The translations under genes were made by a program, and so were the position numbers. A DNA stretch of 64,000 nt, from IMG/VR virus record IMGVR_UViG_3300027985_000627, positions 23,319 to 87,318 of that record, one strand, 5' to 3'. The DNA is from a virus. A model generated the notes under the pieces. It was not told the DNA's origin. It made no database searches and saw only the letters and a list, made by a program, of their open reading frames with translations. Within the stretch, counting starts at the first letter, position 1. Each line of letters starts with the position of its first letter. Shown here piece after piece: positions 1 to 64,000 of the stretch.

Positions 1-32
1 GCGGCTCCCACGGCGTTGGAAGCGGTGACGAA

Positions 33-377
33 GTGAGCAATAAACAGATTTGTTCTACGATGGGGAGGGTGAAGCTGGCAATATTGAAGAAGCGTATAAG
101 CAGTGGCGCACACTCCGAGATGGAGGGGAGAATGCATAAATGTGCTATATGTCACGCAGGGGGTGGGGTAGCTAATTGGTATAGGTATGGTAATGGGTAT
201 GCACACGGGGGCTGTATCGCGCGTAAGATTGTTAAAGCTGAGTTGGTTGTAGAAGCGGCCCGCAAAGTAGCGGAACAGCATCACCTGCCCGTGCAGGACT
301 ATGACAGTGATGCGGTTGACAGGATGATTGTCGCTATTGCCGCATATGACGGCAAGGATGGTAGTGATGACTCCTGA
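33..377 (+). CDS. hypothetical protein (CxxC...HxxC; true start may be downstream at 132)
   Basis: ORF in a tightly packed + strand gene run; GGAGGGGAG precedes ATG 132. Confidence 0.55.
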   Translation: MSNKQICSTMGRVKLAILKKRISSGAHSEMEGRMHKCAICHAGGGVANWYRYGNGYAHGGCIARKIVKAELVVEAARKVAEQHHLPVQDYDSDAVDRMIVAIAAYDGKDGSDDS

Positions 378-537
378 ATCATTGGTTCAGTTTGGTCAAA
401 TGCTATGGAGTTGGGTCTTCGCCGTATCTTACATATCGCTTCCACTTATGGCGGCATTTTGGGTTATCGCGCTCATCATTGCGCTACTATGGTTTGGGGT
501 TAATGTGGCCAAGAGACTTGTTGGAGGTAAACAATGA
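367..537 (+). CDS. small membrane protein
   Basis: Long hydrophobic stretch; ATGA overlap with the next gene. Confidence 0.55.
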   Translation: MTPESLVQFGQMLWSWVFAVSYISLPLMAAFWVIALIIALLWFGVNVAKRLVGGKQ

Positions 538-896
538 GCAAGATTGATATGGAATGGGAAAAAATTGGAGAAGTAGGCGTAGATTCTGGAATGATACTGA
601 TAACCGACCCACACTACATAAAAACACAATGGGAACCTGGGGAGCCGGACCCTACAATAGACCTGAACCGGCTGCGTTTTGAATCTGTACCGCCGCAACT
701 GCTGGGTTACGACGGATGCAGAAAGCTCGCGTTGTCTCGTGATGGTGGAGGACAACTCATCTACAGGGAAGGCCATGCTGGTGCGGGTGTAGTTGTCAAG
801 TCTGGAGACAGTGACGGTGTGTTCGGAGTGTATGTAAAACGTAAAGACGACCTGATTGTAGCTGTCAAAGTTGAATTGGTAATTACCAATAAATAA
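534..896 (+). CDS. hypothetical protein, DUF4241-like
   Basis: GGAGG RBS; IGxVGVDSG...DP and SGDSDGxFxVY motifs. Confidence 0.6.
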   Translation: MSKIDMEWEKIGEVGVDSGMILITDPHYIKTQWEPGEPDPTIDLNRLRFESVPPQLLGYDGCRKLALSRDGGGQLIYREGHAGAGVVVKSGDSDGVFGVYVKRKDDLIVAVKVELVITNK

Positions 897-917
897 AAAG
901 AAAACGGTGGTTCTTTT

Positions 918-1313
918 ATGGATGCTATCGTAGCAGTAGATGATAAAGACACCGAATTCGTTAAGAAAACACAGAGTTATCAAACAAAAGGATGTTGCGC
1001 GATGGTATCACCGATAAAGAGCAATTCCGAAACAAACCCCTGGTTTGATGAGGTTGCTAGACCCCAAGAAACCAACTCCGCTCTTGAGAAAGAGCGTGAC
1101 GCGCTGGTCGAGAAGTTCAAGTGTCACGAGACAGCAGTGAGGAAGTTGGTTCGTGAATTTAACAAACTGGAGGTTCAACGGCCATGTCCATATTGTTTTG
1201 GGGTGAATCGTATCGTCGGTTACATGTCTGTATTTGAGCATGATGATACATGCGAATGGTACATTTTTACAAAAGCCCTCGCTGCTTTAGAGGCACTGTA
1301 TGAAACGACTTAG
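918..1313 (+). CDS. hypothetical protein with CPxC...H..xC Zn motif
   Basis: ORF; coiled coil followed by CPYC...HDDTC. Confidence 0.55.
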   Translation: MDAIVAVDDKDTEFVKKTQSYQTKGCCAMVSPIKSNSETNPWFDEVARPQETNSALEKERDALVEKFKCHETAVRKLVREFNKLEVQRPCPYCFGVNRIVGYMSVFEHDDTCEWYIFTKALAALEALYETT

Positions 1314-1390
1314 ACAATGTTTTTTGGAAAATCTTTGGCATTTTCAATGTTCGACTTAATGGTTCGTGGAGCAAAGGGAGGAGAATAGTC

Positions 1391-1603
1391 ATGAGAAAGG
1401 TCATTCTTATCATTGTGTTGTTGGCTATGTTTGGAACTTCCGGTTGTCGTTACTGGCAAGCTATGTACGCTTTGAACGCCAGCATGATGGCGATGTCTCT
1501 GGTTCAACGGCAGCAAATGATTAACGCTTATCGGTCAAGTCTTCATAAGCCGAAGAAAGTCATAGTTGAAATTCACGATTATCGTCTGAACAAAGGAGAC
1601 TGA
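1391..1603 (+). CDS. putative small lipoprotein
   Basis: GGAGGAG RBS; MRK + hydrophobic core + TSG-C lipobox-like site. Confidence 0.55.
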   Translation: MRKVILIIVLLAMFGTSGCRYWQAMYALNASMMAMSLVQRQQMINAYRSSLHKPKKVIVEIHDYRLNKGD

Positions 1604-1604
1604 C

Positions 1605-1715
1605 ATGACATTCTTGACTTGGATGGACTACACTGCTATGGTTTCCCTTTCTTTATCCATACTCTTATTCGGATATTTGATTTATTCTTGTATCAAAGAT
1701 GGAAGCTGCACGTAA
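1605..1715 (+). CDS. 36-aa single-TM peptide
   Basis: AGGAG RBS; MTFLTWMDYTAMVSLSLSILLFGYLIYSCIKDGSCT. Confidence 0.4.
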   Translation: MTFLTWMDYTAMVSLSLSILLFGYLIYSCIKDGSCT

Positions 1716-1771
1716 ATACTTCATGGAATCTCTGGATAACATTGATAATCTGCAAATAAAAAGGAGCCAAT

Positions 1772-1969
1772 ATGTCTGCTAAAGCTAAATCCGCTGAAAC
1801 TGACAACGAGTTTGAAAAGCAATTCACTTGCAAAGCTGGTATCGCTGGTCGCAAGCGCGGACTTACTGGACAAAGGTTAATTGATTTTATTAACAATCAT
1901 CGGAAGGACCCTGCTGGTCATCGTGGTCGTCGCTTCTACCAATCCTCCACCTCCATCTTGGAGAAATAA
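1772..1969 (+). CDS. small basic hypothetical protein
   Basis: AAGGAG RBS; abuts the queD start. Confidence 0.55.
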   Translation: MSAKAKSAETDNEFEKQFTCKAGIAGRKRGLTGQRLIDFINNHRKDPAGHRGRRFYQSSTSILEK

Positions 1970-1970
1970 A

Positions 1971-2360
1971 GTGCTTACAGTAACCAAACGGTTTCATTTC
2001 TGCTACGGGCACCATTTGCCTGGTCATCAAGGTAAGTGCAAAAACTTTCATGGACACAACTGTATATTGGAAGTTACCGTGTACAAGAAAGGGTCTTCCA
2101 AAAAATCTAGCGAAGAAGAGTTTTATTTGGATCAAGCTATGGTTATGGATTTCGGTGATCTTAAAAAAGTTGTAAATCCGTTGATCGAGAAACTTGATCA
2201 CCAAAATATTAATGAGGTTCTGCCTGAAAAGTACCTTCCCTCCACCGCAGAAAACATGTGTTTGTGGTTTTTGGATATGTTGGTGAAAGAGGGTATCGGT
2301 GTCGATAAAATTCGAATTTACGAAACCCCAGATAACTGGGCTACGTGGAGTAGTCGATGA
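1971..2360 (+). CDS. queD: 6-carboxy-5,6,7,8-tetrahydropterin synthase
   Basis: GHHL...CKNFHGHN (CxxxHGH), MDFGDLK, LDH, STAEN, YETP motifs; GTG start at 1971. Confidence 0.93.
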   Translation: MLTVTKRFHFCYGHHLPGHQGKCKNFHGHNCILEVTVYKKGSSKKSSEEEFYLDQAMVMDFGDLKKVVNPLIEKLDHQNINEVLPEKYLPSTAENMCLWFLDMLVKEGIGVDKIRIYETPDNWATWSSR

Positions 2361-3016
2361 TCGTAAATGAAATTTTTCGATCCATTGACGGGGAAGCCAA
2401 CTTCTACGGTCAAGGGATTCTCACTACGTTTATCCGACTTCAAGGATGTAACGTTCGGTGTGCTTTTTGCGACACCATGTATTCTCAGGGACCGTATGAT
2501 AAAGATGGCACGTCCATGTCTATCAACGAGATTTACGAAAAGGTTTGCAAACTCGGAAATGACAAGGTTACCATCACTGGTGGCGAGCCTTTGTTTCAGT
2601 TGGACGATGCAGCCACTTTAGCTCGGAAACTTTTGAGAAGTGGGACGAAAGTAACAATTGAAACAAACGGAACGATCATGATTCCGAAAATCGGAAACGT
2701 TGGTTGGGTCGTTGATTTCAAGTTGCCTTCTTCTGGTGTGACTGATAAAATGTGTATGGAAATTTTTCCTGAACTGGGAGAAAAGGACATTATTAAGTTT
2801 GTAATTTCTGACAAATCGGACTTTGACAAAGCCATGCATGTTATTGCTAGCGGTGCTTTGGGAATTACCAAACCCAGAAACAAAAGGCCTAGGTTTGCAT
2901 TCTCTCCCATTCTGCATCGTTTGGAACCAGTCAAATTGTTGAATTGGATGATGATGGCTGATTTGCAGGATTCGTTTCTAAGTGTTCAGGTACACAAACT
3001 TTTGAGCGTCAAATAA
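2357..3016 (+). CDS. queE: 7-carboxy-7-deazaguanine synthase (radical SAM)
   Basis: EIFxSIDGE, FIRLxGCNVRCAFCDT, ITGGEP, IETNG, QVHK. Confidence 0.93.
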   Translation: MIVNEIFRSIDGEANFYGQGILTTFIRLQGCNVRCAFCDTMYSQGPYDKDGTSMSINEIYEKVCKLGNDKVTITGGEPLFQLDDAATLARKLLRSGTKVTIETNGTIMIPKIGNVGWVVDFKLPSSGVTDKMCMEIFPELGEKDIIKFVISDKSDFDKAMHVIASGALGITKPRNKRPRFAFSPILHRLEPVKLLNWMMMADLQDSFLSVQVHKLLSVK

Positions 3017-3091
3017 TTTTCACGGAAATATGGCTAAGGTTCGATATCATAAGAACGAAAAACAATTTAACCACCCTTTGGAGGGAATGTC

Positions 3092-3709
3092 ATGAGCGAT
3101 GGAATCAACATGAAGGAACTGAAGCAGGCCGTCACCGAACTTAACGAAGCTGGTGTTCTCGACAAGAAAATCAAGATTGTCGGCGTTGGCAAGGATGATC
3201 TGGCTGCCGCGTTTGAGGAAGCTGTCAACGGTCTGGACGATGAGAAGGCTGAAAAGCTGACCGCTTTCACCATTGATTTCTTCAACAACAACTTCGGTGA
3301 GGATGAGAATACCGAAGAAGGCGGCGTCGAAGCTTCGGATGAAGAAGAAACTGACGGTGAGGAATCTGAAGGTGAGGAAGAGCCGGAAGAAGAATCTGAG
3401 CCGGAAGAAGAAGAAAAGCCGAAGAAGGCTGCGAAGAAAGAAAAGGCCAAGAAGGCTCCCAAGGAAAAGAAAGAGAAGAAGTCGAAGGAGCCGGTCGAGA
3501 AGTCTCGTTACGGACACACTGTCGGCTCTCAAGCGGCCTTGATTGACGACGCTATTTTTGAAGGCGGCACGATGCAGGAGATGATGGAAGCTACTGGTCT
3601 GTCTAAGGCTCGCATCAAATCCCATATTTACCATCTTGAAAAGAAGAAAGGCATTGTCATCAAGACCACCGGCGAAGGTGACAAAACGGTTTTCAAAGCC
3701 AAGAAGTAA
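3092..3709 (+). CDS. acidic/Lys-rich protein with C-terminal winged-HTH (DUF3489-like)
   Basis: GGAGG RBS; E-rich then K-rich linker; SQAALID...GGTMQEMMEATGLSKARIKSHIYHL. Confidence 0.7.
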   Translation: MSDGINMKELKQAVTELNEAGVLDKKIKIVGVGKDDLAAAFEEAVNGLDDEKAEKLTAFTIDFFNNNFGEDENTEEGGVEASDEEETDGEESEGEEEPEEESEPEEEEKPKKAAKKEKAKKAPKEKKEKKSKEPVEKSRYGHTVGSQAALIDDAIFEGGTMQEMMEATGLSKARIKSHIYHLEKKKGIVIKTTGEGDKTVFKAKK

Positions 3710-3733
3710 CACCAAGTCACATTGAAATGTCAT

Positions 3734-3760
3734 AGGGGAGGGTAACACCTCCCCTTTTTT
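3734..3760 (+). terminator. intrinsic terminator
   Basis: AGGGGAGG-gtaaca-CCTCCCCT followed by a T-tract. Confidence 0.75.
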
Positions 3761-3769
3761 GGAGGAATT

Positions 3770-4345
3770 ATGGACCTTAATAAAATGGCTGAGGGTTTCA
3801 GAACCCTCATGGAAGCTTCTGACCTTGATTTGAATGATCCCAATTTTTGCGGCACTCCTATGCGAGTGGCCAGAATGTTCGAAAACTTCTTTGAAGGAAC
3901 AAAACCTGAAGCCGAAGAAGAAATAGAAAAATACCTTTCTGTAACATTCCCTGCTGAATACAAAGAGCTTATCACGTTCCTCAATATATCTTGTTGGAGC
4001 ATGTGCCCGCATCATTTTCTTCCTGTGAAGTACAACGTGTCTGTCGGTTATATTCCGAATGAAAGCGTTCTCGGTGCTTCGAAGATTCCTCGGCTTGTGA
4101 TCTTGCTTGGAAAAAGACCTGTTCTTCAAGAACAGTTTACGAAGGACATAACGTCTTATATAAATAGATTTGCTAAACCTGCTGGCGTCATTGCTGTGGT
4201 TGAAGGGCGCCACATGTGTATGCAATCACGTGGTGTTAAGACAACTGCAACGATGAACACAGCCTCTTTGTCTGGATGTTTTGAAACACAGCATGAGACT
4301 AGAAAAGAGTTTTATGACCTTATAGCAAGGGGTTCCACGTTATGA
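3770..4345 (+). CDS. folE: GTP cyclohydrolase I
   Basis: TPxRVA, SMCPHHFLP, GASKIPR, LQE, HMCMxxRG motifs. Confidence 0.95.
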   Translation: MDLNKMAEGFRTLMEASDLDLNDPNFCGTPMRVARMFENFFEGTKPEAEEEIEKYLSVTFPAEYKELITFLNISCWSMCPHHFLPVKYNVSVGYIPNESVLGASKIPRLVILLGKRPVLQEQFTKDITSYINRFAKPAGVIAVVEGRHMCMQSRGVKTTATMNTASLSGCFETQHETRKEFYDLIARGSTL

Positions 4346-4692
4346 GCAAAGAAAGAGTATTCGTCATCGTCAAGAGTGCTTTCGAAGCGGTACATAGCTG
4401 GCCCGAGTGTCCTATAGACGAGGTAGCTTTTCTCAGACACCCTCACAGACATATCTTTCATGTAACCGTGAAAATCGAAGTTTCCCACGATGACCGAGAC
4501 GTTGAGTTCATTGTCTTCAAACGCAAGGTAAACGAATACTTGGAAGCTTTCTATTCTGGTAAAGACATCGGAAGGGAGTCTTGCGAAATGATAGCCAAAG
4601 AAATCATTTCCTACTTTTCGGAAAAGTATTCTATCCATTCTGTTTCAGTGTTCGAAGACAACGAAAACGGAGCGGAGGTGGTTTGTGGCTAA
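4342..4692 (+). CDS. second QueD-like T-fold protein, DpdL-like (putative CDG decarboxylase)
   Basis: FEAxHxWP, LRHPHRHIF (LxxxHRHxF), RDVEFI, SCEMIA, VFEDxENGA; sits in the deazaguanine cluster. Confidence 0.75.
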   Translation: MSKERVFVIVKSAFEAVHSWPECPIDEVAFLRHPHRHIFHVTVKIEVSHDDRDVEFIVFKRKVNEYLEAFYSGKDIGRESCEMIAKEIISYFSEKYSIHSVSVFEDNENGAEVVCG

Positions 4693-5710
4693 GATATTCA
4701 ACGTCCCCATTGAGCCGTTGGACGCCCGTTACTCCACCCAATGGTTGGATTGGTTTTCTCAAGCTTTCATTTATCATGAAATCGAATACCAGCATGTAAT
4801 AGGAAAACCTCTGACCAATGAAATTGAAGACGGTGCTTTCCTAGATATCTGCGGTACCAACTACTACAAAGCTTCCCAGTTGATGGTTCTCATTGACCTG
4901 ATTAAGAATCGTGAAATACGAGATAACGATGTTGTCTTCTTTCACGATATTTGGTTTCCTGGTCTGGAAATGTTGCAGTACATTCGTGACGGACTAAAAT
5001 TGAATTTCAAGATTTACGGCTGCCTCCACAGCGGAACTTACGATCCTACGGACTACATTTCTCTTCTTGGTATGTCTCGTTGGGGAAGGGAACTTGAAGA
5101 ATCTTGGTTCAAGATTGTTGACGGTATATTCGTCGCTACGGATTTCCATCGAAATCTTCTCATAAATAATCGGAAAGTTGATTGGAAAAAAATACACGTT
5201 ACGGGCTTCCCTTTGAAAGCCCCGGATATCTGCGACGTGAAAAAGATGGAGCCGAAGCAGAAACGGGTTGTTTTTCCCCATCGTTTGAACGCAGAAAAGC
5301 ATCCTGAAAAGTTTGATGAAATGCGATTTAAATGGCCTTTGGGTCAAGATTGGGTTTTCTCGAAGACTCAGGATAAGAAGATGGACAAAAGAACGTACTA
5401 CAAATTCTTGTCTGATTCTTCGGTCGTCGTCTCTTTCTCAGATCATGAGAACTGGGGAATATCAATGATCGAGGGCGTTATGCTCGGATGTGTCCCTTTT
5501 GTTCCCAATCGTTGCAGCTACCCTGAATTATACCCGAAAATGTTCGTGTACGAAAATGAAGATGATTTGTACGGCAGACTTATTCCGAATTACCTTAAAA
5601 ATGAAAGTGATTACAAAGTCTACACCTACGCTTTAGCCGAACGTTTCAAACTGAAGTTTCACCCTATGAACGTGTTGCAAAACATGCTACCCATCATGTT
5701 TGGAAGGTGA
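4685..5710 (+). CDS. GT-B (GT4-like) glycosyltransferase
   Basis: FPHRLxxEK and HENWGISMIEG...GCVPFVPNRCSYPE nucleotide-sugar binding signature. Confidence 0.85.
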   Translation: MAKIFNVPIEPLDARYSTQWLDWFSQAFIYHEIEYQHVIGKPLTNEIEDGAFLDICGTNYYKASQLMVLIDLIKNREIRDNDVVFFHDIWFPGLEMLQYIRDGLKLNFKIYGCLHSGTYDPTDYISLLGMSRWGRELEESWFKIVDGIFVATDFHRNLLINNRKVDWKKIHVTGFPLKAPDICDVKKMEPKQKRVVFPHRLNAEKHPEKFDEMRFKWPLGQDWVFSKTQDKKMDKRTYYKFLSDSSVVVSFSDHENWGISMIEGVMLGCVPFVPNRCSYPELYPKMFVYENEDDLYGRLIPNYLKNESDYKVYTYALAERFKLKFHPMNVLQNMLPIMFGR

Positions 5711-5713
5711 TAC

Positions 5714-6613
5714 GTGTCTAAGAAAGAAATTACCATGTTCTTGGACTCCGGAGCATACTCGGCTATGACTAAAGGGGCTGAGATTGATCTGGACGAATAC
5801 ATTGCTTTCATCAAAGAGAATGGTCATTATTTCGACGCCTACGCTTGCCTTGACGTTATCGGTGATCCCAAAGCGAGTTGGGAAAACCAGATGTACATGG
5901 TGAGCAAAGGTCTTTGTCCTGTTCCTGTTTACCACTTGAACGACCGTGACCTTTCATACCTGAAAGCTATGGTTGACGAGTTCCCTTACATAGGTATCGG
6001 TGGTATGGCTGGAACGGAAGAGACAGGATTCTCGTTGACTTGGGAACAGGTTGTAGAACTTCTGGATCACCTTTGGTCTGATTACATTTGCGACAAAGAC
6101 GGTTTACCGAAAGTCAAAGTTCACGGGTTCGGTATGACTCGTCCTACAATCATGCGTCGGTATCCGTGGTACTCTGTGGATTCTACTTCTTGGGCCATCT
6201 ATTCAAAGTACGGCATTGTACTATTTCCTAGAAAGAAAAACGGACAATACGTCTATGACAAAGAAGTTTGGAAGATTAAAGTATCCAGCGTGTCTCCTGG
6301 TAAGAAAGATGAAGGAGAACACATTGAAAACGTTACCGATACAGAACGAAAAGTCCTTCTCGACTACATCAAAGAGAAGGGTTTTAAACTTGGAGCGTCT
6401 GAATTCAAAGATGTTGAAGTAGGTTACAAACTCAAAGAGAACGAGCGGTTTAATGGCAAAGGCAAAACCCGAGTGGAAGTCCTTGTAGAAACTGGTTTGG
6501 TCAATTCTGGTGAACTGCGAGATCGTTTAAACTTCATCTACTACATGGATTTTCTCGCTACAATTCCTAAGTGGCCGTGGTCATTTAAAACCAGAAGACG
6601 TTTTATATTTTGA
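5714..6613 (+). CDS. dpdA: DpdA-like (TGT-fold) 7-deazaguanine DNA transglycosylase
   Basis: FLDSGAYS, LDVIG, PVYH, IGIGG, VHGFGMT, PWYSVDSTSW motifs; adjacent to folE/queD/queE. Confidence 0.8.
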   Translation: MSKKEITMFLDSGAYSAMTKGAEIDLDEYIAFIKENGHYFDAYACLDVIGDPKASWENQMYMVSKGLCPVPVYHLNDRDLSYLKAMVDEFPYIGIGGMAGTEETGFSLTWEQVVELLDHLWSDYICDKDGLPKVKVHGFGMTRPTIMRRYPWYSVDSTSWAIYSKYGIVLFPRKKNGQYVYDKEVWKIKVSSVSPGKKDEGEHIENVTDTERKVLLDYIKEKGFKLGASEFKDVEVGYKLKENERFNGKGKTRVEVLVETGLVNSGELRDRLNFIYYMDFLATIPKWPWSFKTRRRFIF

Positions 6614-6620
6614 GGTCGCT

Positions 6621-7139
6621 ATGAAACAGCAAATGTTTGTTATCAATGGTCGTGGTGGAAGTGGAAAAGATACGTTTGTTGGTTTTTGCCGAATTCACGG
6701 ATTAAAGTACAATGCTGGTGTCATGAACATATCAACCGTTGATCGGGTAAAAATGGCTGCGGAACTCTTAGGTTGGGATGGATCCAAAGACTATAAGAAT
6801 AGGAAGTTTCTCAGTGATTTGAAAGATATTTCAACAGCTATGTTTGATGGGCCTTTCAACTACATAGAGGCTCGTTGGGAATCAGCTTTAAAATTCAAAA
6901 ATAACATGGCTATGTTTGTGCATTGCAGAGAACCGCAAGAGATCGACAGGCTTGTGAAGTCGTTCAAAGCACAGACGGTTCTTGTTGAACGAAACGGAAT
7001 AGGTGAGTACGGCAATCATGCCGACGACAACGTGAACAATTTTGCTTACGACCACTACATCGAAAATCACGGTATTCTTATAGACCTCAATGTGAAAGCT
7101 GGTTTATTCATGAAAAACGCTTTTTCGGAGCTTGAATAG
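6621..7139 (+). CDS. P-loop (deoxy)nucleoside monophosphate kinase-like protein
   Basis: INGRGGSGKDT Walker A; VKxxAxxLGWDG; CREPxE. Confidence 0.7.
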   Translation: MKQQMFVINGRGGSGKDTFVGFCRIHGLKYNAGVMNISTVDRVKMAAELLGWDGSKDYKNRKFLSDLKDISTAMFDGPFNYIEARWESALKFKNNMAMFVHCREPQEIDRLVKSFKAQTVLVERNGIGEYGNHADDNVNNFAYDHYIENHGILIDLNVKAGLFMKNAFSELE

Positions 7140-7140
7140 A

Positions 7141-7377
7141 ATGATAATCTACTTTGCAGGAAACTTTCCGCAGTTGTCGTCCTTTAAAAGGGAAGGAGAA
7201 ATGCGTGACTTCTGCTTTGACAGGTACGACAACTACTATCGGTTGACTTCATTTTATTTCAGGAAAGAGACTGACGTTATATTACGTTTGAAAAAAGGAG
7301 ATCAAGATGCTGAAGAGCGAACTCGAAAAAGTCCTGCTGGCAGTAAAGCCCGGATTAGCAAAAAGAAAAGTCGATGA
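7141..7377 (+). CDS. small protein resembling the N-terminal segment of DpdA/TGT-like enzymes
   Basis: GGAG RBS; MIIYFAG...YRLTSFYF. Confidence 0.45.
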   Translation: MIIYFAGNFPQLSSFKREGEMRDFCFDRYDNYYRLTSFYFRKETDVILRLKKGDQDAEERTRKSPAGSKARISKKKSR

Positions 7378-8332
7378 AGACTCGGCTAAATTTCTCTTCA
7401 CCGATGATTACGTGGCTACTTGCAGTGGTAATCTTTTCGTGTATTATCCTAAAGGGTTTGGTGTGAACTGCCTCGTTGATAGCTCCGACATGCTTTCGAC
7501 TGTCAAAGCCATCAGTGAAAACGAAATCAAGATGGAAGTGAAGAAAGATAAACTCCACATTTCATCGAAGACTACCAAAGCCAAACTCAACGCATACATA
7601 GGCGACAACACTATCACCAAATTCATCAACAAGATGGATGTTTCTACTCTGGATTTCGAAGAGCTTCCCAAAGGGTTCAAAACCGGATTCGAACTGTGTT
7701 CGTTTTCGTACATGAAGACGGATTGCACGAATCGGTTTTACAATGTGTTTTGTGACGGCGACTGTATTTTTTCTACGGACACGTATAGGGTCAGTATCTA
7801 CGAACTCCCTGAAGAGGACAAGTCATTGTCCTTCGCGATACCAGGGCCCCAGAGCGAAGTTTTACGCGATTACGACATTGTGGGTTACTGTCTTCTCGAA
7901 AACTGGCTGGTGCTAGAAACCGCTGATGGGGCAATCATAGGAACCACGTTGTCGAAGGCTGAACCTTTCGATTGGGAAAAATCATTTGAGGACTTCGACG
8001 AAGACGAAGCTTCTAACATTCGTATTCCGAAAGAAGTCAAAGACGCTGTGGATTCTATCAGCTTCATGACTGATATCGACGTTAAGAAAGATCAGGTCGT
8101 TGAAGTTGAATTGACTGAAGGGTTTCTCACTCTCAGGATGAAAAAAGAAAGTGGCACTATCGAAAAGACCGTTGAAGTGAAATATAAAGGTCAGGACGTT
8201 AAGTTCTCTATGGTGCCTGAATTCTTTTCCCAAATACTTTCTCATGCGACTGTAGCCAAGATCGGTAAAAGTTCCGCTATTTTCAAATCTCACGGTTTCA
8301 CCCACAATATGCTTCTTCCTATGGAGGAATAA
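7307..8332 (+). CDS. DNA polymerase sliding clamp (DnaN/beta-clamp-like)
   Basis: 341 aa; three-domain pattern, STDTYR motif, LLP terminus; immediately before the polymerase. Confidence 0.7.
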   Translation: MLKSELEKVLLAVKPGLAKRKVDEDSAKFLFTDDYVATCSGNLFVYYPKGFGVNCLVDSSDMLSTVKAISENEIKMEVKKDKLHISSKTTKAKLNAYIGDNTITKFINKMDVSTLDFEELPKGFKTGFELCSFSYMKTDCTNRFYNVFCDGDCIFSTDTYRVSIYELPEEDKSLSFAIPGPQSEVLRDYDIVGYCLLENWLVLETADGAIIGTTLSKAEPFDWEKSFEDFDEDEASNIRIPKEVKDAVDSISFMTDIDVKKDQVVEVELTEGFLTLRMKKESGTIEKTVEVKYKGQDVKFSMVPEFFSQILSHATVAKIGKSSAIFKSHGFTHNMLLPMEE

Positions 8333-10932
8333 TGGCTCTCAGAAAGGGCTTTTTCAAAGAGAAGGCTTCTGGACCCGACTGTGTAAAATGTAAACTCGGT
8401 TCTAAATGCCGTAATCCTAAGCTACCTGTTTACGGTCTTGGCAAACAGAAAGCTTTGATTATCGGTTCTCAGCCGTCTATCATGGACGACAAGTTTGGTA
8501 AACTTGGCAACGGTGAAGCTACGGAGTTTCTGGAAGAAGAACTTGAAAAGTTTGGTTTGGATTTGTACGACGACTTTTGGAAAATCAACGCCGTAAACTG
8601 TGCTACTCCAAAAGGCCGCAAACCGACCAGAAAAGAAATAAACTGTTGTCGTCCATATATCGAAAACATCATTGAAGAACTTAAACCGAACGTCATCATC
8701 CTTCTAGGTGACCAAGCTATAGAATCGCAATTCAACGGACGTTTCAAAGACCTTTCTGTCACACGATGGAGAGGTCTTTGCGTTCCTGAAGTGAAAAATA
8801 ATGCTTGGGTTGTCCCTTTGATGCACCCTGCTCACGTTGTGAAGATGAAGTGGGACGCGCATTTGAAACGGACTTTCAGAACCGATTTGAAGTACGCTTT
8901 GTCCGTATTGAGAAAGAAAGAGAAACCTGAAGTTCTTCCTTATCAAGAACATGTTCACCTTCTCACAACGATGGGAGAAATACGCGGATTGTTCGATTAC
9001 CTGAAGAAAGAAAAACCTTTATCTGCGTATGACTGGGAAACTTCTGCCATAAAACCGTATGATTCCGATCAATTAATATGGTCTTGCGCCATCGCTACTG
9101 AAAGAGGATCCTACGCTTTCCCAATTCACTACCCGTCTGGTTCGTTTTATCCTAAAAAAGGTTCTGATTTTTATTGGGACAAACACCTTGAAGAAGTGGA
9201 AGACCTTGTGAGTTGGTACATCAATGATCCTGAGATGAAAAAGATTGCCCACGGATCAAAGTTTGAAACTACTTGGGGAACTACTGTTCTCGGTAAAGAA
9301 ACTCGTGGAATTGAATGTTGCACAATGACCAGGCAACATGTTCTTGATGCACGAAAGAAATTCTGCGGATTGAAGTTTCAGCTTTTCATTCGTTACGGCA
9401 TCGAAGGGTACGAGAAAGGAACAAAGAAGTATTACCCTGAAGGTCACGGCAACACCAAGAACGAGTTGTTTAAGATGCCGTTGAAAGAACTCCTTACGTA
9501 CAACGGCATTGACGCTTTCGGAACTCTGAAACTCTATCATGACCAAAATGACGAACTCAGAATAGGAACAAAAAGTCCTAAAGAAGACTTGATAAAGTGT
9601 AGCCAACTGTTTCAAGATGGTCTTGAGGCTCTTGGTGAAGCCCAGATGAACGGCATACGAATGGATTTGAAGTTGCTCCATTCTATGAAAGATGATCTTA
9701 CAAAGACCATCGACAATCTGGCTTTGCTTCTGAATGAATCCAGAGAAGCCGTAGAGTTCAAAAAGTTCACTGGTGAAGAATTGAATTTCAATTCTTCAAA
9801 GCACCTTGGAACTTTACTGTTCGATGTAATGAAGTTGGAGCCGACAAAGAAAACATCGTCAGGGTCTAACTCAGTCGATAAAGAAGCACTGACAGCTTTT
9901 GATAGCGAATTTACGCGCAATCTGCTCGAATACCGAAAGTTTTTGAAGATACGTGATACGTACATCGCTCAATTCGTCAACGAGATAGGCGAAGACGGAT
10001 TACTGCATCCTTTCTTTGATCTGCATACAGCCAGAACTGGTCGTTCCAGTAGTTCATCCCCTAACTTCCAGAACATCCCTATCAGAACGGATGAAGGCAA
10101 AGAACTCCGAAAGATTATCATTCCAAGAAAAGGACATAAGATTTCTGAGAATGATTATGGATCAATCGAAGTTCGCATTGCCGCTTGCTACACAAAAGAT
10201 CCTGTTCTCATTTCGTACATCAATGATCCAACTACAGACATGCACCGAGACCAAGCACAAGAACTGTTCTTGCTCAATTCTGAAGAAGTGAACAAGACGC
10301 TTCGGTTTTATGCAAAGAATGGTTGGGTGTTCCCTCAGTTTTACGGTTCATACTACAAAAACTGTGCTTCTGGACTGTGGGAAAACTGTCATAACTTACC
10401 GGTTGGTAAGAACAACGACGGCTTAATACTCACGGAACATTTACGGAAGAAGGGCATAAAGTGTTACGATGATTTTGTTGAACACTGCAAACATCATGAG
10501 AAAGCCTACTGGGACCGTTTCACTGTATTCAAAGAGTGGCAAGAGTCTGTCAAGCAGTTTTATTTGAAGTACGGTTACACCAAATCGTTCTTTGGATTCA
10601 GACGTTCTGGTTATCTTTCACAGAACGACGTAATAAACACACCGATTCAGGGAACAGCTTTCCATTGTCTTCTATGGTCGTTTGCTAGGATCAGCAAGAT
10701 TGCCAAGAAAGAAAAATGGAACTCTAAGCTGATCGGACAGATTCACGACTCCATCATCATTGACTTGGATCCTGCTGAAGAAACACATGTTCTGAAGACG
10801 GTTAACAAAGTCATGACCATCGACATTCGTGAAGACAACGACTGGATCATTGTTCCTCTTGAAGTGGAACCTGAACTTACTGGTGTTGATGAACCTTGGT
10901 ACTACAAGAAAGCAGTACCGTTACCTGCGTAG
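8332..10932 (+). CDS. polA: family A DNA polymerase with N-terminal family-4 UDG-like domain and 3'-5' exonuclease
   Basis: CxxCxL, NAVNC, KPTxxEIxxC, HPA (UDG); DWETS, YNGID (exo); TGRSSS, DYGSIEVR, QIHDS (pol). Confidence 0.93.
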   Translation: MALRKGFFKEKASGPDCVKCKLGSKCRNPKLPVYGLGKQKALIIGSQPSIMDDKFGKLGNGEATEFLEEELEKFGLDLYDDFWKINAVNCATPKGRKPTRKEINCCRPYIENIIEELKPNVIILLGDQAIESQFNGRFKDLSVTRWRGLCVPEVKNNAWVVPLMHPAHVVKMKWDAHLKRTFRTDLKYALSVLRKKEKPEVLPYQEHVHLLTTMGEIRGLFDYLKKEKPLSAYDWETSAIKPYDSDQLIWSCAIATERGSYAFPIHYPSGSFYPKKGSDFYWDKHLEEVEDLVSWYINDPEMKKIAHGSKFETTWGTTVLGKETRGIECCTMTRQHVLDARKKFCGLKFQLFIRYGIEGYEKGTKKYYPEGHGNTKNELFKMPLKELLTYNGIDAFGTLKLYHDQNDELRIGTKSPKEDLIKCSQLFQDGLEALGEAQMNGIRMDLKLLHSMKDDLTKTIDNLALLLNESREAVEFKKFTGEELNFNSSKHLGTLLFDVMKLEPTKKTSSGSNSVDKEALTAFDSEFTRNLLEYRKFLKIRDTYIAQFVNEIGEDGLLHPFFDLHTARTGRSSSSSPNFQNIPIRTDEGKELRKIIIPRKGHKISENDYGSIEVRIAACYTKDPVLISYINDPTTDMHRDQAQELFLLNSEEVNKTLRFYAKNGWVFPQFYGSYYKNCASGLWENCHNLPVGKNNDGLILTEHLRKKGIKCYDDFVEHCKHHEKAYWDRFTVFKEWQESVKQFYLKYGYTKSFFGFRRSGYLSQNDVINTPIQGTAFHCLLWSFARISKIAKKEKWNSKLIGQIHDSIIIDLDPAEETHVLKTVNKVMTIDIREDNDWIIVPLEVEPELTGVDEPWYYKKAVPLPA

Positions 10933-10940
10933 GAGTCCAC

Positions 10941-11867
10941 ATGCCACCTCTCCAGTTGAAGTACAGACCGAAAGATTTCAAAGAAGTTCTTGGCAATGAA
11001 TCTACGATCAAAAGTCTGGAATCACTTTTGCGTAGGAATAAGGACGACATTCCCAAAGCATTCCTTTTCACTGGTCCTTCTGGTTGCGGCAAAACTACTC
11101 TGGCCAGAATCGTTGCAAACAAACTTGGATGCGACGACATGGACTTCCACGAATACAACGTTGCCAGTGTTCGTGGAATAGACACTGTTCGGGAAGTAGC
11201 TGCGAATGCTCCGTTTGCTCCTATGAGCGGAGAAATCAAAGCTTACTTGTTCGATGAATGCCACGGCATGACCAAAGATGCCAAAGAAGCCATGCTAAAA
11301 CTCCTCGAAGACGGACCGAAGCATGTTTACTTTTTCTTGGCGACGACCGAACCGCAGCAACTCCTGAAGACTTTGAAAGGACGTTGCACTGCTTACGAAG
11401 TCCAATCTCCGACTACAAAATCTTTACTCGGACATTTGAAAAGCATCTGTGCTAAAGAAGGGATTGAAAACTACCCTTCCGAAATTCTCCAAGAGATCGT
11501 TAAAGTGTCGGACGGCAGTATCCGCGAAGCTGTAAAGGTTCTTGACGCTGTAATCGACATTGAAGACGACGAAGAAGCTTTGCAAGCGGTACAGAACGCG
11601 GTAGTGAGCGAGGTAGACACAAAAGAACTGTGTCAAGCACTCATTGCAACAAGTGGCAAGCGATGGGATACATGCAAGAAAATCCTGAAAGGTACGACCG
11701 ACGATCCTGAAAGATTGCGTAGAGCAATACTTGGTTACCTCAATGCTGTTTTGTTGAGCAACGGTACAGAGCGCCATGTTGAAATTATGGAACTGTTCAT
11801 GGAACCAACATTCAACACCGGAATGCCTGGATTGTGTGTGAATGTTTTTCTTGCTTGCAAGCTTTAG
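10941..11867 (+). CDS. clamp loader AAA+ subunit (DnaX gamma/tau-like)
   Basis: KYRPxxF, GPSGCGKTT, FDECH, LKLLE, LATTE, GRC, GSIR. Confidence 0.88.
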   Translation: MPPLQLKYRPKDFKEVLGNESTIKSLESLLRRNKDDIPKAFLFTGPSGCGKTTLARIVANKLGCDDMDFHEYNVASVRGIDTVREVAANAPFAPMSGEIKAYLFDECHGMTKDAKEAMLKLLEDGPKHVYFFLATTEPQQLLKTLKGRCTAYEVQSPTTKSLLGHLKSICAKEGIENYPSEILQEIVKVSDGSIREAVKVLDAVIDIEDDEEALQAVQNAVVSEVDTKELCQALIATSGKRWDTCKKILKGTTDDPERLRRAILGYLNAVLLSNGTERHVEIMELFMEPTFNTGMPGLCVNVFLACKL

Positions 11868-11899
11868 GAAAGCAACTTCTAACGTGATAAGAAGGGGAT

Positions 11900-12412
11900 A
11901 TGGACGACTTCAAAAAATTACTCACAGTTGACAAGGACAACCTTGATTTGGCTCTTGTCGAGCAAGCTTCCCTCATGTACGATTACGGACTGGAGTACGC
12001 GGAAGCTTTGCGTAAAAGGGACAAACTCAAGGACAGGTTGGATGTTGTCAAAGCTGAATTGGATTCGGAGATTCGTTCCAATCCTGAAGGATTTGGCTTC
12101 GACAAGAAACCGACTGAATCAGCAATAGCCAACGCAATTCTGCTTGAGAAAGAGTACCGTGCTGCTTCCGAACGTTACTTGGAAGCCTGTTACGAAGTGA
12201 ATGTAATCCTGGCTGCCAAGAATGCTTTGGAACATAAGAAGTCTGCGGTTGAAAACCTCATCAAGCTCTATTGCTCCAATTACTGGGCTGAAGGAACCTC
12301 TTTGCCTGCTGAAGACAGACAGCAAATAAAGAAGGAAGCTTCTGATATACGGTCTGAACAAGCAAGAAAAGGAATGAAATCTCCCAGACTGAAGAGGAAC
12401 AAGGATGATTAA
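11900..12412 (+). CDS. UvsY-like recombination mediator (helical)
   Basis: VDKDNLD...Q..L...Y...YA and KPTESAI pattern; lies just upstream of SSB and RecA. Confidence 0.55.
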   Translation: MDDFKKLLTVDKDNLDLALVEQASLMYDYGLEYAEALRKRDKLKDRLDVVKAELDSEIRSNPEGFGFDKKPTESAIANAILLEKEYRAASERYLEACYEVNVILAAKNALEHKKSAVENLIKLYCSNYWAEGTSLPAEDRQQIKKEASDIRSEQARKGMKSPRLKRNKDD

Positions 12413-12545
12413 CCCGTGGCTGTATCTGGTTGGCTCTTTTGGAGCAATCGTCCTTGTGTATCTTATAACGAGGCTTGTCTCCAAAGCGTGGTATCGTTCC
12501 ATGTTTGAGGAGCATATTCGTTTTCACAACTTGAACCGTAAGTGA
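12405..12545 (+). CDS. 46-aa single-TM protein
   Basis: MINPWLYLVGSFGAIVLVYLITRL...; fills the gap between neighbouring genes. Confidence 0.45.
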   Translation: MINPWLYLVGSFGAIVLVYLITRLVSKAWYRSMFEEHIRFHNLNRK

Positions 12546-12552
12546 GGCTAGA

Positions 12553-13839
12553 ATGGCAAGAGACAGAAAAGCGATGAAAGCGGCTCTTTTGAAACGGACC
12601 GCTGAGTCTGACAGAACCAAGAACGATTCTGGAAAGTTCGGGAACATCTTCATTGATGATCTGGACGTTGATTTCTGGAAGTGCAAAGAGGGTGAACACC
12701 TCATTGACATCATTCCTTACGAAGTCGGTAAGAACCATCCGACGGTTGCTGAGGGAGAATCCGATTACAAGCTTGACATTTGGGTCCACTACAAGGTTGG
12801 TCCGAATGAAGATGCTGTTATCTGCATGGCCAGGACCAAGAATGGCCGTTGTCCGATCTGCGAACACCAGAACAAGATGCGGAAGGACGAATCGTACACC
12901 GATGACGACATCAAGAAACTCAATCCGAAACGTCGGTGTATCTACAACATCCTGTGCTACGATTCCACCAAAGAAGAGCAAGCTGGTGTCATGCTTTGGG
13001 ATGCTTCGCATTTCTCGGTTGAGTCGAACATTCTTGCCATCGCTCGCCGTCCTCGTGGTGGTGGACTGATTTCCTTCAGTGATCCTGACGAAGGGAAATC
13101 TATTTTGTTTACTAGGGAAGGATCGGGCGCGTTGAACACCAAGTACGTTGGTTTTCGTCTCGAAGAACGCGAGGTCGAAGTGTCTGACGCCGCTCTTGAC
13201 GAAGCATTGACTTTGGATGAGGTCGTTATTTGGCCTGATTACGATGAAGTCAAGGAGAAGTTCTTGGCTGGTCTTTCCGAAGACGATGCGGATGAAAAGC
13301 CTGGTCGTCGCAAGAAAGACGATGACGAGGATGAGAAGCCTCGTCGTAGACGTACGGAAGAAGACGAGGATGAAGACGCTTCTCCTAGCCGTCGTCGCCG
13401 CCTCAAAAAGGACGATGCTGAGGAAGACGAGGAAGAAGAAAAGCCTCGTCGTCGTCGCAAAGCTGAACCTGAAGAGGAAGAAGAGGAAGAGAAACCTCGC
13501 AGGGGTCGGCGTAAGGCGGAACCGGAAGAGGAACCTGAAGAAGACGAGGAAGAAGAAAAGCCTCGTAGGCGCAGAAAGCCTGAACCGGAACCTGAAGAAG
13601 AGCCGGAAGAGGAAGAAGAGGAAAAGCCTCGTCGCAGGAAGCTCCGCAAGCCTGAAAAGGACGACGAAGAGGATGAAAAACCGAAGAAAAAGTCTTCGGG
13701 TGAATGTCCTCACGGCGGTGAATTCGGAACCGACCTCGATGAGCTTGACCAGTGCAATAAGTGCAAAGTCTACGATGACTGCGCCGCTGCCAAAGAAGCT
13801 GCCGAGGAAGAGAAGCCCAAACGTCGCCGTCGCGGGTAA
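12553..13839 (+). CDS. gp32-like single-stranded DNA-binding protein with long charged tail and C-terminal Cys4 motif
   Basis: WVHY...C...CPICE, SDPDEG, TKY core; E/R block repeats; CPHG..FG.D....C..C.....C. Confidence 0.75.
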   Translation: MARDRKAMKAALLKRTAESDRTKNDSGKFGNIFIDDLDVDFWKCKEGEHLIDIIPYEVGKNHPTVAEGESDYKLDIWVHYKVGPNEDAVICMARTKNGRCPICEHQNKMRKDESYTDDDIKKLNPKRRCIYNILCYDSTKEEQAGVMLWDASHFSVESNILAIARRPRGGGLISFSDPDEGKSILFTREGSGALNTKYVGFRLEEREVEVSDAALDEALTLDEVVIWPDYDEVKEKFLAGLSEDDADEKPGRRKKDDDEDEKPRRRRTEEDEDEDASPSRRRRLKKDDAEEDEEEEKPRRRRKAEPEEEEEEEKPRRGRRKAEPEEEPEEDEEEEKPRRRRKPEPEPEEEPEEEEEEKPRRRKLRKPEKDDEEDEKPKKKSSGECPHGGEFGTDLDELDQCNKCKVYDDCAAAKEAAEEEKPKRRRRG

Positions 13840-13851
13840 TTAAACCCCAAC

Positions 13852-13882
13852 AGGGGAGGGGAGAAATCTCCTCCCCTTTTTT
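13852..13882 (+). terminator. intrinsic terminator
   Basis: AGGGGAGGGGA-gaaa-TCTCCTCCCCT followed by a T-tract. Confidence 0.78.
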
Positions 13883-13891
13883 GGAGTATGT

Positions 13892-15034
13892 ATGACTCTA
13901 CTCAAAAAGAAAACGAAAGTGTCGGAAGTGAAAGAAGCCATCGAAGACGACGGCGAACCGCTTAACGAAAAAGAAGTTTTCGACCCGACCAGGACTTTAA
14001 GTTCTGGTTCCACTTTGCTTGACCTCGCTATGACCGAATCTGAAGGTGGATTTGTTCAAGGCAAGGTTGTCAATCTGATCGGTGATTCCCACGCTGGCAA
14101 ATCTCTTCTCGCTTTGACCATGCTTGCTGAAGCCGCCCACGATCCGAAATACGACGAATACGATCTGATTTATGATGACGTTGAGGCTGCTTCTGAAATG
14201 AATCTTGCTGTAATGTTCGGCAAGAAAACCGCCAAACGCATAATGCCTCCCTTCACATACAAAGACGGAACCAACGGCCAATCCGATGCTATTCAGGACT
14301 TTTACGCCAATCTCAAAAATGCAATCAAACGTGGCAACCCGTTTGTCTACGTTCTTGATAGTTTCGATGCTTTGACTTCTCTTGAAGAACAGGAAAGAGC
14401 GGACAAAGAAGCTGAAGCCTTTGAAGCTGGAACGAAAGTCAAAGGTTCTTACAAGATGGAGAAGCCGAAGATTGTCAGTGAAATTCTCCGTGTTGTGAAA
14501 AAAGACCTGCAAGACCTCAATTCTATTCTTATCGTAATTTCTCAGACGAGGGACGATATCAACCCGATGACCTTCACGAAGAAGACCAGAAGTGGTGGTC
14601 GTGCTTTGAAGTTCTACAGCACCCATGAAATTTGGTTGGCTGTCGGCAAAAAAATCAAAAAGAAAGAGCGTACCATCGGTGCCGAAGTCATTGCCAAGAT
14701 TACAAAGAACAAAATAACTGGAAAATCTCGGGAAGTCATGTTTCCGATATACACCAGCTACGGTGTTGATGACATAGGTTCTTGCATTCAGTTTTTGATT
14801 GAAGAAGGTGTTATTACCGGTGGCAAAAAGAAAAAAGACAAAGATTCGGATGACAAGGGTAAAGGAAAGACTTTGAAATTTCCTGAACTTGATTTTGAAG
14901 GAACGCAAGCCAAGTTGATTCAAATGATTGAGGATGATCCGAAACTACTCAAAAAGCTCCGCAAGATAACCAAAGAAACGTGGATGGACATTGAAGATTC
15001 TATCAAAGTTGATAGGAAGCCGAAGTATGAATAG
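13892..15034 (+). CDS. recA: RecA/UvsX-like recombinase
   Basis: SSGSxxLD, GDSHAGKS Walker A, VLDS Walker B, ISQxR, SGGRALKFY, KNK. Confidence 0.9.
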   Translation: MTLLKKKTKVSEVKEAIEDDGEPLNEKEVFDPTRTLSSGSTLLDLAMTESEGGFVQGKVVNLIGDSHAGKSLLALTMLAEAAHDPKYDEYDLIYDDVEAASEMNLAVMFGKKTAKRIMPPFTYKDGTNGQSDAIQDFYANLKNAIKRGNPFVYVLDSFDALTSLEEQERADKEAEAFEAGTKVKGSYKMEKPKIVSEILRVVKKDLQDLNSILIVISQTRDDINPMTFTKKTRSGGRALKFYSTHEIWLAVGKKIKKKERTIGAEVIAKITKNKITGKSREVMFPIYTSYGVDDIGSCIQFLIEEGVITGGKKKKDKDSDDKGKGKTLKFPELDFEGTQAKLIQMIEDDPKLLKKLRKITKETWMDIEDSIKVDRKPKYE

Positions 15035-15908
15035 GCAGCCGAGGCTCGTAATAGACTCCAGCTGCCTTTGCTATCGTGCAAAGCTGTCTTTGGCTGATAT
15101 GTCGTATGAGGATCAGGAAACCGGAGTTATATTCGGTTTCCTGATCCAATTACGTTCTCTGGCTAACATGTTCAAAACCAACGACTTTGTGTTCGCTTGG
15201 GACTCCAGAAAGTCTATCCGCAGAGATATGTACCATTGGTACAAAAGCAAACGCAGAGACAAAACTCCCGAAGAAAAAGAGATTGACGAAATTGCTTTGC
15301 CTCAATTCGGACTTCTCAGAACACAGGTTCTTCCTGGTATCGGATTCAACAATAACTTCATACAAACAGGATTGGAAGCCGACGATATCATTGCCGCAGT
15401 TGTCATGTCTGGACAGTCAGACGGTGGAAATGTGGTTGTGTCCACTGACAATGATCTTTTGCAGCTTCTGGATTTCTGCGATATTTTCAATCCTCAGACC
15501 AAGAAAACAATTACATCGGAAGACTTCACAGATAAATGGGGAATCGAACCAATGCAATGGTCGTTGGTTAAGGCTATGGCCGGTTGCACTTCTGATTCTG
15601 TGCCTGGTATTTCCGGTATAGGTGAGAAGTCAGCAGTTGCTTTTCTACGCGACGAATTGAAGAAAACGAGTAAGAAGTACGAAAGTATTGTTTCAGAAGA
15701 CGGCAGGGCTATTACCGAGAGAAATGAAGCTATCGTAACGCTGCCCTTCGCTGACACAGAAACCCCTGAGGTTATCGAAAACGATTTTGACCTCGATTAC
15801 TTCTCCATGATCTGTGGTAAATACGGTTTCGGTTCTTTCTTGAAGCAAGATGCTTATCTTGGGTGGTGCAAGATATTCGAAGGAGACTTTGATGGCCGCA
15901 AAAGGTAA
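15027..15908 (+). CDS. 5'-3' exonuclease / flap endonuclease
   Basis: LVID, AWDS, YKxxR, EADDII, STDNDLLQL, GCTSDSVPGISGIGEK (H3TH). Confidence 0.9.
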   Translation: MNRQPRLVIDSSCLCYRAKLSLADMSYEDQETGVIFGFLIQLRSLANMFKTNDFVFAWDSRKSIRRDMYHWYKSKRRDKTPEEKEIDEIALPQFGLLRTQVLPGIGFNNNFIQTGLEADDIIAAVVMSGQSDGGNVVVSTDNDLLQLLDFCDIFNPQTKKTITSEDFTDKWGIEPMQWSLVKAMAGCTSDSVPGISGIGEKSAVAFLRDELKKTSKKYESIVSEDGRAITERNEAIVTLPFADTETPEVIENDFDLDYFSMICGKYGFGSFLKQDAYLGWCKIFEGDFDGRKR

Positions 15909-16527
15909 AGGAAGCTCTTATGAAAGAGAAATATGCCGACTTCTTTCATTGTGGTGGACTGAAGGTGTATCCGACGATTACTTTTGGCGAACTGCTGGTT
16001 CAGGCGCTATGGCTAAGACACGCTCTAAAGTCGGAAAAAAAACACACGGTCACTACGGTGATATCCAAGCCGTTCATCCCGATGGAGAACCTTTGATTCG
16101 GGTATGTCTTTTCGAACTGAAACGTGGCTACAAGAACTGGTCGCCTTTGGACGTTATCGACAAAGGAAAACGTTCTGCTACACAAACTCTGGAAAAGTTT
16201 TTCGCTCAGATGGACGAAGACAAAGCGAATGGAGATATCCCTTACTCAGCTTTGGTATTTCGCAGAGACAAACGACAATCGTGTATTGGAATTGAAACCC
16301 AACTGTACCGAAACATAGACACGTACCAAATGGGTAATGGTCCGATTCCACAACTTCGTTTAATAACCGAAACACACGATTTCATTTTTCTTAATCTGGA
16401 AGATTTTCTTGGCTGGGCTAATCCTAAATACTTCGTGGAGAAATATAATGACCTTACAACTTGTTCTCAACGCACTGGAAAGAATAGCCGAAAACCCGTC
16501 CTTAAAAGAAAAGGAAAAGAGGATTAA
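15892..16527 (+). CDS. Holliday junction resolvase (Hjc-like PD-(D/E)xK)
   Basis: KGSSYERE, RTxGSG, GDI, ELK motifs. Confidence 0.78.
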   Translation: MAAKGKGSSYEREICRLLSLWWTEGVSDDYFWRTAGSGAMAKTRSKVGKKTHGHYGDIQAVHPDGEPLIRVCLFELKRGYKNWSPLDVIDKGKRSATQTLEKFFAQMDEDKANGDIPYSALVFRRDKRQSCIGIETQLYRNIDTYQMGNGPIPQLRLITETHDFIFLNLEDFLGWANPKYFVEKYNDLTTCSQRTGKNSRKPVLKRKGKED

Positions 16528-17662
16528 AGAAGCACTCAAGATTGAGTGGTTCGTTCCGGTTGTCGAATACGCTTTGAATCCGTTTTTGAAGTTCAACATT
16601 TCATCCATCGAAGCTATACAAGATTTGCGATCAACCAGACCGGTCTATCCAATATTTGATTACCTGGACATGTTGAACGGTCTGCGTGGAGCAACAAACG
16701 AGCATCGGACTATTCTTACGAGAAAAGCCAGCATTGATTCAGATACAATTGAAGTTGTGAACAGAATTTTAGCCAAAGACCTTCGATGCGGAGCGGCTAT
16801 AAAGTTGTTCAAGAAATACATACCCGATCTGCCTATTCATGAAGTTGGTTTGTGTATTGATGACATTGACAAATACTGGAAATACACAAAAGGGCAAACT
16901 CGAATTTGGCAAATCAAACTGGACGGTGTTCGTAACTGGGCTGTCGTGGAAGAGCAAACTGTTCGGTACGTTTCCAGAAACGGAAAAGAGTTTCCCAACT
17001 TCTCAGTGTTCGACAAGGAGCTTGTAGAGTTAGCTGAAATTCTGGTACGTGACCACGGGTACAGCTACCCGATCATTTTCGATGGTGAAGTCATTTCTGT
17101 GGAGAAGGATTTTCAAAAGCAGATGACACAGGTCAGGAGAATAAAGCAAGCTGATCCCAGTTGTTTCCGATTTGTGATCTTTGACCTCGTAAAATCTGGT
17201 ATGTATGGTGATCGTTTTGGGGACGTCATTCTTGCTGAAACAGATTTGCAGCCTCGTTTAATATCGACTATTTCCTCTGTAGAATTTACAAAACGTGAAG
17301 AGATAGACGACGCTCTTGAAAAAGTTACGAAAGACGGTGAAGAAGGATTAATCCTAAAAACGTGGGAACACTCTTATGAGTATAAGCGGACTCCTTTCTG
17401 GTGCAAAGTGAAAAAGTTTTACACTGAAGATTTGCCTGTTCTAGCCTGGGAATACGGCACTGGCAAAAATTCGGATAAACTTGGCTACATGATTTGTGAT
17501 TTCAACGGTGTTGAAGTTCATGTTGGATCAGGATTTTCTGACCAAGAACGTCGTGATTTCATGACCGACACTCCAAAGATGATCGAAGTGAAGTACCAGG
17601 AGATAACTAAGGACGGTTCTATGCGATTCCCAACCTTTGTCCGTGTGAGGGATGACAAATGA
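16448..17662 (+). CDS. ATP-dependent DNA ligase
   Basis: KLDGVR, SRNGK, FDGE, FD, EGLILK, KVK, VGSGFSD, RFP. Confidence 0.93.
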   Translation: MTLQLVLNALERIAENPSLKEKEKRIKEALKIEWFVPVVEYALNPFLKFNISSIEAIQDLRSTRPVYPIFDYLDMLNGLRGATNEHRTILTRKASIDSDTIEVVNRILAKDLRCGAAIKLFKKYIPDLPIHEVGLCIDDIDKYWKYTKGQTRIWQIKLDGVRNWAVVEEQTVRYVSRNGKEFPNFSVFDKELVELAEILVRDHGYSYPIIFDGEVISVEKDFQKQMTQVRRIKQADPSCFRFVIFDLVKSGMYGDRFGDVILAETDLQPRLISTISSVEFTKREEIDDALEKVTKDGEEGLILKTWEHSYEYKRTPFWCKVKKFYTEDLPVLAWEYGTGKNSDKLGYMICDFNGVEVHVGSGFSDQERRDFMTDTPKMIEVKYQEITKDGSMRFPTFVRVRDDK

Positions 17663-17856
17663 ATTGGAAAGAAATTATTTTTGCTACAATTAGTTCAACC
17701 GTTGCTTTTTCTATTTTGGCCTTCATTATTCTATTTGGTTTAGGTTGGATTTTTGGTAAATGTATAAAACCTTATTTCTCGTTATCTGATACTATGGACC
17801 TGTTTTTAAATGTTTTAATCATTTTGATTATAGGTTTTATAAACGGTGTAAGGTAA
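17659..17856 (+). CDS. small 2-TM membrane protein
   Basis: Two hydrophobic segments; ATGA overlap with the ligase. Confidence 0.55.
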   Translation: MNWKEIIFATISSTVAFSILAFIILFGLGWIFGKCIKPYFSLSDTMDLFLNVLIILIIGFINGVR

Positions 17857-17866
17857 GGAGATACAA

Positions 17867-18091
17867 ATGAACGTAGTCGAAGCAAAACTGCACGTTGAAA
17901 ACCTGGCTAAGGAATTCACAAAAGCCATTCGGCAATTCGAAGTTGGTTCGGGACTTGAAATTGGCGACTTAGTTATTAGTCGGAAAGAGAAAGACAAACC
18001 CTTAGTATCCATAGTATGTTTCGTCCCGTACGATTACGAGGGCATTGACAAACCTAAGTCAAGAGAATTGGGACAAGCTGTTTCTAAATAA
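17867..18091 (+). CDS. hypothetical protein
   Basis: AAGGAG RBS; ORF. Confidence 0.6.
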   Translation: MNVVEAKLHVENLAKEFTKAIRQFEVGSGLEIGDLVISRKEKDKPLVSIVCFVPYDYEGIDKPKSRELGQAVSK

Positions 18092-18095
18092 ACTT

Positions 18096-18124
18096 TTGGA
18101 TAGCAAAAATAACTGTGTTATCGT
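18096..18124 (+). promoter_or_regulatory. candidate sigma70-like promoter
   Basis: TTGGAT-N17-TATCGT with TG extension in an intergenic gap. Confidence 0.35.
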
Positions 18125-18133
18125 GGGGTTACT

Positions 18134-18442
18134 ATGGAACGGGTCGTTGAAACTATTATTGGAAAAATTCCTGATTGTGAGCCTAGAATCCTTCAATTTG
18201 AAGTAAAAAAGAATTGTGAAATTCTGTGTGTTCGCGCAACGGATTATACCGACGTGAACAACTGTGTAGCTTTGGATATCGAATGTTCTCCGAATGAAAC
18301 TGAAAAAGTCGGCAAAAGTATTCGATTTGTGAAGCCGAACGAGCAATTTGCCAAAACAGTCAATGATAAGTTCCTGGGTTTAGTCCGATCATGGCAAACC
18401 ATCTATTACGTTTACGAGGTAAGGTGCAAAAATGATTGCTGA
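18134..18442 (+). CDS. hypothetical protein
   Basis: ORF overlapping the thyX start. Confidence 0.55.
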   Translation: MERVVETIIGKIPDCEPRILQFEVKKNCEILCVRATDYTDVNNCVALDIECSPNETEKVGKSIRFVKPNEQFAKTVNDKFLGLVRSWQTIYYVYEVRCKNDC

Positions 18443-20069
18443 TCTGAAAGTTGAATTACTGGCTAAGACTCCGAATATGGAAGAGTTAGCTTTATCGGCA
18501 ATGAAACAGTGCTATTCCAATGGATATGCTGGTGACATATACGTTGGTATGCTTATGTGCAAAACTTTCGATCCTAAAATGCTTCTTTCTGTCATGTCTT
18601 CTGGTCATGTCAGCCCCATCGAACATGGATCGTTTACGTTTGCCATTGCTGGTGTTTCAAGAGCATTGACCCATCAACTTGTTCGGCATCGTCTGGCGTC
18701 GTACTGCTTATCTGGTGATTCTAAAATAGTTTCCTACAACTCCGTAAAGAGTAGGAGTTCCCGTGTTCGCACAATACGAGAATTGTATGAAATGAGTAAA
18801 AACCCCAAAAGGAACGGTCCATTTTCTTTAATACGAATCAGAAGTGTAGATGAAAATGGAATAATAGTTTCAAATAAAATTGTGAAAGTATTTAAAACAG
18901 GGAAAAAACCAGTTTACAAAGTCACCACTGTTAGCGGTAGATGTATAAAGTCTACTAAAGAACACCGATTTAAAACAAAGGAAGGGTTCGTAAGACTGAG
19001 TGAACTATCTGTTGGTGATACTGTAATTGTCAACGGTCTACCTTGTTATAAAAATAAAGAATGGTTAGAAGATCAGTACCTAAACAAGAACAAAACCAGA
19101 GATGAAATCGCTGAATTAGCTGGTGTTAGCAACCCTTGCATTGGAAATTGGGTGAAGAGGTTTAAATTAGTTAAACCTAGATCGGCGTACCCCAATAGAA
19201 AACCGGGACACGGAGTACCGGGAATGTTTTCTGAAAAAGTGAAAAAGAAATTAAGCGAACAAAAGTTAGGAAGCAAGAACCCAGCTTGGCTTGGTGATGG
19301 TGCTTCTGAAAATGCAGGAAGACTACGTGCCCAAAAAATGTATCCTGCTTGTGAGTGTGAAACTTGTGGAGCCAAAACCAGATTTGAACGACACCACATT
19401 GATGGAAACACCAAAAATAACGACCGCAGTAACATTTTAGTTTTATGCTCGGCTTGCCATCGTAGTCACCACAATCTGAATGGCGCTGTTTTAGCCGTAC
19501 ATTCTGATAAAATAGTTTCCATAGAGTACGTGGGAGAAGAAGAAACATACGATTTGGAAGTTGGAAATCCACACAATTACGTAGCAGATGGATTCGTTGT
19601 TCATAATAGCCAACAATCACAACGTTACGTTGACGCTAAAAACGTTAGTTACATCATGCCACCCGAAATCGCCAAAATACCCGAAGCCAGAAGACTATTC
19701 GAATCGTTCATGGACACTTCAGCTTTGGTTTACGAAGACTTGCAGGAAATTCTCATCAAGAACGGTAGAAGAAAAACCGCTAATGAAGACGCCAGATTTG
19801 TTTTGCCGAATGCTTGTGAAACAAGGATCGTGGTCACAATGAATTGCCGATCTTTGATTCACTTCTTTTCTCTTCGTTGCTGCAAACGTGCCCAATGGGA
19901 AATCCAAGCAATGGCCAACCAGATGCTTGAGATTTGCAAAGCGAATGCTCCTACTATTTTCTCTTCGGCTGGGGCTAATTGTGATCTTTTAGGATACTGT
20001 CCTGAAGGAGAACGATCTTGTGGAAAAAAGAAAACTTTAGCAGAATTACAAGGAGTAAAAAATGATTAG
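18432..20069 (+). CDS. thyX: flavin-dependent thymidylate synthase with intein
   Basis: GHxSPIEH, SRxxTHQLVRHR...[intein]...SQQSQRY, EDARFVLP, AQWEI. Confidence 0.93.
   Translation: MIADLKVELLAKTPNMEELALSAMKQCYSNGYAGDIYVGMLMCKTFDPKMLLSVMSSGHVSPIEHGSFTFAIAGVSRALTHQLVRHRLASYCLSGDSKIVSYNSVKSRSSRVRTIRELYEMSKNPKRNGPFSLIRIRSVDENGIIVSNKIVKVFKTGKKPVYKVTTVSGRCIKSTKEHRFKTKEGFVRLSELSVGDTVIVNGLPCYKNKEWLEDQYLNKNKTRDEIAELAGVSNPCIGNWVKRFKLVKPRSAYPNRKPGHGVPGMFSEKVKKKLSEQKLGSKNPAWLGDGASENAGRLRAQKMYPACECETCGAKTRFERHHIDGNTKNNDRSNILVLCSACHRSHHNLNGAVLAVHSDKIVSIEYVGEEETYDLEVGNPHNYVADGFVVHNSQQSQRYVDAKNVSYIMPPEIAKIPEARRLFESFMDTSALVYEDLQEILIKNGRRKTANEDARFVLPNACETRIVVTMNCRSLIHFFSLRCCKRAQWEIQAMANQMLEICKANAPTIFSSAGANCDLLGYCPEGERSCGKKKTLAELQGVKND
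18705..19607 (+). mobile_element. 301-aa intein with HTH, NUMOD3-like and HNH homing endonuclease domains
   Basis: Starts CLSGDS; block B TKEHRF; ends YDLEV...FVVHN|S; CETCG...HHIDG...N...LCSACH. Confidence 0.92.
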
Positions 20070-20268
20070 GATTGATGGAGTCCAGTATTCGTTCACTCAG
20101 TTTGCCAAGCACATGGCCAAGAAGCTGATTGAAGACGGAATGCGAGGCACGTACTTTGAGGACGAATTCTCCGATCAGTACACTAAGATGACTGATCGTG
20201 AGAAAGAAAAGGTACGCGAGCAGTTGGAAAAGGTCACGGAAAGGATGCTCCGATTTACCAAAATATAA
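20062..20268 (+). CDS. hypothetical protein
   Basis: AAGGAG RBS; ORF. Confidence 0.6.
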   Translation: MIRIDGVQYSFTQFAKHMAKKLIEDGMRGTYFEDEFSDQYTKMTDREKEKVREQLEKVTERMLRFTKI

Positions 20269-20306
20269 ATCAAAGCCGGGGAAACCCGGCGATAATAGGA
20301 AAAACA

Positions 20307-20519
20307 ATGAGCTTTGAATACGAAAAGAGTTCTGTTAAGGTTCTTTGTTTAGAATGCGGATGGGAAGGGTTCAAAGATAGTACCGAGGTACACTGGGTAG
20401 TCGGTGACAAATCCACCATCTACGATCTATGTCCGTTATGTGGATTAAATAACCTTGAAATTCAGGAGAGTGATTGTGGGCATGTCCAAAGCAGTTCGCA
20501 AACAGTTGGTGACTTCTGA
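20307..20519 (+). CDS. Zn-ribbon protein
   Basis: CLECGW...CPLCG. Confidence 0.6.
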   Translation: MSFEYEKSSVKVLCLECGWEGFKDSTEVHWVVGDKSTIYDLCPLCGLNNLEIQESDCGHVQSSSQTVGDF

Positions 20520-20922
20520 TTTGGTGAAATTCACTGCAACTTCCTTTGTAAATTTTCACAAACAGAATGACTTGGAATTCACAAAAGACAGAGTTGAACT
20601 TTCTAACAATTTGTATAACAATGCGGATCGTGCTGCTCGAATTCTGTACACCAATGTTGACGAAGACGGTCGGTGGATTCTTTCTAAAAGAGAACACCGG
20701 TCTTATGCTCAATCTTTGAAAGACACTATAAGCAGTCTGTTCGGTGACAACGAGAGAAGCCATGAGGCTATCGTGACTGTACCTGCTTCAATTGTGGCTG
20801 TGAAAGACCTTCTCGGTTTTCTCCCTGTTGAAAGTAAAAAGAAGCGCACACTTTGGACTGAAATATTAAACGATCTGGAAAAGGCGCTCAGTCTTTTACC
20901 GAAAGAGGAACAAGCCGCATGA
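20482..20922 (+). CDS. hypothetical protein
   Basis: ORF overlapping both neighbours. Confidence 0.55.
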   Translation: MSKAVRKQLVTSDLVKFTATSFVNFHKQNDLEFTKDRVELSNNLYNNADRAARILYTNVDEDGRWILSKREHRSYAQSLKDTISSLFGDNERSHEAIVTVPASIVAVKDLLGFLPVESKKKRTLWTEILNDLEKALSLLPKEEQAA

Positions 20923-21590
20923 AACTTGACATTTATATTGAAGGTGCCAGGCAAACCGCCATTTACCCTGGTCGTCTAGGCATGTTTTGCCAAAACGCAG
21001 CACAGGTTACGTCACCTGATGGTTCAATGGCGCCATTGACAACTAAACCCGATATTCGTGGTTTATGTTACGCAGTAATGGGTTTAGCTGGTGAGTGCGC
21101 AGAACTTAACCAAGTTCTTTGGTTTGATGATTCTGTCCTTCATGAAAATATTGTATCCGAACTTGGGGATATTCTTTGGTATATAGTTGCCGTTTCAGAT
21201 GAACTAGGATTACTCGATTTCGAAATAGGGTATAAACCTGATCGGTGTGGAATTGCTTTATGTGATCCGTATGTTCTTCTTTCGGATGATGAATACGGGT
21301 ACAATTATGGAACAACACCATTTTCCAATTTAAAAATGGCAACACAACTTTTGGTTCATGCCGGTTTACTTTGCGATAAAACGAAGAAAATTATTCGGGA
21401 TGATGCGTGTATTTTATCGAAAGAAAAACTTTGTGTTTTAGGAAACCTACTGACCAAAGTGATATTCTTTTACAAGAAAGTTGTTTGCCAACACGCAACT
21501 ACTGTAAGTGTTATTGGGGAATACAACCATAAAAAACTCATGTCCAGAAAACACAGAGGAGCTATTTCTGGATCAGGTGATAACCGATAA
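20919..21590 (+). CDS. MazG-like nucleotide pyrophosphohydrolase
   Basis: GLAGECAE, ELGDILWY, N..KLxSR..RG.I.GSGDNR terminus. Confidence 0.82.
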   Translation: MKLDIYIEGARQTAIYPGRLGMFCQNAAQVTSPDGSMAPLTTKPDIRGLCYAVMGLAGECAELNQVLWFDDSVLHENIVSELGDILWYIVAVSDELGLLDFEIGYKPDRCGIALCDPYVLLSDDEYGYNYGTTPFSNLKMATQLLVHAGLLCDKTKKIIRDDACILSKEKLCVLGNLLTKVIFFYKKVVCQHATTVSVIGEYNHKKLMSRKHRGAISGSGDNR

Positions 21591-21667
21591 TATAAATCCG
21601 TGATTCCCTTCTTCGGCGGGTTCGTAGTCGAGGGCGCAATTGCGAAGCTGCGCTGGTTGAGGATACG

Positions 21668-21700
21668 CCCTATCCGGGAAAAGCGACCCGGATAGGGTTT
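21668..21700 (+). terminator. strong hairpin / probable terminator
   Basis: CCCTATCCGGG-N8-CCCGGATAGGG followed by TTT. Confidence 0.55.
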
Positions 21701-21782
21701 AAAATAAATATAACTCCAATCATTGCATTTACTCTAAACATCAATCCTTCCTTTTGTCACCAACTTCCACAACGAGCATTAA

Positions 21783-22274
21783 ATGACAAACAATTACCGG
21801 TTATGCCAAAACCCAGAATGCCAGAAAAAATTAAAAAACTACCAAGAAAAATATTGTTCACAAAATTGCTACAGGAAAATGAAACAAAAATTTGTAGATG
21901 TGGTTTGTTTTGAATGCGGAAAACCTAAAAAAATTCTTCTAACAAAGTACCGTAGTAGCAAATCTAAAAAATTCTTTTGTGATTCAATTTGTGTTGGAAA
22001 ATCACAAAGAAGGAAAATAAATGCTTCTGTAATGTGTGCTGATTGCGAAAAACCAATAGACCTAAACAACCGAGTAGACCATAAAAATGCCAAATTTTGT
22101 AATCTTCAATGTGCTGGTTCTTACTACGCTAAAACTTTTACTAAAGATTCTCCTGGAGCTAAAGCTCTTATAGAACATAGACGAAGGGTTCTCGCCGGTG
22201 AAATATCGTACACGAACATTATTGAATCTGATCTTGACGAGACCTTTCAAAACCTAGAAGGAGTGTGGTTTTGA
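21783..22274 (+). CDS. protein with three treble-clef-like Zn fingers
   Basis: Three CxxC...[YF]CxxxC units; no HNH motif evident. Confidence 0.65.
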   Translation: MTNNYRLCQNPECQKKLKNYQEKYCSQNCYRKMKQKFVDVVCFECGKPKKILLTKYRSSKSKKFFCDSICVGKSQRRKINASVMCADCEKPIDLNNRVDHKNAKFCNLQCAGSYYAKTFTKDSPGAKALIEHRRRVLAGEISYTNIIESDLDETFQNLEGVWF

Positions 22275-22624
22275 AAATTTTAATTTTGCTATTCGTGCTA
22301 GTTGTTTGCCCTACGTTGGTGTGTTCTTCTTCACTTCCTTTAAAAGTTGACGTATCAGCTTATTGGCCCTCCCCTGAATGCGGGGAAGGTGATTGGACTG
22401 TAGGAGCAATGGGAACAGAGATTCGTCCTGGAAAAACATGTGCTGTATCGCGTGATCTTCGCCATCTACTTGGAACTGAAATTTACATTGAAGGTGTCGG
22501 TTGGAGATTCGTAAACGATTTAATGCATAAACGTTGGACTAAAAAGATTGACCTTTGCGTGAAAAGCAAGAAACGGGCTTACGAATGGGGAGTCCGCAAG
22601 AAAACCATAACCCAAGTGTTTTAA
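22271..22624 (+). CDS. secreted 3D-domain (peptidoglycan-acting) protein
   Basis: Signal peptide; SAY, AVSRD, GTEIYIEGVG...ND...IDL...A..WG. Confidence 0.78.
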   Translation: MKILILLFVLVVCPTLVCSSSLPLKVDVSAYWPSPECGEGDWTVGAMGTEIRPGKTCAVSRDLRHLLGTEIYIEGVGWRFVNDLMHKRWTKKIDLCVKSKKRAYEWGVRKKTITQVF

Positions 22625-22636
22625 AGGAGAAGCGCG

Positions 22637-23215
22637 ATGGCTATCCGATTGAACAAAAACATGCGTGAAGTTCTCTATGAGTTGGTGGAAGCCTTAGTTC
22701 AAGACACGGAACTTCGAAAAGAACTGGAAAGCAAAAGGAAAAATTTGGAAATAGAAGCACATGCCTATTCCGAGAACTGGATCACAAAAGAAGATCGTGC
22801 TGTTCTTTCCAAATTTGGGTATCTTGAGCAATGGAAAGGGATGTCGAAAAGCAAATGGAATCCGCCTGATAAAAGATTGGGTAATTTGAGAATGGAATTC
22901 GACGTTCCTGTGACCATTGTCTACGACAAACGGCACAAAATCCAAGAAGCCAAAGAAGTATCTTTCGCTTATGATTTATGCTGGAACACAGCGCAGGCTC
23001 TTTTTGAATCGGAAGACCTGCTTCAAGCTCCGTACAAGACCTTGATTCGAAAAGCACAAACGTATGAAGCAGTTTTGAAAGTCTGGCCTGAAGCGGAAGC
23101 TGTCAGAGACAAAATGGTTCCAACTGTAAAAATCAAACCGGACACCCCTTTGTGTGAAGCTATTCATGCTGATATGGAACGTAGAGGTGTCCAGGTTAAA
23201 ACCGAATGTGAGTAA
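22637..23215 (+). CDS. Nmad5-like (nucleotide modification-associated) protein
   Basis: RLNxxxR N-terminus and T...L.VWPEA C-terminal motif. Confidence 0.55.
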   Translation: MAIRLNKNMREVLYELVEALVQDTELRKELESKRKNLEIEAHAYSENWITKEDRAVLSKFGYLEQWKGMSKSKWNPPDKRLGNLRMEFDVPVTIVYDKRHKIQEAKEVSFAYDLCWNTAQALFESEDLLQAPYKTLIRKAQTYEAVLKVWPEAEAVRDKMVPTVKIKPDTPLCEAIHADMERRGVQVKTECE

Positions 23216-23217
23216 AA

Positions 23218-23385
23218 ATGACAGACGCGCAGTACGCTCTTTGGTCCAATCCTGATCGCTGCATCCGTTGTAAGTTTTTGAAAAGAACCAACAAGCTGAT
23301 TCGTTACTGTTGGTGTTTGAAGTACAAATGCGAAGCCTGGGTTGTTATGGGGTGTATAAAAAGGATTGGACCAGCTACTGCGTAG
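23218..23385 (+). CDS. 55-aa Cys-rich protein
   Basis: MTDAQ...CIRC...CWC...C...C; fills the gap. Confidence 0.45.
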   Translation: MTDAQYALWSNPDRCIRCKFLKRTNKLIRYCWCLKYKCEAWVVMGCIKRIGPATA

Positions 23386-23393
23386 GAGGTTCC

Positions 23394-24440
23394 ATGTTTA
23401 AAAAATTGACGCTCAAGAACTTTCAAAACCACACCAAATCAACTCTTCTGTTTCATCCTGGTGTAAATGTCATATCAGGTCCTTCTGACAACGGTAAATC
23501 CTCTATCATTCGAGCTTTGCGACTTGTGCTTGAAAATAAAGCGCAAGGTGATTCATACAGAAAGATTGGTACCGATAAAACTTCTGTAAAACTGGAATTA
23601 GACGGTCACACCATTGAGCGGATTCGATCCAAAAAAGAAAACGAGTACGTACTAGATGGACAATCCTTCAAAGCTGTGCGTTCATCTGTTCCAGATGAAA
23701 TTTCTGGAATAATAAATTTATCTCCGTCAAGTCTTCAAAGTCAATTCGATCCGTACTTTCTCCTTTCTGATTCACCTGGTGAAGTTGCTAAGAAGCTAAA
23801 TGAGCTTGCCGACATTTCCATAATCGACAAGTCCATCAAAGCTATCAACTCCAAAGTGGCTTCTGCCAAGTCAGAAATCAAGTTTACCCAGAAAGCTGTA
23901 GCCGACATTGAAGATGAATTACTAGCTTTCGATGGATTGAACGAGATTGAAAAGCTGGTAAACGAGATTACTGAGCTTCATGATGATACACAAGAGCTTG
24001 TCAGAGACATAGCGGATTTACAAGGACAAGTCGATGCCGCTGACGTTTCAGAGAAAAGCATAGCAGAGATCGTTCTTTTTCTGAAACATGAAACGGAAGT
24101 CAATTCTGCCGAGAAGAAACTCGCTGAGGTGACCAATTTAAAGGCTGACATTGAAATGGTTTCTGGTTTCGTCGCTTACTCGGAACAGTTCAAATTCGAC
24201 ATCAATCGGTTCAACGAAATTTTGAAATTGGAACCTGAAGTAACCAAAGCCGATGAAATGTTCGACCTGTACGATTACAAACTAACCGAACTCACACTGC
24301 TTCAGAAATCCATACTTATGACAGAAGAAATTACGGATCAACTATCTTTGTGTGATACAACGAATTTGGAAGATGAATTAAAGGAACTTTGGAAAGAAAA
24401 CCCTGTTTGTCCTGTTTGTGAACAAAAGGTGAGAGTATGA
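23394..24440 (+). CDS. SbcC/Rad50-like ATPase, N-terminal half
   Basis: LKNFQNH, GPSDNGKSS Walker A, QxQ loop, coiled coil ending in CPVC hook. Confidence 0.85.
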   Translation: MFKKLTLKNFQNHTKSTLLFHPGVNVISGPSDNGKSSIIRALRLVLENKAQGDSYRKIGTDKTSVKLELDGHTIERIRSKKENEYVLDGQSFKAVRSSVPDEISGIINLSPSSLQSQFDPYFLLSDSPGEVAKKLNELADISIIDKSIKAINSKVASAKSEIKFTQKAVADIEDELLAFDGLNEIEKLVNEITELHDDTQELVRDIADLQGQVDAADVSEKSIAEIVLFLKHETEVNSAEKKLAEVTNLKADIEMVSGFVAYSEQFKFDINRFNEILKLEPEVTKADEMFDLYDYKLTELTLLQKSILMTEEITDQLSLCDTTNLEDELKELWKENPVCPVCEQKVRV

Positions 24441-25363
24441 AATTCCTTTGCACAGGTGACTGGCACATCAGGAAAAACAACCCTGTAAACCGAACGGACG
24501 TTTATTATGATGGTTTATTTAGCAAGCTCCGATTCATCTACGACCTCGCACTTGACACCATTGACTGCTGGGGAATACTGCAACCAGGAGACTTCTTCGA
24601 CCGACATGACCTGCCCTACGGAGTTGTGGAGAGGACGATCCGTCATCATTCAGATACAGAACGAATCACACCTGTCAAACTCGCAGCCTGCTTCGGTCAA
24701 CATGACCAGCGTTTCCACACCTCGGATAAAACAAACACACCACTTGGTGTGTTTATGGCAGGAACAACAAGCTCTTTCATCCTTGAAAAAGAGCCGTTGG
24801 AGATTCCTAGATTTGAAGAATCGCCGATTCATATCTACGGGTCTTCATGGGGAGAAGATATTCCCGAAATCCAAGATTCGAGCGCATTTAACATCCTGGT
24901 CACGCACCGGATGGTCACGAAGAACGGCCCGCTTTGGTCCGAACAAGAGCATTACGAAGAAGCGGACATACTGCTTAAAAAACTCGATTTCAACCTCATA
25001 GTATGCGGAGACAACCACAATGGATTCGTACATCGTTATCGTTCTCGGTATCTCATTAATTGTGGTTCTCTTATGCGCAGCACACTTGACCAAATGGATC
25101 ATCGTCCATTTGTTGTCTTATTTGATACAGAAACGAAAAAACCAGAAACCGTCTATATTCCCGTAATACCTATCCATGAAGTCATGAACATGGAAAAAGT
25201 CGAAAAAGAGAAAGAAAAAAATGAGCAAATGGATTTGTTCATATCCAAATTGAAAATGAGTAATGATCGGAGTTTAGACTTCAAATCCAATTTGCAAAAT
25301 TTCTTGGATGAAAACAAAATTTCACCTTCTGTTAAACAGATCATTTCGGAGGTCATGTCATGA
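24437..25363 (+). CDS. SbcD/Mre11-like metallophosphoesterase nuclease
   Basis: GDWH, GDFFD, GQHD, TH, GDNH, NCGS. Confidence 0.87.
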   Translation: MKFLCTGDWHIRKNNPVNRTDVYYDGLFSKLRFIYDLALDTIDCWGILQPGDFFDRHDLPYGVVERTIRHHSDTERITPVKLAACFGQHDQRFHTSDKTNTPLGVFMAGTTSSFILEKEPLEIPRFEESPIHIYGSSWGEDIPEIQDSSAFNILVTHRMVTKNGPLWSEQEHYEEADILLKKLDFNLIVCGDNHNGFVHRYRSRYLINCGSLMRSTLDQMDHRPFVVLFDTETKKPETVYIPVIPIHEVMNMEKVEKEKEKNEQMDLFISKLKMSNDRSLDFKSNLQNFLDENKISPSVKQIISEVMS

Positions 25364-25599
25364 AAGATGCTGCAAAAAGAATTTCAGCTTTGAAAGATAA
25401 AATCGAAGAAGCAAAAAACAAGAAGGCTAGGCTAGAAGGACGACTTGAATCAGCGATGTCTGATTTGAAAAAAGAATTTGGAATAAAATCCTTGAAAGAA
25501 GCCAAAGTTACTTTGGAAAAGTGGAGAAAAGACTTAGGCATTCAAGAAAAAGAACTTGAAGAAAAACTGGATGAAATAGAGGAGAAATTCGGATGGTAA
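25360..25599 (+). CDS. small coiled-coil protein
   Basis: Heptad-rich K/E sequence; overlaps both neighbours. Confidence 0.65.
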   Translation: MKDAAKRISALKDKIEEAKNKKARLEGRLESAMSDLKKEFGIKSLKEAKVTLEKWRKDLGIQEKELEEKLDEIEEKFGW

Positions 25600-26195
25600 A
25601 AGATCGGATAGCAGAACTCAAAAAGACTCTAGCTAGTGCGAAAGCTACGGTTAAAGTTCTCAAAGACAAAAAGAAAGCTACGCTGAAAAAGATTTCCGAC
25701 TTAGAAAATACTCTCAGTGACACGGAGAAAGCAAGAGAAATCATTTTGCTTGTTGGTCGTGACACACAGCAAATGTTAGAAATAAAAGTCAGTGGTTTGG
25801 TTACGCTTGCTTTGGAAGCTGTCTTTCCTGATCCATATGAGTTTAAAGTAGTGTTTGAAGAACGCAGAAATTCCACTGAAGCCGATTTATTCTTTTGCAA
25901 GAACGACGATTTGTTCAAACCTCTGGATTCTTCTGGAGGAGGAGCTATCGACATTGCTTCATTTGCTCTACGTGTGTCTGATTGGAAGCTACGTGGAACG
26001 AGAAACGTTTTGATTATGGACGAACCGTTTCGAAATCTTAGCGCCGATTTGCAACCCAAAGCCAGTGAAATGCTTCATCGGATAAGTTCTGACCTTGGGT
26101 TGCAAATTATTATGGTTTCGCATCAAGAGGGTGTTAATGAGGAATGTGATCGGCTGTTCTCTGTTAAGAACGGGGAAACTACTCAGGTTTGGTAA
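25593..26195 (+). CDS. SbcC/Rad50-like ATPase, C-terminal half
   Basis: SGGG signature, LIMDEPF Walker B, MVSH H-loop. Confidence 0.85.
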   Translation: MVKDRIAELKKTLASAKATVKVLKDKKKATLKKISDLENTLSDTEKAREIILLVGRDTQQMLEIKVSGLVTLALEAVFPDPYEFKVVFEERRNSTEADLFFCKNDDLFKPLDSSGGGAIDIASFALRVSDWKLRGTRNVLIMDEPFRNLSADLQPKASEMLHRISSDLGLQIIMVSHQEGVNEECDRLFSVKNGETTQVW

Positions 26196-26702
26196 TTACT
26201 TAGGGACAGCTTTGTAAGCTGCTTCGAGGACTTTAAGAAGACCATTGGTGTTATGGTATAAATAAAGGAAATAAAGAAAAGACGGTACGCATATAACAGA
26301 AATGAACCACAAAATCTTTTTAACGGTTTTAAGATCATCTCCAAGTTTTTTAACGTCACCAAAAGCAGCAAGTTTCGCATCAAGAGCTTCAATGGCTTCC
26401 GTCAAAACAGTTTTAGCATTATCCTCATCCGCTTCCATCGTTGTAGCATGTCTACCAGAGCATGTTTCATCATGTTCTTCAATCGTTTTCAAAAACTCTT
26501 CCCGCATATTACCAACTGAATCTCGGACAAAATCTTTTAAAGATTGCCGAGTGGGCTCCGCTTTAGCCAAATCTGCAATACGATCAACTTGAACTGCCAT
26601 ACTCGAAACGTTATCTTGAACACCCTTCATGCCGTCTAAAACTTGCACAAGCATGGATTTGAACATATCGAGAAGGATTTTTACGAATTCATTCTCTCCC
26701 AT
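26196..26702 (-). CDS. coiled-coil protein with C-terminal TM helix (lysis-cassette associated)
   Basis: GGAGG RBS; ILWFISVICVPSFLYFLYL TM; start overlaps the REC-PAS gene end. Confidence 0.7.
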   Translation of the reverse strand: MGENEFVKILLDMFKSMLVQVLDGMKGVQDNVSSMAVQVDRIADLAKAEPTRQSLKDFVRDSVGNMREEFLKTIEEHDETCSGRHATTMEADEDNAKTVLTEAIEALDAKLAAFGDVKKLGDDLKTVKKILWFISVICVPSFLYFLYLYHNTNGLLKVLEAAYKAVPK

Positions 26703-27693
26703 CTCGTAAAGCCTCCTGAATATCATTCCAGTTTTTTAAAACGCTGTTAGAAGTGCCTTCATTGGCTTTTTTAGCTGCTATCATTTCTTCGGCTTCATCT
26801 ATGGTTTTTTCCAAAGCCGCAATTTTTGTCTTTGCGTAGTCTTCCGATATCTTAATTTCTTTTTTAACGTTTGACAAGAATTTCTTCATGGAGTCAGCAA
26901 CATCCATGAACTGGTGGTAAAATTGCGTCTTGTCTTCACCAACACTTTGAATTTCGAGAAGGTCTCCGTTGTCATCGAATAGCCCAACTTTTCTCCAAGC
27001 TACCCAGTATTTGTTACGATGACGAAATTCCGATCCATAAACCCAAGGTGTTTTGGGTGTCAACTTGTTTATATTTTTCCTGGCTAATTCGCGATACTCA
27101 GGGTCAATGAAATCAAACATATTTAAACCAACAAGGTTTTCGTATGTTGTGTCGAACGCATCGCATATGGTCTTGTTGACAAAGGTGATCGTTCCATCAG
27201 GCTTGTGTCTGCAAATCCATTCAGGTGAAATGTTGACTACAGATTCGTACAAGTTTTTGGCTTTACGAAGCTCATTGTTCATTTCAGTGAGGGTAGATAA
27301 GGTCTGTTCTAATTCTACCTGATTTTTGCACCTAACAATGGCTGATTTAATGTTGTGCGCCAATGATTTAAATTCCCAAGTTTTCTTAAAAAAATTATCA
27401 GCTCCTTCTTCTACAGCTTGCAGACCAATTTCTTCTTCATCCTCTCCAGAAAGAATTATAACAGGAGTATGCGGACAGACCGATTTGATTATATGAAGAG
27501 TTTCTATTCCTCGGGAATCAGGAAGATTCAGGTCCAAAAGAACCGCATCAAAGCAACCTTCGCATAAAAGAACTTCTGCCCTGTGGATACTTTCCACAGG
27601 TGTAACGGAAAAGTCAGAAGACTTTTCTAAAATCCTTTTGATAACAGTCTGAAAACAAGTGTCATCTTCAACGTGTAAAATAGTGTAACACAT
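26689..27693 (-). CDS. response regulator receiver + PAS domain protein
   Basis: ILHVEDD, LLDLNLPD, ILSG, GADNFFKK (REC); PDGTITFVN...LVG.N..DFI.PE...GEDxT (PAS/PAC). Confidence 0.9.
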   Translation of the reverse strand: MCYTILHVEDDTCFQTVIKRILEKSSDFSVTPVESIHRAEVLLCEGCFDAVLLDLNLPDSRGIETLHIIKSVCPHTPVIILSGEDEEEIGLQAVEEGADNFFKKTWEFKSLAHNIKSAIVRCKNQVELEQTLSTLTEMNNELRKAKNLYESVVNISPEWICRHKPDGTITFVNKTICDAFDTTYENLVGLNMFDFIDPEYRELARKNINKLTPKTPWVYGSEFRHRNKYWVAWRKVGLFDDNGDLLEIQSVGEDKTQFYHQFMDVADSMKKFLSNVKKEIKISEDYAKTKIAALEKTIDEAEEMIAAKKANEGTSNSVLKNWNDIQEALRDGRE

Positions 27694-27724
27694 GGTACCT
27701 CACAATTCAGACTGTGTAAAAACT

Positions 27725-28069
27725 TTATTCGGAAGAATCAACTAGTGCCGATCCCTTTGAAAATAATTTCCTAGCTATTTCCGATTGCTCATCGTAGCAT
27801 TTCTTTGCTTTCTTCCAAAGTTCACTTGTGGCTTTTATAACTTTGTGGTTGTAACCTAAAGCCCAAAGGTTGTCAGGGTGTGAAATGTATAGTTCTCGAT
27901 TTATTTTCAAAAGTTCAATTTCTGGAATATCCGGACATTTACTGTAGCTGTACGTTTTCTTCAGTTGCAGGAATTGCGTGAGTTCTGGATTTGGTTTCGG
28001 ACTGCATGACATCACCATTGTACCAATCAATCCAATTAGCAGAAGTTTCTTTATCAACGCCGCCTTCAT
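27725..28069 (-). CDS. o-spanin (Rz1-like lipoprotein)
   Basis: Lipobox VMS-C, Pro-rich; overlaps the 3' end of the i-spanin in another frame. Confidence 0.68.
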   Translation of the reverse strand: MKAALIKKLLLIGLIGTMVMSCSPKPNPELTQFLQLKKTYSYSKCPDIPEIELLKINRELYISHPDNLWALGYNHKVIKATSELWKKAKKCYDEQSEIARKLFSKGSALVDSSE

Positions 28070-28490
28070 TTTTAACTCCTTCAAGGTTTATGCATTCACG
28101 TTTTCTAAGAACCCACTGAAGATCATTCAAATCCTTAAGAAGAGCCGTATAGTTCTTCTGCATTTCTTCAAAAGACGTACTCAACATCGTATTTTTCATT
28201 TCAAGATCGGAAATCGTCTTGTCCTGCTCATCCAAAGCTTGTTTGTATTGTATCTCATTTGCTTTGTATCGTTCGATATTCTTTTCCAAGAAATTTATTT
28301 TATCCATAAGATCATTTTTTGTTTTTTCATGAAGGTACTTTTCGGCTGACAAAGATGATTCCAAACTAGTAACTTTGTACATGTGCCAACTAAAAAGACC
28401 AATAAGAGAAAGAAACAAAACAACGATCAAACCGAAAGAAATTTTCGAACCTAAATCACCAGAGATGAATCCAAGTATACTTGATAACAT
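27939..28490 (-). CDS. i-spanin (Rz-like)
   Basis: N-terminal TM followed by long coiled coil; follows the holin. Confidence 0.72.
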   Translation of the reverse strand: MLSSILGFISGDLGSKISFGLIVVLFLSLIGLFSWHMYKVTSLESSLSAEKYLHEKTKNDLMDKINFLEKNIERYKANEIQYKQALDEQDKTISDLEMKNTMLSTSFEEMQKNYTALLKDLNDLQWVLRKRECINLEGVKNEGGVDKETSANWIDWYNGDVMQSETKSRTHAIPATEENVQLQ

Positions 28491-28491
28491 T

Positions 28492-28818
28492 TTATTCTCC
28501 AGATTGCTCGTCTTTTGGTTTTTTATCACCACCAAACAATGGGGCTTTTTTCAAAATGTTGTACGTTATGGCTGAAGTATAACCAAGCTCTACAAATCTA
28601 GCAAAATACTGGTTTGGTTCTTTAAAAGCAAATGTCAAACCTAAACCAATGAAAAACCAAAAAGACAACCTGCCTAAAGAAACACCACCTTTTTCACAAA
28701 AAAGTGGAGTTAGATCGTACTCACTTTTCCAGATGTACGTCACTACGAGAGCGTAGGTCACGTAGATCAGTATGGGTCCTGAATTAGTCAAGATAAAAAA
28801 TATGATCGGCTTTAGCAT
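28492..28818 (-). CDS. putative holin
   Basis: 2-3 TM segments, SLGR motif, charged C-tail; lies between endolysin and spanins. Confidence 0.65.
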   Translation of the reverse strand: MLKPIIFFILTNSGPILIYVTYALVVTYIWKSEYDLTPLFCEKGGVSLGRLSFWFFIGLGLTFAFKEPNQYFARFVELGYTSAITYNILKKAPLFGGDKKPKDEQSGE

Positions 28819-28954
28819 ATTTCAAATCTTCATTGGTTTGAACAAACTTGCTACAATAGGAACCATTCTTGTGGTTGCTACAAAACTCTTTGTGGTTGTA
28901 CCAAAAACATCGAGAGCAAAGATCATCTAGGATTTCTATTTTGTCGGATTCCAT
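28784..28954 (-). CDS. 56-aa Cys-rich protein
   Basis: ATG directly after the endolysin stop; CSRC...C...C. Confidence 0.45.
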   Translation of the reverse strand: MESDKIEILDDLCSRCFWYNHKEFCSNHKNGSYCSKFVQTNEDLKYAKADHIFYLD

Positions 28955-29686
28955 TTACGGTCTCCCGAAAACCTCAAATAAGGCTTTCCAAGTTGCTGAA
29001 CCAACGATACCATCAGGGACTAAATCATGGTCCATCTGAAAAATTACGACCTGGTTGTAAGTGATCTGTCCGAAAACACCGTCTGCTTTCAATCCAAATA
29101 CAGTTTGTAGCCAAGAAACATCCTGGCCACGAATCGCTTTTCTGATAATACGAGAACCAGGAGCATACGGCATAGCGACCTGTTGTTTTTCAATGGACTT
29201 GAAATCTTCGATTCTGTTATTCACCGGAACACTGTACGCAGTGTGTTCGTGGCCAATACCAAGTTCCCCTCGATAGTCGAAAACTGGACAAGCTTTGGCA
29301 GAAACTTCACAATGACCATGCCAGGTTAAAGTCCCAGGTCCAAAAGCGTTTTCAATACCTTTAACCAGGGTATGTAGCGTCTCAAACTGCATAGCGTTAA
29401 ATTGTTCAACGTAAAGACCGTCTAAGCACATGGCGATGGTCCTTGAGTTATTACCAGCCTGTGCTACAGGGTTCTCTTCGATGTTTCTTCCCTTCAAAAG
29501 TGTGCCTTGACAGTCAATGAGAAAATGGTATCCTATGTTATGTCCGTTCTTATCAGCCGAAAATTCTCTTTTCTTATGCCAATCATTGACAGCCACAAGA
29601 AGGTTATCACCTACAAGGTCTTGACGAGGGTATGCAGTACAATGTATGAAAACCCGTTCTATCCGTCTGGCAGGTTTGTCAAACAT
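28955..29686 (-). CDS. endolysin: N-acetylmuramoyl-L-alanine amidase with C-terminal PG-binding domain
   Basis: FIHCTA, IGYHFLI, GH...KACP; DGVFG..T...V..FQ...L..DGIVG..TW. Confidence 0.92.
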   Translation of the reverse strand: MFDKPARRIERVFIHCTAYPRQDLVGDNLLVAVNDWHKKREFSADKNGHNIGYHFLIDCQGTLLKGRNIEENPVAQAGNNSRTIAMCLDGLYVEQFNAMQFETLHTLVKGIENAFGPGTLTWHGHCEVSAKACPVFDYRGELGIGHEHTAYSVPVNNRIEDFKSIEKQQVAMPYAPGSRIIRKAIRGQDVSWLQTVFGLKADGVFGQITYNQVVIFQMDHDLVPDGIVGSATWKALFEVFGRP

Positions 29687-29694
29687 ACGATCTC

Positions 29695-30660
29695 CTATTT
29701 CCCCAATTTGTAAGTTGACCAGAAAATATCTGGATATCGGAATAAAGTAGTTTCCGTAGTGGCACAATCAGGCGACCACGATTTCCACTCATCCATATTG
29801 TAAAACAATCCGGCAGTTCTGAAAAGACTTCCAGCCCAATTGTTAGAAGTTGGAATATGGAAATCGCTACCAGCAGACCATATGCGCTGTTGCAACCATC
29901 CTAGTGGGCCCCACAGCTTTTTATAAGGAAACCTCTTAGGCCAGTTTTGATCCTTGCAATAGTACCAATATTTTCGTATTACCGGGTAGAGTTTTTCAGC
30001 CAGTATCTCGTGCATCATTGCCGCTCTAAGTGTTGGCGTAATGTAAAAACTCATGTACGACATACAGTAGTTATTCCTATAAGCCTCAGTCCATAAATCA
30101 CCTTCTTCAACAAACCAGAACCTCTTTGTTGAATTCTGAAGATGAGTCACGAACCCGTCACCCTCAGTGGTTAGATTGGCTAGCATACCGAGATAAGCGT
30201 AGACCATCATACGTCCAAGTCTTCCCCATGCTCCCCAATTACCTCTGGAACCCCAATTTCTAGCATTTATGATAGCATCACAAGCGGGTAGGTACGTGTT
30301 CACGGCCCAAACCGACACATCACATCCGCACATGGCGGCAGCTTCAAATATGCGCTGACCTTTGTAAACCAAAGTTAAAGCACCCTCTAAATTACCGTAA
30401 CCAGTATTAGAACTACACCAAGAACTAATAGCCTGATTAGCACGACCAGTATATCCAAGACCAAGCACTTCAGCTTGTGCATATACAAGTGGAGCGGCCG
30501 TTCCATTTTCTAGTGGTAATTTTTCTTGTGTAGATACTTCAGTATTATCGTAATTTGGAGTAATTGTAACAACTCCCATTTGACTCCAATGACCATTTAC
30601 AGAGTATTCCATCTCGTAGTTCGAAAGAAATAAATTTAAGGAATCTAGTTGATTTTTCAC
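29695..30660 (-). CDS. putative polysaccharide lyase (alginate-lyase-like alpha/alpha fold)
   Basis: NWGAWG and E..R....Y..F patterns; Trp/Tyr-rich helical protein after the tail fibres. Confidence 0.5.
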   Translation of the reverse strand: MKNQLDSLNLFLSNYEMEYSVNGHWSQMGVVTITPNYDNTEVSTQEKLPLENGTAAPLVYAQAEVLGLGYTGRANQAISSWCSSNTGYGNLEGALTLVYKGQRIFEAAAMCGCDVSVWAVNTYLPACDAIINARNWGSRGNWGAWGRLGRMMVYAYLGMLANLTTEGDGFVTHLQNSTKRFWFVEEGDLWTEAYRNNYCMSYMSFYITPTLRAAMMHEILAEKLYPVIRKYWYYCKDQNWPKRFPYKKLWGPLGWLQQRIWSAGSDFHIPTSNNWAGSLFRTAGLFYNMDEWKSWSPDCATTETTLFRYPDIFWSTYKLGK

Positions 30661-30989
30661 TATGAAATCTCCGAAAGTTCTGACCGCAACGCAACTGCTT
30701 GCGCGTCCAGATCAACGAGCTTATCCGTGTCCGCCGTCGTAGCCGTCCCGGCGGACACAGCCCGTAAAGAACGGATAGACGCCGTGTCGATGGCCTCTAA
30801 CTCGGCCAGGATTTCCGATTTTCGAACGGAGTTGATTGATTTTTGTGCAAAGGAAGTATCTGCCTCTACTTCCTCCCGAGTCAGAATCGTTTGAACAGAA
30901 AGCAGCCCATCAGCCAGTCCAACTGCTACCGCATCCTCAAGAAAGCCAACAATGCTTTTATCCTCTTTCCGTATAATGACTGTATTCAT
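30660..30989 (-). CDS. tail-fibre-associated small protein
   Basis: I..EL..ID..SIR.LR...LR.EL pattern; position after the fibres. Confidence 0.55.
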   Translation of the reverse strand: MNTVIIRKEDKSIVGFLEDAVAVGLADGLLSVQTILTREEVEADTSFAQKSINSVRKSEILAELEAIDTASIRSLRAVSAGTATTADTDKLVDLDAQAVALRSELSEIS

Positions 30990-30990
30990 T

Positions 30991-31887
30991 TTATGCTCCT
31001 GTCACAGTGCCGGTGCTGATTTTAATGGTTCCGTTGTTGAGAATAGCCATACTTCCAGAGGATATGCTATAAGCGGAAGTAGCCCCAGCAAGGTCCGCCT
31101 GCTCAACTGCTATTTTTGACCCGTACATCAAACTCACACCATAAGTAGGAGGGTACGTCGTATGGCAAGCGTTTCCGTTTCTGATAATATTTCTAGCGTT
31201 TGAGAGTGCTATAGCAGCACTCCCGTAGGTAAAAAAGTTAAGTTCATGCCGTCCCGAACTTGCTATCAAGTACAAAAGGATGCTGGTGTACCCAGAAGTA
31301 GTAAAAGCGCAAGCGGTGAACGAGATATTAGGGCAGTTGTCAGCGTACACCGTATGATACGAACCGCCAGTGTGGTAGAACCGAATGTAGGAAACTGCTA
31401 TTGTGGCTTTGCACCTGTTAAATCGAATTACAGGGTACGAATTGTTAGATGAAGCAAGGTTTACTGCTTTTGAAGAAGAAGCCGTGTTGTCGGAAGATTT
31501 TCCTAGGACATTTATTGAGCCGCCGTGAAAACAAGAGATATAAAGCTGTCCACCAAAAGAATAGTTTCCGTCCGCGAACTGAATGGTCAATGTAAAACCG
31601 TTAAGATTTTTAGGTACAGCGTCTATCAGAGCTTGCATCTCCGCAAGAGTCATGGTGTTGTCGAGGGTTACAGTGACGCTAGCTTCAAGCGCAGCGTTTT
31701 GCACCTCAACGACAGCCAAACCGAAAGCGTTTGCCGCAGCAATGAAAGCATTAAGCTCGGTTCGCAGAGTCGGAAGCGCTCCTAAAAAAAGGTCAGCATT
31801 GTAATCAAATTTTGAGGCCGAGGATGTACTAGGAGGAGTAGGTATCTCGCTGATAGTAATGCCGATAGATTCAACTGATTCGCTCAT
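30991..31887 (-). CDS. tail fibre / receptor-binding protein 2 (right-handed beta-helix)
   Basis: PTPP...F...AD.F anchor; IDAVPKNLNG...FADG.Y beta-helix cap. Confidence 0.72.
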   Translation of the reverse strand: MSESVESIGITISEIPTPPSTSSASKFDYNADLFLGALPTLRTELNAFIAAANAFGLAVVEVQNAALEASVTVTLDNTMTLAEMQALIDAVPKNLNGFTLTIQFADGNYSFGGQLYISCFHGGSINVLGKSSDNTASSSKAVNLASSNNSYPVIRFNRCKATIAVSYIRFYHTGGSYHTVYADNCPNISFTACAFTTSGYTSILLYLIASSGRHELNFFTYGSAAIALSNARNIIRNGNACHTTYPPTYGVSLMYGSKIAVEQADLAGATSAYSISSGSMAILNNGTIKISTGTVTGA

Positions 31888-31888
31888 T

Positions 31889-32788
31889 TTAGGCTCCTAT
31901 AACTTCACCGGAATATATTTTAATAGCACCTTTACTTAAAAAAACTATACTTCCAGGGGATAGTACATAATCAGCAGTGCCTCCATATAGGCCCAACTGC
32001 AACATCGAGACTTCTGCTCCATAAATAAGACCAATCCCGTAAGAAGGCGGGGTAATGCTGTATGTCTCGTTGCCAGATTCAAGAACACACGTTGAGTTTC
32101 CCACATAAAGGCCATAGGAACCCTTTGCGAAGTAGTTATTTGTGAGTCGCCCAGTTTTACTGTCTGATATATACAAATTGGGATGGGTGTAGGCCGTATG
32201 CACAAATGAACAACAATCAAAGGTTATATCGCTACAAGAATAAACGTACACATTAGTAGCCGCACCCCCAGAATGTGTGAAGCTCAGGGAGCGCACTATA
32301 ACTGTTGCAAAACAATGGCTGAACCTAATGGTGTTGTCAGAGTTGTACGATGAACTCAGCATAACGGCTTTAGATGCGAACGTATAATTGTCTGATACGT
32401 CACCCTGGACGATCACGGTGCCGCCGTGGAACCCAAAGAATAAGAGCTTCCCGTCCGTAAAAGAATATGTTCCGCTTGCAAATTGAAATGTAACAGTATG
32501 CCCATTAAGATTTTTTGGAACGGCATTAATTGCCGATTGTATTTGGGAACGTGTCATTGACGGCGTAATGTTTACAGTTGTATCCGTTGTGAGAACAAAA
32601 TCAGGATCAGGGGAAATCATCGAACCGAAAGAATTCATGCTAGATATAAAGTCATTCACTTCTTCGGCTAATTGAGGAAATAAATTGAAAAACGAATCGG
32701 CTTGAGAATTAAAATAGTATGGGTCAGAAGAAGATGGAGCAGTAGGAAAATTACCGCATCCAATAAGATTAAGGGCTGCACTGGACAT
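31889..32788 (-). CDS. tail fibre / receptor-binding protein 1 (right-handed beta-helix)
   Basis: Paralog of the next gene; INAVPKNLNG...FASGTY. Confidence 0.72.
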   Translation of the reverse strand: MSSAALNLIGCGNFPTAPSSSDPYYFNSQADSFFNLFPQLAEEVNDFISSMNSFGSMISPDPDFVLTTDTTVNITPSMTRSQIQSAINAVPKNLNGHTVTFQFASGTYSFTDGKLLFFGFHGGTVIVQGDVSDNYTFASKAVMLSSSYNSDNTIRFSHCFATVIVRSLSFTHSGGAATNVYVYSCSDITFDCCSFVHTAYTHPNLYISDSKTGRLTNNYFAKGSYGLYVGNSTCVLESGNETYSITPPSYGIGLIYGAEVSMLQLGLYGGTADYVLSPGSIVFLSKGAIKIYSGEVIGA

Positions 32789-33705
32789 TATATTAATCCC
32801 TCCACTTCCACCGAGCATTCACTGACGGTAGGACCGGAAACAACAACCTTAAAATCCTTGTAAAAACCGTAAACAATAGAACTTCTATAGGTAACTTCTT
32901 CCCCGTCAGAATTATCGACGATAAAAACGGAAGGTGTGGCCCTTATAGACTCAAGGTATGCCACGGCATCGTCTACATCGTCGTTGTCTATGTATAAATC
33001 TAACGACCTTGTTTTTTTGTAATTTCCTGTTTTCAGATAAGTAGCGCCGAAGTCGTCTGTGCTTTTTATCGAATAATCACTGATACCCATCTCAAGACCA
33101 AACCGTACTGCGCCAATCCGTTTCGATTTTCCTATGATAGCAGCACCACAACTAGCGTTGTACCCGCGAAGAACCAAGTTTGCCCGAGAATTGTAGAATT
33201 TTGGTATCGTAAAAACTGCCGAAGTTAAGTAGGAAAATTCATCGAAAAAGTAATCCGACCAAGTTGTGGATGTTCTTTTGTCCGTCATGTACAAATAGGA
33301 ACTTGAATAGGCTACGCCGGAGGCGTCTTTTGCAGCAACAAAAGCCTCGTTGCATAGGCAATCCACAAGGACCACTGTATCGCACATGGAGGAACTTACA
33401 AGGACATTGATCCCTTCTTCCTCCTCGCCAACAGTACTGGTGTTGACGTAAGAATCGAACATTCGCCAACGATTGGTATAACCGCAATCGAGCCAATAAG
33501 GATCAGTGGTGTCGCAGTTATCCGGCGGATAGTGGTTGAGATTAGACGCTTTCAACGACTGGTATATTTTGTGAGTAGCCGTTACTATAACGTAGTCGCC
33601 AATGGCATACGTGGTTGCCGAACTGTAAGCATCGTAATCATCTTCCGCTACACTGGTAGAAATAAGTTTTGAGCCTGTTATCTCTCTTGGAACAATGACT
33701 CTCAT
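32788..33705 (-). CDS. tail tip/distal tail protein with CBM5/12-like insert
   Basis: Directly after TMP; AYSSATTYAIGDYV...IYQSL. Confidence 0.65.
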   Translation of the reverse strand: MRVIVPREITGSKLISTSVAEDDYDAYSSATTYAIGDYVIVTATHKIYQSLKASNLNHYPPDNCDTTDPYWLDCGYTNRWRMFDSYVNTSTVGEEEEGINVLVSSSMCDTVVLVDCLCNEAFVAAKDASGVAYSSSYLYMTDKRTSTTWSDYFFDEFSYLTSAVFTIPKFYNSRANLVLRGYNASCGAAIIGKSKRIGAVRFGLEMGISDYSIKSTDDFGATYLKTGNYKKTRSLDLYIDNDDVDDAVAYLESIRATPSVFIVDNSDGEEVTYRSSIVYGFYKDFKVVVSGPTVSECSVEVEGLI

Positions 33706-36700
33706 TGCGTGGTCCTCTCTTTCGGAAGTCCTTCATCGTCCCACCGGCTTATCTTATCAGCCAGCTTTTGAGTGTCTTTCCTCAGCAAATACAAACGGTC
33801 ATTCATGTCTTTTCGCATCTCGCGCATTTCGGCCTGCAAGCCTTCAGACGAAAACTCCCCACTCAAAGTTACGGGAATGGTATGCCCATCAGGGAGGGGA
33901 ACATAGGCTTCTGGGATTGATCCTTCACCGTAAATAGCTACTTGGGGGGTGTTTGCTATTCCACCACTGGAATAGAGGTTGATAGGACCACGAGAGGTCA
34001 TGATTCCACCATTGGCGAATCCATATTCTTCTCTAAGATCAAGATAATCCTGATACGCTTCGAGGTATGCATCATACAAAGCATTCGTATTGGAATCTAA
34101 GCGGTTGGAAGAGTTGAATTGGTTCAACACCCAGGACCAATCAACATACCCACTTCCTTCTCCGTAGCTTTGCTGCCACCAATCCAACCAACTGCTTCTT
34201 TCAGAGGCAGATGCGCTATTCCACCAATTGATTCCATAGGCATTCTGGAAAATGTTATTAGCCATTTGGTATCCAGCGCCGGAATTAGCAATGCCTTGAA
34301 CCATCGTTCCTTGTGTGGAATTCTGTATCGAAGAAATGGCTTGCTGCTGTAGAGCTTGGTATTGAGATTGTAAAGCGGAAAGCTGGGTTTCAGCTTGCAA
34401 CTGTTCCGCAAGATCGTTTACCGCTCCCACTACGTCTCCAGTCACGCTTATAAGAGAGGCCGTGTGTCCATTTATTCCGCTGAGATAGCCGAGACCAGTC
34501 TGACTATCCGATTGCATAGCGTTCCAGATTTCATCGTCGAAGGTGATGCCGCTTTGGAGAAGATTGTAGGTAGCCATCTGGTACCCAACTCCAGCACCGA
34601 CCCTGGAACGTAATGCCTGTGCTTCAGTCAGAGACGTTCCAGCTACGTCAACCGTTGTGGTTGTCTGGCTTCCTATAAGTTCTCCAACTATGCCTATAGC
34701 AGTGGCGTTTTGAGCCAGTAGTTCGGTTTGCGTCCCTCCCTCTTCCAAAAGCTCTTTCTGTAGTTCAAGCAAGCTGATTTGGATTTCAAGAAGTTGAGAC
34801 AGGGTGTCCTGTCTCGCGCCTTCCAAGTCTCCAAGCACTTCCAAAGACGCCAGCTGGCTTGTCACCCTTCCGAAAGTCTTTGAGTATTCAAAAGGATCAG
34901 TGGTAGAACTTTTAGCAGCTTCAAGGTACGCTTGTGCATAATCAGCCACACTTTCAGCAGCATCTATATCGCCAGACATAGCCTTGGCATATGTTTCTTC
35001 GTACCAAGACTTTGCCGTGGTAGTTTTTTGGTCGGCAGTAAGGTTGGAACTGTCACCAAGAAGAAGGTCTTCAAGGAGCCCTTGGACAGTATCAGCTACA
35101 GCATACCAACGGTCCCGCAGTTCGTCGGCTGCGTCTTTCGCGGCATTTGCACCGTCCAGCATGTAATCTACTTGGTCTATAGCGGCCTCAAGCGCATCAT
35201 CCAAAGCATCCTGCAGCCTGTCAGCCAAAGAATCAGCGGAGTCGGCAGCGTCATCAAGGGAGTCCTGTATATCAGACCAGTATTTAGCCATCTCGCGAAG
35301 TTGCACATTCTGCAATTCGGTAATTTCAGATTGGGACAGGCCGTTGTCGTAAGCTTCCTGAAGTTCTTTGGCTTGCTCCACGAGTATCTGTGCAGCTTCC
35401 GCTTCCTCTTCTTTACCTTCTAATACAAGGTTGCGATAGCGCATATCTTGTTCAAAGGCTTCTTTTGTGGCTTGCAATTCCGCATTTTTCGCAGAAACGT
35501 AAGCGTACTTTTCAGCCTTCATGGCCGCTTCTAAAGCATCAGCCACCTCTTGGCCGTATTTCCAAGTGGTGTCGTAAAGCTCTTTAACGTTGTTGGCCTG
35601 CTCCATAGCAAATAACGACGTTTCATCTTCCACAGCATCATAATACCGTTTATTGGCACTGGCTAAAGCTTCCAGCCGTTCTTCTTCTTTGTCAGCAGCT
35701 AGTTTCTTCAATTCAATTTCTTGAACTTCAGCAAGGTACGCCAACTGTGCAGCCGACGCGCCAGCTTCTCTTGCCTCAACAAGCTCCCACTCGTGGGAAG
35801 TCAATAAATCCAAAAGATCAGCTTCGTCTTCCCGACCTTCCGCCGCTAACTTTCTTTGCTCAAGGGACTCACTCCATTTTTGCCAAGTACGACGATTTTC
35901 TTCAAGTTGGTCATTAACTTCAGCCAGAGAATCAGCGTACTTAGCTGCTTGGTTCCAATAAGCAAAGGCTTCTGGATCCATATAAGAATTCAAGGCTTCC
36001 TCAAACTTGTCCCAGAAATTTTCAACGGTTATGCCCGAATCACCGATAATTCCTTCAAGGTTTTCTATAGCGTTGGAAGCATTCGCGGTATAATAGATAA
36101 CAGCCGAATCCAGTAACTCCCAAGATTCCTTTGTTCTATTAGAAATACGCTCCCATGCAGCATCCCACTCTTCATCACCACCAACAGCTTCGATAAGTTT
36201 GGAAGCGTAGTCAGCAAGGGCAAACGTTTTCAATTGTTCGTCGGTTACGTCGAGGACAACCCCCACGCTTTCTAAAGCTTCTGTCGTAGTATCGAGAGTA
36301 GTAGATAAGCTGTCCACAGCTTCCGTAGCTGTGTCGAATGTTCCGTAAGCATCGCTCCAACTTTCACTCATACCCTGTGCGGCAAAATCAGTTTCAGAAG
36401 CAATGTTCTGCGTTGCACTGGTTATAGTGTCCATAGAAACCGAAGCATTCACAGAAGCCCCTTCTATTCCTTCCATCATAGAAGCAGCTTGTGACATGGC
36501 GTTAGACATAGCTGTATCGTACGGTTCCAAAGTAGAAGCAGTCTCTTCTGCGGAAGACCTCATAGCATCAAGGGTTTCTTGCGTTACCCCGGCTAACGTT
36601 TCTAAACTGTAACCGTAGTAAAAAGTAGTTTCATTGGCTTTCACATAAGCCGACTGTAACCTATTGAGCGTTTCGAGAAGTGTTTCGCTATCTTTTTGTA

Positions 36701-39700
36701 AATCGGTCACTACAGGAAGAAGTCCTTCAGAATCCAACTTGAAGTAAGCCATAGCGTTACCGAGATTCTTGAAGTAATCTTCCAACTGTTCATCAGTAAC
36801 GTCAAACTCGGGAAAATCCCAGTTTGACAAATCAGTGTCAAAATCAAACAAAGTTCCAGCTTCTTTGAGAGCTTCGACGTTGGTTTGATATGCATCCTCA
36901 ATGGACTGTATTGCTTCAGGATCTAAAGAAACGGTTCTGATTTCATGTGAGGTATTTTCACCAAACATGGACTTTTCTTCAACCGTGTAGTATTCAGAAC
37001 CAGAACCGTACATCATGCCGTCTACGACGCCGAGTTTGTAACCAGTTCCAGTTTGAGTTTCTGTTTTCTTTGTATCAAATCCTCCGGTAAGAGCAGTAAG
37101 ACCAAGACCAATAACAGCTCCTATACCTGCGGTAGCTAATCCAGACATAAGGCTAGCACCCACACCAGTAGCAGCAGGTATTGCAGCATCAAGGCTCGCT
37201 CCTATCATTCCGGCTATTTCGGTATCCAAAGTAGTGGTGGCTGTTTCAGCTATCGCTATGGTGGCTTCTGATCCAGCCGAACTGAAAAAGCTACCCATGG
37301 AACTTTCTATAGCACTACCTAAGTAGGAGTCTAAAGCATCGCCGCCTATACTGGTCGCAATATTGGTGGCTGAATTGGAACCAGACCCAAAAGAGCCTGT
37401 CAAATTGTCTATTCCACCTCCAATAAAACTTTCCATCATGGGACCAATAACCTGAGCTTTTAAGAACTCAGCAATCATTTGTTCCACGAAAGAAGCAACC
37501 ATATCGAGCATTCTGGACAACATGTTCTGCCAAAGGTCTTCCAAAGAAGCAGAACCATCGGCAAATCCACGTATCATGTCACCAAAAGAACCAGAAATAC
37601 CTGAAACCATATCATCCGTAGCTGACTTAATAAACGACGCTGTTTCAACAGCAAGTTCACGTTTCTTAGTGTCTGCGGACTTGTAAAGATCGTATTCTAA
37701 GGCTAACTGGGCTTTGAAGGCTTCGCTGGATGAGCCAGTCTTAGTCTTCTCTTCCAAACTGTTCTGGCGCTCCGCTTCTGCTTTAGCCTGTGAGAACGCA
37801 GCTACTTCGGCATTTCCAGCAGCCTGAGCTTTAGCAGCAATACCATCCCACATACTAGCCCGAGTAGCGTATATGGCAGCCGAATTTTCGAGGAGATATT
37901 CGAGGACCTTTTGTGCTGCCTCTCTTTCTTTCGAACCGCCTTCTTCATATTTAACAATTTCTTTATTGACAAGGTCCTCAGTATCTTCAAAGGAAAGCTC
38001 TCCGTATTTGATCTTAGCTTCAACTATCTTATCCTGAATTTTCAGAATTTCAGTTTTTTTCCAATTTTCAAGCTGAATGGTATCTGAACCGTTCTTTTTA
38101 GCTACTTTGTACAGTTCATCATACATAGCAAGGATGCTTTTTTCTTCACCACCACCTGGTTTTGTACCAAAAACCTCTTGGTAAGTATCAGACAAAGCAG
38201 CCTCAACCTTCAACTCCCTAAGCTGTTTAATTTGATCGACAAGACCTTCTACCGACTCGCCAGCAGACTTAGCCTTTTGCTCTGCGTTGTACAACATGTT
38301 AGTCATTTCTTTATCAATGTTGGCCAACGTTTTCGCAAAGTCATTTCCTGATATATCAGCCAAAGTAGCGTCAACAGCCGCCTTGATTGTATCGTTGTAG
38401 TGATCGTAGGCATCGGATTTCTTTTCAGCAGCGGCAGCGGCAGCTAAAGCCGCGTTTGCGGCTAGCTCATCGGCTTTGGTGATTTTATCTATCTCGTTCT
38501 TTTGGTTTTCAAGAACTTGCTGGTAATCCGCTTGCGCTCTCGTCCTGGTTTCCAAAGAAAGTTCTTCGTTGTTAGCTATAGAAAGCAGCGATTCCAAATG
38601 CTTCGCATACTTGGCATTAAGCTCCTCAATCTTTTGTGCGGAGTCTTTAGCTGTTTTAGGAATATCTTTGAGTAGGTTATCCATTTTTCTCTGGGCAGCC
38701 GCATTAGCTAAAGCCGAATCTTTCGACCTATCAATGGCGTCAGATAGTTTACCAATAGGGTCGAGGGACTCTTCTATATTATGAGATATGGTTTTTCCCA
38801 TATCGGGGTTGGCCGCAGCCAACATCATATCCCCAAGGTCATTGTAGTTACTGGCTAACTGAGCGATGTCCTTTTGTAAGGCTTTACCGGTAGCAGACTC
38901 CTGGCCCATAAGATTAAGTTGGTCGTACTTAGCCGCCATCTGCTTCTTAATCAACTCTTGTTCTTCTTTAAGAAGCTCCTCATTGGTACGGATCAGACCA
39001 ACCTTCTTTTCCCATCTGTCCTGAATATTCTGCTCTAAAGCGGCTACGCCCTTCTGAGCTTCCTCGTATTCCTTTGAACCAACAGACAAGCCAGACAAAG
39101 CCTCTCGTTGCTTATCCAAAAGAGTGTTTCCATACTCTATGGAGTATGACATTACTTCGTAAGAATTAGTGGCTTTGTAAGCCACAGCAGCTATCACACC
39201 AGCAATAGCTATACCTTTCGGACCCAACATGATAGCTCCGATTAAACCCAGTTCACGGATGATCGGAGGAAGAGAATTGTAAATGCTTATGACAGTATTG
39301 GCAAAATCTGTTGCGGCTGTGATACCGGAAGCCAACGCTGTGATTGTTTTCCCTATTTCTTCACCAAAACGACCAACAGCCTCAATGAAATCCGGAGATT
39401 GAAACTGCGTTGTAAGTTCATTGATAAAATTGACTGCGGCGTCGAGAAAACCGTTCTCAGACATAGCGATTTTCAAATCCATCCAAGCCATTTGAAAACG
39501 GTCTATAGCACGAACAGCTAAACCAACAGCTTTCTCAGCAGTTCCAGCAAATCTATCTTCGAGAGCCCGGGCAAACTTGGGTATAAATTCCTCAGTGGCT
39601 AATTCACCCTCTTTAACCATACGCATAAGCTCGGTAGTAGTTGCCCCCATAGCTTGTGCTGCTATTTGGAAAGCACCAGGCAACTGGTTACCTAACTGTC

Positions 39701-41135
39701 TACGGAGTTCTTCCATAGATATGGTGCCTTTTGAAATCATCTGTTCGACAGCGTACAAGGAGCCTTTTATTTTATCATTGGAAAGACCAAGAGCGGAACC
39801 TGCGGTTATCAAAGCCTGGTAAATTTTGTGGACTTCTTGTCCTTCCAAAGCAGTACCCATAGCCGCAGCGGAAATGCTTTTGTAACCATCAGCCAGAGAA
39901 TAAAAATTCAAACTCAATTTTTCCGATGTATCACGTAGCCACGCAAGCTCTTTCGAAGCCCCTTGTGCGCTGCCAGCAATACCTTCAAAAGAAAGTTTCA
40001 ATTGTTGGTAATCGGCTCCAGCTTCAAAGATGCTTCTAATCATCGAACCGATACCGTAACCAACAAGAGCGTAGTACAGGTTCCTGATCGTGAATACAAC
40101 CGAGTTCAAATCCCTGGCGTGTTGTAAAGCGGATTTAGAACCAGAGGCATGAGAACTGTTGAGGCGCTTCTGGGCTTGTTCCAAAAGTCTAGCCTCTTTA
40201 GCCCCTTGTTTAGCAGCTTCAGCCAAATCTTTTTCCGCTTGCTGCAATTTTCTGGCAGAAGATATCGAAGCAGCCTCTTCACCACGTTGGGCTTTGTACG
40301 CCGCAACGACTTCCCGCACCTTTTCCTTCAACTTATTGAAAGCATCGGAAAGCTCTTTCTTTGAAACGACACCTGCCTTCTCCAGACGTTTAATCTCTCG
40401 ATATGCGTCAGTGTACCCCTTCAACTGTGCCTTAAGCTCAGACGTTGAGGTAAGACCCAAGGTACCCATACTCTGAGTCTTAGACTGCGAAGAAGTGTTT
40501 CCCAATTCAGAGTACAAACGCTTGGATGTAGCAATGAACTCGTTCAACTTCTTTTCGGCCGCAGTGATCGGACCAGTCAAAGAGTCTTTGTTTCTTTCAC
40601 CAACAGAGCGAAGTTCAGAATATAAATTTTTAACGTTAGCAAGGTATTCTCTGGTGAAGTCTTTCAATTCACCAGTATTACCTTGGCCCTTCATAACGGT
40701 CGTCAATTCAGCGAAGGCTTTTTTCAAATTGGAAATATCGGATATAATAGCTTGAGACGTTCTGGTCTTGAAATTAGCCGATACTTTAGAAAAATCCAAA
40801 GCCTCGGAAGCTTCCATGGAAGCTTTTCTCAAAGACTTTATATAAGAAATGAGTTTAGCAAGATCAGCACCGCCGACAAGTTTCTTACCGTCAACCTCAA
40901 GATTGGCAAGCTTTCGGACAATGATTTCAAGCTCTTTGAAAGCAGTGATGGTTTTTTGAACTTCAGAAACCTTGGAGAAACGATTCATCAAAGACTGGAA
41001 CCGCTTCTCCAAGGCCAGGGTAGTTTTGGAAACTTTGTCGTCAACGTCGTTAAACTTGCGAGTAACGGTGTCAAGACCGTCAATGGCTTTTTGACCTTGA
41101 AAGTCTACGCTAACGCCGAGTTTTATGAGATCCAT
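33702..41135 (-). CDS. tape measure protein (2477 aa)
   Basis: QMISKGTISMEELRRQLG tape-measure motif; long Ala/Glu helical body; FAxGG...GE..PE C-terminal motif. Confidence 0.93.
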   Translation of the reverse strand: MDLIKLGVSVDFQGQKAIDGLDTVTRKFNDVDDKVSKTTLALEKRFQSLMNRFSKVSEVQKTITAFKELEIIVRKLANLEVDGKKLVGGADLAKLISYIKSLRKASMEASEALDFSKVSANFKTRTSQAIISDISNLKKAFAELTTVMKGQGNTGELKDFTREYLANVKNLYSELRSVGERNKDSLTGPITAAEKKLNEFIATSKRLYSELGNTSSQSKTQSMGTLGLTSTSELKAQLKGYTDAYREIKRLEKAGVVSKKELSDAFNKLKEKVREVVAAYKAQRGEEAASISSARKLQQAEKDLAEAAKQGAKEARLLEQAQKRLNSSHASGSKSALQHARDLNSVVFTIRNLYYALVGYGIGSMIRSIFEAGADYQQLKLSFEGIAGSAQGASKELAWLRDTSEKLSLNFYSLADGYKSISAAAMGTALEGQEVHKIYQALITAGSALGLSNDKIKGSLYAVEQMISKGTISMEELRRQLGNQLPGAFQIAAQAMGATTTELMRMVKEGELATEEFIPKFARALEDRFAGTAEKAVGLAVRAIDRFQMAWMDLKIAMSENGFLDAAVNFINELTTQFQSPDFIEAVGRFGEEIGKTITALASGITAATDFANTVISIYNSLPPIIRELGLIGAIMLGPKGIAIAGVIAAVAYKATNSYEVMSYSIEYGNTLLDKQREALSGLSVGSKEYEEAQKGVAALEQNIQDRWEKKVGLIRTNEELLKEEQELIKKQMAAKYDQLNLMGQESATGKALQKDIAQLASNYNDLGDMMLAAANPDMGKTISHNIEESLDPIGKLSDAIDRSKDSALANAAAQRKMDNLLKDIPKTAKDSAQKIEELNAKYAKHLESLLSIANNEELSLETRTRAQADYQQVLENQKNEIDKITKADELAANAALAAAAAAEKKSDAYDHYNDTIKAAVDATLADISGNDFAKTLANIDKEMTNMLYNAEQKAKSAGESVEGLVDQIKQLRELKVEAALSDTYQEVFGTKPGGGEEKSILAMYDELYKVAKKNGSDTIQLENWKKTEILKIQDKIVEAKIKYGELSFEDTEDLVNKEIVKYEEGGSKEREAAQKVLEYLLENSAAIYATRASMWDGIAAKAQAAGNAEVAAFSQAKAEAERQNSLEEKTKTGSSSEAFKAQLALEYDLYKSADTKKRELAVETASFIKSATDDMVSGISGSFGDMIRGFADGSASLEDLWQNMLSRMLDMVASFVEQMIAEFLKAQVIGPMMESFIGGGIDNLTGSFGSGSNSATNIATSIGGDALDSYLGSAIESSMGSFFSSAGSEATIAIAETATTTLDTEIAGMIGASLDAAIPAATGVGASLMSGLATAGIGAVIGLGLTALTGGFDTKKTETQTGTGYKLGVVDGMMYGSGSEYYTVEEKSMFGENTSHEIRTVSLDPEAIQSIEDAYQTNVEALKEAGTLFDFDTDLSNWDFPEFDVTDEQLEDYFKNLGNAMAYFKLDSEGLLPVVTDLQKDSETLLETLNRLQSAYVKANETTFYYGYSLETLAGVTQETLDAMRSSAEETASTLEPYDTAMSNAMSQAASMMEGIEGASVNASVSMDTITSATQNIASETDFAAQGMSESWSDAYGTFDTATEAVDSLSTTLDTTTEALESVGVVLDVTDEQLKTFALADYASKLIEAVGGDEEWDAAWERISNRTKESWELLDSAVIYYTANASNAIENLEGIIGDSGITVENFWDKFEEALNSYMDPEAFAYWNQAAKYADSLAEVNDQLEENRRTWQKWSESLEQRKLAAEGREDEADLLDLLTSHEWELVEAREAGASAAQLAYLAEVQEIELKKLAADKEEERLEALASANKRYYDAVEDETSLFAMEQANNVKELYDTTWKYGQEVADALEAAMKAEKYAYVSAKNAELQATKEAFEQDMRYRNLVLEGKEEEAEAAQILVEQAKELQEAYDNGLSQSEITELQNVQLREMAKYWSDIQDSLDDAADSADSLADRLQDALDDALEAAIDQVDYMLDGANAAKDAADELRDRWYAVADTVQGLLEDLLLGDSSNLTADQKTTTAKSWYEETYAKAMSGDIDAAESVADYAQAYLEAAKSSTTDPFEYSKTFGRVTSQLASLEVLGDLEGARQDTLSQLLEIQISLLELQKELLEEGGTQTELLAQNATAIGIVGELIGSQTTTTVDVAGTSLTEAQALRSRVGAGVGYQMATYNLLQSGITFDDEIWNAMQSDSQTGLGYLSGINGHTASLISVTGDVVGAVNDLAEQLQAETQLSALQSQYQALQQQAISSIQNSTQGTMVQGIANSGAGYQMANNIFQNAYGINWWNSASASERSSWLDWWQQSYGEGSGYVDWSWVLNQFNSSNRLDSNTNALYDAYLEAYQDYLDLREEYGFANGGIMTSRGPINLYSSGGIANTPQVAIYGEGSIPEAYVPLPDGHTIPVTLSGEFSSEGLQAEMREMRKDMNDRLYLLRKDTQKLADKISRWDDEGLPKERTTQ

Positions 41136-41499
41136 GACGTCTCGCTTTTGACTTTTGATTTCCCAACGTACCGGCCTTCGCTGGTTTGTTGAGGAAACTT
41201 AGATACACATCCTCTATTTGCCGTATAACGTCCAACTCAAGTTGTGTCAATTGCCTCTTTCGGACAATCATCCAGTTTTTAATTTCAGTCCATGTTAAAG
41301 GCGGATGAATCGCTCCCATACCAAGACTTACTGGAATTCTGGCTTTACTCAAATCCCAAAAAAGCTGGAGCATGTATTCTCCCCACAAAGTGGCTTCCGG
41401 TTCGTTCGCAAGTTCTTTTGGAAGTTTCTTTGTGGTTTTGAATACCTGCTCCAGCTGCTCTCTCACGGTGGAGTTACCGACGACTTTCGATAACTCCAT
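41110..41499 (-). CDS. tail assembly chaperone, frameshift extension (gpT part of gpGT)
   Basis: F.DL...R......P.TW.EI..W pattern; -1 frame is open from the slippery site at 41568. Confidence 0.8.
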   Translation of the reverse strand: MELSKVVGNSTVREQLEQVFKTTKKLPKELANEPEATLWGEYMLQLFWDLSKARIPVSLGMGAIHPPLTWTEIKNWMIVRKRQLTQLELDVIRQIEDVYLSFLNKPAKAGTLGNQKSKARRHGSHKTRR

Positions 41500-41528
41500 C
41501 CGTGATTTTAGGAGTGCGAGAAGCTCCG

Positions 41529-41981
41529 CTACTTGTTCTTCATGAAGTTCGCGGTGTTCTGCAAAAAATCATCACACTGCTCCCTGATCCAAGGAACCCT
41601 GGTGAGAAGCATGACAGCGTTGTCGGGAGTGAACTCCAGAGGGTTCTCGCCATCAATAGACACGGACGGGGACCATCCGTAAATGACGCTGGCGATCAGC
41701 TTGATCGAATCCTGCTTCAGTTCGGCCGCAGTCAGAGTGGCCTGGCGTTTACCCTTGGCTTTCTGAATACGACGGTCAGTGATGGCATTATCCATCTCCC
41801 TGTAAACGTCAGATTCAGGACCGTACATATCAATGTACAGAGTGGGTTCATTGGTTTCCTTGTCACGGAACTCGACATCAGAAACGGGGTCGCACAGAAC
41901 AAGCCGAGAGCCTTTAGCAGAACCAGCAATGATGTCACGACCGTCCAGAAGATTAATGAGCTTCGACATGGTACCCTCCAT
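41529..41981 (-). CDS. tail assembly chaperone (gpG)
   Basis: Between tail tube and TMP; G.ES..Y, W, PWIREQ...F. Confidence 0.85.
   Translation of the reverse strand: MEGTMSKLINLLDGRDIIAGSAKGSRLVLCDPVSDVEFRDKETNEPTLYIDMYGPESDVYREMDNAITDRRIQKAKGKRQATLTAAELKQDSIKLIASVIYGWSPSVSIDGENPLEFTPDNAVMLLTRVPWIREQCDDFLQNTANFMKNK
41562..41568 (-). other. programmed -1 ribosomal frameshift site T-TTT-TTG
   Basis: -1 frame reads AEHRELHEEQVAELLALLKSRMELSK..., fusing in frame to 41499..41110. Confidence 0.75.
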
Positions 41982-42090
41982 CGTAGGATGTGTTTAGTCA
42001 TCGCTTGGTAAAAGTTGCGGGGCTGAAGGGGCGATGGATTCCCTTCCCTGCCTAGAACAGGTGCCCCGCAACGATACGTATCAGATCAGC

Positions 42091-43029
42091 TTAGGCAGCC
42101 GTCCGAGTTATCTGAGCAGCCGTTCCAGAGCCAGAAGCGTACAGAGCCTGGAAGGGCATGGACAGAGTGAGCGGACCTTCATCACTGGCCGGGTTGTCAC
42201 CGCCGGTGTACTTGATCCTCGGGAAGAGGAACGTATACGACTTGGTGGTACCATTTCCGAGAGTGAACTGAAGGGTCGATTCCGTCTCGTTGATGAACTT
42301 GTTCAACATAGTCAAGTTCTCAAAGAAGATGGACATGTTTCCAGTCACGTTGAAACGTCCAGCCGTCAGACCCTGAGTGTAATTCTTGCCGATAACGAAG
42401 GCAGGCTCAAGGTTGTTGGCGAAGGTGATGTCGAGACTGGTCACAGTCGCAATCTCGGTACCACCTTCAAGGATCGTTCCGGTGAACGAATCGTAGGGGC
42501 TGTCAGTCTTGGAAGCTGTGATGGAACCATCACCGTCAGCCGACGCACCAGAATACGAAGCGTTCGCGCCGATGATGCCGAAAGAGCCGGTGACGATACC
42601 GTTGGGCTTGATGGACATGGTCATCTGGTTCACCATGCAACCGGTGAACAGACCGTACTGCGTAATATCCAAGAAAGCGCGCTGAATGGTGAACGACTTT
42701 CTCGGGTTAACGCTGTCGCCCGAAGAGTCCTGACCAGCTTTCAGAACGTTGGTCTGCCACTCTCCGAAGAACGCAGCTTCGAAGAACGGATCGTACTCCT
42801 GCCAGGAATACTCAACGCCGATGTCACCGTTAACCTGTTTAACACCGTGACGAAAGTCGGTGATCTGTCGGTCAGACCTAAGTTCATTCGACTGGAAGCC
42901 ATCTTTCGTCAGACCCAGAGAAGCAGAAGTATGCCGCAGGCCTACGAGGGAAGGCGTAGCCGGGGTGGTCCCGTAAGTGGCTTCTTCCACATACGAAAGA
43001 CCATGAGAAGATCCAGCTGCAAAAGTCAT
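42091..43029 (-). CDS. major tail tube protein
   Basis: YVEE..YG.TP, SNELRSDRQ, SFTIQR, FPRIKY. Confidence 0.88.
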   Translation of the reverse strand: MTFAAGSSHGLSYVEEATYGTTPATPSLVGLRHTSASLGLTKDGFQSNELRSDRQITDFRHGVKQVNGDIGVEYSWQEYDPFFEAAFFGEWQTNVLKAGQDSSGDSVNPRKSFTIQRAFLDITQYGLFTGCMVNQMTMSIKPNGIVTGSFGIIGANASYSGASADGDGSITASKTDSPYDSFTGTILEGGTEIATVTSLDITFANNLEPAFVIGKNYTQGLTAGRFNVTGNMSIFFENLTMLNKFINETESTLQFTLGNGTTKSYTFLFPRIKYTGGDNPASDEGPLTLSMPFQALYASGSGTAAQITRTAA

Positions 43030-43052
43030 GGATTTTTCCTCCGTTTAAGTTG

Positions 43053-43586
43053 TTACGAGTCTAGCCACTCCTGGGTGGGTTCCCCAAGAAGTTCACCGGG
43101 AAAACCCATGAAGCCTTTGACTTTACCGTTAAAATGGTCCTTGGCTTTGATCCAGCCTTCACGAAAACGCTCTTCATCGCCGGTCAAATCCGAACCAACA
43201 ACAATGATTTTTTCAAAACCAAGGCTCAAACCGACAACGACAGCATACGTAAGATCGCCGCCTTTGTAAGGGGTCAAAGCTTTAATTTCCGAATCATCGT
43301 CAGGGAAGTAGCAAATTTTGATAAAACCGGTGTTCTTAGCAGAACGCTCGATTTCTTTGGAAGGATCAAGATCAGTAAATTTGGTCCAACTGGCCCAGTA
43401 GTCGATAGATAACGGAAGATTCAGAAGGCCTAAACCAGCAGCCATCCTAGTGTAGATACCGTCACCGAACTTTTTAAGAAACCCATCGACGTTGCCACCA
43501 GGACCAAAAACAACAAGGACGTTCTCATTCAAAGAAAGTTCCTGTTTCTCCTTCTCGACCTTTTTGTTGATCTTAACCATTATCAA
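43053..43586 (-). CDS. hypothetical protein with Rossmann-like Maf/MptE/sialyltransferase-like motifs
   Basis: VLVVFGPG and YAV..G..LGF.KI.VVG.D. Confidence 0.5.
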   Translation of the reverse strand: MIMVKINKKVEKEKQELSLNENVLVVFGPGGNVDGFLKKFGDGIYTRMAAGLGLLNLPLSIDYWASWTKFTDLDPSKEIERSAKNTGFIKICYFPDDDSEIKALTPYKGGDLTYAVVVGLSLGFEKIIVVGSDLTGDEERFREGWIKAKDHFNGKVKGFMGFPGELLGEPTQEWLDS

Positions 43587-43589
43587 CTC

Positions 43590-44003
43590 CTAGTTTTCGG
43601 CATACGCCCGAAAGTACACTGAAACAGGTACAACATACCATCCCCGGTCGTCAAGTGCCGCAGCTTGTCCTGTTCTTTCTATGGTGACAGTAGTTGATCC
43701 AGAAGTTAGAATCAATCCTCTTTTAAAATTATCGACAATAGAATCAACTATTTCCTGCGCATACAGAGGGCCGGTGTCTGCCATGTAAAACAAGTCTATC
43801 TGGAATATACCTCGATGCTCATTCTGACCATTCGTGCCTAAACTAGACTGCCTCGGCATTTGCGGAATGAAAACAGCACGAATCCAAGGTTTGTTTTGCT
43901 CGTACTTGTAATCACGGTTTTCGTAGGCAACCGGATGCGCGCTAGTGTCAAGCAACGAGAGTCTTTCCAGCAAAGCTGTCTGTATGTCTGTCATGACACC
44001 CAT
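43590..44003 (-). CDS. tail terminator protein
   Basis: VAYEN, GIFQIDL, F.RG, PVSV.F.A. Confidence 0.78.
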   Translation of the reverse strand: MGVMTDIQTALLERLSLLDTSAHPVAYENRDYKYEQNKPWIRAVFIPQMPRQSSLGTNGQNEHRGIFQIDLFYMADTGPLYAQEIVDSIVDNFKRGLILTSGSTTVTIERTGQAAALDDRGWYVVPVSVYFRAYAEN

Positions 44004-44554
44004 TACAAAGCTCCCATTTCATATAAAACATCAGCAACAATAGCGTCGAAATCTTCCGTTACTACACGGACCATACCGTTAGGAGCTTGCATACTATGGC
44101 TTAGGTACTCAATTTTTCGAGCATACGGTTGACCATTAGCTAAGAAAAAAGACCGATTTACTTGGGTTTCTTTCAATCTTCTGATCTGGGAAGCAACTTC
44201 TTGCTGTTTTGAACGTCTAATAGAAACAGCTACGTCTCCACCACTAGGACCATCCGTAGCAAGACCACGCATACCAAACGGCAAATGTCTGTGTGATCTC
44301 TTTGAAGCGTATCCTAAACCAAGAGCAGATTTGGAATCAAAATCCGGACTGTTTATAGAAAAGTTCCAACTCATAACTAAACGGCCAGAATCCACAGGTG
44401 TGTTTCCGATTATCCGAGTGAAAACTTCTTCCATAATTCGGTTTCGCACTTTGACCGTGTAGGCAACTTTACTGGCAAGGTAGCTTTTTAATGACTGGTC
44501 AGTTAATCCAGCACCTATACCACCAGTATGTATTTCAAGCTTGCGTATCATCAC
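44003..44554 (-). CDS. tail completion protein (HK97 gp10-like)
   Basis: TPVDSGRL..SW, N..PYA..IEY, S.QAP.GMV. Confidence 0.8.
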   Translation of the reverse strand: MMIRKLEIHTGGIGAGLTDQSLKSYLASKVAYTVKVRNRIMEEVFTRIIGNTPVDSGRLVMSWNFSINSPDFDSKSALGLGYASKRSHRHLPFGMRGLATDGPSGGDVAVSIRRSKQQEVASQIRRLKETQVNRSFFLANGQPYARKIEYLSHSMQAPNGMVRVVTEDFDAIVADVLYEMGAL

Positions 44555-45198
44555 GAAGTCCTCGGATCTTCCTTCATATAAAGAATAAAAGAGCCTCGGT
44601 ACTCAAATCGGTCTATGTTTGCAATGAGAAAATTTTGAACAGTAGCTGGACCGTGTGGGTTAATGAACCCTTTTGCAACCATCCTACCGTTTATTTCAAC
44701 GCCTGAAGCATTTGACACGTAAGCTACTGTGCTTTCTCTATCAACGTCTTCGGCAGGGGTGTCCAGAATGTCAGCTTCGCGTGATCCGTATGCTTTGTTG
44801 AGTATAACACCAGGGATATCAGAGACCGTCTTAACCCAGGATTGGGAAGGCTTGTACTTGTTTCCAGTCTCCGTATAAACATAGTAGTCAAAGAACACGT
44901 TGACTCTGTAGATGATCGCGGATTTGCTCCATACGTCGTTACCGAGCATTTCATCATTGAGGTGCATTACGAGCCACTTAATATCGCCCGGGAAAGCGGT
45001 GATGATGTCTCCGACTACTACAGACGTATCGTAGGGAAGCTCGACAAACAGGTTGTGTTCTTTCGTAAACGGCTTCGTAGCCTGTTTGTTAATATCGTAT
45101 TCCAAATGACCGCCAGTGATATCCCCGGTAGTACGATTTATCGTAAACGGAGTACCAACTTCAGTCAAAATGGATTTGAATTCGTCACCGACAGGCAT
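44551..45198 (-). CDS. putative head closure protein
   Basis: Synteny in the neck module; beta-rich. Confidence 0.5.
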   Translation of the reverse strand: MPVGDEFKSILTEVGTPFTINRTTGDITGGHLEYDINKQATKPFTKEHNLFVELPYDTSVVVGDIITAFPGDIKWLVMHLNDEMLGNDVWSKSAIIYRVNVFFDYYVYTETGNKYKPSQSWVKTVSDIPGVILNKAYGSREADILDTPAEDVDRESTVAYVSNASGVEINGRMVAKGFINPHGPATVQNFLIANIDRFEYRGSFILYMKEDPRTS

Positions 45199-45199
45199 G

Positions 45200-45646
45200 T
45201 TAATCTCCTGACAGGATTATAACTGTGTCGTCTTCTGTGTAGGTACGATCCCTACCCAGTCTGTCAGTAACAAAACCAGCAGAAGCATAAGTACCGAACA
45301 TAAGAGAAGAATCAACGGAAGCAAAAAGGGCTGGATCCTCTTCCTGTGCCGTAGTGAATGCATCGTCCAAACGTTTGAGGACTTTCTCGTAATGCTCAAA
45401 CTTCTGCTGGCGATGAAGGTCTTTGTATCGAAACTGGTCAGCGGTTGTAAGAAGCAAAATTTCAATGAGGTGCCTCTTCATCCGCTCAATCGCCCAATAC
45501 TGTTTCTTGGTGTCAGTTAGAGGGAACGACCAACCCAGTTCCATGATGGCTTTGTCATTGGCAGAAGTGTATTCGTCGGCAGTAAACAAAGTGGAGAGAC
45601 CGCCGATACCAACGGTGACTTTGGTTGTCAATTCAGTGGCGTCCAC
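45200..45646 (-). CDS. putative head-tail adaptor
   Basis: Helical 148 aa; AAGGAG RBS; synteny. Confidence 0.5.
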   Translation of the reverse strand: MDATELTTKVTVGIGGLSTLFTADEYTSANDKAIMELGWSFPLTDTKKQYWAIERMKRHLIEILLLTTADQFRYKDLHRQQKFEHYEKVLKRLDDAFTTAQEEDPALFASVDSSLMFGTYASAGFVTDRLGRDRTYTEDDTVIILSGD

Positions 45647-45673
45647 GGTCTCTCCTTATCTTTGTGTGAAACG

Positions 45674-45889
45674 TTATTTCTTGAGCTTGGGTTTCGAAAC
45701 CTTCTTCGGCTTCTCTTCCGGCTCTTCCTCATTTTTGACTGCTTTCTTTTCGGAACGAGAAATAACCTCGATCAACGGGTGTTCTTCGGCGATCTCCTGA
45801 AGCTCTTCCGGAACGTCATCCCCTTCGTAGATGGAACCAGCAACGTAAGCCTGGGAAAGTTTCAGAGTACCGAGCAATTTGATTTTCAT
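45674..45889 (-). CDS. small protein following the capsid gene
   Basis: GAGG RBS; MKIKLL...; K/E tail. Confidence 0.55.
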   Translation of the reverse strand: MKIKLLGTLKLSQAYVAGSIYEGDDVPEELQEIAEEHPLIEVISRSEKKAVKNEEEPEEKPKKVSKPKLKK

Positions 45890-45906
45890 ACGAACCTCGT
45901 AGAATG

Positions 45907-45934
45907 AGGGGTGGTGCCATCGCACACCACCCCT
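45907..45934 (-). terminator. hairpin after the major capsid gene
   Basis: AGGGGTGGTG/CACCACCCCT 10-bp stem; weak U-tract. Confidence 0.5.
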
Positions 45935-45950
45935 ACATTAGTCGGAACTG

Positions 45951-47177
45951 CTAGGCGACGGTCAGGGACACGACGGCTTCGGGGTGCTTCAGGACGGGCA
46001 GACCCTTATCCTGAACACGCAGCCACACACCTTCCGGATCCCACTCGTCCTTCGTATCGGCGAAACGACCGAAACGACCAGACAGACCGAAGGGCGCCTG
46101 AAGGAACTCGGCGATGCTGTCACCGTCAATGGTGCGGGAGAACATAAGCACCTTGTTGTCGGCAACAAACTTCTTCTTCATGGTCACCTGGGACGAACCC
46201 ACAGCGTAGGAAGAAGTGGGAGCGGCCGAGACAGTTACGGTATTGGCCGTCTTGCTGACCGCGGTAATGGTCTTCTCTTCGTAGGAATCCGGGGTGGCCA
46301 GATTCTTGAAACGAAGCTTGCCGCCGACTTCGAAGTCGGTAGCGTCGTCCACAGAGACAACCGTGGTCGAACCGCCAGTCACAGCCGCAGTCGGGTAAGC
46401 CTGGACTTCGAAAACCTCGTCGTAAAGGGTCAGAGTGCCGATACCGAGGAGTTCAGCCAGAACACGGGCCGGGTTGGCGAACAGATCGCCGTCACCGAAA
46501 GTGGACTTCTTCAGAAGGTCCTGAATGTTGGCGTCAAAGAGCAGAAGCTTCAGAGTCGCAGTATTCAGAAAAACGTCGGAGACCGTGTAACCGTAGTTAT
46601 CAGCGATCAGTTCCTTGACCTCGAAGATGTCCTTGACCGGGTTGCGCGAAGAGCCGGTGCCCCACACGTAGTTGCCAGCAAGGGTGATCTTGTTCTGAGT
46701 CGGGATGGCGTAATCGACGCTGAAACGGAGACCGCCCTTGGACTGGTAGGTGATAGCACCTTCGGTCAGCATCTTGGCAACCATCCACTCACGACGACGC
46801 TGGTTGCGGCGAGTGAGCTTCACAGCCTGCTTGGCGATCTGACGCTGGGCAGTCATCTTGGTTTCATGGGTTCCGGGCAAGCGCAGATTGTTCAGAATCA
46901 CCTCATCGAGGTAAGTCTTTTCCTTCCAGAACGCAGCAGCCGCAGAACCTTTACCGATACCATCCAGTCCGACAGTCGGAGCCTGGGCACCGGGGGCCAC
47001 AAACGGGGTCATCCCGCCACTGCCGTACTCAATCTCCCATTCGATCTGATCGGACGGGTAATTGATGGCCGGGAACATGCCCGAGAACAGCAAATTCGGA
47101 GCCGGCGGCACCTTGCTGACCAGAGCATTGAGCGTGGTGAGATGGAGAGCAGGAATCGCGTCCGCACCTTTAGGCAT
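45951..47177 (-). CDS. major capsid protein (lambda gpE-like family) with inserted beta domain
   Basis: TPFVAPG, RR.EWM...L..G, VDY.IP, W....P..D, DP.G.W....GLP. Confidence 0.88.
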   Translation of the reverse strand: MPKGADAIPALHLTTLNALVSKVPPAPNLLFSGMFPAINYPSDQIEWEIEYGSGGMTPFVAPGAQAPTVGLDGIGKGSAAAAFWKEKTYLDEVILNNLRLPGTHETKMTAQRQIAKQAVKLTRRNQRRREWMVAKMLTEGAITYQSKGGLRFSVDYAIPTQNKITLAGNYVWGTGSSRNPVKDIFEVKELIADNYGYTVSDVFLNTATLKLLLFDANIQDLLKKSTFGDGDLFANPARVLAELLGIGTLTLYDEVFEVQAYPTAAVTGGSTTVVSVDDATDFEVGGKLRFKNLATPDSYEEKTITAVSKTANTVTVSAAPTSSYAVGSSQVTMKKKFVADNKVLMFSRTIDGDSIAEFLQAPFGLSGRFGRFADTKDEWDPEGVWLRVQDKGLPVLKHPEAVVSLTVA

Positions 47178-47192
47178 CTGAGTAGACCTCCC

Positions 47193-47897
47193 TTATTTGA
47201 TGTAGACGTAATTCCCGTCTTCGACAGCGGACAAGTCAGACTTAGCCGCGGTGTCGTAAGAAACGAGAGCGCCTTTGTTGAGAACAGCATTGCCGAGAAT
47301 AACGCTCGACAGGGCCCCGTTGGCCGTGGAGCCAACACCAGTGTCCACAGCCTGATCCAAGACGTACTTGGCAGTGCTGTACTTTCCAGAAGCTCCGGTT
47401 TCAACGTACACAGCCGTCTTATTGGCGATAGTGAACGTAGCACCCGACAGAGCGGTGGTGAAAGTGATCGTCGCCCAAACAGAACTGGTAGTACGATCAA
47501 TGGCGGTGATAGCTCCGAGGTTGTTGTACGCCGGAGAACCACCGGAGTTAGACACGATGATAAGATCGTCCCCGACAACGAATCGGTAAGAATCTTCCAT
47601 CGCAACCCGCAGAGTGGTGGCGGCGTTCGCAACGTCAGCAAGAACGTAGCAACGGCCGACCGCATCCACGAGATGGTCGGTAATAACGTAAGGAACCAGC
47701 TTGCCGACGTTTCCAGCGGCAGACAGGTTCTCAGCAAGAACCGTTCCGGCCTGAAGAACGCCGTAGCCAGCAGCAATCTCTTTACCAGGAGTCAGATGTG
47801 CATACTCCGGCTTGGAGAAGTAGAGGGCTTTCTGGCCGGCGACTTCCGGGCCATGGTACACGTAAGGCATATTGCCAGGCATGGTGTATCCTCCCAT
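47193..47897 (-). CDS. head decoration protein (gpD-like) with inserted beta domain
   Basis: GYGVL.AGTVLA, K.VPY; directly before the MCP. Confidence 0.72.
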   Translation of the reverse strand: MGGYTMPGNMPYVYHGPEVAGQKALYFSKPEYAHLTPGKEIAAGYGVLQAGTVLAENLSAAGNVGKLVPYVITDHLVDAVGRCYVLADVANAATTLRVAMEDSYRFVVGDDLIIVSNSGGSPAYNNLGAITAIDRTTSSVWATITFTTALSGATFTIANKTAVYVETGASGKYSTAKYVLDQAVDTGVGSTANGALSSVILGNAVLNKGALVSYDTAAKSDLSAVEDGNYVYIK

Positions 47898-47913
47898 TCA
47901 AAGGTTTCTGAGG

Positions 47914-48456
47914 TTACTGGGTGATGCCCAAATCCTTGAGCATCGAAGCAGCGAGTTCCTCGCCGTCCTTATCCGAGAAGTTCTCAGCCGGAGCCGCAGC
48001 CTTCTTGAAGCTGCCGCCACCACCCTGAACCGGAGAATCCGCCGGGGCAATAGTTTCGGCCCAGTCAGCGACTTCTTTCTTGACATGTTCGGCAAAAGCC
48101 GCCTTGTCAAGCTTGTTGTCGTTCACGAAGTGGTCATAATGGATATGACCGGAAATCTTTTCCTGAATCCGGGGAGAGAAGCTGTACTCGCCGAGTTCCT
48201 TGTTGATGATAGACTTGGCTTCGGAAGCGGTCTCGCGCTCAGTGACCTTGGCGGCAAAAGCCTCCAGAGTGTCGAGGCGGGTGACAAGGCCGGTCTTCTC
48301 TTCGCCCAGCTTGGCGATGTCCTTTTCCTTGTCTTTCACCTTGGCTTCCAGTTCGGAAATCTTGTCCGAAAAGCCGGCAGAGGCCTCAGCCTGAACTTTG
48401 CTCACGAACGCTTTGAATTCGGCGTCGTCGCTGAAGTTTGCGGGGTCAAACGGCAT
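47914..48456 (-). CDS. nested in-frame scaffolding protein
   Basis: AAGGAGG RBS before the internal ATG (MPFDPA); codon usage shifts here. Confidence 0.65.
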   Translation of the reverse strand: MPFDPANFSDDAEFKAFVSKVQAEASAGFSDKISELEAKVKDKEKDIAKLGEEKTGLVTRLDTLEAFAAKVTERETASEAKSIINKELGEYSFSPRIQEKISGHIHYDHFVNDNKLDKAAFAEHVKKEVADWAETIAPADSPVQGGGGSFKKAAAPAENFSDKDGEELAASMLKDLGITQ

Positions 48457-49065
48457 GACCGTTTCCTCCTTGGTTAAACGTTCCTCGATATATGAAAAAG
48501 TTTCCTTATCGCTGTCCTGAAATACTTGCGATTGGGTGTTGCTGTCAACCCCAAAAACGCAAACGCTGCCCTCTCTATAGTGACAGTCTTTCCAAATAGC
48601 GACCGGACCTTTCACCACCTGCCCATTGACAATCATCTCATCACCTTCACTCAATCTGGTGACTTTCGTGGGACGAATAGAGATAGAAGCCTGGTACGGA
48701 AAACCCTGCCGACCGTAATTCACAACTTCATCGGCGAATTCCGTATCCATAACGGTGATGTCTTCAAGATGCACCCCCTGAAGACCATTTTCAGATTCAA
48801 TTATTTTGGGTTTGGAAGAAAAGCCGATAATCTTGCTCTGATCGTGATCCCGAAGAACCGGGAACTTTTTTCCGCTGAACTTGAGAGAATTGACATCAAT
48901 GACGACATCTCCCCAATACCAGTGGTTAACTTTACCACCGGAATACAACGGTGTAATCTTCAGGCTTTTCTTTCCATCAGTACCTTCACGGAAATCGAAT
49001 TGGGTGTTTTGGCCCATATCGAATTGAAAAGCTTTCTTCGGGATTCTGTCAGTCTTCGTCGCCAT
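47914..49065 (-). CDS. prohead protease-scaffold fusion
   Basis: GGAGG RBS; YSGG, LRDH...IG, FPYQASI, E.SVC.FG.D protease; C-terminal coiled coil. Confidence 0.8.
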   Translation of the reverse strand: MATKTDRIPKKAFQFDMGQNTQFDFREGTDGKKSLKITPLYSGGKVNHWYWGDVVIDVNSLKFSGKKFPVLRDHDQSKIIGFSSKPKIIESENGLQGVHLEDITVMDTEFADEVVNYGRQGFPYQASISIRPTKVTRLSEGDEMIVNGQVVKGPVAIWKDCHYREGSVCVFGVDSNTQSQVFQDSDKETFSYIEERLTKEETVMPFDPANFSDDAEFKAFVSKVQAEASAGFSDKISELEAKVKDKEKDIAKLGEEKTGLVTRLDTLEAFAAKVTERETASEAKSIINKELGEYSFSPRIQEKISGHIHYDHFVNDNKLDKAAFAEHVKKEVADWAETIAPADSPVQGGGGSFKKAAAPAENFSDKDGEELAASMLKDLGITQ

Positions 49066-49216
49066 CGCGTCCTCCGAAATTTGAAAAAACGTCTGTTTCT
49101 TTCCTATCAAGATTCTCAGTCACCAGTTGACCATCTTGTATAGTTCCTAAAAAATAAATGCAACTGGGTTTGTGGTTGTTTTCAGGATTCAAACAGAACG
49201 GGCACCTAGGCTCCAT
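49049..49216 (-). CDS. 55-aa CxxC...HxxxC protein
   Basis: MEPRCPFC...HKPSC; overlaps both the portal end and the protease start. Confidence 0.4.
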   Translation of the reverse strand: MEPRCPFCLNPENNHKPSCIYFLGTIQDGQLVTENLDRKETDVFSNFGGRDGDED

Positions 49217-50870
49217 CTTTGGTCTTTTTTCGAAGCTTGGGCTTTTCTTTTGCGTCATTCTTTTCCACCTTCTTCTCCGTAGTTCCGGAAGTTTTAGAAG
49301 GTTCACCCTCAGCTTTTTCTTGGGACGTTTCCTGATCCACTTCAGGAAGCAATTCCGGAAAACGCTTTTCTTCAGAAGCAGCCAGCAAACGCTCTCTGCG
49401 ATAATTCCTGAAACCCATTTTCTTGGCAAGAGATTCGTTGGATATACCGAGCGTTTTGTTCAAAGAGCCGTGTTTGACACCGAGAAGACCCTTAGCACGA
49501 CCTTCGTAGTCGGAAACTTCAGAAGAAGGAAAGTCCACGTACACAAGTTCGTACGGTTCTTTCTTCACTTTCTTGAAAACCGGTTCTTGATCCTTGTAGT
49601 CAATGCACTCTTCCACAGTGTACGTCTTAGCAATCGCGCCAGCTTCAGCAGCCAAGAAAAGAATGGGTCGGTACATATCCATAATGAGAAAACGACCGAA
49701 ATACGCGCAAAGGTCACTTACTCGGTCACTCTGCGGTCCGCGAGAAGCTTTGACAGAAGCGAACGTACCTTTCGATTGACCAGTAATAACGTCCTCAGGA
49801 GCATTCAATCCAGACGTTACCATGTGCAAGATGTCTGTATCAGCTTCAGATATTTTGGGAAGCTGCGGATTCTTCACTTCGATGTCAATACCAGGAGGAA
49901 GAATAAGCTGACCACCAGGAACCTTCTTCGACATAATACCAGTTTTCTTTCTGTCTTCATCCGAAAGAGAAAGCCACAAACGAAATGCTTTAGGATCCTG
50001 CATCTTAACGACCCACAAATAAGCTCCGCTGGCTTTCTTGTGGTCGATTTCGTATTGCTTCAAGTTTTCGTAGAAGTTCACCCATTTGATGATGGTACGG
50101 AGATGGGAAAGATTTCGGCCGGTAAACAATCCACGATCCCATTGAATAACAAACTGCTTGAAACCGTTGAACTTCTTGTACATCCGTTTAGGAGAACGAC
50201 TGGGCTTAAACAATTCAGCATTGAACTGCTGGTGTTTAACAACCCATTCATCCCAAAGTTCCGGGTAATACGCGAGATAGATAGACGGAATGAACTGATG
50301 GTTATTACCAAACTCACCGTCGTTATCCTGAAAGCTGTAGAACAACGGCATGTTGGCCTTACGAGGGTGACACACAATACCGTCGTTCTGTGATTTACCT
50401 ATACCAGTGACAGTACCAGGATCACGAAAATCCACTTCAACAAAACCATCATCATGTAAAGTGAGAACAAGATAAAGCTCGCCTTCAACAAGACCACGTC
50501 CAAAATGCTTCGTGTGATTTGTATACAGATTGTTTCGAGGGTCGTTAGCAATCTTTTTGAGGTAGTTGTTGAGTTCGTATATGTCGCTGGAGATTTCGAA
50601 ACCGTCTCCGGTAACTCTTCCTATAGTGTCCCAAACACTAGTATGAACCTGTGGTGAATCAAGAAATTTGTTCCAACATTCATTCTGAATCTTTTGGAAT
50701 GTGAGACTATTCACACCAGTACCACGACCAATCGTGATAGTGAACCCATCTTCGTCCACTTCTGTGGTAGGAGCAGAAGGTGTGGTTTGCCAAGGAAAAG
50801 AGAATCCTATCTTGGTGAGGACGTCTTCCGGAAGGAGGTCCAAGAGTTCAACTTTTTCTTCCTGGTTCAT
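49206..50870 (-). CDS. portal protein
   Basis: 554 aa between TerL and protease; G...GE.Y, PG..L.LPPG, SGLN.P. Confidence 0.8.
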   Translation of the reverse strand: MNQEEKVELLDLLPEDVLTKIGFSFPWQTTPSAPTTEVDEDGFTITIGRGTGVNSLTFQKIQNECWNKFLDSPQVHTSVWDTIGRVTGDGFEISSDIYELNNYLKKIANDPRNNLYTNHTKHFGRGLVEGELYLVLTLHDDGFVEVDFRDPGTVTGIGKSQNDGIVCHPRKANMPLFYSFQDNDGEFGNNHQFIPSIYLAYYPELWDEWVVKHQQFNAELFKPSRSPKRMYKKFNGFKQFVIQWDRGLFTGRNLSHLRTIIKWVNFYENLKQYEIDHKKASGAYLWVVKMQDPKAFRLWLSLSDEDRKKTGIMSKKVPGGQLILPPGIDIEVKNPQLPKISEADTDILHMVTSGLNAPEDVITGQSKGTFASVKASRGPQSDRVSDLCAYFGRFLIMDMYRPILFLAAEAGAIAKTYTVEECIDYKDQEPVFKKVKKEPYELVYVDFPSSEVSDYEGRAKGLLGVKHGSLNKTLGISNESLAKKMGFRNYRRERLLAASEEKRFPELLPEVDQETSQEKAEGEPSKTSGTTEKKVEKNDAKEKPKLRKKTKDGA

Positions 50871-50891
50871 ATATGTTTCCTATGATTTAGG

Positions 50892-50920
50892 CGGTTACAA
50901 ACCATTTCAAATATTGTCAA
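50892..50920 (-). promoter_or_regulatory. candidate promoter upstream of portal
   Basis: TTGACA-N17-TAACCG in the intergenic gap. Confidence 0.35.
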
Positions 50921-50929
50921 GCAAAATTT

Positions 50930-52765
50930 TTATGCGGGCAACGATTCGTTTGAATAGAACGAACCAAAGTAAACAGAACCACCAATAGGACGAAAATCGT
51001 CCTGTGTCAAAGTCCGTCCACCAAATACGCACCAAGCAAGAGCGTACATGGTGTCATCCTGTATACCGTTCTTTGTGTTCTTCTCAGGCGACCCGTAGAA
51101 CTTCTTGTGTGCGTCATGGTCAAGCATTTGAGCTTCTTCGTAAAGGATATTGGGTCCTTTTGTGCCAGGAACTACTACTTCCGGACACTTAATACGCCCG
51201 GTTTTGTACAAATTGAACACTTCGGTGAATGCTGTTTTCTGCTTTTCGTAAGACGGATGGACAAGCTCGTACTTTATTCCGTTTTCGTCACACCACGGTT
51301 CCAAGTCGAACATAGCCCATCTTTCACTGCAAATTGTCTCAATTGTTCCGTATTCATCGCGCATCCGCTGCAATTCCAGTTTAATATCTTCCAAAGTGCT
51401 TGTTTCCACGTGACAAACGTTCAAAATGAAGTACACGTAGTTCGGTGCGCCAGAGCGTTCATTCGTCTCAAATTTCGTACTTTTGCTGCCAGGAAGCCCT
51501 TTTGCGACAGCAACAATCATGGTTCTAGCGCCCACTTCCATGTCTTTTTTCGTAGGATCCGCACGGTCAATACCCACGGAAATAGCAAAATCGGTGTCGT
51601 ATCTGTCAGATAATTGCTTCAAATCGTGTGCGGAAGCCATAGTTGGTATACCAAAACCATCTTTTAACGAGTATATTTCTTCAATTGGGATCAATCTCCG
51701 AAGGATTTCACGCACTTGCGAGTCTTCTTTCATCGTATCCTGGTGTTTATTCTTCAGTCCTTCGATTGTTTGACCCAATTCGTACTTTTTATGCAAAGCC
51801 TGCTGTATTTGTGCTTCTCCACCAAGCATTCCATCAATTCCGATGTACCCAAGACTCTCAATCATGGGAACAGTGAACAGTTTGCCGACACCGACGCTCC
51901 AAGTGTTCAGGAAGTACCTTCTGAAGTCTTCAGGTAAGAACTTGGAACGGTATGACGACAACTGCTTCTGCGTCATATTCGGGTGCCAGTAATCTTTATA
52001 GTGGCCGTTCAAGCTGTAGCGATAATGGAAGAACAAGGACGGGTCTTCACCGCTCTTGTACGTTTCATAGAGCTTGTAGAGTATGTGATTTTTCTCAGAA
52101 ACAGTGGAATCTATCGTACCAAGGGCATTGGGGATGTTTCTGATGGAACCGTCAAGCTGTGTATAGAACTTCGGATTCTTCATGTCGAAGATTTCCGAGA
52201 ACGTGTATCCGGTGATGTTCGAAACGATACCTGAGAAAGAAGAAATGGGTCGGATAAACGAGACAGTTTCACCTTTCCTATTCTTCATGCGGATTTCTTT
52301 TTCTTGAATGTTCTTCTTTCCAAGGATTTTGACCAAACGTGGGGAATTCAAGATTGTGTCGCGCATGATATCGAAGTGAACAAACTTGGTCTGGTCTTTA
52401 GAGTTCGCACCAAGGACGATCATTTGCTTAGGCCAGCAAAAGAACTTCCAAAGCTGTATGAGAACGACGACCGCAGATTTGCCTTCACCACGAGGCCAAC
52501 AGAATATAATAAGACGATGCAGAAAACGTCCGTTTTCGTCCATCTGCAAAGCTTGACGGAGAACATACTTCTGTTCGTCCCAAAAATCCTGGAAGCTTCT
52601 TCCTGTTTCAGGATCAAGATCATCAGGCAGCGAGTGCATAGGCACCCACTCAGGAATCAATTTGCCAGGGGGAGTCAACGGGATGTAGAGGAAGTCTTCG
52701 CACCACTGAATGAATCCATCACCACCGTTTCTGTAAACCGAGATATCTTTGATTTGATTCGGCAT
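50930..52765 (-). CDS. terminase large subunit
   Basis: WPRGEGKS Walker A, A...DQ, ST coupling motif, GIDRA and QDD..YA nuclease acidic residues. Confidence 0.87.
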   Translation of the reverse strand: MPNQIKDISVYRNGGDGFIQWCEDFLYIPLTPPGKLIPEWVPMHSLPDDLDPETGRSFQDFWDEQKYVLRQALQMDENGRFLHRLIIFCWPRGEGKSAVVVLIQLWKFFCWPKQMIVLGANSKDQTKFVHFDIMRDTILNSPRLVKILGKKNIQEKEIRMKNRKGETVSFIRPISSFSGIVSNITGYTFSEIFDMKNPKFYTQLDGSIRNIPNALGTIDSTVSEKNHILYKLYETYKSGEDPSLFFHYRYSLNGHYKDYWHPNMTQKQLSSYRSKFLPEDFRRYFLNTWSVGVGKLFTVPMIESLGYIGIDGMLGGEAQIQQALHKKYELGQTIEGLKNKHQDTMKEDSQVREILRRLIPIEEIYSLKDGFGIPTMASAHDLKQLSDRYDTDFAISVGIDRADPTKKDMEVGARTMIVAVAKGLPGSKSTKFETNERSGAPNYVYFILNVCHVETSTLEDIKLELQRMRDEYGTIETICSERWAMFDLEPWCDENGIKYELVHPSYEKQKTAFTEVFNLYKTGRIKCPEVVVPGTKGPNILYEEAQMLDHDAHKKFYGSPEKNTKNGIQDDTMYALAWCVFGGRTLTQDDFRPIGGSVYFGSFYSNESLPA

Positions 52766-52767
52766 GA

Positions 52768-53466
52768 TTACACCTCAAAAACTTCGTCAGGCTTCAAACG
52801 GCGTTGAAGTTTCTTTCGGCGTCCAGGAACCGGTTTCTCTTCTTTCTTCTGTTTTCTCTGGCGAGTAAACCAGTCAGCTTTTTCAGCAGCCGCAGCTTCT
52901 TTGCCAGCGGTAGTTTCAGAAGCGTCAGTGTTGTCGAACAAGTTGTCACACCAGTCGGAAGTGTCTTCACCGGTTCCAGCACCAAGGAACTTTTCAAGTG
53001 GTTCGTCAGAAACTGAACCGCGTAAAGAACGAGTAGCAATGGTTATGGAACGAAGGGTTTCACGGATTTCTTTGTAGACAGGATGGATTTTGATTCCACC
53101 TTTTTCAGTAAAGTAGGAAGGAGAATCCAAACCAAGTTCCAGGATTTTGAATTTCACAAGATGTCCATAAAGAGGGACAATGTGCAGACCGATCGTGTTC
53201 ATAATGGAAGGGGTGATCGCCCCAACAGTTTCCATTTCTTCGACAAGGCCTTGGATGATGTTAGACACGTACTTGAACTGAAGAGTACAACGTCCGGTTT
53301 TCTGGTAATGGCATTTTTCTTCGATCACGCACCGTTCACCTTTGCAGTCTTCCACAGCATCCCAAACAACAAGTTGCAAACGTTCTTTACCAACGGAAAT
53401 AGACCCTTTAGTCAAAGCGATGGAACCGAAGTTATTTTTGGTATTGGTAGGGATGTCAACCGACAT
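52768..53466 (-). CDS. putative terminase small subunit
   Basis: GGAGG RBS; immediately before TerL; KIHP motif; Cys cluster. Confidence 0.62.
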   Translation of the reverse strand: MSVDIPTNTKNNFGSIALTKGSISVGKERLQLVVWDAVEDCKGERCVIEEKCHYQKTGRCTLQFKYVSNIIQGLVEEMETVGAITPSIMNTIGLHIVPLYGHLVKFKILELGLDSPSYFTEKGGIKIHPVYKEIRETLRSITIATRSLRGSVSDEPLEKFLGAGTGEDTSDWCDNLFDNTDASETTAGKEAAAAEKADWFTRQRKQKKEEKPVPGRRKKLQRRLKPDEVFEV

Positions 53467-53490
53467 AAGAACCTCCTTTATGAAAGCACA

Positions 53491-53519
53491 GAAATAGACG
53501 CAGAAAAGGAGCGTGTCAA
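53491..53519 (-). promoter_or_regulatory. candidate promoter of the packaging/structural operon
   Basis: TTGACA-N17-TATTTC upstream of the terS RBS. Confidence 0.4.
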
Positions 53520-53677
53520 GCATGGGCAGGAAACTTATTTGTAGTGTCTTACGGACAGCGTTTCATGATTAACAACGTGTGTTGTGTCTCATACGTGAGA
53601 AACAAACGCGGGAAGTGTCTCTGGAGAAGCGTGGAAACGTGTTTATACTCTGATACTATGAAGAAAAAGGAGCCAGT

Positions 53678-54671
53678 ATGACAGATGAAGAATTGATGCG
53701 GGAAGCTTTGTCGCTTTGCGGAAAAAACGGAGCACATCTTTTATATCTCACAAGGTTTGGTTCAGAACTCTACGGAACGAACACGATCAATTCCGACACG
53801 GACGCGAAAGGAGTGTTCCTCCCTAACCTCGATGATTTGATCTTGGGAAAAGCTCCGAAGAACTTAATCTACAAAACATCGGATAACGGTGAAAGAAACA
53901 CCAAGGACGATGTGGACATAAACCTTTGGAGTTTGCAGTATTGGTTGGAGTTACTCCAGAAAGGTGACACCAATGCCATCGACTTGCTTTTCTCTTACAA
54001 CAGTCCAAGCATGATTTACTGTGTCAACGGTTTGGAATACATGATGGAAGAAAACTACGGAAAATTCTACAGCCCGAAAAATCTTTCAGCGTACACGGGT
54101 TACATCATCGGACAAGCTAAGAAATACGGAGTCAAAGGTTCTAGGCTTGGTGTTATTAAAAGAGTCTACGAATGGTTGGACGAAAACATAACCGTTGGTA
54201 GACTGGAACACTTCATGGATGCAATCCTGAAGGAATGCGGAGAACCTTCGTATTGCTTTGAAAAAGAAGTGAACAACCAACGGTCGGTAATCTTATGCGG
54301 CAAAGTCCACCAAGGCACAATCCAGATGGACGAGTTTAGGGATAGGATTCAAAAGGATTATGAAGGTTACGGAGAAAGAGCAAGATTGGCGGAACAGAAT
54401 GAAGGCATAGACTGGAAAGCTTTAAGTCATGCGGTGAGGTGTATCCACCAAATGACTATGCTCTTGAAAAATGGCAGAATAGTGTTTCCGCTGAAAACGT
54501 CGGAATACTTAAAGCATATCAAACAAGGCAAAAGTCTCTTGGAAAGACGTTGAAAGGATCATGATTGATGGGTTGGAGCAGGTGCAAAGGCTTCAACAAG
54601 AATATCCGAAGGAAAAGGACCAGTTCGACACCAAATTCAGAGACAGTTTTATTTTATCTTGGTATAAGTAA
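53678..54671 (+). CDS. DNA pol beta-superfamily nucleotidyltransferase, apparently frameshifted near the C-terminus (first frame stops at 54553)
   Basis: FGSxLYGT...SDxD, DWKALSHAVR; continuation VSWKDVE...FRDSFILSWYK in the +1 frame after AAAA 54530-54533. Confidence 0.8.
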
Positions 54672-54685
54672 TAAGGAGGGTTGAA

Positions 54686-55222
54686 ATGCAAGATTTCATT
54701 TCTAGGTGTGATAGTTGCGGACAGATTCTGGAACACAGAACAGTTTTGACAAAAAGTGGATTGGAACTCTCGATTGTCCCGTGCGGTCAATGCCACCCAC
54801 CGATTAAGGAGGACGAGGAAGATGGTTGGAACTGGAGCTTCTCATTAAGAAAGAGCAATGGAAATTTGGTAAGACTAGAACCTATCAATGTGAACAACAA
54901 GGGACACTACATCCATTTCCATTCAGACCATCTATTAATAGTAGAGCAACAAGAGAGGCATTGGAAAGAAAAAGCGGAGGCATTGCAGAAAAGACTGGAA
55001 AAAGAAGAAAAAGTTTTGTGGTCATGTCTTTCTTGCAAGCATTGGATATTCAATGATGATTTCGAAGATTGCGGAGACTACAAAAGCTGCAAATTGACGG
55101 AAACGTACTCCCAGGTTTCGCAAGTTCCATTCCCGAAAGCAAAAAGCATGAGTAGGATCGGTGGAAGCATCCTTTTAACCAAATACGATTTCTGTTGTAC
55201 CAATTACGAAAAGAAGGAGTAA
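54686..55222 (+). CDS. Cys-rich hypothetical protein
   Basis: GGAGG RBS; CxxC...CxxC and C-terminal CxxCKH...C...FCC..YE. Confidence 0.65.
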   Translation: MQDFISRCDSCGQILEHRTVLTKSGLELSIVPCGQCHPPIKEDEEDGWNWSFSLRKSNGNLVRLEPINVNNKGHYIHFHSDHLLIVEQQERHWKEKAEALQKRLEKEEKVLWSCLSCKHWIFNDDFEDCGDYKSCKLTETYSQVSQVPFPKAKSMSRIGGSILLTKYDFCCTNYEKKE

Positions 55223-55362
55223 GAAGATGAACAGTCCGTATGCTACGACATGGGCAGAACATATCTTGTATGATCTTGATAGGTGGCGTATGCGGATAGC
55301 AATGTCCTTCATGTTTCTAATTTTGTACGGACATATGAACGTAGACGATTAGGAGGAATAAC

Positions 55363-56037
55363 ATGGAAAAGCCGCCGTTAGGATTGAAACCGAGGTATGT
55401 TCACGACGATCAAAGGATAACAGAAATCCTGGAAGCTATGAACAGGTATGTGACAAGCAATCAAAGAATGAAGATTCCACATGAATGGACAAAGGAACTG
55501 GGAGACTTGCTCATGAACAGGGATGTAAAGGAGGAGCAAAAGGAAGAAAAGGTGAACATACTTGGAGTGCGTTGCCAGACATGTAAACACGCGGATTTGG
55601 ACGTTGAAGGTGATAGGAAGTTTTCTTGGTGTGGTTGTAAGTTAATGAAAACAACGGACGGAGACCGTGGAGGAAACACGTTGGCTTACGCACAAGGTGT
55701 TGGTAGGACTGGAGGAAGAGTGAGGGTAAACAAAGACTTCGGTTGCATCCAGTACGAAGAAGAACAAGGCGTAAAGGTAGAGGAGTTTCATAACTGCGTA
55801 GTGAAGTTCGGGAAAAGTCCGAAAATGTATTACTATAAAACCTTGGACGATGATATTGAACAAGGAGAGTACGTCCTGGTGCAAACTGTTAACGGTCCTA
55901 CCTGCGCTATGTTCGTAAGGTATCTGGATACGGAGTCTGTGGTGGATGAAAGAAGCATATCAAAGGCAACGAAGTGGTTGATTAGTTCGGTTCAATGTCT
56001 GATTGACGATCTGCCAGTAAGACTTAAAAACCTTTAA
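55363..56037 (+). CDS. multi-domain hypothetical protein
   Basis: GGAGG RBS; KPPLGLxP N-domain, CxxCKH...C...FGC..YE, SH3-like C-domain. Confidence 0.68.
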   Translation: MEKPPLGLKPRYVHDDQRITEILEAMNRYVTSNQRMKIPHEWTKELGDLLMNRDVKEEQKEEKVNILGVRCQTCKHADLDVEGDRKFSWCGCKLMKTTDGDRGGNTLAYAQGVGRTGGRVRVNKDFGCIQYEEEQGVKVEEFHNCVVKFGKSPKMYYYKTLDDDIEQGEYVLVQTVNGPTCAMFVRYLDTESVVDERSISKATKWLISSVQCLIDDLPVRLKNL

Positions 56038-56057
56038 TCTCCACATAACGTAAGAAT

Positions 56058-56094
56058 GAAAAGGTCCTGGTTAACGCTGGGTCTTTTCTTTTGG
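56058..56094 (+). terminator. probable terminator
   Basis: Imperfect GAAAAGGTCC/GGGTCTTTTC stem followed by a T-tract. Confidence 0.45.
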
Positions 56095-56112
56095 GTTACG
56101 TATGCGTTGATG

Positions 56113-56183
56113 AAAATTATTAAGGAGCGGATTGGGTACACAGGTTTTATTTTCCATACAAAAAATTATTAAGGATCGGATTG
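56113..56183. repeat. 22-bp direct repeat pair
   Basis: AAAATTATTAAGGA(G/T)CGGATTG at 56113-56134 and 56162-56183. Confidence 0.85.
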
Positions 56184-56301
56184 AGCAGAGGAATCCTAAA
56201 ATCCACGAAAAAAATTGTGAGGGGGTACGGCACACACACTCAATAGACAAAACGCAAGATAAAACAAGGGGGTCTATATTAGATTGTCTATAGATTGAGA
56301 C

Positions 56302-56338
56302 AAAAGAAAAAGCGCGCATCGTGCAGACTGCGCGCTTT
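56302..56338 (-). terminator. intrinsic terminator with alternating-GC stem
   Basis: AAAGCGCGCA-N10-TGCGCGCTTT; U-tract on the - strand. Confidence 0.8.
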
Positions 56339-56352
56339 GAGTGAACGTGAAG

Positions 56353-56817
56353 CTAAATTTTTCTGAGCGAGAGAACTTGAGCAGAAACAAGAGTCTTTGA
56401 CTTGTTGAGCGAAAGCTTAATCTTGTCGCTCTCTTCGCGCTTCAAATGCGAGATATGCTGAAGAACTCTCTCGCGCGAGCATTCACACAACTGCGCGATA
56501 TCTTCGACGCTTTGAACGTCGTGTGCAATCGCGCTTTCGATCAAATAGCTTTGAGTGAGAAAACGCGCATTCGTGAAGTATTTGACATATTCGCGTTCAG
56601 TTCTTCTCACTCTCACATTCGACGCTTCTCGCTGTTCGATTTCTTCGCGCTTCAAAACTTCTTCACGTTCGAACGCTTCAGCAAGTTCGAGCGTAGAAAG
56701 ATTGCTTGAATTGATAGAAAGAAAAAGATTCAAAATTGCAAGCGTTTGAAAGCTCGAAAAATCAATCGCGCTGTTTTCTTCAATAATTTCGACGTTCTTC
56801 TGATTGTTCTTTTGCAT
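56353..56817 (-). CDS. winged-HTH protein lacking Gly, Pro and Trp
   Basis: TQSYLIE...SVEDIAQLCECSRERVLQHISHLK, paralogous to 3092 and 63046; AGAGAG-type RBS. Confidence 0.75.
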   Translation of the reverse strand: MQKNNQKNVEIIEENSAIDFSSFQTLAILNLFLSINSSNLSTLELAEAFEREEVLKREEIEQREASNVRVRRTEREYVKYFTNARFLTQSYLIESAIAHDVQSVEDIAQLCECSRERVLQHISHLKREESDKIKLSLNKSKTLVSAQVLSLRKI

Positions 56818-56870
56818 GACGTTTCTCTCTTTTAGTTGATTGTTCGTTGAAATAGTTGACTATTTTACGT

Positions 56871-57035
56871 TTACTCGAAAAATCTTGCGCGCTTTTCACG
56901 AATGCGCTTCAATTCTTCTTCAAATGCTCTTTGCTCTTTTTCATCAAATTCATTGTCGATTAATGAAAACTGAGCAAGAAAGCGTCTTTTGTCATAATAC
57001 GCTTTGAACGTGTTTTCTGTCTGCGTCTTTTTCAT
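56871..57035 (-). CDS. 54-aa charged protein lacking Gly, Pro and Trp
   Basis: GAGGGGG RBS; MKKTQTENTFKAYYDKRRF... Confidence 0.62.
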   Translation of the reverse strand: MKKTQTENTFKAYYDKRRFLAQFSLIDNEFDEKEQRAFEEELKRIREKRARFFE

Positions 57036-57059
57036 CTTTTCCCCCTCGTTTTTGTCTGA

Positions 57060-57087
57060 ATAGTACGCTTGCAAAAAATCTTTTCAA
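57060..57087 (-). promoter_or_regulatory. sigma70-like promoter for the GG-free operon
   Basis: TTGAAA-N16-TACTAT, about 12 nt before the RBS. Confidence 0.6.
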
Positions 57088-57117
57088 TCCCCGCACGAAA
57101 AAATATTTTAAGCGTCG

Positions 57118-57308
57118 TTCGTGTTACTATTCGTTCAATTCGTGTTACTCAAAATCGTATGCAATTCGTAACACGTTTTTTCAATTCGTTACATGTATGT
57201 ACATACATGACACAAAACACGAATTCGTGTTATTTGCTCAAAACGTAACACGAATTTTGAAAAAGTATCGTATGCAATTCGTGCTACGAATTCGACGAGG
57301 CGTGTTAC
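57118..57308. repeat. array of AATTCGTGTTAC-like boxes and palindromes
   Basis: About 8 copies in both orientations; perfect palindromes at 57192-57209 and 57216-57231. Confidence 0.85.
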
Positions 57309-57312
57309 TGCG

Positions 57313-58350
57313 AGGCAGGCAGGCACGAATACATGCAGACTACACAATACGTTCGCACACAGCACGGATCGGACAACTGTCCAGATGAAACTCTATGTTG
57401 CCTGGTCCTGCGGCAGGTACGCGCATAGAGGGAGGTCTGTGTCGCCTGAAATTCAGCCTTGCTCGGCACCTGCCTACCGATCGTTCTACATAGTCAACGT
57501 GAATCATCTATCGCAATCTCTGTTTCCTTTCGTTACCGATTAGCCTGACGTTAACCTTCAATGCCTGTACAGTCTGATTCTGTTTGTTGAATCATCATTG
57601 CCTAAACCTAATAGGTGGATCCTAGGATCCACCGGATAAACCTAACTTAAAACCGTAGCCTGCCTGTATGTGTGCAAATCAAAGGTTGTGATCCGTGGTT
57701 TACTATTCTGTTTTGTTTAGCCGACGATTCTATATGCCTACCTGCCTTTGTGTGATTTTATCTGTCGGATTTACGCCGGCAGAATTTTATTCGGTTTTTT
57801 CGAGATTCCCTCTTGCGTTTGAAAATACAAAATTCTGCCAGACCTTTGTTTGGATGAATTTTGTTCTGTTTTGTTTAATCCACGGTTTTCCTGCCTGTAT
57901 GTGTGTATTTAGAAAAGTTCAATCGGATCAACGAAAGACGAATTCCAGCCTTTCGTAAAAATAAATAACCGTAATAAAATCAACGAATGGTTGATTTTCA
58001 GCCTGCCTGTGTGTCTTTCTGTTTGTCTTCTTTTTAATTTTAAATGCCTTCGGATAATGTTTTTCTTAAGGAAATCACGAAAGTTCAGGTATGTAAAAGC
58101 AGGGAAGTAATCAAGGGTAATGTAAACCGAGGCAGGTAGGCATATAGAACCACGGACATGCACGGCAGAATATTATTCTTTCACCCCTTCTGGGATTTCT
58201 CAAAATTTGTTCTGGCTTTTTAACAAGGATAAGAATTTTATTCTGCCGTATGCTGAAACACAGAACGCGAGGCAGGCAGGATTATAGGTCCGTACGCTGA
58301 AAATACTTAGCCGTAGCCCCTGTGGCTGCACCATAGACACGTAGGCAGAA
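57313..58350. repeat. dispersed CCTGCCT/GGCAG repeats and inverted repeats
   Basis: About 9 copies; 20-bp perfect IR 57728-57747/58130-58149; 20-bp palindrome 57614-57633. Confidence 0.8.
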
Positions 58351-58969
58351 AGGATTGATTGTATCCGTAGGTTAAGGATTAATGGTTAGGTACACAGGTT
58401 ATTATTTTCACAGTGAGGGCCCTAGGTGTCGCCTAAACGCAGGAACCCTTTGTTTCACAAGGGTTCGTGTATATCCACAGGACCGAGAAAATATTTCGTC
58501 CATGCGCGAGGGGAGGCAAATCTCCACCCCTTTAACCAGCATATATCTCCTCCCTTTGTTTACGCACATTCTCTTATCTACCAACACACTCCGATGAATT
58601 CAATTTATCAACCAAATACACATCCTTATCTTTGTTTCTTAACCATATCTTAATTTCTTCCATACGTAATCAATCGTAGTCTTCTTTGTTCTTTCTTCTC
58701 CTTTCTCATTTTTTCTTTATCCGTCGGTTTACTCCTTATTTCTTTCTTCTCCTCTTTTCTTACTTTTTCCTTAGATTTTCTTATTCCATCGGTTCCTCCT
58801 ATAGTTATAGCGTCGTTCTTGTTTTTCTCGTTTTTTACTGGAACTTATCCTCGGCAATAAATCCATGAATTTCCCTTCATTATCCACTTTGTAGTATTCT
58901 CATTCCTTGCTATTCGTGCGACAATGTATTTAGTCGAAACCGATCATTGAAAACTGATTATCCGAGATA

Positions 58970-59810
58970 AAACTTCTCTTTGTTGGGAGTTTAAATTTGA
59001 TTGCGGCGGATTCTGATTATCCTTCATTTGTTTTTGTGTCCTTCATTCTCTCTTGATTTTCTGCTATCGAAGTCTTCTCCGTGGATTCGGAGGTGGGTAA
59101 TTCTTTAGTAGAGAATATCGGAGCGGATCTCGTAGTAGGCAGACAGAACTGCTGAAGACTGCTTGGAATGCGTGTCAAATCTTCTGGCCAGGATTGCTTG
59201 TGTTCTGGACTTCTTGAAACCGATAAGGATCTCTGATCTGGGAAAGGATTTTCAAGAAGGATGCAGGAGCCAGAGGAATACTAGGTTCTACTCGGACGGC
59301 GCGCTGAGAAGTAGCTGAGGTCCAGGATCCACGTAGAGGGTTTAGGGAACATGAATCGGAGACTGCAATCAAATGCCTTGATGACGAACAATCAGGGTCT
59401 CGGTATTCTTTGACAATTGAGGCTCCGATCGGATCGGAGTGGGAAGAACATTTTGTTTGAATCTGGCTGTCAATTCTAAATAAGAAGGCAAGTCCAGTTT
59501 CTTGTGTTCTTCTGCTTTTTAGGACGCGCATCGCACATGCTTTTGTTCTCCAGGGCTTGTTTTGTCAAAATGAGGCGGAGAGAGCAATGACGGTTATAAT
59601 TCGCGTTTTAAAAAGAAATCTTGTTTTTTCTTGGCTTGAAATTCCCGGACCTTCTTCAGCAAAGACTTACCAGGGCAACTTCGCTAATTGCTGGAATGAT
59701 TTCTAATAGAACCTAGGAATGATTTCAGGGATGGCGGATCTTTGCTGTCGTGGGAATTTCAAGCATTTTATCAAGGAGTCGGGGTTTTCTTGATTCTTTG
59801 ATAAGATAAC
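58970..59810 (+). ncRNA. candidate large structured RNA
   Basis: Many nested helices with G-U pairs on the + strand; no credible ORF. Confidence 0.55.
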
Positions 59811-59856
59811 TATTTAGGATCTTTACTTTTCTTTTCACTTCAACGGGAGGTTTTCT

Positions 59857-60042
59857 GTGTCGAAGAACGATCAGAAATTTATGGGAAATTGGGAGGTTGT
59901 TTTTTCTGTGCCTCCTGGTAAAAAATCTGTTTCTAGGAAAAAGAAATTTCACGAGGAAATCGTTGTGCGCCGTGGAGAACAGATTATTTCTCGTAGGCGG
60001 CGTTCGAAGATGGGTCGGTGGATCCAAACGAAGGAGGTTTAG
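59857..60042 (+). CDS. small basic hypothetical protein
   Basis: GGGAGG RBS before GTG. Confidence 0.5.
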   Translation: MSKNDQKFMGNWEVVFSVPPGKKSVSRKKKFHEEIVVRRGEQIISRRRRSKMGRWIQTKEV

Positions 60043-60141
60043 GATGAGATTTACTGGGTATTTTAATCATACGGAACTTTATCTTTCTTTAGAGTTGAAG
60101 AGATTCAACTGGAACTTGCTTTGCGCATTTGGACATTAATT

Positions 60142-60351
60142 ATGAAGGCTATTATTACAAGGCAAAACAAAGACGGATCCTACGACGATTGTGGGATGAA
60201 CAATCGTTTCCTTACTGGTGAATACAAAACTTTGAAAGGATTGTTTCGTTACGGTGTTCCTAAACATAAAGGCGTTTATCGCGTGGAAGTGTTTTACGGA
60301 GACAGCATCTACGGAGAACCGTTTTGTGTTAAATATATAGAACGGTTTTAA
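60142..60351 (+). CDS. hypothetical protein
   Basis: ORF in the early gene run. Confidence 0.55.
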   Translation: MKAIITRQNKDGSYDDCGMNNRFLTGEYKTLKGLFRYGVPKHKGVYRVEVFYGDSIYGEPFCVKYIERF

Positions 60352-60361
60352 AGGAGGCGTT

Positions 60362-60748
60362 ATGTACGGCATAGAACTGAATTGCGAAGACGGACGCATG
60401 GTTCTTTGCGAAACCGGTGGGTTTGCTTTTCTTGAGGACCCACTCTTAGTCGTCGAAAAGTTTCCCACGAAGGAAGAAGCTGAGGAGACGGTCAAAGAGT
60501 TGAATTTGCAGCACAATTCGATGAAGGACCATGTGGATAATCCACACATGTACTTCAGGGTTTTCGAATTGACGGAAGAGGACATGAGACGCGGACAAGA
60601 CATCGACGACTTGGGTTGCTGTCCGAAGTGCGGTTCGAAAAGTGATCCGATTTTCGGCGCTGGCTTCCCGGGTGAAAGCTTCTGTATGTGTCCGGACTGC
60701 GGCTACGTCGAAGCAGACATTGAAGAACCAACGGAGAACATGATTTAG
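60362..60748 (+). CDS. hypothetical protein with C-terminal Zn ribbon
   Basis: AAGGAGG RBS; CPKCG...CPDCG. Confidence 0.68.
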   Translation: MYGIELNCEDGRMVLCETGGFAFLEDPLLVVEKFPTKEEAEETVKELNLQHNSMKDHVDNPHMYFRVFELTEEDMRRGQDIDDLGCCPKCGSKSDPIFGAGFPGESFCMCPDCGYVEADIEEPTENMI

Positions 60749-60757
60749 GAGGTCGTC

Positions 60758-60925
60758 ATGAGAGCGGTTGAAAACTTGTTGAAAATGGCTAAGGACCGTG
60801 GTTTGTCTTTGAGAGAAACTTGGAAGCTGGTAAAGATAGCTTTCCCGAACAGGGAACATAGAGCGATTGCTTGCAATTGCTTACGAATAGGAAGAGAAGA
60901 AAAGCAGATCCTTCTCGGCAATTAG
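60758..60925 (+). CDS. 55-aa hypothetical protein
   Basis: AGGAGG RBS; MRAVENLLKMAK... Confidence 0.55.
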   Translation: MRAVENLLKMAKDRGLSLRETWKLVKIAFPNREHRAIACNCLRIGREEKQILLGN

Positions 60926-60936
60926 AAGGAGGTTTT

Positions 60937-61368
60937 ATGAAAAACCAGAAATTAGGTTTGTATCAAACGTTCAAATGGCACCGTCGTATGTGGAGATGGG
61001 TATCCAAAGATGCGTGTAGGTCAAAAGCAGATTGGCCTGGTTGGATTAAACGTTTGCCGGGATTAGCTTGTCCCGGTTACATAGTGATTGGAAATTTGAA
61101 AAAAACAATACAATACGGTTGTTTTTTCTGCCAATACGATTTCGAAAATACGGAATATGATTGTGCGGAATGTCCAGTTGATTGGAAAACAACTTCTGCT
61201 ACTAAAAAATCATTTTCTTGTGAAGGACCGGGTTCTTTTTACACCATTTGGAAAGATTTTTTCTCGCCAAGTAGTATTGTTTCTTACAAACATATATTGG
61301 AAGAAAAGGCTATGAAGATAGCTTGTATGGCTCCGAAAAAATGGAACTACGGCAAGTATAGCTGGTAA
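60937..61368 (+). CDS. Cys/Trp-rich hypothetical protein
   Basis: AAGGAGG RBS; HRRMW.W, CFFCQY...C..CP..W. Confidence 0.68.
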   Translation: MKNQKLGLYQTFKWHRRMWRWVSKDACRSKADWPGWIKRLPGLACPGYIVIGNLKKTIQYGCFFCQYDFENTEYDCAECPVDWKTTSATKKSFSCEGPGSFYTIWKDFFSPSSIVSYKHILEEKAMKIACMAPKKWNYGKYSW

Positions 61369-61468
61369 AGTCTACGGACAGATGAAGGAGGGCCGAGGCT
61401 TTGTGCTTCGGCCCTCCCCTTGTGTTCATAGACACATTGGAATAACTTGTAATTGTAAGGAGGCTATC

Positions 61469-62047
61469 ATGGCTGACACGGAACGCACCCCGAAGCAAGA
61501 GCAGCGCAGGATGGCGGAAAAAGCGAAAAAGGCTACGAACGCTCGCCGCAGCAAAGAAAAGAAATCGAAGAATCAGGAAAAGGTCCAGATGCCCACGCAG
61601 GATGCCAAAAGGCAGTCATTCAACCTGAAGGAGTTCCTCACCGGCAAACGTTGCTTGGTGGTCACGTACGCCGTGGACAAGCGCGACAAAGAGGCGTGTT
61701 TGTCCAAGTGGGCGTTCGAACTGTCCGAGTCGTGGTTCGATTGGCGCCCGCAGGAAGAAGACCCCTTTTGGGCTAAGGAGATCGCTTTCTACATCGAAAA
61801 TCCCGGACAAGACAGCGAACGCCGCCATGTCTACATTCGCAACGGCGGGCGTTGGCGCGCTGTTTTCTGGATGGGTAAGTGGTACGTGTACGACGCTTAT
61901 CAGAAAGACTTGCAGGCGCACATCAAGGATGTTCTTCTGGCCGAAAACTCCGATAAGGTTCCGGATCTGTTCCCCATCGTCTGGGGTGAGTTCCCCGAGT
62001 GCATGAAGCACCGCTCGGCGGATGATTACCTCAAAACCGTTCGATAG
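61469..62047 (+). CDS. hypothetical protein
   Basis: AAGGAGG RBS; GC-rich codon usage. Confidence 0.68.
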   Translation: MADTERTPKQEQRRMAEKAKKATNARRSKEKKSKNQEKVQMPTQDAKRQSFNLKEFLTGKRCLVVTYAVDKRDKEACLSKWAFELSESWFDWRPQEEDPFWAKEIAFYIENPGQDSERRHVYIRNGGRWRAVFWMGKWYVYDAYQKDLQAHIKDVLLAENSDKVPDLFPIVWGEFPECMKHRSADDYLKTVR

Positions 62048-62133
62048 ACAGATAGGAGCCTGGAGGCAACTCTAGGCTCCAATTGTGTTTACCGGCAAAA
62101 GGTTGAAAACTTGTAATTTCAAAGGAGGTTACT

Positions 62134-62487
62134 ATGGGAACACCGGCTTCAATATCGGTGGACTTGGGAGATGGTCAGATCATCTCTGTATACCAACACT
62201 TTGATGGTTATCCGAGCTACACTGAAGATATCCTGAATAAGTTCTTCAATTCCAAAGAAAAAGCTCTGGAACTTGTAAACGGCGGAGACATTTCCTCGAT
62301 TACTCGGCAAGGACAAGTCAAATACTACGCCAAGCGTAGCGAGTGGGAAGAAGGACACGAAAACGAACCGTGGAACAAAGTGAAACCGGAAGAATCAGCA
62401 TCGTTCCAAGGTGTTAAAAACAAGTTTGATGGTGTGGATTACCACTACGTTTTTAAAGACGGAAAATGGGAGGTTCATCGTGGATAA
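62134..62487 (+). CDS. conserved phage hypothetical protein (YxHxDGYP family)
   Basis: MGT...SVYQHFDGYP...GDISS...YxY.F..G.W. Confidence 0.72.
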   Translation: MGTPASISVDLGDGQIISVYQHFDGYPSYTEDILNKFFNSKEKALELVNGGDISSITRQGQVKYYAKRSEWEEGHENEPWNKVKPEESASFQGVKNKFDGVDYHYVFKDGKWEVHRG

Positions 62488-62928
62488 AGAACTTGTCATA
62501 ACGAAAGAACATATCAGGAACTTCAAACAATTCATCGAACCGAAAACATTTGATCGGGCAGGGATTGTTATTCGTGGACGTGGAAAAACTGCTCTGTTAG
62601 AGTTTTTCGGGGAAGATCCTACGAACGGATGGCGTACATCGTCGAAGCTGTCTGCTACGGCTGTGAAAAGAAGATAGCCGATTACGTCGGCACCTTCTAC
62701 AGGTACGATACGCACCACGAGGCTTCGATTTTTGCTTTTCTGAAAGTCGGAGACATAATTCGGATTGAATTCTACTCCGATTACGGAACCACTGAGTTCT
62801 TGAAAGAACATGGTCATGGCGTGGACGCTTGCTTGATCCACATCAAAAGAAAGAAAAAACGGCACCAACTGTTGTTCGGAACGCAAAGCTATACCGACAA
62901 AAAGTACCGACTCGTAAGAGAGGGGTGA
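62480..62928 (+). CDS. two overlapping ORFs (62480-62677, 62629-62928), possibly one frameshifted gene
   Basis: GGGAGG RBS before GTG 62480; the second ATG lacks a clear RBS. Confidence 0.4.
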
Positions 62929-63045
62929 CTATGTGGGTATCAAAACGATTGATGGTTTTTGCGGCTGAGAAATTCCCGAACTGGCGAGACAGCTACAACT
63001 GGATGTGGTGGGTTCATATGGAAATTTTAGAAAGGAGATACAATC

Positions 63046-63651
63046 GTGGCTAAGAAGAACGAGAGCAAGGTGGTGAAGAAGTCGGAAAAGAAAATCGAAA
63101 CCAACAACAAAAAGAACAAGGAGTCGAAGGAAATGAAGAACAACCCTGATATGCTGAATGCAAAGACTTCGGAAGAAAAGATTGAAACACCCGAAGTCGA
63201 AAAGGTGGAACCCATCTTGACGAAGCCGGAACCCATCGAAACGTTCTGCGGCACGGACTTCGACGCCGACCCGCAGGGAACGTGTTTCGCGGCGTGTATG
63301 AACGAGATGCCGGACGAGTTCAATCGCTGTCTCGCTCACTATGAGGCGTGTAAAGCGTTTACGTCGAAGGGAGGGGCAGGCCGCAAGCGCCAGAAGGGTA
63401 CTACGAGCAAGGTCGTTGATGATCGCTACTACAGGCTTGCTAAGTGGGAACACAACAAGAAGTCCCAGGCGGCGATCATCGACCACCTGCTTGAGGACGG
63501 TGTGTTGTTCACGGCTGAAACTCTCGGCGAAGCGTTGGAAACTCCCGCTACTCGAATTAACGCCCACATCTACCACTTGCGTAAGATGCACGGCGTGGAC
63601 ATCTTCAAGACTCCCGAAGGGTACTTCTTCTGGGACGGTCTGACTGATTAG
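63046..63651 (+). CDS. protein with charged N-terminus, Cys motif and C-terminal winged-HTH
   Basis: AAGGAG RBS; SQAAIID...TAETLGEALETPATRINAHIYHLRK. Confidence 0.7.
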   Translation: MAKKNESKVVKKSEKKIETNNKKNKESKEMKNNPDMLNAKTSEEKIETPEVEKVEPILTKPEPIETFCGTDFDADPQGTCFAACMNEMPDEFNRCLAHYEACKAFTSKGGAGRKRQKGTTSKVVDDRYYRLAKWEHNKKSQAAIIDHLLEDGVLFTAETLGEALETPATRINAHIYHLRKMHGVDIFKTPEGYFFWDGLTD

Positions 63652-63727
63652 TTAAGGTCCTGCTACAGGGGGCGAGGAAACTCGCTCTCTGTATCGGTTT
63701 AGAACCTTAACAACGGAGACTTAAATT

Positions 63728-64000
63728 ATGAAATTCAACATTTTGAACAGGTTTTCGGACGAGGTCCAGTTTACGGCTGAAATCGACTGCGCCGAGGACG
63801 CTCTAAAGTCGTCCAAGGTCGGATTGGCGGTAAAATGGGCCATCAAAAATAGAACCAATCTTAGCGGGGCTGATCTACGCTGGGCTGATCTCATAGAGGC
63901 CGATCTCAGCGGGGTCAATCTCAGCGGTACCGATCTCCGCTGGGCTGATCTCATCGGGGCTGATCTCCGATGGACCGATCTCAACGGGGCCAATCTCAGC
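63728..64000 (+). CDS. pentapeptide-repeat protein (runs off the window end)
   Basis: GGAG RBS; TNLSG ADLRW ADLIE ADLSG VNLSG TDLRW repeats. Confidence 0.85.
   Translation, partial: MKFNILNRFSDEVQFTAEIDCAEDALKSSKVGLAVKWAIKNRTNLSGADLRWADLIEADLSGVNLSGTDLRWADLIGADLRWTDLNGANLS

What the first reader, a model, noticed from the sequence alone, without database searches (positions are those of the whole stretch)
56273..57298. A complete transcription unit written without GG/CC: promoter, two genes lacking Gly/Pro/Trp, and terminator
Seen: no GG or CC in 56273-57040 (768 bp). At roughly 40% GC, tens would be expected, and they are common everywhere else. The depletion continues to 57298 apart from the SD run (57041-57045) and one run beside the -35 box (57089-57092). 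Both proteins lack Gly (GGN), Pro (CCN) and Trp (TGG), although the HTH paralogs at 3092 and 63046 use Gly and Pro. The terminator stem is GCGCGC and one RBS is AGAGAG, so selection acts on the DNA on both strands. Inference A: the phage DpdA/GT system modifies G in GG context, and this immediate-early unit must stay unmodified so host RNA polymerase can read it or it can evade modification-dependent nucleases; its products then license expression of the modified genome. Inference B: it is a PAM-free zone (type I-F CC or Cas9 NGG) or restriction-site-free leader protecting an anti-defence gene plus an Aca-like HTH. Either would be an undescribed sequence-encoded safe zone.
Basis: partly seen in the sequence, partly recalled or inferred. 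Interest (0 to 1): 0.95.

Follow-up and report, generated by a model that had tools for sequence, protein, structure and literature searches.

The report
GG/CC-free early gene cassette in phage
A small regulatory operon of an uncultured 87-kb phage, and its counterparts in most related phages, is written without the two-letter DNA step GG/CC, so its proteins lack glycine, proline and tryptophan, which suggests that some still unidentified factor reads that short word on double-stranded DNA.

Summary
Window 56272-57040 has no GG/CC (about 72 expected). It is the only such stretch in the 87,318-bp genome.

It is not chance, chimera or decay:
- An independent 62.7-kb Logan contig spans it.
- 18 of 38 relatives with at least 2.5 kb upstream of the terminase gene have a strict island at the same place.
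- At least 6 more ban only some GG words there: YGG, GGD, GGB, or YGG plus GGT.
- In one close pair, 120 island differences created 2 GG/CC where about 21 were expected.

The island is a hypervariable cassette. It holds a sigma70-like promoter, small protein(s), a winged-helix-like regulator, a terminator and operator repeats. It lies between the early genes and the packaging genes.

Selection acts on the duplex, not on RNA, codons or mutation. My best guess (0.4) is a safe zone like the T5 first-step-transfer region, hidden from a nuclease-type reader. The main rival (0.3) is a unit kept free of the phage's own DpdA guanine modification.

My searches found nothing like it in print. Earlier unchecked AI notes of this scan report the same phenomenon in at least 14 other genomes.

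The parts
56272..57040 (.). Core island: 769 bp with no GG or CC on either strand
   Evidence: gap of 770 with about 72 expected. It is unique in the 87-kb genome.
57046..57298 (.). Extension of the depleted zone over the promoter and operator array. The only GG/CC is CCCC at 57089-57092.
   Evidence: positions listed; sequence.
56353..56817 (-). 154-aa gene for a winged-helix-like DNA-binding protein (C-terminal SQ..IE..A / RVLQHISHLKRE helices); no Gly, Pro or Trp
   Evidence: Pfam and PHROG hits lie below threshold. There is one homolog among 1.84 billion representatives: P0122, 53% identity, no Gly or Trp, 2 Pro. Atlas leads all point to HTH or winged-helix families, with scores under 0.9.
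56871..57035 (-). 54-aa gene of unknown function, highly charged (12 D+E, 14 K+R); no Gly, Pro or Trp
   Evidence: No Pfam or PHROG family.
57041..57045 (-). GGGGG Shine-Dalgarno of the 54-aa gene, the first tolerated exception
   Evidence: The same exception (GGGG before ATG) occurs in relative L055.
56824..56830 (-). AGAGAGA ribosome-binding site of the 154-aa gene, a GG-free substitute for a Shine-Dalgarno
   Evidence: Read.
57060..57087 (-). Sigma70-like promoter TTGAAA-16-TACTAT
   Evidence: 9 of 12 matches, not above chance on its own. In relatives, an exact TTGACA is the best -35 in 10 of 21 5' flanks.
56308..56340 (-). Intrinsic terminator: GCGCGCA/TGCGCGC stem followed by a T run on the minus strand. 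The island ends about 28 nt beyond it.
   Evidence: Read. The scan tool did not list it; I read the loop as 10 nt, beyond the tool's 3-8 limit.
57100..57300 (.). Array of operator- or iteron-like boxes (TTCGTGTTAC type) and palindromes, upstream of the promoter
   Evidence: families D4, D12; inverted pairs I6, I10.
56206..56231 (-). Copy of the family's conserved element just outside the island edge nearest the packaging genes (CCCCCtcacaattttttt). It may be a pac/cos site or the late promoter.
   Evidence: aligned boundaries of 14 loci; in G002, two exact copies 49 bp apart and none elsewhere in 90.6 kb.
57299..60100 (.). Context: a 2.8-kb GG/CC-rich stretch with dispersed direct and inverted repeats. 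No ORF over 118 aa lies within it.
   Evidence: D2, D5, I2. No Rfam family reaches its gathering score. Relatives also have GG/CC-rich repeat-bearing flanks there.
50930..53523 (-). Context: the large terminase (50930-52765) and a 251-aa gene in the small-terminase position (52768-53523). The cassette lies upstream of these in every relative.
   Evidence: weak PHROG terminase hits.

Best explanation
The stretch is a self-contained early transcription unit. It holds a sigma70-like promoter, a 54-aa protein, a 154-aa winged-helix-like regulator, a terminator and an upstream operator array. It sits where the early genes and the packaging/late genes diverge. It is this phage's version of a hypervariable cassette found at the same place in most members of an uncultured family of roughly 90-kb siphophages that encode DpdA.

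Shown: the cassette is under ongoing purifying selection on the double helix against a short GG-containing word. Here that means every GG/CC. In some lineages it is only YGG, GGD, GGB or DGG. The rest of the genome is unconstrained.

Inferred: a factor that reads this word on double-stranded DNA would cut or block the unit. The unit must work before, or regardless of, whatever protects the rest of the genome. This makes it a blind spot analogous to the target-free first-step-transfer DNA of phage T5. The cassette would be the first DNA exposed beside the packaging site. The cassette products (a regulator plus small, often acidic proteins) would then set up the infection.
For: Selection at the DNA level:
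- There are zero GG/CC in coding DNA (all frames and codon junctions), in non-coding flanks and on both strands.
- 21 pooled islands (17,153 bp) show all other dinucleotides at 0.92-1.43 times the flank level.
- L011 versus L009: 120 differences in 649 island positions created 2 GG/CC, where 17.8% of random substitutions (about 21) would. The gene itself shows 28 synonymous and 15 non-synonymous codon differences.

Family-wide and tied to one place:
- 18 strong and 4 weak islands occur among 38 loci with at least 2.5 kb upstream of TerL.
- The downstream control (610 kb) gives 1 hit.
- G000, G002, G003 and G006 each hold exactly one island.

The word differs between lineages:
- L008/L020: TGG/CCA 0 seen against 51/48 expected, CGG/CCG 2/0 against 22/20, and AGG enriched.
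- L113 and L003: GGA/TCC 0 against 52/33, and GGC enriched 2-4 fold.
- L070: only GGA is allowed.
- Codon use follows the word. In L113, 15 of 15 Gly codons are GGC. In L008/L020, 13 of 13 Pro codons are CCY and there is no Trp.
- No island is free of a word that lacks GG.

Cassette behaviour:
- Three protein subfamilies occur, in both orientations.
- 89% identity between L042 and L046 resumes exactly at the island edge.
- The island is 18.5% diverged where the adjacent packaging genes are 2.8-4.7% diverged.

Early and first-exposed setting (all of this is inference):
- Exact TTGACA is the best -35 in 10 of 21 5' flanks.
- A unique conserved repeated element lies between the island and the small-terminase position.
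- A repeat-rich non-coding stretch lies on the other side.
- Linearised at that element, the gene order would enter the cell in the order early, middle, late.
- T5 precedent: restriction-modification, CRISPR and Ssp systems act on T5 only through sites in the first-step-transfer DNA (passages of PMC10644984).
- There is no genome-wide depletion (GG and CC observed/expected 0.97), as expected if only this zone is exposed.
Against: - The physical genome ends, the order of DNA entry and the timing of expression are all unknown. The assembly is circular by an 86-bp overlap inside a repeat gene, and the Logan contig runs straight through the region.
- The host is unknown. Relatives are binned with many phyla.
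Every banned word found contains GG. That points to one conserved reader, possibly phage-encoded.
- The exceptions (a GGGGG Shine-Dalgarno, and CCCC by the -35) would be PAMs or targets.
- No homology to any anti-defence or Aca family was found.
- About 8-10 of 38 relatives show no island of any kind.
Confidence: 0.4

Rival explanations
1. A modification-free expression unit. The family's own DpdA-type enzyme exchanges G within a GG-containing word whose flank specificity drifts between lineages. This one unit has to be read from virion DNA by unmodified host machinery, or its regulator-operator circuit has to be independent of modification state, so it carries no modifiable site.
For: - A DpdA homolog was found in 6 of 10 relatives' records. 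The four without one are 24-67% complete fragments.
- queD and queE are shared by G000, G002, G003 and G007.
- Every banned word is centred on G-G and varies only in one flanking base. That is how an enzyme's specificity drifts.
- Known phage DpdAs read 2-3-nt contexts: GA and GGC in CAjan, with GGT/GGTT slightly raised (passages of PMC7544227).
- A conserved phage-encoded reader would explain why no word without GG is ever banned.
- A reader that acts at every site in every infection would explain a complete purge.
Against: - The closest characterised DpdAs (31-39% identity) target GA (iggy, abstract listed) or GA plus GGC. GA/TC is not avoided in islands (ratio 0.92).
- G007 (98% complete, DpdA present) has no island of any word in 86 kb.
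- The glycosyltransferase and T-fold genes are shared only with G007.
- GGCC and CCGG are among the most under-represented 4-bp palindromes genome-wide (observed/expected 0.41-0.80). That is not what protected sites would show.
- All other genes, including two paralogous regulators, carry GG freely.
- I know of no reason why coding DNA must be unmodified, and my searches found no precedent.
- In L113 and L003 it is GGC, the CAjan motif, that is allowed and enriched.
Confidence: 0.3
2. A physical or chemical property of GG/CC-free DNA is selected. Examples: no GG hot spots for guanine oxidation, with damage drawn to G runs at the edges; or no G-clusters that could seed R-loops or G-quadruplexes in a heavily used control region.
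For: Island edges are enriched in long G or C runs. Runs of 4 or more occur at 10 of 42 boundaries, against 3.5% of all runs in the same loci (binomial p 1.4e-6). The constraint is symmetric between strands and covers non-coding DNA.
Against: The lineage-specific exemptions are hard to derive from chemistry: GGC allowed in L113/L003, GGA in L070, AGG/GGG in L008/L020. The cost of a single GG would be very small, yet selection removes about 19 of 21 expected new ones. The rest of the genome is unconstrained.
Confidence: 0.08
3. The constraint acts on RNA. Sense and antisense transcripts of the unit must both lack GG, or GG and CC, to escape a ribonuclease or an RNA-binding repressor such as a RegB-like GGAG cutter or a CsrA-like GGA binder.
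For: The island roughly matches a transcription unit that ends about 28 nt past the terminator. The unit occurs in both orientations in relatives.
Against: The 206 bp upstream of the promoter are just as empty. Both GG and CC are absent from the one mRNA strand. This phage and L055 tolerate an exception at GGGG(G) inside the mRNA leader itself. Every banned word is absent together with its reverse complement.
Confidence: 0.07
4. A mutational footprint. A cytosine deaminase coupled to transcription or to single-stranded DNA, with CC preference, has erased CC/GG locally.
For: Islands have lower G+C than their flanks (33.6% against 40%). The footprint is limited to a transcription unit and hits both strands.
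Against: The expected products are not enriched: CT/AG 1.05 and TC/GA 0.92 times the flank. CG (1.22x) and GC (1.43x) are enriched instead, and in this window by 1.89 and 1.77 over expectation. Allowed GG words are enriched 2-4 fold in partial lineages. The genes stay open under purifying selection. Homology breaks sharply at the island edge.
Confidence: 0.04
5. An artefact: an assembly chimera or foreign insert whose composition is unrelated to the phage's biology.
For: The 154-aa protein has only one homolog.
Against: A 62,695-bp Logan contig covers window 50000-63926 with 0 differences, although it probably comes from the same sample. The same feature sits at the same place in dozens of independently assembled relatives.
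Confidence: 0.01

Closest known systems
First-step-transfer (pre-early) DNA of phage T5 and relatives
   Same: It is a small early segment with host-type promoters, followed by a large repeat-rich untranscribed stretch. Host restriction-modification, CRISPR and Ssp systems harm T5 only through target sites inside this segment, so the absence of sites there decides survival (passages of PMC10644984; abstract of bioRxiv 10.1101/866236 listed).
   Different: The T5 segment is about 8-10 kb inside a terminal repeat, and its two-step entry is shown by experiment. It shows no blanket purge of a 2-3-bp word and no loss of amino acids. In this phage, ends and entry are unknown, the segment is 0.6-1.5 kb, and there is no sequence homology.
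Motif avoidance in phage genomes (restriction-site avoidance; depletion of the CC PAM in Pseudomonas aeruginosa phages targeted by type I-F CRISPR-Cas)
   Same: The same word (CC/GG) is read on double-stranded DNA, and selection removes it (abstract and impact statement of PMC12174588).
   Different: That depletion is genome-wide and statistical. Here it is local and complete, and the rest of the genome is at observed/expected 0.97. The word also changes flank between lineages.
Phage DpdA 7-deazaguanine modification with short sequence contexts (CAjan: GA and GGC; iggy: GA)
   Same: A phage-encoded enzyme acts on G in a 2-3-nt context. A DpdA homolog is present here and in 6 of 10 relatives' records.
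   Different: My searches turned up no report of a modification-free island. The known main motif, GA, is not avoided here. The modification and its motif in this family are unknown.
acr-aca operons (anti-CRISPR genes with an HTH autoregulator). This comparison rests on my recall, not on a call.
   Same: Small, often acidic proteins lie next to an HTH-type regulator behind a strong promoter with repeats, at a hypervariable locus.
   Different: There is no homology to any described family and no functional test. As far as I recall, known acr loci are not described as PAM-free.
Immunity (imm) regions of lambdoid phages. This comparison rests on my recall, not on a call.
   Same: A regulator and its operators form a non-homologous block with sharp edges between conserved flanks.
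   Different: No k-mer purge is known there. A lysogenic lifestyle is not indicated here; I saw no integrase or repressor family, but I did not search for them systematically.

Membership tests
T5-type first-step-transfer region | Lies at the DNA end that enters the cell first, inside a terminal repeat | not testable with these tools
   The assembly closes on itself by an 86-bp overlap in a repeat gene. Only contigs were available, not raw reads.
T5-type first-step-transfer region | Followed by an injection stop region rich in repeats and palindromes | tested here: inconclusive
   A 2.8-kb repeat-rich stretch in which I saw no ORF over 118 aa adjoins the island. Relatives have GG/CC-rich repeat-bearing flanks there. 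Its function is unknown.
T5-type first-step-transfer region | Free of the target sites of DNA-cutting defences | tested here: met
   It is free of all GG/CC words. It is not free of sites such as GCGC, TCGA or GAATTC.
acr-aca operon | Sequence membership in a described Acr or Aca family | tested here: not met
   No Pfam or PHROG family reaches threshold for the window's two proteins or for 8 island proteins of relatives. No dedicated Acr library was available.
acr-aca operon | Small genes together with an HTH regulator, behind a promoter that carries repeats | tested here: met
   This is architecture only.
DpdA-modified DNA (island as the unmodified part) | A DpdA and preQ0-pathway genes are present | tested here: met
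   The DpdA ORF at window 5714-6613 matches annotated phage DpdAs. queD- and queE-like ORFs are conserved in G002, G003 and G007.
DpdA-modified DNA (island as the unmodified part) | The enzyme's target motif equals the banned word | not testable with these tools
   No native-DNA reads were available. The homologs' motif GA is not avoided.
CRISPR PAM depletion | The host carries a system with a CC or NGG PAM, with spacers against the phage | not testable with these tools
   The host is unknown. Binned relatives carry labels from about ten phyla.
CRISPR PAM depletion | Depletion across the whole targeted genome | tested here: not met
   GG and CC are at observed/expected 0.97 genome-wide.
Winged-helix / HTH regulators (Pfam HTH_11 and relatives) | A Pfam match above the gathering score | tested here: not met
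   HTH_11 gives E 0.13 and 12.7 bits against a cut-off of 25. Atlas feature and structure leads are all HTH or winged-helix but score under 0.9, with TM at or below 0.5.
Invertible DNA segment | Inverted repeats flanking the segment | tested here: not met
   The best flanking inverted repeat equals the shuffled controls in 21 loci. The window's 12-nt pair AAAACRAGGGGG is the only one above its control maximum.

The most novel reading that the evidence does not exclude
These phages carry, or always face, an undescribed factor that reads a 2-3-bp GG word on double-stranded DNA at essentially every site in every infection. It could be a DpdA-type base exchanger or a frequent-cutting nuclease. Its flank specificity evolves quickly: all GG, YGG, GGD, GGB or DGG. 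The cassette would be a genetically encoded blind spot for that factor. If so, the factor's specificity could be read directly from a genome sequence by finding which word the cassette lacks. The same logic might operate in unrelated phages and phage-plasmids, as this scan's earlier unchecked notes suggest.
Probability: 0.4. Interest if true: 0.93.

Novelty: new variant of a known kind. Interest (0 to 1): 0.86.

Why it matters
A DNA-level rule strong enough to remove three amino acids from proteins, or to force every glycine codon to be GGC, is an unusually clear footprint of selection.

It reveals a reader of very short DNA words that nobody has identified.

This turns an open question into a testable one: what does the first-expressed DNA of a phage have to hide from? 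One can compare the banned word with modification motifs, termini, CRISPR spacers and PAMs, and with nuclease specificities.

If it is a defence or a host-DNA-degrading nuclease, they would point to a new enzyme class with 2-3-bp specificity. They would also suggest a design rule for phage engineering.

Tried and rejected
- **Translation-level cause** (loss of tRNAs for Gly, Pro, Trp). Rejected, because codon junctions and about 388 bp of non-coding DNA are equally empty.
- **Deamination footprint.** Rejected on dinucleotide products.
- **Invertible segment.** No consistent flanking inverted repeats.
- **Islands free of another dinucleotide, or of a trinucleotide without GG.** None was convincing. 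The GAA/TTC gap in L112 lies in an AT-rich non-coding repeat region.
- **Link to the glycosyltransferase.** Rejected.
- **A core cytosine methyltransferase.** None among the 19 different proteins scanned against Pfam.
- **Known RNA family in window 55000-64000.** Only one sub-threshold hit.
- **Homologs of the 154-aa protein.**
  - The word-index search found only the query itself, 1 of 43 candidates.
  - The exhaustive search found one, P0122.
  - The search for related loci with A1 found none, as did the earlier single-protein scan.
  - A degenerate pattern found nothing in metagenome contigs or viral contigs.
- **Neighbour protein (224 aa) as an anchor.** No relatives.
- **Nucleotide and terminase-protein searches of cultured phages.** No match.
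- **Structure.**
  - The profile search of solved structures gave only repeat-protein noise.
- **Host.** MAG labels of 10 related contigs span many phyla and are unreliable.
- **Expression.** No RNA holder was listed.
- **Read depth or termini.** Only Logan contigs were available, so no depth and no ends.
It shows only a partial depletion at 95.3-96.9 kb (largest GG/CC gap 154 bp) and is not related by terminase or capsid.
- **DUF2786 literature.** Nothing informative in the listing.
- **Searches for prior description.**
  - Searches found DpdA motif papers and a genome-wide PAM-depletion paper, but no k-mer-free island.
  - Supplementary tables of PMC7544227 (per-trinucleotide modification values) were not seen and could bear on GG-context modification.
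Full report
**1. Observation**

Reading the window and counting shows no GG or CC between positions 56271/56272 and 57041, a gap of 770. A further gap of 208 (57091-57299) follows. The two are separated only by CCCCC at 57041-57045 and CCCC at 57089-57092.

The window is the last 64 kb of a single 87,318-bp contig. Genome-wide, GG+CC occur at 0.0935 per position, so about 72 are expected in the core. The next independent gap is 103 bp. None of the other nine strand-symmetric dinucleotides gives anything similar.

G+C in the island is 40.3% against 43.8% for the genome. CG and GC are raised to 1.89 and 1.77 times expectation.

A Logan contig of 62,695 bp covers window 50000-63926 without a single difference. 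It probably comes from the same sample, labelled as a hydrothermal vent metagenome. The junctions are therefore not an assembler's artefact.

**2. Anatomy**

On the minus strand the unit reads as follows:
- A sigma70-like promoter, TTGAAA-16-TACTAT (57087-57060).
- A GGGGG Shine-Dalgarno.
- A 54-aa ORF (57035-56871).
- An AGAGAGA ribosome-binding site.
- A 154-aa ORF (56817-56353).
- A GCGCGCA/TGCGCGC hairpin with a T run (56340-56308).

The island ends about 28 nt beyond the terminator. Upstream of the promoter lie repeated TTCGTGTTAC-type boxes and palindromes.

Neither protein has Gly, Pro or Trp. Neither matches a Pfam or PHROG family at threshold.

The 154-aa protein ends in a helix-turn-helix-like pattern (SQ..IE..A ... 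RVLQHISHL). It shares this pattern with two paralogs in the same genome that use GG freely. Atlas neighbours are all HTH or winged-helix families, but with weak scores.

The genome encodes:
- a 2477-aa tape measure protein;
- a lambda-E-type capsid protein;
- a UDG-PolA fusion, with clamp, clamp loader and primase;
- a queD/queE/folE/DpdA cluster.

Plus-strand early and replication genes run from about 83.4 kb, across the contig junction, to about 49.5 kb. Minus-strand late genes run from 76.8 to 50 kb. The island sits at the point where the two blocks diverge.

**3. Relatives**

The 154-aa protein has one homolog among 1.84 billion representatives. This is P0122, at 53% identity, with no Gly, no Trp and two Pro.

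The large terminase has 815 homologs at E <= 1e-5 among 8000 scored candidates. They are about 50% identical, and many lie on 80-93-kb contigs.

A terminase alignment retrieved 80 loci from IMG/VR, the best of 271 confirmed, and 10 from GTDB genomes.

Scanning all ten dinucleotides showed one signal only. GG/CC-free gaps of 270-1462 bp appear, always upstream of the terminase gene.

Among the 38 loci with at least 2.5 kb upstream, 18 have a strong island, 4 a weak one and 16 none. In 610 kb downstream of the terminase start, only one gap reaches the weak threshold.

In whole contigs, G002 and G003 each have exactly one island. G006 and G007 have no GG/CC-free island.

On a quick terminase tree the trait is clustered but spans deep branches (the careful search did not finish).

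**4. What the islands hold**

Each island carries one to four small genes with no Gly, Pro or Trp.

The main gene falls into three subfamilies, which share the C-terminal R[IV]K[SR]H-type helix. The subfamilies lie in either orientation relative to the terminase.

Accessory proteins are often small and acidic, with net charge -6 to -9 in four of eight examined.

Each island includes roughly 180-500 bp of 5' flank and 20-200 bp of 3' flank. This is my reading of the coordinates.

An exact TTGACA is the best -35 in 10 of 21 5' flanks, where by my estimate about 2 would be expected by chance.

Exceptions inside islands are few. In this window and in L055 they sit at a GGGG(G) Shine-Dalgarno.

**5. 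Selection is ongoing, and the island is a cassette**

In the close pair L011/L009:
- The island differs at 120 of 649 aligned positions (18.5%). The neighbouring packaging genes differ at 2.8-4.7%.
- 17.8% of all possible substitutions would create GG/CC, which gives about 21 expected. Only 2 are seen.
- The gene shows 28 synonymous and 15 non-synonymous codon differences.

In the pair L042/L046, 89% nucleotide identity resumes exactly at the island edge. The interior is unalignable.

Many metagenomic contigs break in or beside the island. I attribute this to strain-level variability, although physical ends are not excluded.

**6. The word differs between lineages**

An earlier AI note on other phages and the PAM idea both prompted a test of trinucleotides. 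Relatives that I had scored as having no island do have islands at the same place that lack only some GG words:

| Locus | Banned words (seen vs expected) | Allowed words |
|---|---|---|
| L008/L020 | TGG/CCA 0 vs 51/48; CGG/CCG 2/0 vs 22/20 | AGG/CCT enriched about 2-fold |
| L113 | GGA/TCC 0 vs 52; GGT/ACC and GGG/CCC nearly absent | GGC/GCC enriched about 2-fold |
| L003 | GGA/TCC 0 vs 33; GGT/ACC and GGG/CCC nearly absent | GGC/GCC enriched about 4-fold |
| L070 | GGB | GGA only |
| L049 | DGG | CGG only |
| L057 | YGG and GGT | |

G006 has one such YGG-free island in 86.6 kb. G007 has none of any word.

Codon use obeys the rule:
- In L113, 15 of 15 Gly codons of the two main genes are GGC.
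- In L008/L020, 13 of 13 Pro codons of the 177-aa gene are CCY, and Trp is absent.

No island lacks a word without GG.

In total, at least 28 of 38 assessable loci carry some form of the feature.

**7. Flanks**

Just outside the edge nearest the packaging genes, subfamily-B relatives and this phage share an element of the type GGaCCtcaCC-ataaatttttt-CCC, sometimes in tandem. In G002 it occurs as two exact copies 49 bp apart and nowhere else in 90.6 kb. That fits a pac/cos site or a single late promoter.

The other flank is GG/CC-rich and repeat-rich.

Island edges are enriched in G or C runs of 4 or more: 10 of 42 boundaries against a 3.5% background. I cannot explain this.

**8. Weighing the explanations**

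Translation, RNA and mutation explanations fail on these points:
- the empty non-coding flanks;
- the symmetry between strands;
- the dinucleotide products;
- the enrichment of allowed words.

What remains is a reader of a short word on the duplex.

*For the phage's own DpdA:*
- It is present in 6 of 10 records searched.
- Its substrate is G.
- It would explain why every banned word has GG.

*Against the phage's own DpdA:*
- The nearest characterised enzymes use GA or GA plus GGC, and GA is not avoided.
- G007 has DpdA but no island.
- The glycosyltransferase does not track the trait.
- GGCC and CCGG are under-represented genome-wide.
- There is no evident reason why coding DNA must stay unmodified.

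*For a nuclease-type reader and a first-exposed zone:*
- The T5 precedent.
- The position beside the packaging genes.
- The host-type promoters.
- The hypervariable small-protein-plus-regulator content.
- The absence of any genome-wide depletion.

*Against a nuclease-type reader and a first-exposed zone:*
- Ends, timing and host are all unknown.
- The GG core is always the same.

I put 0.4 on the safe-zone reading and 0.3 on the modification-free reading.

**9. Novelty**

My paper searches found:
- motif studies of DpdA;
- a genome-wide CC-PAM depletion study;
- the T5 literature.

They found no description of a local, complete purge of a short word.

This scan has noted the same phenomenon before on other DNA, in at least 14 genomes. 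Those are unchecked AI notes. The one cultured example I could test, SSU5, shows only partial depletion.

Noticed in passing
window 57299-60100: A 2.8-kb stretch with no ORF over 118 aa lying within it. It holds dispersed repeats (CGAGGCAGGTAGGCATATAG in 5 copies, CCTGCCTGTATGTGTG in 3) and a perfect 20-nt inverted pair 382 nt apart. Related motifs (CCTGCC..., GTATGTGTATA) recur in the same flank of relatives. It could be an origin, a set of promoters or an injection-stop-like region.
   Followed up: partly
island boundaries in the window and 20 related loci: G or C runs of 4 or more bases sit at 10 of 42 island boundaries, against 3.5% of all GG/CC runs in the same loci (p 1.4e-6). In the window the two edges form an inverted pair, AAAACAAGGGGG / AAAACGAGGGGG.
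   Followed up: partly
genome 987-1697 (before the window; locus L108): A 236-aa early protein with DUF2786 and DUF7168 domains. It has homologs in the island-bearing genomes G002, G003 and G006 but none in the island-less G007.
   Followed up: no
window 18432-20069: A thymidylate synthase ORF of 545 aa carries an HNH endonuclease domain in its middle. This may be an intein or an inserted homing endonuclease.
   Followed up: no
G006 contig 23671-25479 (loci L086/L087): The DpdA homolog of this relative lies in one 608-aa open frame. The two halves of DpdA are separated by about 900 nt of inserted sequence.
   Followed up: no
window 63728-64000 and genome 1-320: The contig closes on itself inside a pentapeptide-repeat gene. 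The first 30-mer recurs at positions 166 and 87233. The Logan assembly breaks there as well.
   Followed up: partly
window 8332-10932: The DNA polymerase A carries an N-terminal uracil-DNA-glycosylase domain.
   Followed up: no
window 53678-56037: Three plus-strand genes, the first an RlaP-type nucleotidyltransferase, are inserted between the island and the small-terminase position. None has a homolog in G002, G003, G006 or G007, and in the relatives mapped the island lies closer to the packaging genes.
   Followed up: partly
genome 7338-9356 (locus L108): A 672-aa protein of unknown function (phrog_1735, E 1e-258). It is about 49% identical to proteins of Caulobacter phiCbK-like phages and matches 560 phage records, although the terminase has no match among cultured phages.
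   Followed up: no
all five whole contigs: GGCC, CCGG and CTAG are the most under-represented 4-bp palindromes (observed/expected 0.41-0.80).
   Followed up: no

Follow-up and report, generated by a model that had tools for sequence, protein, structure and literature searches.

A gap of about 3 kb without open reading frames separates the leftward genes of a metagenomic phage from a rightward operon of small early genes, and 841 nt near its right end (58970-59810) are rich in helices. Do these helices belong to an RNA, to the DNA itself or to neither? An earlier, sequence-only reading had proposed a novel, highly structured non-coding RNA of about 840 nt. The window analysed here (64,000 nt) comprises bases 23319-87318 of an 87,318-base IMG/VR virus record, which CheckV rates as 91% complete and which is classed as linear, with no end repeats. 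Only two sequencing runs were found to contain this stretch, and no RNA run was among them; both are DNA runs labelled as hydrothermal-vent metagenome, likely the same source sample filed twice, and their contigs contain no variant letters, indels or joints over the stretch.

The gene make-up is that of a large virulent siphovirus. Replication and repair genes encode a PolA-type polymerase with a UDG domain, a gp32-like protein, a RecA/UvsX-like protein and an ATP-dependent ligase, accompanied by an intein-containing ThyX and by SNF2/DEAD helicases. The leftward late block includes ORFs of tape-measure size (2477 aa) and portal size, as well as one of 611 aa, which we read as the large terminase; this reading draws on its length and position and on strong relatives among other viral contigs, not on a family search. 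When this putative terminase was compared by tblastn with 50,697 phage records, no match was found, and PolA was at most 24-28% identical to any of the same records. In IMG/VR, JGI metagenomes and GTDB genomes, the best identities of the putative terminase were 55%, 54% and 46%, respectively. Judged by these comparisons, the phage is one without a cultured relative. The 64-kb window contains no tRNA or tmRNA genes. A reverse transcriptase (PF00078) was not found anywhere in the 87-kb genome, whereas control genomes gave matches; a retron msr-msd RNA is thereby ruled out.

The gap does not conceal a gene (Table 1). TAA, TAG and TGA each occur 9-29 times per frame in all six frames of 56840-59856, so that recoding would rescue no ORF and a hidden or recoded reading frame could be rejected; the earlier statement that there is no credible ORF holds under any stop-codon reading. 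From left to right, the gap presents a cluster of CCTGCCT motifs, a G-poor tract and the hairpins. The cluster holds 10 of the 16 CCTGCCT occurrences of the genome, irregularly spaced and in mixed orientations, and no link to a Rep protein or a primase was found for it. The gap also contains a perfect 20-bp inverted repeat (57728-47/58130-49), with arms 382 nt apart. The tract that follows has the composition A.21, C.25, G.09 and T.44, and a 300-nt window of it reaches only -17.8 kcal/mol; among the + strand 24-nt windows with at least 23 pyrimidines, of which there are three in the genome, two lie at 58680-58772.

Table 1. Features of the ORF-free gap and of the operon start, and positional analogues in three relatives.
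Feature	Position	Strand	Basis or remarks
Leftward genes bordering the gap	56353-56817, 56871-57074	-	ORF list
ORF-free gap, ~3 kb	56840-59856	.	Between leftward genes and rightward operon
Operator-like repeat array	~57100-57310		Within the gap
CCTGCCT/AGGCAGG cluster, both orientations	57313-58280	.	DNA-level repeats, context only
Pyrimidine-rich, G-poor, essentially unstructured tract	58540-58970	+	Composition, folding
5' half of the 841-nt interval	58970-59472	+	Helices present, folding at chance level
Core structured domain, ~350 nt	59473-59821	+	RNALfold; predicted closing helix, small hairpin and hairpins A-C
Hairpin A, irregular, 102 nt, 14-bp base	59515-59616	+	Predicted fold
Hairpin B, extended, 131 nt, perfect 13-bp base	59634-59764	+	Predicted fold
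Hairpin C, 43 nt, 19 bp, 5-nt loop, 5 G-U	59765-59807	+	Predicted fold
CU-rich linker	59821-59841	+	Sequence
Shine-Dalgarno GGGAGG	59845-59850	+	Sequence
ORF1, 61 aa, GTG start at 59857	59857-60042	+	Translation; first ORF of the rightward small-ORF operon
Element of relative G001	~30100-30450		Early-sense z -11.4, rank 1; other strand -11.7
Element of relative G002	54350-54644		Early-sense z -9.69, rank 2; other strand -7.83
Element of relative G003	69826-70161		Early-sense z -7.98, rank 3; other strand -5.63

All the helices on which the proposal of a structured RNA had been built are present and pair as claimed. These are 58970-77/58985-92 (8 bp, two G-U), 59056-66/59106-16 (11 bp, two G-U), 59168-76/59523-31 (9 bp, one G-U), 59180-88/59269-77 (9 bp, one G-U), 59210-19/59250-59 (10 bp, perfect) and 59634-46/59752-64 (13 bp, perfect), together with GAGAC/GTCTC, CTCCGATC/GATCGGAG and TTGACA/TGTCAA, which are paired in the full-length minimum free energy (MFE) structure; the terminal hairpin proved to be hairpin C. 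On the + strand, the full 841 nt folded to -293 kcal/mol (z -5.46, none of 20 shuffles as good), compared with -193 kcal/mol (z -1.68) on the minus strand. The + strand fold therefore does beat shuffled sequences, but the signal comes from the 3' part only. While 59500-59920 gave z -6.43 on the + strand (0/100 shuffles as good) and -2.58 on the minus strand, 58970-59472 gave z -1.23 (10/100) and -0.46 (33/100), respectively, with an RNALfold minimum z of about -3.4. By a rough expectation for 840 nt, perfect helices within 400 nt should number about 0.3 at 10 bp and about 0.005 at 13 bp, which puts those of 9-11 bp in the 5' half at chance level. Of the "~840 nt highly structured", what stands is the 3' ~350-390 nt. 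The ~360-nt multibranch domain that the 59168-76/59523-31 helix was thought to close is not supported: 58970-59472 folds like its shuffles, and 59523-31 rather joins the base of hairpin A locally, the long-range helix being retained in the full-length MFE structure and competing with that base in local folds. Sliding 300-nt z-scores cut through the long hairpins and were superseded by an RNALfold scan.

The fold stability, rank, strand bias and position of the core stood out in this genome-wide scan (SVM z-scores, span 400, both strands of the 87 kb, structures with z <= -3 listed). With z -8.04 and an MFE of -128.9 kcal/mol, 59473-59821 ranked first among 1163 local structures of the + strand, followed by 59431-59823 (z -7.44), and the minus strand reached only z -3.7 over the same stretch. 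For comparison, 8.5% of the + strand positions of the genome lie inside some structure with z <= -5. The predicted core comprises 125 pairs, 19 of them G-U; a 10-bp helix (59473-82/59811-20) closes it around a small hairpin and the three long hairpins A, B and C. Folded alone, hairpin A gave -33.5 kcal/mol on the + strand (z -3.51, 0/200 shuffles as good) and -19.9 on the minus strand (z -1.70, 14/200); hairpin B gave -55.1 (z -5.89) and -41.4 (z -4.75), and hairpin C -20.5 (z -7.36) and -5.8 (z -3.32). Above its base, hairpin B contains an 8-bp CAGCAAAG/CUUUGCUG helix and an apical part made of two GGAAUGAUUUC copies, and is predicted to form about 45 bp in total, with internal loops. Hairpin C has an AU- and GU-rich stem; the sequence directly after it is AACUAUUUAGG, with no U-run. 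As modelled, the core would thus be built of long, simple, nearly continuous hairpins, not of junction-rich, "ornate" folds. The idea of a novel 840-nt large non-coding RNA or ribozyme is not supported in that form: the exceptional part measures only ~350 nt and is predicted to consist of such hairpins.

The core ends about 40 nt upstream of the Shine-Dalgarno sequence and GTG codon of ORF1, and the rightward ORFs in the run after 59857 have strong Shine-Dalgarno sequences. In this sense the element does head the early operon, as had been suggested: an ORF-free, strand-biased stable fold lies directly upstream of the rightward small-ORF operon, on the same strand. The ORF1 product is very basic, with 17 Lys or Arg among its 61 residues, including an RRRR run; it had no match in Pfam or PHROG and is an orphan. 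In the centroid of the 59500-59920 fold, the Shine-Dalgarno sequence and start codon are unpaired with the structured domain, so that a simple translational switch is not evident. An intrinsic terminator or attenuator was rejected because of the AU/GU-rich stem of hairpin C and its missing U-run, and no terminator-like site was found on the + strand of 58970-59860; any transcript would consequently continue into the operon. Likewise, no sigma-70-like promoter was found near the element on the gap's + strand (13 sites in the genome score 10/12, none of them in the gap); the host may use another consensus. A boxA-like UGCUUUUUA with one mismatch, noticed by eye at the base of hairpin A, is at chance level, and no boxB-type loop was recognised in the element.

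To weigh RNA against DNA, we aligned the hairpin arms as DNA, the 5' arm against the reverse complement of the 3' arm, an alignment that is blind to wobble. On the + strand, the transition mismatches in hairpins A-C were G.T in 18 cases and A.C in four, and in hairpins B and C alone 10 and none; the two arms of hairpin C were identical at 14 of 21 positions, the differences being six G.T, no A.C and one transversion. The excess of 18 over 4 has p 0.004 against 50:50 and p 0.08 against the composition-expected fraction of 0.657; with two 5' helices added, the count was 23/27 (p 0.02). The G-U excess earlier taken as a signature of selection on RNA shrinks to p 0.08 given the G+T-rich composition, and if the + strand is displaced or often single-stranded, a C-to-T bias acting on it could yield this excess in the absence of selection. 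Under DNA energy parameters, the two strands were similarly significant (z -4.63 and -4.20). It follows that the inverted-repeat content is real at the DNA level and that the RNA asymmetry comes from G-U pairs only, which keeps a DNA-level reading alive.

We then turned to known families and homologues. Comparison of the 64-kb window with the 4227 models of Rfam 15 gave no match at the gathering threshold, and relaxing the E-value to 5 over 56000-60200 returned only noise (SNORA44 at 18.9 bits versus 55, Atu_C9 at 14.7 versus 40). GOLLD, ROOL, OLE, HEARO, group I and II introns, ribozymes, riboswitches and phi29 pRNA all stayed below threshold, in agreement with the earlier view that the element is not assignable to a known class, and six loci of relatives had no Rfam match either. 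By blastn, no similar DNA was found among the 50,697 phage records. Exact-pattern scans of IMG/VR retrieved no stretch with the 11+11-nt base of hairpin B and eight with a doubled GGAATGATTTC, all of them unrelated tandem repeats. A covariance model of hairpins B and C, run over 27 sources (442,502 bases), recovered only the query and its own reverse strand and hence no second copy of the element. The flanking early proteins are orphans as well, even against sets of 5.8 billion and 1.84 billion proteins: the 128-aa neighbour has one weak IMG/VR relative, whose locus bears no similarity to the gap, and in an exhaustive search of 1.84 billion representatives it matched only itself and two weak partial sequences; no relatives were found for the 154-aa leftward protein, and the 221-aa protein retrieved only itself. 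We found no description of the element in the literature.

Position could be followed further than sequence. Four related records were taken whole or nearly whole, all with ORF-free gaps of 1-2.5 kb, and three of them (G001, G002 and G003), with terminases 46-47% identical to that of the present phage, were scanned genome-wide with RNALfold; G004 was left out of the count, as was L043, a 21.8-kb partial locus with no outstanding structure upstream of its terminase. BLASTP defined a common interval, from the TerS-like gene beside the terminase to a DUF2786/DUF7168 gene, which in the present phage required joining the contig end to the contig start. This interval represents ~10-13% of each genome, and in all three relatives it contains an early-sense structure of rank 1 to 3 (Table 1); the rank-1 structure of G003 (68447-68518) lies inside it too. 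By a rough estimate, ranks like these would coincide by chance in fewer than 1% of cases, although hairpins are in any event expected to be enriched in non-coding DNA. The G002 and G003 elements align with each other and share a perfectly conserved 25-nt polypyrimidine run. RNAalifold on these two kept 64 base pairs, with double changes at 14, weak evidence from two sequences only. Long early-sense polypyrimidine runs are rare genome-wide and adjoin the element in the present phage, G002 and G003.

Equating these elements with that of the present phage is weakened by several of their properties. Their predicted pairs are almost purely Watson-Crick (G-U in 4/109 and 5/101), they are about equally stable on both strands, and in G003 a CU tract and a hairpin with a T-run, resembling a terminator, lie 3' of the element; the present phage has no such terminator-like hairpin after its element. 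They are also unrelated in sequence: no similarity between the element of the present phage and the gaps of the relatives emerged from blastn, from an nhmmer profile built on the aligned G002 and G003 elements or from a covariance model, and the region is hypervariable between relatives.

The reading that we favour, tentatively and at somewhat less than an even chance, is that 59473-59821 may provide the early operon with a structured 5' leader. What argues for it is that the core is the top + strand structure of the genome and far weaker on the minus strand, that each hairpin alone, as well as 59500-59920, folds better on the + strand, that G.T mismatches outnumber A.C, and that the core lies right before the first ribosome-binding site, which is on the same strand, with neither an intervening terminator nor an ORF to explain the stretch. 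The high-ranking early-sense structures in the TerS-like/DUF2786 interval of the three relatives, with a polypyrimidine tract adjoining in G002 and G003, are consistent with it, as, more weakly, are the pairs kept through double changes. Against it count the missing sigma-70-like promoter near the element, the lack of a homologue, with elements in the relatives that share neither sequence nor model-detectable structure, the equal strands under DNA parameters and the G.T excess of only p 0.08, the nearly wobble-free, strand-symmetric positional analogues, and a Shine-Dalgarno sequence that is not sequestered in the predicted fold.

If the leader reading is right, the last ~350 nt of the 3-kb control region would be transcribed as the 5' leader of the rightward small early ORFs, and this RNA would fold into hairpins A (102 nt), B (131 nt) and C (43 nt), possibly tied together by the 10-bp closing helix. 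Its most likely job would be cis-acting control of the early transcript, and hairpins of 19 to ~45 bp would be the type of substrate suited to RNase III-type processing and 5'-end stabilisation. An antitermination or autoregulatory loop driven by the basic ORF1 product might also have its RNA site in these hairpins; an antitermination leader is a possible mechanism.

The most serious alternative is that the hairpins are DNA-level inverted repeats of a T5-like untranslated control region, either an origin or a packaging, genome-end or injection-pause region. As an origin, the gap would combine iteron-like CCTGCCT repeats, a G-poor, easily unwound tract and hairpins serving as single-strand initiation sites. 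This explanation draws on the DNA-parameter folding, in which both strands lie equally beyond the shuffles, and on the strand-symmetric elements of the relatives, nearly devoid of G-U. It also draws on the company that the hairpins keep: the same gap holds most CCTGCCT motifs of the genome, the perfect 20-bp inverted repeat and an operator-like array, the general layout is T5-like (a leftward late operon starting with the terminase, small early ORFs and long untranslated repeats), and two independent assemblies both break ~4 kb downstream, within ~75 nt of each other, as happens near repeats or ends. Against it count hairpin C, whose arms are only 14 of 21 identical as DNA and whose transition mismatches are all G.T, the strong preference of RNA parameters for the + strand, and the same-strand ribosome-binding site that directly adjoins the fold. 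Nor is there a T5-like DnaA-box cluster: allowing one mismatch, TTATCCACA occurs only twice in the gap (58471 and 58880, unpaired), and its 21 matches in the whole window compare with 13.9 +/- 3.7 expected. On balance we consider a DNA element unlikely, though it deserves to be kept in view.

It is rather improbable that the hairpins have no specific function and are decayed inverted repeats or recombination scars in fast-evolving non-coding DNA, with a + strand bias that arises from the G+T-rich composition. Such an explanation would suit a region that is hypervariable between relatives and whose 5' half is already at chance level, the composition-adjusted p 0.08 and the 8.5% of + strand positions that lie in structures with z <= -5. 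It is harder to reconcile with a first rank among 1163 structures, with energies reached by 0/100 or 0/200 shuffles, with a perfect 13-bp helix expected only ~0.005 times, and with top-ranked structures in the same interval in 3/3 relatives scanned whole. A stand-alone, trans-acting large RNA, whether of a new class in the GOLLD/ROOL/OLE sense or an anti-defence decoy, that merely happens to lie upstream of the operon is very unlikely, for while the core is the genome's top strand-specific structure, its predicted closing helix would delimit a 349-nt domain, the G003 analogue runs into a CU tract and a terminator-like hairpin, and GOLLD and ROOL are found in phages, Rfam gives no credible match up to E 5, hairpin C is followed by no terminator, the predicted hairpins are long and nearly continuous instead of forming junction-rich folds, and the covariance model revealed neither a second copy nor a homologue in 27 related loci.

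We regard the element as a moderately interesting candidate for a structured leader in a poorly sampled phage lineage, its evidence being thermodynamic only. Should it act as RNA, the first-expressed genes of a lineage without cultured members would be controlled by a leader of unusual size and stability. It would then also exemplify regulatory RNAs that keep their position and shape but not their sequence, and that comparative searches miss by design. There is a slim chance that it represents a new class of ~350-nt multi-hairpin RNAs heading the host-takeover operon of an unsampled lineage of large virulent siphoviruses, with position kept and sequence replaced. Such a pattern would point to a cis-acting RNA hub controlling entry into the early programme, for example through antitermination by the arginine-rich ORF1 product or as a decoy against RNA-guided or dsRNA-sensing defence. 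Should it act as DNA, it would mark an origin, a genome end or an injection-control region and would be useful for annotating such metagenomic phages.

Among known systems, the early leaders processed by RNase III offer the nearest counterpart to the leader reading. In T7, the R0.3 site precedes gene 0.3, and in lambda, the N leader carries nutL and an RNase III-sensitive stem; the RNase III-type processing or stabilisation sites in these leaders resemble hairpins of 19-45 bp. As in both phages, the first small early gene has long imperfect hairpins (here predicted) directly before its ribosome-binding site, and the features of an RNase III hairpin, namely about 20 bp or more of double-stranded RNA, internal loops and a place upstream of the first early gene, are all found in the predicted fold. 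ORF1 further resembles lambda N in encoding a small, arginine-rich product. The present element differs in its ~350 nt and three predicted hairpins, compared with one ~60-nt hairpin or a ~220-nt leader, and in having no identified boxA/boxB and an unrelated sequence. HK022 put-type and EAR-type antitermination RNAs are cis-acting stem-loops that come after the promoter of an operon and before its first genes. The predicted stem-loop RNA would share this location, but the known examples are paired stem-loops or RNAs of ~70-120 nt with conserved features, and none of the curated models matches here.

With GOLLD, ROOL, OLE and HEARO, the element has in common that it is large and ORF-free, and with GOLLD and ROOL, which occur in phages, the setting in a phage or mobile element; its hairpin architecture is simpler, and it has neither an Rfam match nor a family of homologues. 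Origins of the RSF1010 oriV type consist of iterons, an AT-rich unwinding tract and strand-specific hairpins for single-strand initiation. The order of features in the gap fits this scheme, whereas its motifs are irregular, occur in both orientations and have no Rep or primase link.

The closest documented case is that of the three conserved untranslated repeat regions of T5, considered here together with its injection stop signal (Davison 2020, 10.1101/866236). These regions are DNA elements with a conserved order of repeats and paired DnaA boxes, located inside the long terminal repeat (10.1101/866236). The present gap differs in that it has no DnaA-box cluster and in that 59473-59821 is strand-biased, as DNA palindromes need not be. 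What the two phages share is that both are large virulent siphoviruses with a late operon running the opposite way, and both carry, among their small early genes, a kilobase-scale ORF-free region with direct and inverted repeats and palindromes (10.1101/866236).

Within the ORF-free gap, CCTGCCT/AGGCAGG motifs are clustered in both orientations at window 57313–58280, which holds 10 of the 16 copies found in the whole genome, together with three copies of CCTGCCTGT(A/G)TGTG. This cluster looks iteron-like or resembles a protein-binding array. Further along the gap lies a 430-nt tract (58540–58970) in which G accounts for just 9% of the + strand, and which is predicted to remain nearly unfolded (−17.8 kcal/mol per 300 nt). 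Were it transcribed in the rightward direction, such a tract would be ideal for Rho loading (rut-like), and as DNA it is polypurine/polypyrimidine and would be easily unwound. In the syntenic intervals of two of the distant phage relatives, G001 and G002, the inverted-repeat clusters rank first or second among the structures of their own genome on both strands. We also observed a gene for an RlaP-type (RNA-repair-pathway) nucleotidyltransferase (53678–54553) in the stretch that separates the terminase block from the gap.

Repeats, hairpin and small ORFs (window coordinates unless a contig is named)
Feature	Position	Strand or direction	Setting
Near-perfect inverted-repeat cluster	G001 (locus L032) contig 30091–30458		Interval syntenic with the gap
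Near-perfect inverted-repeat cluster	G002 (locus L023) contig 54350–54644		Interval syntenic with the gap
Perfect 20-bp inverted repeat	57728–47/58130–49		Part of the CCTGCCT/AGGCAGG cluster
GC-rich perfect hairpin, 13 bp	61348–61458		Between two early ORFs
Small ORFs	41529–41981 and 41110–41499	Leftward	Junction covered by the 41250–41650 structure

For the 221-aa ORF downstream of the early-operon hairpin, a later start at an ATG preceded by GGAGG is probable, given that its database counterpart has 192 aa. At the contig end (about 63926–64000), an independent Logan assembly of the two hydrothermal-vent metagenome runs that contain the stretch stops no more than about 75 nt from the end of the IMG/VR contig. 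An ORF close to this end has homologues with many internal repeats in G002, and the assembly break is probably either repeat-driven or near a physical end.

Elsewhere in the window, ThyX (18432–20069) is split by an intein-splicing domain, and the family-A DNA polymerase (8332–10932) carries an N-terminal domain of the uracil-DNA-glycosylase superfamily. A whole-genome RNALfold scan placed the genome's most stable local structure at 41250–41650, peaking at 41353–41513 on the minus strand, with a z of −9.83 on that strand versus −7.41 on the plus strand. The junction of two small ORFs that this structure spans comes immediately before the 2477-aa tape-measure ORF; the programmed frameshift of tail chaperones is usually sited at such a small-ORF junction just upstream of the tape-measure gene.
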